Positions 1 through 33,202 of a DNA stretch of 33,202 bases are shown piece after piece; position 1 is the first letter of the stretch; every line of letters begins with the position of its first letter. The notes under the pieces are model-generated. The model made no database searches. It saw only the letters and a program-made list of their open reading frames with translations, and was not told where the DNA came from. A program made the translations under genes and the position numbers. The DNA is taken from NCBI GenBank assembly GCA_963727485.1, contig CAVSGM010000007.1:1-33202 (forward strand), given 5' to 3'. The stretch is from an uncultured delta proteobacterium (lineage in GTDB: Bacteria; Myxococcota; Myxococcia; SLRQ01).

Positions 1-54
1 GCCGGCGCCGTCCTTGCCGCTCGCGCGCCGGGTGGTCTTCTTCTTCGTGGCCAT
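1..54 (-). CDS. 5' end of a gene running off the window edge (MATKKKTTRRASGKDGAG...)
   Basis: ATG at 54-52, preceded by a GAGGAAG RBS that overlaps the stop codon of the DoxX gene. Too short to assign a product. Confidence 0.6.
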   Translation of the reverse strand, partial: MATKKKTTRRASGKDGAG

Positions 55-62
55 GGTCTTCC

Positions 63-524
63 TCACGCAGGCGCCGGCGAGGCGACCGCGGGGTGCGGGC
101 TCTGCCGGCGACGCCACAGTAGGTACGAGCCGGCCCAGAGCACCCCGGTGCCCACCGCCCAGCCCCAGGCCTGCGGGCCGTCGCCCACCACCAGGTGCGC
201 GACGAGCGCCGAGGCGAGATCGATGGCGAAGCCGGCGTAGGCCCACTCCTTGAGCCGCGCCGGCAACGGCGCCAGGAGCAGCACCACCCCGGCGAACTTC
301 GCCCACGAGAGCTCCACCCGGAAGTAGTCGGGGAAGCCGAGGTGGGTGAACGCCGCGGCCACCTGGGGCAGGTGCAGCTGAGCGTAGCCGGTGAAGGTCA
401 TCTGCAGGCAGAAGACGCCGGTGACGATCCAGAAGGCGATGGCGAGGCCCCGCCCGGTCTTCGCTGACTCCGCCGGGGCGCGACCGGTGCCTGCGTGCGC
501 AGTCTGTTCGCTGGTCTGGCTCAT
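63..524 (-). CDS. DoxX-like family membrane protein
   Basis: Start MSQTSEQ at 524 overlaps the AraC stop (ATGA). Motifs FTHLGFPDYFRVELSWAK and RLKEWAYAGF; about four hydrophobic helices. Confidence 0.85.
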   Translation of the reverse strand: MSQTSEQTAHAGTGRAPAESAKTGRGLAIAFWIVTGVFCLQMTFTGYAQLHLPQVAAAFTHLGFPDYFRVELSWAKFAGVVLLLAPLPARLKEWAYAGFAIDLASALVAHLVVGDGPQAWGWAVGTGVLWAGSYLLWRRRQSPHPAVASPAPA

Positions 525-1033
525 GGGTCCTCCGTGTGGTCGGACCCGTTGGTATCGCGGCCTTCCCGCCGCCGCTTCTCCGAAACTGCGATCCTCAGAT
601 CGGGCCTGTTGGCGGCGCTGAGGAAGCAGGGGGGCACGTGCTCCAGCCGGTGGACGGCCGCCCGCTCGCGAACCCGGCGCTCCCCGGGGCTCTCGCCGGT
701 GACGTCGCGGAAGGTCCGCCCGAAGGTGCCCAGGCTGTTCCACCCGGCCTGGAAGGCGACCTCGGTGATCGACAGCTCGGTGTCCCGGAGCAGGGCGGCG
801 GCCCGCTCGATGCGCCGGGTGAGGAGGTAGCGGTGCGGGGGCACCCCGAACGCCTCCTTGAACGACCGGGCGAAGTGGGCCTCGGAGACCCCGCTCACCC
901 GCGCCAGCCGCGCCACCGGCCATTCCTCGTGGGAGGCGGCGTCCATGTGGTCCTTGGCGCGCAGGAGTCGGCGGAGGAGCTCGGGATCCTGGGGCACGGC
1001 GGGGATGATGCGGGTCGCCGGGAGCGGCGGCAA
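521..1033 (-). CDS. AraC family transcriptional regulator (start may be GTG at 997)
   Basis: LARVSGVSEAHFARSFKEAFGVPPHRYL...RIERAAALL...SITEVAFQAGWNSLGTFGRTFRDVTGESPGE, the AraC double helix-turn-helix signature. Confidence 0.92.
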   Translation of the reverse strand: MPPLPATRIIPAVPQDPELLRRLLRAKDHMDAASHEEWPVARLARVSGVSEAHFARSFKEAFGVPPHRYLLTRRIERAAALLRDTELSITEVAFQAGWNSLGTFGRTFRDVTGESPGERRVRERAAVHRLEHVPPCFLSAANRPDLRIAVSEKRRREGRDTNGSDHTEDP

Positions 1034-1269
1034 GGGTTACGGCGATGACCTGCCCCGCGCCTTTCCGCCCCCGGGCGGTGCGGCAGGTCACCAACCTCCC
1101 GGGCTTCTACCCGGACATCCTGGCCGACACCGCCAAGGGGACGCCCCGGCTCTTCGGGACCTTGGGGGGCAAGACGCGCCCGCTCGCCCAATCGGGCCGC
1201 GAGCTGCTCGTGGTCGATCCCCGGGCTCTACCGCGGTGAGCCCTATGCCCACACGCCCGGCGGCCGGTT

Positions 1270-1905
1270 CTACTGCAAGGGGACGAGCTGCCTGCTCTTC
1301 CTCTGCGCCACGCCCGAGCTGGAGCCGGCGTCGGCGCCGGCGTGCGCGTCGCTGCGGGCGGGGAGCCTGGGGGCGTTGCTGCCCCAGGGGGGCTCGGGCC
1401 AGTCCTCGTCGGGCCGCAGTTCGAGGAAGGCAGGCCCCAGGTTCACACGCCTGTCCTCGCGCGGCGACAGCTCGAGGTAGAGCTCGGAGAAGCAGAGGGT
1501 CACCTCGTCACGTGGCCAGAACAGGAGCCGGTGGGCGAAGATCCCGTCGTCGTCGAGGTCGACCTCATCGCAGAGGACCGTCGTCTGCCGATCGCGGGCG
1601 ACCTGGCGCAGGACGTCGATGCGCCGGACACCAAGGAGCGCACCCTCGTAGCGGAGCCTTGCCGCAAGGTAGCGGTCCGGGCTCTTCTCGAGGAGCAGCA
1701 GGTCCACGACGAGGCGACCGAGGTGCGGGGTCCAGGTGATCCGCTCGACGACGGCGTCGTGGAGGTTCGTCCGCGTCAGCTCCCGCAGCGCTGGCGTGAG
1801 CCGGGGCTCGATCTCGGCGAGGCGCTGCCGATAGGCCTCGGACACCTGGTCGAAGGCCTCGTCGCCGAGCTCGCCGTTGATCCAGCCGCGGGTGAAGTAC
1901 TTCAA
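1270..1905 (-). CDS. hypothetical protein (MKYFT.../LHDA, possibly DUF4085-like)
   Basis: TTG start at 1905 behind GAGAGGAAG. Reads MKYFTRGW...TNLHDAVV...DEVD...HRLLF with GC3-biased codons. Family call is from memory of the motif; the C-terminal tail is low-confidence. Confidence 0.6.
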   Translation of the reverse strand: MKYFTRGWINGELGDEAFDQVSEAYRQRLAEIEPRLTPALRELTRTNLHDAVVERITWTPHLGRLVVDLLLLEKSPDRYLAARLRYEGALLGVRRIDVLRQVARDRQTTVLCDEVDLDDDGIFAHRLLFWPRDEVTLCFSELYLELSPREDRRVNLGPAFLELRPDEDWPEPPWGSNAPRLPARSDAHAGADAGSSSGVAQRKSRQLVPLQ

Positions 1906-1931
1906 GTCAGGCTTCCTCTCGTGTCCGAGTC

Positions 1932-1953
1932 GGTCGCAACCCGAGGGTATGCT
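1932..1953 (+). promoter_or_regulatory. possible promoter GGTCGC-N10-TATGCT
   Basis: Same spacing as the motif at 13345-13366; lies upstream of the micro-ORF at 2030. Confidence 0.25.
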
Positions 1954-2029
1954 GGCGCAGGCGTCGAGCGGGTGCGGCACTGGCCTGCCGGCGAGTGATA
2001 CCTCAGCCTGGCGCGAGAGGAGAACGGTG

Positions 2030-2089
2030 ATGGATGAGAAGGCGATCGACGAGTTGCTCCTGGCAGATCCCGGAGAGGAGACAGCGTAG
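2030..2089 (+). CDS. 19-aa micro-ORF or truncated gene remnant (MDEKAIDELLLADPGEETA)
   Basis: GAGAGGAG RBS at 2015-2022 followed by GTG-ATG; GC3-biased codons. Confidence 0.3.
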   Translation: MDEKAIDELLLADPGEETA

Positions 2090-2106
2090 GGGCAACTTGG
2101 CGTGCG

Positions 2107-2774
2107 CTATGGCACACCCCGCGCGTTCTCACGCAGCGTCTCGGCCCACGCCAGCTCCCGTACATGCGCAAAACAGGTCCCCCGCCCGACCGTCTCGAAG
2201 TCCGCGCGTCGCCACACCTGCGCCACCCGCTCCCCCCACCAGTACTCCGGACAGGTCCACCACGTCCGTTGGTAGCACCGAGGCCCACAGAAGCTCGTCG
2301 TTGGGCTCGGCGACCTCGGCGGAGAAGCTCCGGTCCATCGCCTCTGCCCACCCCGCCCCGGCGTAGTACACGCCGCAGTTCACCGTGGCCCAGTAACCGG
2401 GGATGTGGATGAACTTGGGCGTGCCGTGGGCGCGGCACCAATCCCAGAATCCCGCGTCGGGCGGGCGGAGAAGGACGGTGTCCCAGTCCACCCAGAGATA
2501 CTCGCCGTAGGTCCGAAGCGCCCAGCGGCACATCCAGTGCTTCATCTTGTGGGCGGCGTCCTGGTGGATCTCGGCCGGCGCGTCGTCGAAGACCCGGGCC
2601 ACCTCCAGGCCGAAGCCCTCGAGCCGTCGCGCCGACCAGGTGTCGCCGGCGAGCACCACCGAGATCGCGCTCGTAGGTGGCGTTGGCGCGAAGACTCGCC
2701 GGGATCTCCGCCAGGGTGACCTCGGGGGCGCTCCGCACCCCACCCCGGGTGTAGGGGTAGAGGCCGGCGATCAT
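2107..2774 (-). CDS. GT-A fold glycosyltransferase-like protein (DxD); two frameshifts at ~2668 and ~2250
   Basis: ATG 2774 overlaps the upstream stop (ATGA). Reconstructed MIAGLYPYTRGG...KMKHW...YLWVDWDTVLL...VNCGVYY...PNDELL...EYWWGE...CFAHV...ARGVP*. Removing two single-base insertions gives 222 codons. Confidence 0.65.
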
Positions 2775-4089
2775 CGGAGGCGGCACAGGGCCTCCTCCCG
2801 AACGCCGTGGCCACCCCGGGCCGACTGGTCGTAGCGTTCGATCATGCCCCGCTGCATCGCCGGGTCCTGGGCGTCGAAGACGCGCCAGACTTCGGCCTCC
2901 TCCTCGGGCGGCAGGCGGTAGCCGAGCGTCTCGGCGTAGCGCCGGGCGCGGTCGAGGGTGGCGAGGGCGTACTTCCAGTTCACCAGGGGCTTGAGGAGCA
3001 GGACCTCCCGGCGCGCCACCGCCTCCCGGGCCAGGGGGTGTACCCGCGCGCGCCACCGGTCGCCGGGGAGGTGCTCCACGCCGACCGCCGAGAGGGCGAG
3101 GTCGAAGTGGCCGAGGCGGTCTCCGAGGGTACCCGGCTCCACCTTGGTCGGCACCTCGACCACCCGGCCGGCGATCTCGAAGGCGTCGCCGTAGCGTCGC
3201 GGCGCGATTTGCTGGGCACCCCGGTCGAGAAGGGTGGTCACGAGCCGCGCGCGGTCCTCGGGCGAGCCGGCCCAGAGGTCGAGATCCGCGGTGGGGCGGC
3301 CGGTGAGAAGGGTCTTGAAGGCGCCCCCGGCGTGGATGAAGCGCGCCTCGCAGTTGCTGCCGAGAGTGGCGGCCAACTCGCGACGCGCAAAGTCGATGAC
3401 GTCGCGGTCCTCGAGAGCGCAGAGGGCAGGGCGGTCCAGCGTCCGCCGTCGCGCCTGGTAGGCCGTGTGGACCCGCCCGCCGCTTCGCCAGAAGAAGGCG
3501 CCCTCCAGGTACCAGGGCCAGTCCCGCGGGCCGAGGGGCTCGCCCAGGAGCCTCGCCGCGGTGGCGGTGACCAGCGAGTCGTGGGTCACGAAGACGTGGA
3601 GCCCAGGGCGCGCGCCCGCCAGGGCCAGCATGTGGTGCACCAGGAAGCGTGCCGCGGCGTCGGCGTCGGCCATGCCGGGGAGCAGGTCGCCGCCGCCCAC
3701 CAGGTGGGCCAGCATGCCCTCGTGGCCCAACGCCTCCCAGCTCGGCCCGGCCCGGTGCCCGTCGATGACGAAGGCGCCCGGATCGCCGAGGAGCCGGTCG
3801 AGGATCACGGGGAGAGACGCGCCGGCGCCGCGGGCGAGGGCCTGCGCGGTCTGGACGCAGCGGGTAAGCGGGCTCGCGTGGAGGCTCCGGAGCCGAGCCC
3901 CCATCCGCATCCCGAGCTCGCGCGCCAGCCGCTCGCCGACCTCGGTGATGGGCAGCACGTAGCCGGCGTCCCCGGGGGGAGCGTGTCGCGGACCGAGTGG
4001 CGCAGGAGCAGCACCACGGGCTCGGAGGCGGGGACCTCGTCGAGCCACCTCAGGACGGAGGGCGGGATGCGCCAGTCGATGGCCGTCAT
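2771..4089 (-). CDS. histidine phosphatase fused to CCA/poly(A)-polymerase-like nucleotidyltransferase; one frameshift at ~3975
   Basis: ATG 4089 (ATGA overlap). LLLRHSVR, ASPLTRCVQTA and VFVTHD give the His-phosphatase core; GGAFKTLLTGRPTADLDLW...VEV...FDLALSA...RARRY give the NTase head. The frameshift lies in a C/G homopolymer run. Confidence 0.8.
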
Positions 4090-5755
4090 CTGGCCACCCC
4101 CACGATCACGGAAGGCAGGGCGGGGATCCGGCGAACCTCCTCGAGGTGGAAGCCGGCGCCCTCGAGGAGCCCGGCGTACTCCCTGGCCGTCCGCTCCCGA
4201 CCGCCGGTGGCCATGAGAAGGTGCAGGTCGCACAGCCCGCCGGCCACGCCATCCTCGGCGACGACCATCTCCACCAGGTACACCCGGCCACCGGCGGGGA
4301 GGCAGCGGCGAGCGTGGCCCAGGGGCAGCCTGGGCCCGGTCGTCGTCCCAGTCGTGGAGCACCCGGGCCATGACCACGGCGTCGGCCTGGATGTCCCACG
4401 GCGCGAAGAGGTCCGTCGCCCGTGGCGAGATGCGCTCCGCGAGCCCCGCCGACCGCGCCTGCGCGACGACCTCCGGGCGGTCGAGCAAGGTGACGCGCAG
4501 CCCCGGCCAGTTGTCCACCAGGAGCGTCGCCAGCGTCCCCAGTCCGCCCCCGGCGTCGACGACGTGCTCGTCCCCGCGCAGGCCGAGGGCCGCCGGCACC
4601 GCCGCGTAGTCGTGACGCGCGTAGCTGCGCAGCATCCGGTGGTGGGAGACGGCGCGATCGGGATCCCGCGCCACCTCGCCGAAGATGTCCGGAGCTGGCC
4701 ACGCCTCACCCTGGCGCAGGGCCTCGGGTAGCGCTGCCCACATGCGGGGGAAGTGGAGCCCGTACTCCTCGGCGGCGTCCGCCAGGGTGAAGCGGTGGTC
4801 GGCGCGCAGGTAGGCGCCCCGCGGCGTGGTGCGCCACGTCTCGCCGTCGCGGGTCACGAGCGAGAGCTCGCCCAGGGCACGGAGGAGGCGGTAGGTGCCA
4901 CGGGGATCGATCTCTCGGGCCCGCGCCACTTCGTCCACCGTGCCCGGCAGGCCCTCGAAGATTCCGAGCGACACCGCGGTGCGGATCGCCTGGGTGCGCC
5001 AGAACCCCACGAGGTCCCCGGACAGGGCGGCGAACTCGCTGCGCAGCGCCGGGCGCAGCTCGACCAGGGTCTCGCCGGCTTCGTCGACGACCTCCAGGCC
5101 GCCGTCGAAGCGCTCCACCCGCGCCTGCCCGTTGTAGAAGGGCTCCACTGCGGCGAAGCGCCGGGCGTAGGCCGGCCGGCCACGGCGGTCACAGTGCGTC
5201 CATCCCGCCTCGTCGCGGGCGCGGGCGTAGCCCTTGTGGAACACGTCGAGGTCGAGGAACCAGGAGTCGTGGAGTGGGCGTCCGTCGAGGTCGACGTGGG
5301 TCGAGCGGCCGCTCGCGTCCTGGACCACGGCGACGCCGTCGCGGAAGTCGCCGAGCGTAGCGCCAGCGCTCCGGGTAGGCCGGCAAGCCCTCGTCCGTGA
5401 GGTGCAGGTAGCGCCCGTCGGCCTGGCGCACGGCGCAGCGGCCTTCCTGGAAGTTGCCGCACCAGGCGTACCGCGCCGCCTCGAGGTCGGTGCCGTCGGG
5501 GCGGACATGATGCCAGCCGCCCGCGTCCCGCACCGCCGCGAAGCCTTCATAGAACCCGAAGGTCCGCAGGAAGCGGCGGTCGTAGGCGGGCCCTCCGTCC
5601 TCCCGGATGTGCCAGGCCTCGCCCCCGCGTCGCACGGGCGCCAGGCCCGGCGCGTGGAACTTGAGCACCTCGTCGAACCTCTCCCGGTAGAGAGGCACGC
5701 CGTCCCGCAGGTGATGAGTGCCGTCCGGGGCCACCTGGATGTTCCGCCAGCTCAT
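4086..5755 (-). CDS. WG-repeat-like protein fused to SAM-dependent O-methyltransferase (Methyltransf_2 type); frameshifts at ~5354 and ~4330
   Basis: N-terminal repeats F-[HYQR]-[EDKN]G-x-A-x-V (FYEGFAAV, FQEGRCAV, FRDGVAVV, FHKGYARA, FYNGQARV), a dimerisation HTH, VVDAGGGLG, ARVLHDWDDD and GGRERT. 556 codons after removing two insertions; TGATG overlap with the upstream gene. Confidence 0.85.
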
Positions 5756-8107
5756 CACGCCACCTCCGCGGGCTTGCGCATGTTGCACCGCAGGCACAGC
5801 GCGCGGTTCCGGTAGGTGCCGATCAGCCTCTGGTAGGCGCCGCCGTGCCAGATCTCCAGGAGCCCTTCCGCGTTCAGGTTCCCGAACTCGCCGAGGGTGC
5901 GGCGCTGGGCGTCGGGGGCGCAGCAGGGATCGAAGCGGCCCTCGGCGCTGACCCACGCCTCCTGGCCGAGGAACGGACAGGCGCCGCCGGGCGCCAGGTC
6001 GGCGGTGGCGTCGGCGTCGAGGGGGAAGATGTTCTCCAGGAGGACGGCGCGACCGTCGGGCAGGCGGCAGGTCTCGGCCGCCTCCCGGGCCTCGGCGACG
6101 GCCTGGTTCCACCTGCGGATGGCCTCGGGGCTGCGCCGCATGGACAGGCCCTCGATCTCCTCGAAGTGGGCCCAGAGGTGGTGCCCCTTCACGCGGTCCA
6201 CGCCCAGGCGCGCCGCGAGCCGGACGATGTCGGCGAGCTCGCCGACGTTGGACTCGAGGAAGGTGAGCTGGAAGGTCACGCGGCAGCGGTTGCCACCAGC
6301 GGCGGCGTGGGCGTCGCGCACGGCGATGAAGGTCTCGACGTTGGCCAGCACCGTCTCCCACCGGGCGCCGACCATGATGGCCTCCTGGGTCCGCCGGGTG
6401 GCCCCGTTCCAGGAGATCTTCACGTCGGAGGTCACCGGCACGATCCGCTCGGCCCAGGCCTTGGCGCCCAGGCGCGGGAAGGTGCCGTTGGTGGTCAGGT
6501 TGAGGTGCACGCCGTGCTCGGCGCAGAGGTCGAGGATCTCCTCGAAGTGCTCGTAGAGGAGCGGCTCGCCCATCGTCGAGGGGATGATCTCCCGGAGGCC
6601 GCGGGGCGCGGCCTCGGCGACGACCCGGCGGATGAGCTCGATGGGCATCAGCCGCCGCAGACGCCCCTCGGCCTTGCGCGCCGCCTGGAGCGGGCTGTGC
6701 GGGGAGTGCTCCTCGCACATGATGCAGTGGAGGTTGCAGGTGTCGGGGTTGGTGTCGAAGGTGATGCGCCAGGGGCCGGGGGTGGGCTCGACCCGCGTGG
6801 TGTCGCGGCGTCGGAGGACGCGCTCGTAGAGTCTTCTCCACGGCCTGGACGTGGTCCCCGATGTCGGGCACGTCGCCCGCCTCGTCGAAGAGGTAACCGC
6901 GCTCACCGAGGCGCCGGGCGAGTGCCGGGTCGTCGACGAGACGCTGCAGCTGCGTCGCCAGCGAGCGATGGGAACGGAAGTCGAAGCAGCAGTCCGTTGA
7001 CCTCGTGCTGCACGTACTCAGCCATACCGCCGACGTCGGCGGTGATGACGGGCACCCGCGCCTGCTGGGCCTCGTGGATCACCAGCGGCGAGTTCTCCAC
7101 CCACACCGAGGGGACCACGATGGCATCGACCCGGTCGAAGACGGAGCGCACGATGTCCTGGTTGCGGTACTCGGGGAGCCACTCCACGCGGGTGCCCGCG
7201 TCGCCCGGGAGCTCGCGCGCCAGGGCCTCGAGGGCCTCGGTGTCCTGGCCGCGAGCGCGGCCCCAGATCCGGAGCCGCGGCGCGCCCTGGAGCTGGCCGA
7301 AGGCGCGGAGGAGGTCTTGGATGCCCTTGGCCGGGGTGTGGGTGCCGATGTAGCCGAAGGTGAAGGGCTCCCGGCGACCGCGATCTCGTCCCCGCAGGCG
7401 CGCGCGGTCGAACCCGTAGTCGAGGTGCACCAGCTTGGCCTCGGGGATCCCGAAGGCGTCCCGGTGCCGGTCGTGGAGGTAGCGCGCCGGGGCCACGAAG
7501 ACGTCCACGAGCTCCGCCACCTCGCGCAGGTGGCGCATCCGCTCGCCGACCCAGCCGGACCAGTGGGCGCGGTCGGCCTCGCGCGCCTCGGGGTCACCGC
7601 TGAAGTAGCGCGCGTAGCAGCGCTCGGCGCACTTGCCGTCCTCCTGTCCGTCGCAGCTCGCCCAGAGGTTGTCCCGGTCCTCGGGGAACATCTGCATGAA
7701 CTGGCCGCGCGGGCACATGACCCAGTAGTCGTGCAGCGTGTAGACGATGGGGATGTCGCGTTTCGCCGCTTCCATCACCAGGGAGGTGCTGAGAGGTGGT
7801 TGAGGTGCTGGACGTGGACCACGTCCGGTCGCACCCGGTCGAGGACCTCGGCGAAGCGCCGGTCGATCCCCGGCTCCCGATAGCGGTCCTTGTTCCGTGG
7901 GTTGTTCACCAGGTGGAGGGTGACGCGCGGGTCGTCGGGGTCGCGCTCCTCGCGCAGCGCGAAGTCCGGCGCGAAGGCGTTCTCCTCGCGGGTGAAGACG
8001 TGGACCTGGTGGCGCTCGGCGAGCGCGTGGCAGAGGGTCTGGGTGTAGACCTCGGACCCGGCGTTGTAGCGGCGTGGGTAGCCGTGGATGACCTGCAGGA
8101 CGATCAT
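5755..8107 (-). CDS. GT4 (GT-B) glycosyltransferase fused to radical SAM enzyme with twitch/SPASM domain; frameshifts at ~7792, ~6986, ~6833
   Basis: GT4 motifs HGYP..YNAGSE, PDVVHVQHL, TLHDYW, KG, PSVWVENSPLVIHEA and GGMAE. The linker has no separate start. Radical SAM motifs CNLHCIMC, STMGEPLL and TTNG, then C-x17-CC...CxxC. 783 codons after removing 4 nt. Confidence 0.85.
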
Positions 8108-8180
8108 GGTGACACCTCGAGCAGCCCCTCGAGCAAGGGGAAGAAGGTTCCCGCGGGCGCAGGGGCGCCCGGGGCGACGT

Positions 8181-8214
8181 CCGCGCCCCGCCGTCCGAAA
8201 GCGGCGGAGCGCGG
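8181..8214 (-). terminator. GC-rich 13-bp stem-loop just downstream of the small peptide gene (partial terminator or mRNA stabiliser)
   Basis: CCGCGCCCCGCCG-TCCGAAAG-CGGCGGAGCGCGG (one G-U pair on the minus-strand RNA), 14 nt after the stop. A second hairpin lies at 8154-8171. No U tract. Confidence 0.55.
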
Positions 8215-8228
8215 GCATCAGTTCGGCG

Positions 8229-8447
8229 CTACTCGGACTTGTCCGAGGAATCCGCCGCCATCGGGGGCTGCGGGGTTACCGGCGTCCCATGCGAGGCGTC
8301 GGTGCCCGTCAGCGGCCGATGCGAGGCCGCGAGCTCCGCGGCCGTCGGCTCAGGCAGCCCCCGCGACCGGTAGTACGCGGGATGCTCCGGATTGAGCTGG
8401 TTCGCACGGTTGTCCCGTGCGGGCTCGGGGATGGCATGCTTCGCCAT
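8229..8447 (-). CDS. 72-aa small protein with DNRANQLNP...YYRSRG motif (candidate precursor or substrate peptide)
   Basis: GGAGGAGA RBS before ATG 8447. MAKHAIPEPARDNRANQLNPEHPAYYRSRGLPEP... with a low-complexity P/A/S/T tail; first gene of the operon. Confidence 0.75.
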   Translation of the reverse strand: MAKHAIPEPARDNRANQLNPEHPAYYRSRGLPEPTAAELAASHRPLTGTDASHGTPVTPQPPMAADSSDKSE

Positions 8448-8560
8448 GTCTCCTCCGGACTTTTGGCCAGCGTGACCTTCAGCGACCTTGCGGCCCGCCC
8501 GGAGACAGGGCGCGCGCACACTCCAGTGCACACGGATCAGTCATTGCTGGCGGGTCGATC

Positions 8561-8574
8561 TGGAGAACTCTCCA
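8561..8574. promoter_or_regulatory. palindrome TGGAGA-AC-TCTCCA, possible operator in the divergent intergenic region
   Basis: Perfect 6-bp inverted repeat about 115 bp upstream of the peptide gene. Confidence 0.25.
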
Positions 8575-9026
8575 CCACGGATACGGTCAAGCAGGCGATG
8601 CCTGATCGTCCCGACCCAACGGACGTCAAGATGCGTATCCAGCGGTACGAACAGCGTAGTCACTGCCGCTCACTGTTGTCAATGAGACAGAATGGCCCAG
8701 GTTGGGGTAATTGTCACCGCGTTCTGATCCCGATATGGGAATATGGCGAACACTCGTCGCACGCTGAAGTGGTATGGGAAAGGCTATGCCAAGGCCGGAG
8801 GTACCGTGTACCGACGGGAGAGGTTGGCACTCAGCCGAGCCAGAATCGGGACATGGAGGACCGCGATGGCAGGGCGATGCAAGACGCAGGTGAACGGAAA
8901 GGCCGCACGAGGCCGAAAAAGGTGCCAAGCTTTGCCTCGCAGCCCATTGTCTGTTCCCCGAACCTGTTCACCAACCTGCAGCGGATGGTTCAAGCGCAAG
9001 TCGATTGACCGGACCGGAGGTGGCGA

Positions 9027-9452
9027 ATGCTAATGTCTGAGGAAGCCGAGGTGATCGCCAAGGAGATCGACACGAGATTGGGTCGCCACGTATGGAGCGC
9101 TCGGCAGGTTCTCCTCGGCCTCCGCGCGGGGTTCCGTTGCGAGTACTGCGATCTCGACCTGCTGGGCAGCCCAGAGGCGTACAAGCAATGGACGGAGGAT
9201 CACATCGTTCCGAAGTTCAAGTATCTGGACGGTGATCCGAACGAGTTCGCCAACCTCGCGCTGGCCTGTCGGCCCTGCAACATCAACTTCAAGAGTAGGT
9301 GGGATCCCAGCAGGGGCGGCAAGATCCAGGGGCGCGGAGCTCGGATTGCCGAGTGCCGCAGGTACGTGGCGGAGATGCGCGGCAAGGCCATGCAGGAGCT
9401 CCTCGAGTTCAGGTCCATGTTCGAGGTGATCCCGAAGAGAGAGCGCGAGTAG
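9027..9452 (+). CDS. HNH endonuclease (zinc-binding, McrA-like)
   Basis: CEYC...EDHIVP...NLALACRPCN motif; GGAGGTGG RBS. Confidence 0.9.
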   Translation: MLMSEEAEVIAKEIDTRLGRHVWSARQVLLGLRAGFRCEYCDLDLLGSPEAYKQWTEDHIVPKFKYLDGDPNEFANLALACRPCNINFKSRWDPSRGGKIQGRGARIAECRRYVAEMRGKAMQELLEFRSMFEVIPKRERE

Positions 9453-9689
9453 TCGGGGGGGGGAGTCTGTACCACGTGGAGTGCAGCCTCGCCTCGGGTC
9501 TTGTGCCCCTGTGAGCGGAGTGCCCGGCGACGGTCGGTCCCAATGGGCCCGCCAAGTTCCTGCTGTCGTCGTATCGTGCCGGACGCAGACGCCGAGCGGG
9601 GGATTGTGCTGCTGCGCCCAAACTGTGTGGCGAGGGGCTGCGATCCCTCATGGAGACAAAGTGGTATGGCAACCAGAGGAGATGAAGAA

Positions 9690-10346
9690 ATGAAAAAGCA
9701 GCTACTGGAGGCCTGTGAGGGACTCGTTCGCAGCAAGGAATGGCAAGACCAACTGGCTGCGAACGTGTACTGGGCTTCGTGCGAGGGCTTTCTTCAGTCG
9801 ACGCTGCTATGGGCATTCAACAGCTTTCCGGGAACTCACAAGGTGGACGGCGACCGCTATCTGGCAGACCGTGAGCGCTACCTTGTTTGGGGTGAGAGGC
9901 GCATCGCTCCGGACCTGGTGTTCTTCGGGGAGGGTGACGAGAAAAGGTGGTGGGACTATCGCGATGCTCGCGATCGCGAGAACCTTCGGAGTCTTGCTGC
10001 CGGACTGGTAGAGGTGAAGATGGCTTGGCTGCCTGGCTCAGCGACGGGGAGCGCAACACTCGGGTCCAAAGCCGTCTCGATCCAGACCGACGTGGATAAT
10101 CTCCGCTACCTGCTGGAGCACAAGGTCGGAAGGTCCGCCTGGGTCGTCTGGTGTGTGGCTGGCTTTCCTGGGAAGGACCACGGTCGCGCGGTTGAAGAGA
10201 GCGTCGAGTTCCTAAGGTCGCAAGTGAAGGGGGTGCGGCCGGTGAAGCACTGGAGCCTATTTGCGGGCTCTGGTGGTCTGTGGGGGGGCGCCGATCAGGA
10301 TTCTCCGAAGGGAAGCCTGGTGCTTTCGGAAGTGACTGGGGCCTGA
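9690..10346 (+). CDS. PD-(D/E)XK nuclease-fold protein
   Basis: AGAGGAGA RBS before ATG 9690; helix E(GFLQ), then PDLVFF, VEVK and a following I..D...L helix. Confidence 0.7.
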   Translation: MKKQLLEACEGLVRSKEWQDQLAANVYWASCEGFLQSTLLWAFNSFPGTHKVDGDRYLADRERYLVWGERRIAPDLVFFGEGDEKRWWDYRDARDRENLRSLAAGLVEVKMAWLPGSATGSATLGSKAVSIQTDVDNLRYLLEHKVGRSAWVVWCVAGFPGKDHGRAVEESVEFLRSQVKGVRPVKHWSLFAGSGGLWGGADQDSPKGSLVLSEVTGA

Positions 10347-10464
10347 AGACCTGGTCGGCCCGATTGGCGAGTCCTACGGGCGGGGAGTCGGGCTGCTGCC
10401 ATCCTGGCTTGTTCGCAGCGATGAGGTTGTACGTTGGGTGGGTGTCGCTGACGCAGGATCTGGA

Positions 10465-12564
10465 TCAGTGACAGAAGCCGACGGGGGAGGACCGGTTCCG
10501 GAGTCCGGAAGCCTCCCCCCTAGGCGCTGCAGCACCTCCCCAACCCCCACCGTCTCCCCCAGCACCCGCACCCGGCGCGCCACCACCGCCACGTCCCCGG
10601 CGGTCACCCCCTCGAGCCGTCGCATCGCCCGGGTCACCGCCCCGCGCTCCGCCGCCGTCAGCGCCCGCCCCAGCACCTCGCCCACCAGAACCGCGAGCCC
10701 CGCCGCATCCAGCGGCCGCAGCTCCACCTTGAACAGCAACCGGCGCAGCGCCGCCGGGTCGACCTCGTCCCACAGGTTCGTGGTACACGCGACCACGCCG
10801 CTATTCGCCTCGAGCTGCTGCAGCACCTCGTCCACGAACGAGAGCTCCCAAGTGTGCGTCGCGCCGCGGCGGTCGCGCAGGAGCGCGTCGACCTCGTCGA
10901 GGAGCAGCACCGCCCCGGTGGACTCGGCCTCGTGGAACGCCGCGGCGATGGCCTGCTCGGTCTCCCCCACGAAGCTCCCCAGCAGGTCCGAGCCCCGCCG
11001 CGCCACCACCGGCCGGCCCATGCGCCACGCCAGGTAGCGGACGTAGGCGCTCTTGCCCGTCCCCGTTGGGCCGTAGAGGCACAGCGACACGCCCCCGGTC
11101 TCCGGGGTCCAGTCCGCGAGGTGGTTCGCGAGGGACGCCAGGTCCTCGGAGGCGCGCACTACCTCCAGCTTGTGGGCCGCGGGGTCGAAGGTCACCGGGG
11201 CGCGCGCCGGCTTGCCGGTCACCAGGGCCACCGAGGGCGCGAGCACCTGCTCCAGGTTCTCGCGCGACACCTCGTCGTGCTCCGAGACCAGCCGCGCCGC
11301 CGACACCGCCGAGGCAAGCTGTGCTGGGGCCGCGTCGTAGCGGGTCGCAATGGCCTCGACGTCCAGCTCGGTCAGCCCACCGCGCCCCTCGCCGAGGTGC
11401 CGGCGAAGCACCCCCTGCCGCTCCCGGGCGCCCAGCGACGGAAAGCGGATCACGAACCCGAAGCGCCGGAGGAACGCCGGGTCCACGCCGTCGGCGTCGT
11501 TGGAGATCCAGATGGTGGGCACCGGGTTGCCCTCGAGCACGGCGTTGAACCACTGCTTGGACATCAGCGCCGACGACCCGGGGAAGAGGCTCTGGGCGAA
11601 GACGTCCTCGAACTCGTCGAAGAGGAGCAGCGCCGGCGTCCGCGCGAGCAGCTGGTGGCCGAGCTGGAGCGACGAGAGCCGCTCGCTCGTCGACGGGGTG
11701 GACCCACTGCGGTCGGAGAGGCCGGCGACGTAGAGGGGCACCTCGAGGCGCCGGGCCAGGAGGCGCGCCAGCTCGGTCTTGCCGCTGCCGGTGGGACCCA
11801 CCAGGAGCACGTTGACCCCGGACCGCCGGGTCTCGAGGGCCCGTCCCAGCAAGCGCTCGGACAGCGCGACCTCGTCGGCGAGCCGGCCGAAGTCGGCCAC
11901 ATCCAGGGTCGGCGGGGGCGCCGGATCGAGGTAGTGGCGCAGCAGCCGATCGGTGTCGAGCCCGGGCATGCGCACCAGGTCCGAGAGCCCCTCCTTGATC
12001 TCGATGTTCGCGTCTCGCCAGTCGGTCTCGATCCGGCGCGCCAGCCCCCCGGCGACCAGCGGCGCCCTGCCGTGCGTGACGGCCAGCACCTGGGTCAGGG
12101 GCAGTGCCAGCGCGTCGGCGATGGCCTCGGGCCCCTGGGGCTCATGGCTGCGCAACGAGGCGAGAAAGTCCCGAAGGAGCCGGCTGGTGCGCAGGGCCAC
12201 CAGATAGGTGAGCACCTGCCGGTCCACGGTGCCGAGGTCGGCGATTCGCGTAAGGGTCCGGAGGCTGGTGCGCACGGGCTCGTCGGGCTCGGGCACCGGG
12301 ACCGGGTGCGTGATCCGGGTGCGCAGGTGCCGTCGGACCCGCTGCATGGCGTTCGCCGGATCCGGCGCGGCGCGCGTTCCCCCGACGAGGGCCCGGAACA
12401 CGGGCGACTCGTCGAGCAGCTCCGCCTCCATGGCGTCGATGTCGTTGGGCCCCACGACGAGCAGGAGGTTGTGCGCCCAGGCGAGGACGCACGGCCGGAA
12501 CGGGTCGTTCGCGAGGGCCGGGGGCAGGGGGCTGCGCGCCGGGGATTCGGGACCGGGGGCTCAT
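10465..12564 (-). CDS. tandem AAA+ ATPase (two AAA modules, SpoVK/Cdc48-like); frameshifts at ~12535 and ~10515
   Basis: GPTGSGKT/LLLFDEFE/DPAFLRRF and GPTGTGKS/LLLDEVD/TTN/DPAALRRL. The true C-terminus ...SPVGFCH* lies in another frame after a C homopolymer. The coding-like frame continues upstream of 12455 (ALANDPFRPCVLAW). Confidence 0.85.
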
Positions 12565-12571
12565 CCCCCGT

Positions 12572-12593
12572 TCAATACGCCCCCGGTGTGACA
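12572..12593 (-). promoter_or_regulatory. TGTCAC-N10-TATTGA promoter-like motif (would give a leaderless AAA ATPase mRNA)
   Basis: Same hexamer and spacing as 13345-13366; ends 7 nt before ATG 12564. Confidence 0.35.
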
Positions 12594-12713
12594 CTGCGGG
12601 TCAGACTCCGCAAACCCGCGGCGCTGGAACGCCGGGGGGCTGGTGGAGCCACCCGCATCGCCCGGGCCCCGTGCAGTATCCTCAGCTGTGCTGCGGGGAA
12701 GGAGGGTGCTGAG

Positions 12714-13280
12714 GTGGAAGACAGTCGGCCGTGCGTCACCGACGATGACTTGAAGCTGGAGCTGGCACACCGCGTGGTGATGCAGTTCCTCCAGGAATGG
12801 CAGTGGCAGCCGCACCGGTGGTGGCGAGAGATCGATGTCCAGGTGGAGATCGCCAGCCGTCTGCAGCGGGCGCTGGCGCTCGTTGGCCTCGACCGGATGC
12901 CGGCGGTCTTTCCGAAGGTGGGCAAGGGCCAGGCGTCGGTCATCCACTGCGAGCCGGGGATGGTGAGGGAGCCTGAAGCCACCAAGGGCCTGGTGCACCC
13001 GGACATCGTGATGTGGGAGCACATGCCCCCAGGGCAGGACGAGCGGCACGTGACCACCGGGGAGGTGACCGCCCTGTGGGCCTGCGAGATCAAGTACACG
13101 TCCGGGCAGTCGAGCGATGGTGACGTCGAGAAGCTCCGCAAGCTCCAGGAGGGTGACCGCCTGCGCTGTGGGGCCTTCGTGCAGATGGACTTTCAGAAGG
13201 TCCCGATGCCCAACATCAGCAGGAGGCTGGCCCCCGGCGCCGGCGAGATCTGGCACTACGAGGCACATCTGCCGAAGTAG
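12714..13280 (+). CDS. PD-(D/E)XK nuclease-fold protein
   Basis: AAGGAGG RBS before GTG 12714; WREIDVQ helix, HCE, HPDIVMW, CEIKY and GDVEKL. Confidence 0.72.
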   Translation: MEDSRPCVTDDDLKLELAHRVVMQFLQEWQWQPHRWWREIDVQVEIASRLQRALALVGLDRMPAVFPKVGKGQASVIHCEPGMVREPEATKGLVHPDIVMWEHMPPGQDERHVTTGEVTALWACEIKYTSGQSSDGDVEKLRKLQEGDRLRCGAFVQMDFQKVPMPNISRRLAPGAGEIWHYEAHLPK

Positions 13281-13344
13281 GCCCTGGCGTAGTAGGGCAC
13301 CGTGGCGAGGTTCCCTCGAGGGCCCCGAGGGCGTTGACCCCGAC

Positions 13345-13366
13345 TGTCACAGGGCTGCACTAAACT
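13345..13366 (+). promoter_or_regulatory. TGTCAC-N10-TAAACT promoter (RecA-NDp/PafBC-like architecture)
   Basis: Matches the TGTC-N2-N10-TA-N3-T layout, 32 nt upstream of a DNA repair nuclease gene. Confidence 0.5.
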
Positions 13367-13398
13367 GTGCCCCTCGCGCGCGATCCCCGAGACCCGTC

Positions 13399-14694
13399 AT
13401 GCCTCGCCTCCTCTTCGTCGGTGACATCCACCTGGGCCGCCGGCCCACCAGGCTCCCGGACGAGCTCGCCGGCCTGCGCCCCGCGGAACTGGGCCCGGCG
13501 GCGGCGTGGAGCGCCACCGTGGCGCACGCCCTGGCCGAGCGGGTCGACGCGGTGGTCCTCGCCGGCGACGTGGTCGAGTCCCTCGGCGACCGGTTCGAGG
13601 CCTATGGGCACCTCCAGGGCGGCGTCGCGCGACTGACCGAAGCGGGCATTCCGGTCATCGGGGTGGCGGGCGACCACGACGTCCTGGCGCTGCCCCATCT
13701 CGCCGAGCAGGTGCCCGGCTTCCAGCTCCTGGGCGCCGGCGGGATCTGGGCGCACACCGACGTGACGAGCGCCGACGGGGGCGCGGTGCGCCTGCTGGGC
13801 TGGTCGTTCCCCGCGGAGCGGCACCGGCGCGATCCGCTGGATGGGCTCCAGGTGCCCGCCAGCTGAGGGCGTCGCCGTCCTCGGGGTCCTCCACTGTGAT
13901 CTCGACGGGCCGCCGACGAGCCCCTACGCCCCGGTGCGCCGGGCCGACCTCGAGCGCCAGTCGGTCGACGCCTGGCTCCTCGGGCACGTGCATCGCCCGA
14001 GCGATCTGTCGGGCGACCGGCCCCTCGGGTACCTGGGGTCCCTCTCGGCCCTCGACCCCGGCGAGCCCGGTGCCCACGGGCCGTGGAGGGTCGAGGTCGA
14101 GGGTCCCGGGCGCGTCCGGGCGACGCAGGTGCCGCTGGCGCCCATGCGCTACGAGCAGCGCGCGCTCGACGTCTCCGAGGTCGGCGCCGATGGCGCCCTG
14201 GCCCCCGAGGCCGCCCTGGAGCGTGCGGTCCTCGCCACGCTCGCCGAGGTCGCCGCCGAGTGCGACGCCGAGGACGCGCAGGCGAAGCTCGTCGCCTGCC
14301 GCCTCACGCTCAAGGGGCGAACGGCGCACCACGCCGAGTTCGCCCGAGCCGTCGACGAGGGCCTCGCGGCGCTCTCCCAGAGCCACGGCGCCCGGCGGGT
14401 CTACGTGGAGAAGATCGTCGACGAGGCGGCGGCGGCCCTCGACCTCGAGGCCCTCGCCCGGGGATCGAGCCCCCCGAGCTCCTCGCCAGGCGCCTGGTCG
14501 CCCTGGAGGCCGGGGGCGACGCCGCGGCCGACCTCTTGCGCCAGGCCCGCGAGCGCCTCCAGGCCACCGCCTCCCAGCCCGCCTTCGCCGACCTCGACGC
14601 CACGCCCCTCGACGACGACGCCCTCCGCCGCCACCTCCTCCGCGCCGGGCGCGAGGCCCTCGAGCGCCTCCTCGCCCAGAAGGAGGACCGGTGA
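13399..14694 (+). CDS. yhaO: Mre11/SbcD-like metallophosphoesterase DNA repair exonuclease (YhaO type); frameshifts at ~13860 and ~14478
   Basis: GDIHLG, AGDVVE, GDHD, LH, LGHVH and YLGS...E.GAHG motifs; GTGA overlap with the SMC-like gene. Confidence 0.85.
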
Positions 14695-17600
14695 AGCTCA
14701 AGGGCCTCGCCGTGCGCCGGCTCCACGACCTCGGGGCCTTCGAGGTCGACGACCTCGCCCCGGGGCTGAACCTCCTGGTCGGGCCCAATGGCTCGGGGAA
14801 GACCTCGGTGATGAACGCCGCGCGCGCGGTGCTCTGGGGCACCCCCAAGCTGCCCCACGCCGACCTGGTCACCGTGTGGGACGACGGGCGGGAAACCTGG
14901 CGCGCCGTCCTCGTCGGCGGGGCGGCCGGGTGGCAGCGTGGGGGCGCCGACGTGCCGCCGCCCGAGGTGCCCGACGCCGCCCTCGCGGCGAGCTGGGTGG
15001 TGGGCCTGCGCGAGCTGCTCACCGGCGGCGACACCGAGGACGCCCTCCTCGACCGGGTGCGGCGGCAGATGGCCGGGGGCTACAATCTCGCGGGGCTCCT
15101 GGACGAGTACGCGGGCAAGCGCTGGCCCGGGCGGGCGGAGCAGAAGACGCTCCGGGAGAAGCGCGACGCCCTGCGGGCCATCGAGGGCCGGCGGGCGGAG
15201 CTGGCCCGGAGCGAGGACGGGCTGGCGGACCTGCGCGAGCAGCGCCTCGAGGCCCTCGCGGCGAGGGACGAGGCAGAGCGCCTGGGGCAGGCCCTGGAGC
15301 GCGCGCGGGTGGCCGCCGAGCTCGCCGCCGCCGAGCAGCGCCTCACCGACTTCGAGGCCGGGGTGTCGGTGGCCACCGCCGACGCCCGGGATCGCCTCCG
15401 AGAGTGGGACGAGGCCCTCGCCGAGGCCCGGCGCGCCGCCGACGCCGCCCGCCACGATCTCGACCGGGCCGCCGAGGCCGCCGGCGCCGCGGGGATCGAC
15501 GAGCCGGTGGAGAGCGGAGACCTCGCCGCCGCCCGGGAGCACGCCCGGGAGGTGGGCGAGCGCGCCCGGGACGCCGCCGAGGCCCGGCGCGCCGCCGACG
15601 CCGCCCGTGCGGAGGCCCAAGCCGCGCGGCGGGCGCTGGCGCCCGACCTGGCGCCGGACGCCGACGGGCCCGCTCCCGAGCTGGACGCGGTGCAGGCCTG
15701 GGCCGAGGAGGTCCTCCGGGCCCGGGCGGCGGTGGACGAGGTGGAGGCCCGCCTCGCAATCGTGGTCTCGGAGCTCGAGGGGCTCGGCCCCGTCCCCGAC
15801 GCCGCCGAGGCCGATGCCCTCGGGCGCGCCGCGGCGCTCCTCGAGGGGGCGTCGGCGGCTGGCGCCGGCGCGCGATGGCCCGGGTGGCTGCTGGGGCTCG
15901 GTGGCGCCCTCATGGTGGCCGGCGTGGTGCTGGCGGTGCTCGCGACCCCCTGGCTCCTGGCCCTCGCGGGTCTCGGCGCCGGGCTGCTCCTCGGGCCCCT
16001 CCTCGGCGGGCGTGGCGGCGGCGGCGTGGCGGCGGCGCAGGCGGCGTGGCCCGCGGGCGTCGAGCGGCCGGCCGCCTGGGATCCCGAGAGCGTGGACGCG
16101 GCCCGTCGCCGGGTACGGGCGCGGCGGGACGCGGCCGACCAGGCCCGCCTCCTCGAGGACGCCCGCCGGCGCCTCGCCCAGGCGCGTGACCGGCACCAGG
16201 CCGAGCTCGAGGCCCTCGCCGCCCGACGCGACGACCTCCTCGCGGGCGTCGCCCTCGACCCGCTTCCAGGCGACCTGCGCCTCGCCAATCTCCTCCGGCG
16301 TCTCTCCGACTGGCGCGCCGCGGCCGGGGTGGCGGCGGCGCGGGAGGCCGAGGCCGCCGACGCTGGCGCCCACCTCGATCGGGCCACCTCGGACCTGCGT
16401 GCCGCCCTCGACCGCCTCGGCGCCGGTGACGTCCCGGTCGGCGAGGCGCTGGCCCGGCTCGACGTCCTCGACGACCAGAGCCAGGCCCTCCGCGCCGCCC
16501 GCCGGGACCAGGCCGACGCCCGCCGGCGCCTCGACGAGCAGGCGGACCGCGTCACCCACCTGGAAGAACGGATCCAGGACCTCCTCCACGCCGCCGGCCT
16601 CGGCGACCTGGGCGCCGACGCCGCCCGGGCGCGCTTCGACGAGCTCGCACAGCAGCGCCCGGCGTGGGAGGCCGCGCACGAGGAGGCCCGGCGCCTCGCC
16701 CACCGGGCCGGCGAGCTCGAGGCCGCCCTCGCCGATCACCCCGGGCTCCTCGAGCTCGACCGCCCGGCCCTCGAGGCCCGACGGGCCGATGCCGAGGCCA
16801 GTGCCGGGCGCCTCGAGCCGCTGGTCGCCGAGATCTCGCGCACCGAGGCGGCCCTCGAGGACGAGCGGGCTTCCCAGGCCTACGAAGAGGCCCTCGCCGA
16901 GGTCACCGCCGCCGAGCAGCAGCTCGCCGACGTCCGCGAGCAGGCCCTCCACGACGCCGCCGCGCGCCTGCTCCTCGAGGACGTCCAGGCCACCCACGCC
17001 GAGCAGCAGCTCCCGGCGGTGTTCCAGCGGGCGCGGGCGCTGTTCACCCGCTTCACCCGGGGGCGCTACGACCTCACCCTCGACGGGGTGGGGACCGGTC
17101 GCCTGGCCCTGCGCGCGGTGGACACCGCAGCCCCCGGGGGCGCCGGGCTGGCGCTCGAGGCCCTCTCCGACGGCACCCGGATGCAGCTGCTCCTGGCCAC
17201 CCGGGTGGCCTTCGCCACCGGCGAGGAGCAGGGCCGGCCCCTGCCGCTCTTCCTCGACGAGTCCCTCACCGCCACCGACCCGGTGCGCTTCGGGGCGGTG
17301 GCCGACGCGGTCCTGGCGCTGGCCGAGGACGGCCGGCAGGTCTTCTACCTCACCTCGGATCCCGCCGACGTGGCGCGGTGGCAGCAGGCGTGCGCGCGGC
17401 GGGGCGTCGCGGCGCCGCGGGTGGTGGACCTTGCCCAGGCGCGCCAGGTCGAAGGGGCCCTCGATCCCGAGGACCTCGTCCTGCCCCCGGCGCCCGAGGT
17501 CCCGGCCCCGGACGGCCTCGACGCCGCCGAGTACGGCCGCCGGCTGGGCGTGCCGCAGTTCGACCCCTTCGAGGGCGGGGACTCGGTGCACCTCTACTTC

Positions 17601-18149
17601 CTCCTCCAGGACGACCTGCCGCTCCTGCGGCGCCTGCTCCAGGAGGCGCAGGTCAACCGCCTCGGACCCCTGCGCCGGGTGCTCGCCCTCGACGGCACCG
17701 GGCTCCTCGCCGACGACGAGCGGGCGCGGGTCGAGGCCCTCGGGCGGGTGGCCCGGGCCTTCGCCGACGCCTGGCAGGTGGGGCGGGGGAGGCCGGTGGA
17801 TCAGGCGGCCCTCGAGGCCAGCGGGGCGGTGAGCGACGCCTTCATCGACCGGGTCACCGAGGTGGCCGAAGAGCTCGGTGGGCGCGCCGCCGACCTCGTC
17901 GCCGCCTTCGAGGCCCCCGGCAGCGAGCGCGACGAGCGTCTCAAGGGCTTCCGCACCAGCGCCCTGGAGAAGCTGGAGGCCTACCTCCGCGAGGCGGGCT
18001 ACCTCGACCCCAGCCCCCGCCTCACCGAGGCCGAGATCCTCGCCCGCTGTCGCGACGCCGTCGCCGAGGCCCTCGACGGTGGCGTCCTCGACACGGCGGA
18101 CGTCGCCCGGACCGTCCGCGCCCTGGAGGCGGCGACCGGGGCGCGGTGA
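14691..18149 (+). CDS. yhaN: SMC/SbcC-like coiled-coil ATPase with central transmembrane hairpin (YhaN/AAA_27 type), 1152 aa
   Basis: AGGAGG RBS before GTG. Walker A GPNGSGKTS, long Ala/Arg/Glu coiled coils, a hydrophobic hairpin mid-protein, signature LSDGTR, Walker B LFLDES, and a C-terminal extension. Confidence 0.85.
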   Translation: MKLKGLAVRRLHDLGAFEVDDLAPGLNLLVGPNGSGKTSVMNAARAVLWGTPKLPHADLVTVWDDGRETWRAVLVGGAAGWQRGGADVPPPEVPDAALAASWVVGLRELLTGGDTEDALLDRVRRQMAGGYNLAGLLDEYAGKRWPGRAEQKTLREKRDALRAIEGRRAELARSEDGLADLREQRLEALAARDEAERLGQALERARVAAELAAAEQRLTDFEAGVSVATADARDRLREWDEALAEARRAADAARHDLDRAAEAAGAAGIDEPVESGDLAAAREHAREVGERARDAAEARRAADAARAEAQAARRALAPDLAPDADGPAPELDAVQAWAEEVLRARAAVDEVEARLAIVVSELEGLGPVPDAAEADALGRAAALLEGASAAGAGARWPGWLLGLGGALMVAGVVLAVLATPWLLALAGLGAGLLLGPLLGGRGGGGVAAAQAAWPAGVERPAAWDPESVDAARRRVRARRDAADQARLLEDARRRLAQARDRHQAELEALAARRDDLLAGVALDPLPGDLRLANLLRRLSDWRAAAGVAAAREAEAADAGAHLDRATSDLRAALDRLGAGDVPVGEALARLDVLDDQSQALRAARRDQADARRRLDEQADRVTHLEERIQDLLHAAGLGDLGADAARARFDELAQQRPAWEAAHEEARRLAHRAGELEAALADHPGLLELDRPALEARRADAEASAGRLEPLVAEISRTEAALEDERASQAYEEALAEVTAAEQQLADVREQALHDAAARLLLEDVQATHAEQQLPAVFQRARALFTRFTRGRYDLTLDGVGTGRLALRAVDTAAPGGAGLALEALSDGTRMQLLLATRVAFATGEEQGRPLPLFLDESLTATDPVRFGAVADAVLALAEDGRQVFYLTSDPADVARWQQACARRGVAAPRVVDLAQARQVEGALDPEDLVLPPAPEVPAPDGLDAAEYGRRLGVPQFDPFEGGDSVHLYFLLQDDLPLLRRLLQEAQVNRLGPLRRVLALDGTGLLADDERARVEALGRVARAFADAWQVGRGRPVDQAALEASGAVSDAFIDRVTEVAEELGGRAADLVAAFEAPGSERDERLKGFRTSALEKLEAYLREAGYLDPSPRLTEAEILARCRDAVAEALDGGVLDTADVARTVRALEAATGAR

Positions 18150-18158
18150 CGGCTGGCG

Positions 18159-19763
18159 CTAGGCCGCCGGCCCCAGGGTCGCCACGAAGAACGCCCGCAG
18201 CGCCCCGAAGAGCTCGGCGGAGGCCGCCTGGTACTCGGTCGCGTCTGCCTCGGCCTCGGGGTACTGGTCGTTCCAGGAGCCCATCCCTCCGAAGACGTCG
18301 GCCAGGTCGCAGGCGAGAAGCGCGCGCTGCATCGCCGGTGCGGCGCCGAGGCGTCCGAGGATCGCCAGGTCGCCGACCTTGGCGCCGTAGGCGTCCTGCG
18401 CCAGCTCCGAGAACCCGGCGGCCCCGAGGGCGGCGACGTCCGCCGCGGGATTGGTTGCCAGGGACAGGGCCTCGGCGTCGAGGACGAAGGCGGCGAGCTT
18501 GAACGCCTCGGCAAACGGCGAGTGCATGCGGTCGGCGATGGCCTCGGCCCGGGCGAGGGCCGAGCGGAACCGATCCCGCGCCGCCGGCGGATCGGGGGGC
18601 GCCGGTGTCTCGGCCAGGGGGCCCTGGGGCTCGAAGCAGTAGAGGGTCCAGGGCGCGGGGTTGGGCGCGAAGTGGAGCTGCTCCCGCTCGGGGATCCACA
18701 CGCGCCGGTCCTCGGGGTCCAAGCTGTCGACGATGGTCCCCACCCGCCCCGCCATCGCCTCGGGCACCTCGAGCTCGGTGCCGGCGAGGCGGCAGGCCAT
18801 CTGCACCGCGGTCAGGTACATGGTGCCCATCATCCGCAGCGCGTCGGGGTCCATGGCCCGGAGGTGCGCGGGGACGCCACCCGGATCCGCCGGGGCCCGG
18901 TCGGGATCGCTCCGCTTCATGACCCGGTGAAGGCGCGCCCACGCCGCCTCGGCGCAGGGGAGCGACGCCACCCAGTCCACGAGCGCGTCCCCGGGCAGGG
19001 GCTCGAGGATCGAGAGGCGCTCGTCCGAGGGGATGAACGCCCGGGCCGCGTCGGGATCGTGCTCGGCGAGGTACTGGCGCTCGAGGTCGTCGGGATCGCG
19101 GCGGACGAAGAGGGCCTCGTCCTCGGGCCCGAGGTGCAGGGTCTCGCCGAGCTCCCGGCTCCGGACCTGCGCCCCATGGAGGACCATGCCCGACGCGGCG
19201 TCGAGGGCCCACGCCCCCGCGGGGGTCGGCAGCCAGGCGTCGAGGTCCCCGCCCGGGATGAGCGGCCGCTGGTTCATCTCGTTGAAGTCGTCGAGCTCCC
19301 GGCGCGCCGCCTCGCGGAGGGCCGCGGCGTGGGGCTGGCGGTCGAGCCAGGCGAGGAACTGCTCCGGGGTGATCGCGTGCTCGGGGCTGGATTGGTACTG
19401 GAGGACGTAGCGCGCCGCGGGGGCCCCATCGGCGCGGGCGCCGACGGCGAGGAGCTGGACGATCGCCCCGGCGAAGGCGGCGGCCTGGTGCTCGGCGATG
19501 TCGGGTAGCGGCGCTGGACGGGCGTGGAGGACCCAGGCGGCGACCGGCGCGCCGCCACGGGTCGCGTCGATCCACGGGAGCAGCCCCACGGTGCGACCGT
19601 CCGCGAGGGTGCCGCCCACCGAGAGGCGGCCGGGGGTCCGCGGCTGGAGCAGGTCGTAGGCCGCGCAGTCCTCGAGGACCGCCGCCCGCGCCGCCGGGTA
19701 CTCGGCCTCGGGGCGCTCGAGGAGGAGCACGGTGAGGGACAGGAGGAAGTCGTCGAGACGCAT
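18159..19763 (-). CDS. hypothetical protein with C-terminal FGGMGSWND motif (DUF6966-like)
   Basis: Strong GC3 bias from MRLDDFLL (19763) onward; the DVFGGMGSWNDQ motif lies near the C-terminus. Confidence 0.7.
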   Translation of the reverse strand: MRLDDFLLSLTVLLLERPEAEYPAARAAVLEDCAAYDLLQPRTPGRLSVGGTLADGRTVGLLPWIDATRGGAPVAAWVLHARPAPLPDIAEHQAAAFAGAIVQLLAVGARADGAPAARYVLQYQSSPEHAITPEQFLAWLDRQPHAAALREAARRELDDFNEMNQRPLIPGGDLDAWLPTPAGAWALDAASGMVLHGAQVRSRELGETLHLGPEDEALFVRRDPDDLERQYLAEHDPDAARAFIPSDERLSILEPLPGDALVDWVASLPCAEAAWARLHRVMKRSDPDRAPADPGGVPAHLRAMDPDALRMMGTMYLTAVQMACRLAGTELEVPEAMAGRVGTIVDSLDPEDRRVWIPEREQLHFAPNPAPWTLYCFEPQGPLAETPAPPDPPAARDRFRSALARAEAIADRMHSPFAEAFKLAAFVLDAEALSLATNPAADVAALGAAGFSELAQDAYGAKVGDLAILGRLGAAPAMQRALLACDLADVFGGMGSWNDQYPEAEADATEYQAASAELFGALRAFFVATLGPAA

Positions 19764-19833
19764 GGGGTCATATGACCTGCGGCCGGCGGAGGTGCAAGCC
19801 ATGGGCGGGAGGCGCGCACGCCGCGGCGCCGCC

Positions 19834-19863
19834 TTGACACGGGCCGGCCTTCGCCGCCCTAAT
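19834..19863 (+). promoter_or_regulatory. candidate sigma70 promoter TTGACA-N18-CCTAAT
   Basis: Perfect -35 hexamer in a short divergent intergenic region upstream of the ACP-like gene. Confidence 0.4.
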
Positions 19864-19901
19864 CGACGCTGCCGACGCGCGGGGCGGGCGCGGGGGAGAC
19901 A

Positions 19902-20228
19902 ATGGGGGAGGGTGGTCACAAGGGCGCGGCGGGCGTGGACCGCGCGACGATCGCGCGCGAGGTGATCGCGAAGCTCGCCGCCGCGGTGCACCTGGACACG
20001 GGCTCGATCCGCGAGAACAGCGAGCTCGCCTTCGATCTCGGCCTCGGCGCCGCGGGCCGGCGGGCGATGGCGGCGGACTACAACGCCATCATCGACGCCC
20101 ACCACGGCGAGCCGGTGACCCTCGACGACGCCGGCGACCTGGAGACGGTGAAGGACGCGGTGGACCTGGTCTTCCACCACTGCGGCGGGCACGGCGGCGG
20201 CGCGGCCGACGGCGGAGGGGACCGATGA
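19902..20228 (+). CDS. acyl-carrier-protein-like protein lacking the phosphopantetheine serine (start may be GTG 19935)
   Basis: ACP layout V...LA......SIRENSELAFDLGL...LETVKDAVDLV, but DLGLGAAG replaces DLGxDSL. Confidence 0.65.
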   Translation: MGEGGHKGAAGVDRATIAREVIAKLAAAVHLDTGSIRENSELAFDLGLGAAGRRAMAADYNAIIDAHHGEPVTLDDAGDLETVKDAVDLVFHHCGGHGGGAADGGGDR

Positions 20229-21178
20229 CCCGGCTCGTCCCCGGCGTCGTCGTCGCCCTGGCGCTGGTCGTGTCGACACCGGCGCGCGCCCAGGCGTCCA
20301 AGGCCGACTCCGCGAAGCCCGGCCCCGCGAGGGCCCGCTCCGTGAAGGCGCGGCCAGTGAAGGCCGACGACACCCCCTCGCCCCTGGAGACCCTCCTCAC
20401 CCACCTGCGCCTGCGCCGGAGCCTCGACGACAAGAACCTCCTCGCCAAGCCCGCAGACCTCGCGGTCACCTGGCCGGGGAATGGCGTGCCTACCTGGGCG
20501 GTGGACGCCGCGCTCTCGGGGACGGCGTGCGCGGTGTGCAGCGGGCACGGGGTTCAGCTCGAGCTCGCCGCCGGCGTCGCCTACCACCGGGACACCGAGC
20601 TCACCAGCCCCAAGGACCTCCTCGCCGTCGGGCTCACCGGCGAGCTCTACCTCGGCAACCTCGCCGACCCGGTCTCCCACGACCTGAAGCTCTCGCTCGC
20701 CTACCACCGCGACGGCACGGCCCTCACCCAGAGCCTGGTCGCCTACCTCGACTACGTGCCGCTGGGGCCGCTCGCCATCGGGCGCATCTGGCCGAGACCC
20801 ACGTCGGGGCTCCTCTCGGTGCTGGCGGTGGAGTGGGCGCCGACCTTCAGCGTCGAGTACGGCGCGGCCCTCGACGCCGGTGCGGGCCAGACGGTGCGCC
20901 TCCGGGTACGCGCCGAGCTGCGCCTCTACCTCGCCCCCCGGGCCCTGCGCGAGCAGGTCTTCCTCCACGCCTCCGGCGAGCTGCGGGAGACGGTGGGCAG
21001 CTCCAGCTTCACCGAGCCCGCGGGCCACCGCTCGCACCTGCTCACCGCCGGGCTCACCGCCTACGTCGACCCCAAGCACCACGCCGCCGTCTCCCTCGAG
21101 TACCGCGAAGGCGTCGACCCGCGCACGGGCCAGGGCCCGGACCGCTACCTGCGGCTGACCCTGAGCCTCAAGCTCTGA
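20225..21178 (+). CDS. exported beta-strand-rich protein, possible outer-membrane barrel
   Basis: Signal peptide ending in ARA-QA, alternating amphipathic strands, C-terminal YLRLTLSLKL; ATGA overlap with the upstream gene. Confidence 0.65.
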   Translation: MTRLVPGVVVALALVVSTPARAQASKADSAKPGPARARSVKARPVKADDTPSPLETLLTHLRLRRSLDDKNLLAKPADLAVTWPGNGVPTWAVDAALSGTACAVCSGHGVQLELAAGVAYHRDTELTSPKDLLAVGLTGELYLGNLADPVSHDLKLSLAYHRDGTALTQSLVAYLDYVPLGPLAIGRIWPRPTSGLLSVLAVEWAPTFSVEYGAALDAGAGQTVRLRVRAELRLYLAPRALREQVFLHASGELRETVGSSSFTEPAGHRSHLLTAGLTAYVDPKHHAAVSLEYREGVDPRTGQGPDRYLRLTLSLKL

Positions 21179-21229
21179 AGTCAGGCGCGTCGGCGCTCCC
21201 AAGCAGGCCCGCCGGTGCCAGGAGGCCCC

Positions 21230-22720
21230 ATGACCGACACCTTCAAGCCCAAGCACGTCTTCGTCCTGATGCTGGAGAACCGGTCCTTCGACCACCTCTT
21301 CGGCTTCTCCGGGCTCCGGGGCACCGACGCCGAGACCGGGGCGCCGACCGGGGTCGTCGGTCTCGCGGGCACCGAGGCCAACACCTATCGGGGCCAGCGC
21401 TACCCGGTGGCGCGCGGCGCCGACTTCGTGATGCCCGTCGACCCGCACCACGAGTTCGAGGACGTGCTCCTCCAGCTCTGCGGCGAGGGCGCCACCTACG
21501 CGAGGGGCCAGCGGTACCCGGCGGTCACCAACTCGGGCTTCGTCGCCAGCTACGTACGCTCCGGTGGCGACCGCGACCCGGGCGAGGTGATGAAGTGCTT
21601 CGACACCGAGCATCAGCTCCCGGCGCTCTTCGCCCTGGCCCAGAGCTACGCCCTCTGCGACGGGTGGCACGCGTCCATCCCCGGGCCGACCGTGCCCAAC
21701 CGTCTCTTCGCCCACGGCGCCTCGAGCTGGGGGCTCGACCACAGCCCCGGCTTCCTGGAGCTGATGAAGTGGGAGACCGCCGGGCTCTCGCTGCCGCACG
21801 GCACCATCTTCGACCGCTTGAACGAGGCCGGCCGCCACTTCCGCATCTACGCCGGCGAGGGCCTGCCGCTGGTGGCCACCCTCGAGGGCATCAGCGCCCT
21901 CCACATCCACGACGTCGCCGACCTCGCCGAGGACCTGAAGGACCCGGCCTTCCCCGCCGACTACGTGTTCATCGAGCCCAGCTACCACATCACCCAGAGC
22001 TACCGCGGCTCCACCAGCATGCACCCGCTCGCCGACGTCCGGGACGGCGAGCACCTGGTGAAGCAGGTCTATGAGGCGGTGCGCGGGTCGGCGCACTGGG
22101 ACGACTCGGTGCTCATCGTCACCTGGGACGAGCACGGCGGGTTCTACGACCACGTGGTCCCGCCCGCGGCGCCGGCCCCGGGCGACGGGGGCCTGGCGTC
22201 GCCCCTGAACCAGCATGGGTTCACCTTCGACCGCTATGGGCCCCGGGTGCCGGCGCTGGTGATCTCCCCGCGGATCCGCCGGGGCACCCTCGACCACCGG
22301 CTCTACGACCACGCGTCGATCCCGAAGACCCTGGAGGAGATCTTCGAACTCCCGCTGCTCACCGAGCGGGACGAGCAGGCGCGCAGCCTCCTGCCGCTCC
22401 TCGCCGGGCCGCCGGCGGACAGGGCGGGGCACCCGGAACGCTTGCCGGCGGCGGGGGCTACCGGAGGCGCGGTGGACGCCGGGGGCGCGGAGGCGACGGG
22501 GCGGGGGAGCGCGCCGGATTCCGCGGACCGGCCCGAAGGGCCCCTCGACGACGGCACCCTCCCGGCCTTCGTCCACGTGGCCCTGCGCCAGCACCTCGAG
22601 CGCGAGCCCCACGCCCGGGACCGGCACCTGAACGACGCCGAGGCCCTGGCCACCCGGGGCGACGCCCACGCGTACCTCGCCGCGGCGCCGGCGACGCGAC
22701 CGGGGGCGGGGAAGCCGTGA
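21230..22720 (+). CDS. phosphoesterase / phospholipase C family protein (alkaline phosphatase superfamily)
   Basis: AGGAGG RBS; KHVFVLMLENRSFDH, GPTVPNR, SMHP, WDEHGGFYDHV, GPRVP and YDHASI. Confidence 0.92.
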   Translation: MTDTFKPKHVFVLMLENRSFDHLFGFSGLRGTDAETGAPTGVVGLAGTEANTYRGQRYPVARGADFVMPVDPHHEFEDVLLQLCGEGATYARGQRYPAVTNSGFVASYVRSGGDRDPGEVMKCFDTEHQLPALFALAQSYALCDGWHASIPGPTVPNRLFAHGASSWGLDHSPGFLELMKWETAGLSLPHGTIFDRLNEAGRHFRIYAGEGLPLVATLEGISALHIHDVADLAEDLKDPAFPADYVFIEPSYHITQSYRGSTSMHPLADVRDGEHLVKQVYEAVRGSAHWDDSVLIVTWDEHGGFYDHVVPPAAPAPGDGGLASPLNQHGFTFDRYGPRVPALVISPRIRRGTLDHRLYDHASIPKTLEEIFELPLLTERDEQARSLLPLLAGPPADRAGHPERLPAAGATGGAVDAGGAEATGRGSAPDSADRPEGPLDDGTLPAFVHVALRQHLEREPHARDRHLNDAEALATRGDAHAYLAAAPATRPGAGKP

Positions 22721-22729
22721 ACCGGAAGG

Positions 22730-24097
22730 GTGCAGGCCTGCGACGCCCTGGTCACCCACGGCACCCTCGGCTTCCCGGTGACCGAGTACGACCCGGGGCA
22801 GCAACCCCTGGTGCGCTTCTTCTTCCGCCGCGGCGTGAACGGCGAGGTCTACGGGGCGCTGCCGCCGGGGCTCCCGGTGGCCTCGGCGCCCCTGTGCGCC
22901 ACGGCACGGTGGCTCTTCGGTCCCGCGGTCGCCGGGGCCACGGTACGGGCCGAGCGGATCGGGAGCCACCGGCCCGGGGACCTCGCGCGCCTCCGCGCCG
23001 ACCCCGAGGCCTTCGCCGCCGGCCTGGTGAACCCGGTGGCGTGCGCCGAGGTGGTGCTCCTCTTCTTCCTCGCCGGCCTCGACGCCGGGGCCGATCCGAG
23101 GTGGGCGGCGACGGCGGCCCTGGGCCTCGGCCTCGGCACCTTCCTCTGGTCGTACGCCGAGAGCTACTGGACCGAGCCCCTGTGCCTCCTGGCCCTCTTG
23201 GGCGGGTTCCTCGCCCTCCGCCGGGACGCCGAGGGGCCGGGCGCACCAGCGCTGGGGATCCTCGGCGGGGCGCTCCTCGGCGCCGCCGGCCTCTTCCGCT
23301 ACGAGGCCTCGGCCATCGGGGCGGTGCTCCTCGCCGTCGCCGCCGTGCGCCTGGTCCGGCGCCGGGGCCCGCGGGCGCTCCCGGGCCCGGTGGCGGGGTG
23401 GGGCGCCGGCATCGCGGCGCTCGCGGGGTGGAACTGGCACCGCTTCGGGAGCGTGCTGGTCACCGGGAATCCCCACGGGAGCGTCCGCGACCTCTTCGGC
23501 GTCCACGTCCTCGGGCGCCTCGCCTTCAGCCTCCCGGCGAACCTGGTGAGCCCCAACCAGGGCCTCCTGGTCTTCGCGCCGCCGGTGGCCGTGGCCCTGT
23601 GGATTGCCGTGCGTGCCTGGCGCCGCCTCGACCTCTGGGAGCGCACGGGCATCCTCCTCTCTGCCGGGCTCCTCGTCTTCTACAGCGCCTTCGTCCTCTG
23701 GCAGACCAACGACGCCTGGGGCCCGCGGTTCCTGGCGCCGGTGCTCCCCTTCGCGCTCCTGCCGGTGCTGCGACACGGCAGCCGCGCCGCGCGCCGGTGG
23801 TCCGTGGGCGCGGCGATCCTCGGCGCCGCCGTCCAGGTCGCCGGGGTGCTCACGGTGTTCACCAACGCCACCATCATGCGGCTGATGGACTACCCGCACC
23901 CGACGCGCCTGGGCTGGTTCCTCCGCTCGGAGCTCTTCGAGGCTTGGGCCCGCCTCGCCCACCACGGCGTCGACGCCCTCTGGTGGTCCCGGTCGCCAGG
24001 GGGCCTGGTGGCGGCGGCGGTGCTCGGGGCGACGGCCCTCGGCGCCGCCGCGACCCTCGTCACCGCCCTCCGGCGCCCGGCGACCCCCGGCCCCTGA
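22730..24097 (+). CDS. multi-pass membrane protein, GT-C (lipid-carrier-dependent) glycosyltransferase-like; start uncertain (GTG 22717 with a frameshift is possible)
   Basis: Many hydrophobic helices with YAESYWTEP, RYE, WNWHRFG, SPNQGLLVFAP and WGPRFLAPVLP motifs. Confidence 0.65.
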   Translation: MQACDALVTHGTLGFPVTEYDPGQQPLVRFFFRRGVNGEVYGALPPGLPVASAPLCATARWLFGPAVAGATVRAERIGSHRPGDLARLRADPEAFAAGLVNPVACAEVVLLFFLAGLDAGADPRWAATAALGLGLGTFLWSYAESYWTEPLCLLALLGGFLALRRDAEGPGAPALGILGGALLGAAGLFRYEASAIGAVLLAVAAVRLVRRRGPRALPGPVAGWGAGIAALAGWNWHRFGSVLVTGNPHGSVRDLFGVHVLGRLAFSLPANLVSPNQGLLVFAPPVAVALWIAVRAWRRLDLWERTGILLSAGLLVFYSAFVLWQTNDAWGPRFLAPVLPFALLPVLRHGSRAARRWSVGAAILGAAVQVAGVLTVFTNATIMRLMDYPHPTRLGWFLRSELFEAWARLAHHGVDALWWSRSPGGLVAAAVLGATALGAAATLVTALRRPATPGP

Positions 24098-24503
24098 GCG
24101 CGAGGATCCCCAGCACCCCGCCGAAGATCACCGCCAGCGCCCCGAAGGTCAGCGTCAGCCCGTAGCGCCCGGTCACCGTGTCGAGGACCGCGTGGTAGGG
24201 CGGGTCCGGGTCAGCGGCCACCGGCACCCGATCGCCCCGGGCCAGGCCGCTGAGGGCCCCGAGGTGATCGAGGATCCCCCGCCGGGTGGTGAACTGGTGG
24301 CTCGCACCGCCCACGCGGTAGCGGATGGTGAAGGCCTCGCCGTCGCCGCCCCGGCCGGCGAGGACGCGGTGCACCGCCACCACCTCGCCGGTGCGGTGGA
24401 CGAAGCCGCGGGTGCGCGCGTGCTCCCAGAAGAAGGCGCCGGCGCAGGTGGCCAGCAACAGGATCGCGATGCGGATGAGCGCCGCCTTGCCGGGACCCGC
24501 CAT
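24060..24503 (-). CDS. DUF3592-like membrane protein
   Basis: N-terminal TM helix, TGEVV...IRY.V.G...GDRVPV..DP..P..A beta domain, C-terminal TM helix; 38-nt convergent overlap with the previous gene. Confidence 0.7.
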   Translation of the reverse strand: MAGPGKAALIRIAILLLATCAGAFFWEHARTRGFVHRTGEVVAVHRVLAGRGGDGEAFTIRYRVGGASHQFTTRRGILDHLGALSGLARGDRVPVAADPDPPYHAVLDTVTGRYGLTLTFGALAVIFGGVLGILALRGRGSPGAGGR

Positions 24504-24658
24504 GGTGTCCCGATCGTCCCCCAGCGGTCGCGGGGGTTCAACCCGGCAGCCGAGGTGGCCGCTGCTGCAGGTGAAGCAGCCCCGTGGTAGTATCACCCTA
24601 CGTGGTCGCCAATGGGGCGCCACCCGTGCTCTTCGGCTGCCGCTGGGCCAGGCACGAG

Positions 24659-27397
24659 ATGAAACCGTCCGCGGCCATCGGAGGTAGGGTGCGCAGGTTG
24701 AAGTGGTGCATGACGTGCGCGGCCGCGATCGTCGTGGCCGCCTGCGCGCCGCCGGCTGGGAAGGCGACCCTGAAGGGCCGCGTGGTCCTCCCGGGCGTCG
24801 CCGACGCCTCGGGGATCCCGGTGGCCATCACCGGGACCACCTCGGTCACGGTCCTCACCGACGCCGGCGGTGCCTGGCGCGCCGGCCACCTCCGAGCCGG
24901 TCACTACGCCGTCACCGCCGCAGTCCCCTCGACCCTGGAGGGCACCGAGGTCACGGCGGCCACCGTCCCCGGGACCGGGACCGCCACCGCGCCCACCCTC
25001 ACCTTCGCGCCGGTGGGTACCCTCTCGGGCACCGTGACCGTCGCCGGCGGCGACCCGGCGCCGGCCGGGACCCTGGTGGTCGCCGCGGGCACCGCCGCCG
25101 AGGCCGCCACCGGTACCGATGGCCACTACACCCTCCGGGACGTGCCCGTGGGTCCCGTGACCGTGTTGGCCTCCGACCCCGCCGCCGGTCGCGGGGCCGC
25201 CCCGGACGTCACCGTGGCCTGGAACGCCGCGGCGACGGTCCCCGACCTCGCGCTCGTGCCCGCGCCCCCGGGGCAGGGCGGCATCACCGGCACCGCCGTC
25301 CTCACCGGTCTCGCCGACAGCAGCCAGGTGGCCGTGACCCTCGCCGGACCCGTCGACGCGGCCACCCACCCGGACGCTGCCGGGGACTTCAGCTTCACCG
25401 GCCTCCCCGACGGCGCCTACACCCTCACCGCCGCCGCGGACGCCACCCGCGAGGGGACGGTCTCGGTGCCCGTCACCGTCGCCGGGCCGGCCACCCCGGC
25501 GCCGCCCCTGGCCCTCACCCCCGTGGGCACCGTCTCCGGCGAGGTGAGCCTCGGCGGCGCCACCGCCGGCAACGCGGGCATCACCGTCCTGGTCACCGGG
25601 CCCACCGGGGAGGCCGTGAGCTTCACCGACGACGCGGGGCACTACACCGTCGCCGACGCCCCGGTCGGCGCCGTGACCGTCGAGGCCGCCTTCCCCGGCT
25701 ATGGCGTCGCCACCACCGTCGCCCTCCCGGTGACCTGGGACACCACCGCCCCGGCGCCCGCCCTCCGCCTCGAGCCCGCGGGCAGCGCCACCGGGAGCCT
25801 CGCCACCGTCCAGGGGGTCGCCACCCCGGCGGGCGTCGCCGACGCGTCGGGCCTGACCGTGCGGCTCCTCGACGACACCGGCGCCTCCATCGCCACCGCC
25901 ACCACCGACGCCGCCGGCGCCTACACCCTCCCCGGCGTGCCCCCGGGCCTCTACACAGCAACCTTCGATCGGGGCGCCTACCACGAGACCGTGCCGGCGC
26001 TCCTGGCCATGCCCGGGACCGACGGGTTCGTGGTCGACGGCGGGATCCTGCCCCTCGCGCCCCTCGAGGTGCCCCGGGCCCGGCGGCTCGTGGCCGCGCC
26101 CAGCACCGCCCCCGTGGCGATCACCCCCGACGGCGGTGAGGCCGTGGTCGCCCGCGAGCTGGGTGGCGCGGGCACCTGCGTCCTCGACACCGTCGACGTC
26201 GCCACCGGTCAGGTCCGCGAGGTCCCGGCACCCTCCTGCTCGGCCAACCTCCAGGTCTCCGACGACGGCACCCTGGCCTACGCCGGGGGGAACGCCAGCA
26301 CCTCCGACCCGGCGCCCATCTACGCCACGCCCGTCGCCGGTGGCCCCTCGGTGAGACTCCTGGACCGGCCGCTCAACGGGGCCTTCCAGGTGCTCCCGGA
26401 CGGACGTCACCTGGTGGTGGCGACGCAGCCCTCGAACGGGCTCCCCTACCAGGTCGTGCTCGCCGCCGCCGACGGGTCGCCGCCGGAGGTGCTCCTCGCG
26501 GCCTCGCCTTGGTACACGGCCATCTCGATCGTGCAGCTCTCGCCGGACGGCAGCCAGCTCCTCGTCGACTCCTCGGGGCTGAAGGTCATCACCCTCGCCA
26601 CCGGTGCCGTGACGGACCTGGGTGCCGGCGGCAGCGATCCCCGCTTCCTCCCCGGCGGGGTGAAGGTGCTCTACGCCACGTCCGATCCGCAGTCCTCCTA
26701 CGGCGTGGTCGACCTCCAGGTGGTCCCGGCGTCCGGCGGCACCCCTCGGCTCCTGGCGAGCCAGGTGTCCCAGCACACGGCGACGCCAACCCCGGACGGC
26801 AGCCGCGTCCTCTACCAGGACGCCTCGGGCGGCACTCCCGGCCCCATCGACTCGGTGCCCGTGGACGGGAGCGCGGCGCCCGTGACCCTGGCGGCGTCGG
26901 CGGCCATCCAGGCGGTCTCTCCCGACGGAAGCCGGGTCGTCCTCACCCGGTTCCCCGACCGCGAGCTGGTGAGCGTCCCCGTCGCCGGCGGCGCCGTCGC
27001 GGACCTCGGCGGGCAGGATGCCCAGCGCGTCGCGTTCTCCCCTGACGGTACGAGGGTCGCCTGGACCCAGTCCTGCGATGCCAACAAGGCCTGCGACCTC
27101 GAGGTCGCGCCCATCGCCGGCGGCCCGCCCACGCGCATCGCCACCGGGGCCTTCCAGCTCGGCGCCCTCGTCTTCTCGCCGGACGGCAGCGCGGTCTTCT
27201 ACCTCACCGTGCGAAGCTTCGGCAACGTTCACCACGGCACCCTGATGCGGGCCGCCACGTCCGGTGGGCCACCGGTGGAGGTCATCCCCGACGCCTGGGA
27301 CCTCCGGCGGGTCGGGGATCATGTCTTCGCCAGGTGGATCCAGGGCACCGCGCCCTATCGCTTCCAGGAGGGGCTCCATGCGCTCTCGCTTCCCTAG
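24659..27397 (+). CDS. lipoprotein with carboxypeptidase-regulatory-like beta-sandwich repeats and TolB-like beta-propeller (paralog 1; start uncertain, 24659-24710)
   Basis: Lipobox VVAAC; repeated DASG..V.L.G...TD..G.Y....P.G.Y units; repeated SPDG/TPDG blades. Confidence 0.85.
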   Translation: MKPSAAIGGRVRRLKWCMTCAAAIVVAACAPPAGKATLKGRVVLPGVADASGIPVAITGTTSVTVLTDAGGAWRAGHLRAGHYAVTAAVPSTLEGTEVTAATVPGTGTATAPTLTFAPVGTLSGTVTVAGGDPAPAGTLVVAAGTAAEAATGTDGHYTLRDVPVGPVTVLASDPAAGRGAAPDVTVAWNAAATVPDLALVPAPPGQGGITGTAVLTGLADSSQVAVTLAGPVDAATHPDAAGDFSFTGLPDGAYTLTAAADATREGTVSVPVTVAGPATPAPPLALTPVGTVSGEVSLGGATAGNAGITVLVTGPTGEAVSFTDDAGHYTVADAPVGAVTVEAAFPGYGVATTVALPVTWDTTAPAPALRLEPAGSATGSLATVQGVATPAGVADASGLTVRLLDDTGASIATATTDAAGAYTLPGVPPGLYTATFDRGAYHETVPALLAMPGTDGFVVDGGILPLAPLEVPRARRLVAAPSTAPVAITPDGGEAVVARELGGAGTCVLDTVDVATGQVREVPAPSCSANLQVSDDGTLAYAGGNASTSDPAPIYATPVAGGPSVRLLDRPLNGAFQVLPDGRHLVVATQPSNGLPYQVVLAAADGSPPEVLLAASPWYTAISIVQLSPDGSQLLVDSSGLKVITLATGAVTDLGAGGSDPRFLPGGVKVLYATSDPQSSYGVVDLQVVPASGGTPRLLASQVSQHTATPTPDGSRVLYQDASGGTPGPIDSVPVDGSAAPVTLAASAAIQAVSPDGSRVVLTRFPDRELVSVPVAGGAVADLGGQDAQRVAFSPDGTRVAWTQSCDANKACDLEVAPIAGGPPTRIATGAFQLGALVFSPDGSAVFYLTVRSFGNVHHGTLMRAATSGGPPVEVIPDAWDLRRVGDHVFARWIQGTAPYRFQEGLHALSLP

Positions 27398-30125
27398 CCC
27401 GAGGCGACACGGCGTCCGCCTCGCCGCCCTGGTCGCCGGCGCGGCGCTCCTCGCCGCCGGGTGTGGCAAGGGGCCGACGGGCGGCGTGGAAGGCGACGTG
27501 GTCCTCGCGGGCCTCACCGGCAGCGGGAACGTCGGGGTGAGCCTCGTGGGCGTCGCCACCGCCAGCGGGACCACCGACGCGAAGGGGCACTTCCAGTTCA
27601 CCGGCCTGCCCGCCGGCGCCTACCTCCTCGAGCTCCAGGCCGTGTCCACCCGCGAGGGGGCGCTCACCAGCGCGGTCACCGTCCCCGACGGGGGCGTCGC
27701 CCAGGCCGGGCGTTTCACCTTCCACCCGGTGGGCGGGGTCTCGGGCACGGTCACCGCCGCCGACGGCGCGCCGGCCTCGGGCGGGACCGTGGTCGCCGTG
27801 GTGGGCACCGGGGCCGTGGCCCACCCGGACGCCGCGGGGCACTTCGCCCTCGACGGCGTGCCCATCGGCGCCCAGACCGTGGTCGCCACCGCCCCCGACG
27901 GCACCCGGGCCCAGGCCGATGGCGTCACCGTGACCCGGGGAGACACCGCCAAGGTCCCGTCCCTGGTCCTGCAGCCGGCCAGCGGCGCGGACCTCACCGG
28001 ACAGGTGGTGCTCCCGGGGGTCACCGACGCCTCGGGCATCGCCGTGACCCTCACCGGACCCGCCTCCGGCGCCACCACCACCGCGGCGGACGGCGGCTAC
28101 GCGTTCAGCGGTCTTCCGGCCGGCACCTACGCGGTCACCGCGGCGTCCGCAGCCAGCCGGGAGGGGCAGGCCACCGTCACCGTGACCGTCGGCGCCGACC
28201 CGGCCCAGGCGCCGGACCTCACCCTCACCCCCGTGGGCACCGTCGCCGGCAAGGTGACCCTGGGCGCCGCCACCGGCAACGCCGGCATCACCGTGGTGGT
28301 GCGTGGCGCGGAGGGTGGCGCCGTGGGCTACACCGACGACGCCGGCAACTACGCCGTCTCCGGCGCGCCCCTGGGCGCGGTCACCGTGGAGGCGACGCGG
28401 CCGGGTTTTCAGGTGGGCACCGCGGACACCGGCCCCGTGACCTGGGGGGACACGGTCACCGCGCCGGACCTCGCCCTCGCCCCGGCGCCCGCCGGCTCCG
28501 GCAGCCTCGGCACCTTCTCGGGCACCGTCCAGCTCCTCGGCCAGGCGGACAGCTCGGGGATCAAGGTCTCCCTCGGCAGCGCCGGCCTCCCGGCCACCAC
28601 CGCCGCCGGTGACGGGACCTTCGCCCTCGCCGGCGTGCCCACCGGCGACTACGCCGCGACCTTCGTCGCCGGCGCCTTCACCGAGCGCCTCCCCCAGGTG
28701 CTGGTCTTCCCCGGGCATGCCCCCGAGCTCCTCACCGGCGGGCAGCTCTACCCGTTGCCGCCGCTGGCGCTCCAGCACGGCTGGCAGCGCTCCGTGGTCT
28801 CCGGTCTTCAGGACGTCCAGGTCTCCCCGGACGGGAAGACCGTGCTCCTCTTCCAGGCGCCGTCGCCCACGGTCACCACCGGCGCGCTCCTCGAGGTGCC
28901 GGTGGATGGCGGCCCGACGGTGAAGCTCTCCGACGCAGCCTGGCACCAGGGCTACCGCTTCTCCCCCGACGGGCAGACGATCTACTGGTTCGACGAGGTC
29001 TGGGTCGGCACCGCGCCCAGCCCCTCCAGGGGCACCCTGCACCTGGCCCCGGTGGGCGGAGGCGCGGCGAGCACCGTCGCCTCGAAGGTACCCGTGGGCT
29101 GCGAGCGCTTCTCCCCCGACGGGTCCCAGGTGGCCTTCTTCGGCAACACCACCATCGACGGCACCGGGGACCTGATGGTGATGCCCGCCGGGGGCGGCAC
29201 CGCCACGGTCCTCGCCACCCAGGCCACGGGCCCGGGCCCGGTGTTCAGCGCCGACGGGGGGCAGATCGTCTACGTGCACCACGACAGCTCGGCCAGCCCG
29301 CCACTTGTCCTGGAGCGGATTCCCACCGCCGGGGGCACGTCCACACAGCTCGCGGACGGGGCCACCGGATCCGTCCTCTTCGCCTCGCCGGACCGGGCCA
29401 CCGTCTACTTCGTGAACCTCCAGGCCGAGCTCGACGCCGTCCCGCTCGGCGGCGGGACGCCTCGGGTCGTCGTCACCGGCCTGGACTGGACGGCGTCCTA
29501 CCCGGTCACGGCGGACGGCAGCCGGATGGTGGCCTTCGTCGACCAGGGGAACGGCTACGTCCTGGCGTCCGTGGACCTCGCCGCCGGTACCACCACGGTC
29601 CTCGATCCGGACGCCACCGGCAGGCTGCTGCAGCTCTCCCCCGACGGCCTGCACGTCGTCTACCAGAAGGTCGGCGCCACCGGCGAGGTCCTCGCCGAGG
29701 TGCCGATCGACGGGGGCTCGCCCGGCACCATCGGGCCCTCGGCCGTGGCCGCAGGCGTCCGGGCGACCTTCACCCCCGACGGCAAGCGCGTCATCGCCGA
29801 GGTCGGGGGCGGGAGCACGGGCACCTGGCGCCTGGTCTCGATGGCGCTCGACACCGCCACCTCCACGACCCTGGCCCCGGACCTGTCGAGCCCGGTGACC
29901 CCGGTGCTGTCGGCCGACGGCACCCGGGTCTTCTTCCTGGGCCCGGGCCACCAGGCGTCGACGTCGACCCTGGAGGCGATCCCCCTCGCCGGCGGGACGC
30001 CCCAGCCCCTGATCACCTCGGCCACCGGCCTCTGGGCCGCCGGCGGCCAGGTCTTCGCCACCCGTGACGAGCCCAACCCGGCGCTGGCCTTCCGGACGGG
30101 CCTCTACCTCGTGGGCCAGGAGTAG
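27378..30125 (+). CDS. lipoprotein, beta-sandwich repeats plus TolB-like propeller (paralog 2)
   Basis: AGGAGGG RBS before ATG 27378; lipobox LAAGC; same repeat architecture with FSPDG blades. Confidence 0.88.
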   Translation: MRSRFPSPRRHGVRLAALVAGAALLAAGCGKGPTGGVEGDVVLAGLTGSGNVGVSLVGVATASGTTDAKGHFQFTGLPAGAYLLELQAVSTREGALTSAVTVPDGGVAQAGRFTFHPVGGVSGTVTAADGAPASGGTVVAVVGTGAVAHPDAAGHFALDGVPIGAQTVVATAPDGTRAQADGVTVTRGDTAKVPSLVLQPASGADLTGQVVLPGVTDASGIAVTLTGPASGATTTAADGGYAFSGLPAGTYAVTAASAASREGQATVTVTVGADPAQAPDLTLTPVGTVAGKVTLGAATGNAGITVVVRGAEGGAVGYTDDAGNYAVSGAPLGAVTVEATRPGFQVGTADTGPVTWGDTVTAPDLALAPAPAGSGSLGTFSGTVQLLGQADSSGIKVSLGSAGLPATTAAGDGTFALAGVPTGDYAATFVAGAFTERLPQVLVFPGHAPELLTGGQLYPLPPLALQHGWQRSVVSGLQDVQVSPDGKTVLLFQAPSPTVTTGALLEVPVDGGPTVKLSDAAWHQGYRFSPDGQTIYWFDEVWVGTAPSPSRGTLHLAPVGGGAASTVASKVPVGCERFSPDGSQVAFFGNTTIDGTGDLMVMPAGGGTATVLATQATGPGPVFSADGGQIVYVHHDSSASPPLVLERIPTAGGTSTQLADGATGSVLFASPDRATVYFVNLQAELDAVPLGGGTPRVVVTGLDWTASYPVTADGSRMVAFVDQGNGYVLASVDLAAGTTTVLDPDATGRLLQLSPDGLHVVYQKVGATGEVLAEVPIDGGSPGTIGPSAVAAGVRATFTPDGKRVIAEVGGGSTGTWRLVSMALDTATSTTLAPDLSSPVTPVLSADGTRVFFLGPGHQASTSTLEAIPLAGGTPQPLITSATGLWAAGGQVFATRDEPNPALAFRTGLYLVGQE

Positions 30126-30128
30126 GCG

Positions 30129-33100
30129 ATGCGCGCGATCCTCCGACCCCTCGCCCTCGCGAGCCTCCTCGCCACCGTGGCCGGCTGCGGCCCGGGGACC
30201 GCCACCGTCTCCGGCGTCGTCGTCCTCACCGGGGCACCCGACGCCAGCGGCGTGCAGGTGGTGCTCTCGGGCCCGACCCCGGCCACCACCACCACCGACG
30301 CCGGGGGCAGGTTTCACTTCGACGGGGTGAAGGCCGGGCGCTACCTGGTCACCGCCTCGGCCCCCTCGACCGTGGAAGGGACGCAGCAGGCGACGCGGAC
30401 CGTCTCCGGTGCGGGCGCGCCGAAGGCTCCGCTCGCCACCGGTCCCGCCCCCCTCACGTTCCGGTTCACCGCCGCCGGGGGGCTCTCGGGCACGGTCACG
30501 GGCCCTGGGGGCGACCCGGCGCCGGCGGGTACGGTGGTCGCCGTCGCCGGCACCGGGCGCGCCACCGCCACCGCTGCCGACGGCAGCTTCAGCCTCTCGC
30601 GGATCCCGGTGGGGAAGGTGACCCTGGTGGCAAGCAGGCCCGGGCTCGGCAGCGCCAGCGCCGCCGACGTGGCCGTCGCCTACCACCGGGTCTCAGCGGT
30701 CCCCGCCCTGGTGCTGCAGCCGGCCGCTGGGACCGGCGCCATCGCCGGGCGGGTGCGGCTCCCGGGTGCCGCCGACGCCAGCGGGATCGCGGTCACCCTC
30801 GCCGGTCCCCAGGCCGCGGCGACCACCACGACCGCCGACGGGCACTACGCCTTCTCCGCGCTCGTCGACGGAAGCTACACGGTCACCGCCGGGGCGCCCC
30901 ACACCCTCGAGGGACAGGTCACCGCCACCGTGGCGGTGGCGGGCGGCGCCGCCGTCGTGGCGCCGGAGCTCATTCTCACCCCCGTGGGCAAGGTCGACGG
31001 CACCGCCACCCTCGACGGCGCCACCACCGGCGACGCCGGGATCGCCGTGGTGCTCCAGGGAGCCGGGCGCCGGGTGGTCGCCTTCACCGACGACGCGGGT
31101 CACTACCAGGCGCCCACGGCGCCGGTGGGCGCGGTGACGGTGACGGCGGTCCGCATCGGCTACCAGGCGGCCACCGGGACCGTGGCGGCGGTAGCCTACG
31201 CCGGCACCACGACCGCGCCCGAGCTCGACCTCGTCCCTGGCGGCGTCGGCACCGCCGACCCGGCAACCGTGTCGGGGCGCGCCACCGTGGTCGGCCACGC
31301 CGACAGCTCGGGGATGACGGTGGTGCTCTCCAACGACCTGGGGTCCCTGCCGGCGGTGACGACCGCCGCAGACGGAAGCTTCGCCGTGGACGGGGTGCCC
31401 CCGGGGAGCTACACCGCGCGCTTCGGTCGCGGCGCCTACCACCAGGTCATCCCCCGGCTCCTGGCGCTCCCCGGGACCACCGGCCTGGTCCTGGAGCCGG
31501 GCGGCGTCGATCCCCTCGATCCCCTGGAGGCCTGCCGCGGGCGACGGGTGGCCGTGGTGCACGACAGCGCGGGGATCGGCCATGAGGCCGTGGCGGCTGG
31601 CCACCTCTGGTACGCCGAGAGGCGAGATCCCAACACCGGCCTCATCAACCTCCACGTGCTGTCCGTGGACGGGACCCCGCCGCTCGATCTGCAGAACCTG
31701 GCGGATCCCCGGGACGAGACCTTCACGCCCGACGGCCAGACCTTCCTCTACCTGGACGCGGAGGCCTACGGGGTGGGGACCGAGGTCCTCGACCTCCGGG
31801 CCGTGCCCACCGCGGGCGGCGCGCCGGTGACCCTGGGGACCCAGGTCGACCCGACCTCGATCGGGTTCGACCCCGACGGTGTCCACGTCGCCTTCGCCAG
31901 TGGCCAGGGGAAGACCACCCCCACCTGGTCCCTCGAGCTCGCGTCCCTCGCCGGGGGCCCGCCCCAGGTCCTGGCGACGGGGCTCTACAAGGGCGGTGCC
32001 CGCTTCACCGCCGACGGGAAGTGGCTCTTCTTCCTCCAGCGCTCGGGCCCCACGCCGGGAAGCGGCACGACCCTGGAGCGCGTGGCGGCCACCGGGGGCC
32101 CGGTCACCACCCTCGCCAGCCAGATCCGAGGCTTCGACGCGAGCTCGCCCGACGGCCGCTCGGTGCTCTTCACCGCGGTCGACCCCAGCAACTACAGCAG
32201 CGGCCCCCTCTCGATCCTCGACATCGAGACCGGGACCACGACCGCGCTGGCACCGGCGGCCGGCAACTGGTCGTTCGGCTTCAGCCTCGACGGCAGCCAC
32301 GTGGTCTTCCTCGATGGCCAGGGTGATCTCGACTCGGTGCCCGTGACGGGCGGGACGCCGGTGACCCTGGTCCCGGCGTCGCAGGGAAAGGTGGAGAACT
32401 GGCTGGAGCCCCCGGACGGATCCCGGGTCGTGGCCCAGGTCTGGCCCACGGGTTCGCGTACGCGCGTCCTGGTGACCTCGCCCATGGGCGGGGGATCCAT
32501 GACCACCGTCGCCACGGGCGTCGACGCCAACGGGATCTCGCGCAGCCCCGACGGGCGGTCCTTCGTCTTCTTCTCCGCCCCCGACTACACCACGGGGAAC
32601 GCCACCCTGAACCTCGGCGACCTCACCACCGGCGTCACCCGGGCGGTGATGACGGGCATCGCCCTCGGGCGCTTCCAGTTCACCCCCGACGGGAGCCACG
32701 TCCTCTTCGTGGACGGCCAGGGTCACCTCCAGGCCGTCGCCTGCGCGGCGGGCGCCGCGGTGGATTTGGGGCCCGTGGGCGCCAACCACCTGCTGCTGCC
32801 CTCCCCGGACGGGACGTCCGTGGCGGTCCACACCCGCGCCCAGCCCCAGGACCCCACCGGGACCCTCGAGCTCCGGAGCCTCGCCGGCGGCACGCCGCGG
32901 GTGCTCTCCGATGCCGCGTCGCTGGCGCCCCTGGGCTTCTCCGCGGACGGGAGCGAGTTGGTCTACGAGGCGGTGGCCCCCGATGGCCCCGGCGGGCCCC
33001 GGCCCCTCCTGGAGATGGCGCCCGTCGCCGGCGGCGACCCGGTCCCGATCGTCGCCAACCCCTCCAACGCCTGGTTCTTCGGAGACCGGATGCTGGTGGA

Positions 33101-33155
33101 GGCCGACGGCGTCGCCCCCTTCGAGCGCGGCTTCTACGTGGCCCCGCTGAAGTAG
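30129..33155 (+). CDS. lipoprotein, beta-sandwich repeats plus TolB-like propeller (paralog 3)
   Basis: AGGAG RBS; lipobox VAGC; same architecture with FTPDG/SPDG blades. Confidence 0.9.
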   Translation: MRAILRPLALASLLATVAGCGPGTATVSGVVVLTGAPDASGVQVVLSGPTPATTTTDAGGRFHFDGVKAGRYLVTASAPSTVEGTQQATRTVSGAGAPKAPLATGPAPLTFRFTAAGGLSGTVTGPGGDPAPAGTVVAVAGTGRATATAADGSFSLSRIPVGKVTLVASRPGLGSASAADVAVAYHRVSAVPALVLQPAAGTGAIAGRVRLPGAADASGIAVTLAGPQAAATTTTADGHYAFSALVDGSYTVTAGAPHTLEGQVTATVAVAGGAAVVAPELILTPVGKVDGTATLDGATTGDAGIAVVLQGAGRRVVAFTDDAGHYQAPTAPVGAVTVTAVRIGYQAATGTVAAVAYAGTTTAPELDLVPGGVGTADPATVSGRATVVGHADSSGMTVVLSNDLGSLPAVTTAADGSFAVDGVPPGSYTARFGRGAYHQVIPRLLALPGTTGLVLEPGGVDPLDPLEACRGRRVAVVHDSAGIGHEAVAAGHLWYAERRDPNTGLINLHVLSVDGTPPLDLQNLADPRDETFTPDGQTFLYLDAEAYGVGTEVLDLRAVPTAGGAPVTLGTQVDPTSIGFDPDGVHVAFASGQGKTTPTWSLELASLAGGPPQVLATGLYKGGARFTADGKWLFFLQRSGPTPGSGTTLERVAATGGPVTTLASQIRGFDASSPDGRSVLFTAVDPSNYSSGPLSILDIETGTTTALAPAAGNWSFGFSLDGSHVVFLDGQGDLDSVPVTGGTPVTLVPASQGKVENWLEPPDGSRVVAQVWPTGSRTRVLVTSPMGGGSMTTVATGVDANGISRSPDGRSFVFFSAPDYTTGNATLNLGDLTTGVTRAVMTGIALGRFQFTPDGSHVLFVDGQGHLQAVACAAGAAVDLGPVGANHLLLPSPDGTSVAVHTRAQPQDPTGTLELRSLAGGTPRVLSDAASLAPLGFSADGSELVYEAVAPDGPGGPRPLLEMAPVAGGDPVPIVANPSNAWFFGDRMLVEADGVAPFERGFYVAPLK

Positions 33156-33159
33156 CCCC

Positions 33160-33189
33160 GGCCCCTCGCCCCGGGCCGACGCGAGGGCC
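33160..33189 (+). terminator. GC-rich inverted repeat after the lipoprotein cluster
   Basis: GGCCCCTCGC...GCGAGGGCC immediately after the stop codon; no U tract. Confidence 0.35.
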
Positions 33190-33202
33190 CCGTTCCGCCG
33201 TC

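Follow-up and report, generated by a model that had tools for sequence, protein, structure and literature searches.

A histidine phosphatase encoded by an uncultured delta proteobacterium is fused to a nucleotidyltransferase (NT) domain that, judged from its sequence, appears to be an uncharacterised member of a broad, stripped clade near the phage protein Gad2, and neither a CCA-adding enzyme nor a poly(A) polymerase (PAP). The phosphatase::NT fusion is an optional module of a cassette of sugar enzymes, and adds an uncharacterised class II NT to a core that has been described but is unexplained. We give a little less than an even chance to the reading that the fusion removes a phosphate and transfers an NMP on a sugar-type intermediate, as an optional step of small-molecule tailoring. 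The DNA analysed here (the window) is a stretch of 33,202 nt (assembly GCA_963727485.1, contig CAVSGM010000007.1, positions 1-33,202, forward strand).

The cassette is encoded on the reverse strand. It begins with a small protein of ~72 aa with one NRANQLNP-x-HPAY repeat (8229..8447). A GT4 glycosyltransferase::radical SAM/SPASM fusion resembling Undecim UC3 (5755..8107) and a WG-repeat::O-methyltransferase fusion resembling UC4 (4086..5755) come next. The 439-aa phosphatase::NT protein starts at the ATG at 4089, which overlaps the stop of the upstream gene (ATGA). Its N-terminal half is the histidine phosphatase domain (RH...R...HD; 3431..4089), assigned by Pfam and alignment, and it ends with a class II NT head and neck of ~219 aa of the xFD type (2771..3430), supported by PDB search, Foldseek, a structural model and alignment. 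The start of a GT-A fold glycosyltransferase-like gene with a DWD motif (2107..2786; model and alignment) overlaps the NT stop by 16 nt, as it does in most relatives. The NT motifs quoted in the preliminary description were all found in the minus-strand frame ending at the stop 2771-2773, with GGAFK from 3328, DLD at 3286-3278, the VEV glutamate at 3157 and FDLALSA from 3106.

In the assembly the phosphatase::NT chain is not a single ORF, since a one-base frameshift near 3968 splits it; the phosphatase RH motif lies upstream of this point. Read across the frameshift, the chain is identical to an intact 439-aa homologue at 314 of 438 residues. Frameshifts were also found in the GT-A gene (two, about 2657 and 2248), the WG::O-methyltransferase gene (two, about 5353 and 4323) and the GT4::radical SAM gene (three, about 7794, 6977 and 6832), giving eight frameshifts and no in-frame stops over the ~6 kb of the four enzyme genes together. 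The frame is held in most other genes of the window. Comparison of 36 genes (40 kb) on other contigs with a relative's proteins revealed no frameshifts; this check used 140 of 262 candidate proteins, none of which mapped to the window contig. Single-base insertions without stops are the error pattern of a poor long-read consensus. Because six of the eight frameshifts are single-base insertions and in-frame stops are lacking, the frameshifts, predicted from the assembly alone, point somewhat more to a long-read consensus of locally low quality. The SDR epimerase gene that stands second in relatives' cassettes is absent at the window locus, and the nearest in the genome is at most 31% identical; this loss fits operon decay.

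We then assessed the fold of the NT domain, for which a class II NTase fold had been proposed. A phmmer search against the PDB gave the CCA enzyme of B. stearothermophilus as top match (1miv, E 0.0077). The AlphaFold2 model had a pLDDT of 96.7, and the leading Foldseek rows were class II CCA-adding, A-adding and PAP chains (best E 5.2e-8). In VIA-align, class II enzymes took the top 7 places among 48,161 chains, the best being 4wby (Z 13.5, rmsd 3.7, 204 aligned), compared with Z 5.9 for ANT(2'') and Z 5.0 for LnuA among small-molecule enzymes. The match is restricted to head and neck: the model aligns with residues up to ~220-270 of bacterial chains of 372-425 residues, and the protein stops there. 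These results bear out the proposal of a pol-beta superfamily class II fold, as a predicted structure. The expectation that annotation would cover the phosphatase only also held. Pfam on the phosphatase::NT ORF returned His_Phos_1 and left the last 219 residues blank; Pfam, NCBIfam and PADLOC scans of the window NT domain gave zero matches. A PDB profile search with query A2 was dominated by matches to the phosphatase part. The homologue search with the window protein yielded 627 relatives from 7,996 scored candidates; among the 120 matches listed, most were 437-460 aa long, and the named ones were labelled phosphatase or hypothetical only.

Conservation was measured on 151 domain pieces (144 representatives), with counts referring to rows that cover the column. 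The results showed that G35 (99/100), K39 (90/100), D49 (96/103), D51 (101/103), E/D92 (100/104), D110 (105/106), T/S158 (105/107) and R161 (108/108) are strongly conserved. Motif A, hG(G/S)x(9-13)Dh(D/E), with its third carboxylate is present, as G35 G36, D49, D51 and E/D92 occur in 93-99% of rows. The DLD residues, on which the earlier proposal depended, are therefore conserved, and the metal- and triphosphate-binding positions are 90-100% conserved even at ~25% identity. In a profile alignment with the Aquifex A-adding enzyme, GGVVR corresponds to GGAFK, DVD to DLD, RRD to RFD, EDPVR to YALAT and RxxRF to RxxRY, with the third acid in place, and a 12-residue deletion removes the flexible loop between motifs A and B. 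The middle position of motif B is Phe in 92/106 rows and never Arg, while its Asp is kept in 105/106. The neck helix that bears EDxxR in CCA enzymes is present and retains the RxxRF half as RxxRY; its motif D part reads Y/F-A/L-x-x-T/S, with T or S at the arginine position in 105/107 rows. The body and tail domains of CCA enzymes and PAP are absent, so the lack of both an EDxxR template and a tail, noted earlier, was confirmed.

The accessible text of two studies assigns ribose recognition to RRD, base selection to EDxxR and the C-to-A switch to the loop (PMC2910056, PMC2532741). With these roles and the profile alignment, the NT would have kept the positions for metal and triphosphate chemistry and lost all the tRNA-specific parts, and we infer that it is catalytically active. 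Compared with class II tRNA nucleotidyltransferases and PAP (4wby, 3h37, 1miv, 3aql), it shares the head/neck fold, GG...DxD, the third carboxylate, the motif B aspartate and RxxRF/Y. Unlike them, it has xFD for RRD, YAxxT for EDxxR and no flexible loop, body or tail, and it is a ~220-aa domain encoded by a patchy accessory gene. Replacement of a housekeeping CCA enzyme or PAP was ruled out by two canonical PolyA_pol-family genes elsewhere in the host genome.

The fold raises an alternative in which the phosphatase removes a 3' phosphate and the NT adds untemplated nucleotides to tRNA or other RNA, either for repair or as MenT-like toxic tailing. CCA-adding enzymes, A-adding enzymes and PAP are the top structural matches over head and neck, and two relatives (P0204, P0229) carry kinase, NT and phosphatase domains on a single chain. 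As far as the available parts of the sources go, E. coli PAP without the template arginine makes random tails, natural CC-adding enzymes lack the loop (PMC2532741, PMC2910056), and jumbo phage RNA repair uses NTases and phosphoesterases (PMC7824862). Against it stand the replacement of the RRD arginine by Phe, the missing body and tail, and domains that are not basic (median pI 6.2 for 66 domains). Every operon partner whose enzyme fold can be recognised is a sugar or small-molecule enzyme. Clustering of flanking genes revealed no conserved RNA ligase, effector, receptor or other non-cassette neighbour of the NT, and tRNA genes were near it in 2/31 loci. The healing and tailing role suggested in the preliminary description thus found no support in context, and we regard an RNA 3'-end enzyme as unlikely.

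The phosphatase half belongs to branch 1 of the histidine phosphatases, with the RH...R...H residues in place and a PF00300 (His_Phos_1) score of 30.8 bits against a cut-off of 21.7. The catalytic R, H, R, H and D are invariant in 16/16 aligned domains and are shared with PF00300 branch 1; the window phosphatase has no close solved relative. Its best PDB matches are broad-specificity phosphatases (E 3e-9) and cover the N-terminal third only, so its substrate cannot be predicted from them.

To place the NT among known families, we compared it with Atlas clusters and BFVD models, of which the nearest belong to Gad2 (PF26128) and small phage and giant-virus NTases. In the nearest Atlas cluster, Gad2 is found in 11% of members, and a second cluster has Gad2 in 61% and PolyA_pol in 64%. 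One of the 120 homologues listed (P0024) carries a precomputed PF26128 label, and PHROG 1614 'nucleotidyltransferase' matches 27/40 members. Nine phage records contain matches at 26-30% identity; on viral contigs, 13 pattern matches were found and none was confirmed. According to the accessible portion of one report, Pandoravirus cluster 7 has xFD, has lost EDxxR and keeps the arginine pair, as the NT does (10.1101/2023.12.02.569716). Membership of the broad uncharacterised clade is assigned because of this motif pattern and the Atlas placement beside Gad2 and phage PolyA_pol-head clusters. Gad2 itself is described, in the text available, as a phage NT that inhibits Gabija through a mechanism not yet understood (10.1101/2023.05.01.538930, PMC13728456). 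The NT differs from Gad2, which is phage-borne and ~400 aa long, in being a cellular 219-aa domain fused to a phosphatase in a sugar-enzyme operon.

Queries containing the NT recovered 21 genome loci and 74 metagenome loci, in which the cassette genes follow an almost constant order: a small repeat protein, the SDR epimerase, GT4::radical SAM/SPASM, WG::O-methyltransferase, phosphatase::NT and sometimes GT-A. Hosts include Myxococcota, Planctomycetota, Gammaproteobacteria (with Zoogloea and Ramlibacter), Latescibacterota and one cyanobacterium; the plasmid collection gave no NT match. Of 77 distinct NT loci, 60 have the phosphatase, 9 lack it and 8 could not be scored for it, and phosphatase and NT form one ORF in 68/76 loci having both. 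The proposed union of the two in one chain is therefore common among relatives, but it is not obligatory, and in the window it is frameshifted. A search anchored on WG ruled out the NT as a universal member of the cassette core. Among 401 Myxococcota genomes, 22 carry the WG core, 8 carry the NT (all among those 22, and four of the eight with the NT after WG without a phosphatase) and 3 have a GT-A match. The 14 core-bearing genomes without an NT match have, in its place, a phosphatase alone, phosphatase::radical SAM, phosphatase::PhyH, nothing, or a CBASS-like cyclase with patatin, some of these loci stopping at a contig edge. In 401 genomes of the class to which G401 belongs, WG matched in 9, and the NT in 2 of these, one being the query's own genome. 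Elsewhere the slot after WG::O-methyltransferase is likewise filled by a PhyH dioxygenase, phosphatase::PhyH, phosphatase::radical SAM or a lone phosphatase. Two cassettes (L127 and Wolbachia WO) have a classical sugar-1-phosphate nucleotidyltransferase and UDP-glucose dehydrogenase instead of the NT; in most NT-less cassettes, the fetched stretch contains no sugar nucleotidyltransferase that could stand in for it.

More distant NTs change partners freely. In 44 scanned proteins, 20 NTs are fused to a zeta/PNK-like kinase, sometimes together with PhyH, 2OG-oxygenase or DSP domains (one with a DSP phosphatase); other distant NTs stand alone or are fused to WG repeats (P0127, P0175) or a methyltransferase. 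In P0229 the same phosphatase type is joined to the NT in reverse domain order, and this protein falls among kinase-fused NTs (support 98) in a quick tree of 95 rows spanning the NT domain, from which shorter fragments were left out. Because of this order and placement, two origins of the phosphatase-NT pairing may be taken as a lead. The free exchange of partners and the occurrence of phosphatase and NT each without the other would also suit a catalytically idle NT, or two domains with unrelated substrates in an incidental fusion. The conservation of the metal- and triphosphate-binding positions argues against an idle domain, and the renewed fusion of the same phosphatase type in P0229 argues against an incidental one; we consider both highly improbable.

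Joint gain and loss of the NT and the downstream GT-A gene had been put forward as a check. Among 69 scorable loci of the 77 (8 unscorable), GT-A was present in 24 and absent in 45. Conversely, in 27/27 GT-A loci (124 loci examined) the NT lies directly upstream, and 23/27 share an identical 16-nt overlap with it, as in the window. Most loci in these tallies came from NT queries, and related loci do not count as independent cases. GT-A occurred in 0/21 NT-less loci found with the WG query, and in Hormoscilla NT and GT-A form a stand-alone two-gene unit. A GT-A without NT in G269 was rejected as evidence for an independent GT-A, being a 5'-truncated relic with two stops. The link is thus one-way: GT-A is nested inside NT loci, and the two do not come and go as a pair. 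Sequence searches of GT-A against PDB and Pfam gave nothing significant. Its model (pLDDT 94.9) has a predicted GT-A fold with a DxD-type motif, the DWD being invariant in 57/57. The closest match is glycogenin (Z 12.9, rmsd 4.1, 198 aligned), and the top matches (glycogenin, Skp1 galactosyltransferase and LARGE1) lie at Z 12.5-12.9 with many GT-A families close behind.

These top matches suggest another possibility, namely that a protein, whether the small repeat protein, a host enzyme or a phage protein, is nucleotidylated by the NT and that the phosphatase and the glycogenin-like GT-A act on the same target. Gad2, a Gabija-blocking phage NT, is the nearest profile family; the small protein, first in many cassettes, has repeated Tyr/His/Ser motifs; and WG repeats are fused directly to the NT in some relatives. 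However, the GT-A Z-scores are similar across many families and do not separate acceptor types, the size and phage location of Gad2 and the low identity of the phage matches weigh against a close parallel, and the small protein is also first in NT-less cassettes (L114, L117-L119, L125). An Atlas search with the small protein reached 0.83 at best, with low recognition, and was uninformative. We judge a protein modifier to be quite unlikely.

The cassette core was compared with the Undecim Cluster of Wolbachia prophage WO (WD0611-WD0621) through the intact proteins of a relative (L006), with segment-wise matches of 59-76% to the window genes. Over 99% of its length, the relative's GT4::radical SAM has 52% identity with the WO protein; the values are 42% for the SDR and 47% for the WG protein, and the gene order is the same. 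The core genes UC3 and UC4 thus occur in order; of UC1-UC11, the window has homologues of these two only. After UC4, the Undecim Cluster has a PhyH dioxygenase, an ABC transporter and aldolases, where the NT-bearing cassette has phosphatase::NT and GT-A; a PhyH dioxygenase is annotated in the NT position on two plasmids. Stretches of WO, Rickettsia and Arsenophonus contained no match to NT or GT-A. The Undecim Cluster is, in the text available, of unknown function (PMC9203015, 10.1101/2025.04.16.649125).

Defence genes in or near some cassettes led us to consider that the NT product is a short or modified nucleotide, perhaps an immune signal, and that the cassette works as a chemical anti-phage system. 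In three Myxococcaceae loci the CBASS-like cyclase and patatin occupy the NT slot directly behind WG::O-methyltransferase, a viperin-kinase is encoded upstream in the same orientation in locus L040, and the NT is spread patchily across several phyla. At E<=1e-60, PADLOC models matched 9/110 flanking proteins, four of them generic kinases, and 1/107 controls, a kinase; non-generic models therefore matched 5/110 against 0/107, with controls all from one genome. Mobile cassettes, however, land among defence genes whatever their function. No effector or receptor gene is conserved beside the NT, and PADLOC at E<=0.1 gave no match for P0002, P0004, P0133 and P0142, so the NT does not qualify as a CBASS/CD-NTase. 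High expression of the Undecim core in the endosymbiont, as given in the accessible text of one study (PMC9203015), also speaks against this idea, which we hold to be improbable.

The reading we favour is small-molecule tailoring. The phosphatase::NT would act as an optional tailoring enzyme on a small sugar- or nucleoside-type product of the GT4::radical-SAM cassette, with both sites active; this product may be destined for an envelope glycan, a secreted metabolite or an antiviral compound. The phosphatase would take a phosphate off a pathway intermediate; the NT would bind NTP and two metals through GG-x-x-K, DxD, E, D and RxxR and move one NMP onto an acceptor. The acceptor is probably small, since the NT lacks the arginine that reads ribose, the base template, the loop and the domains that hold tRNA. 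In the roughly one third of loci with a coupled GT-A, the nucleotidylated product may serve as its donor or acceptor. A dephosphorylate-then-nucleotidylate step is reasonable on sequence grounds, since both active sites are conserved and mostly lie in one ORF. Sugar activation to ADP-heptose or CMP-Kdo/sialic acid usually pairs a phosphatase with a nucleotidyltransferase. HldE/GmhB, KdsC/KdsB and CMP-sialic acid synthetase combine the two upstream of a glycosyltransferase, as the cassette does; these systems use HAD phosphatases and HIGH or GT-A-like transferases, with no pol-beta class II fold.

Small-molecule tailoring is favoured because, leaving aside the WG repeats and the small peptide, most of the stable neighbours and slot alternatives are enzymes acting on sugar nucleotides or small molecules, because two NT-less cassettes carry a classical sugar-phosphate nucleotidyltransferase, and because RNA-reading parts, basic character, a conserved ligase and frequent tRNA neighbours are all missing. 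The constant position of GT-A behind the NT and the canonical PolyA_pol genes elsewhere in the host lend further support. It is weakened because the nearest solved structures are all of enzymes that work on RNA ends, while ANT(2'') and LnuA score low, because NT loci lacking GT-A or phosphatase indicate that neither coupling is required, because many core-bearing Myxococcota gave no NT match and few NT-less cassettes have a substitute sugar nucleotidyltransferase in the stretch fetched, and because the kinase-fused NTs, one with a DSP phosphatase, fit RNA end healing equally. No enzyme with the class II fold is known to us to produce a sugar nucleotide. A bolder form, which we rate as somewhat unlikely, is that the core of a CCA enzyme has taken on a new role as a sugar-nucleotide synthase: the phosphatase would unmask, and the NT would activate, an unusual sugar modified by radical SAM chemistry, which the orphan glycogenin-like GT-A would then transfer.

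The significance is limited by the optional nature of the fusion and the frameshifted window copy. In the main texts of mainly open-access literature, we found neither the phosphatase::NT fusion nor the pairing of NT and GT-A described. Action on RNA ends is what class II CCA-fold enzymes are known for, and the cassette offers the stripped clade a concrete context; within the portions of the literature consulted, this clade (Gad2, phage and giant-virus proteins, and the phosphatase-fused NT) has no biochemically defined substrate. The fusion occurs in the cultured bacteria Polyangium jinanense, Ramlibacter alkalitolerans, Myxococcus vastator, Ectothiorhodospira shaposhnikovii and Haliangium ochraceum, and a core common to them and the Undecim Cluster makes the pathway testable outside an endosymbiont. 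If the sugar-nucleotide synthase reading is true, it would reveal a new fold for sugar activation and open a way into the chemistry of the Undecim core. As CBASS and viperin genes occur in or beside some cassettes, that chemistry might then belong to a chemical anti-phage pathway.

We observed the predicted CCA/poly(A) polymerase-type nucleotidyltransferase (NT) domain in other company. Zeta/PNK-like kinases were joined to the same NT in P0154, P0181, P0203, P0204, P0212, P0229 and other homologous proteins, and some of these kinase-fused proteins carried further PhyH, 2OG-oxygenase, DSP phosphatase, ankyrin or PQ-loop domains. A cyanobacterium of the genus Hormoscilla encodes NT and GT-A as an isolated two-gene unit (L018:9998-11310), without the core genes and without the phosphatase.

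The cassette and its phosphatase also occurred in variant forms. In a same-family genome a second radical SAM/SPASM domain takes the place of NT behind the phosphatase, in fusion with it (L114:61-1845), and a second phosphatase of the same type, 35% identical, lies away from the cassette in the host genome (G000 C2:1367714-1368354), with no NT match found at that site. One cassette (L127:1106-7616) includes a sugar-phosphate nucleotidyltransferase, UDP-glucose dehydrogenase, two O-methyltransferases, a phosphatase::PhyH fusion and a formyltransferase, and in two Latescibacterota cassettes the SDR is replaced by an upstream RraA-like aldolase and Gfo/Idh oxidoreductase (L011:1676-4624 and L013:3568-5286).

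Defence-type genes were located in or beside some cassettes. In three Myxococcaceae genomes, a CBASS-like cyclase and a patatin immediately follow the WG::O-methyltransferase gene and overlap its end (L122:5148-6921, cyclase PADLOC E 1.6e-24; L125:5682-7464, 3.1e-27; L123:4962-6807, by sequence likeness only). At L040:2499-4450, viperin is fused to a kinase (pVip E 1.6e-62); this gene and a 127-aa ORF lie immediately 5' of the SDR, on its strand, in a cassette that includes phosphatase::NT and GT-A.

In the window, an HNH endonuclease gene (9027-9452) lies immediately upstream of the cassette within a stretch of reduced GC (8500-10350, 61-65%). Next comes an AAA ATPase (10374-12455), then an SMC-like ORF (13506-18149). 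Three large tandem genes of about 940-1010 aa (24584-33155, (+)) are composed of carboxypeptidase-regulatory/SdrD-like repeats.

The first gene of cassettes both with and without NT encodes a small protein (window 8229-8447, (-); also about 25 loci) containing one or two NRANQLNP-x-HPAY-xx-SRG repeats. Family, Atlas and literature searches returned nothing matching it. This small repeat protein is possibly a precursor peptide or substrate for the radical SAM core.
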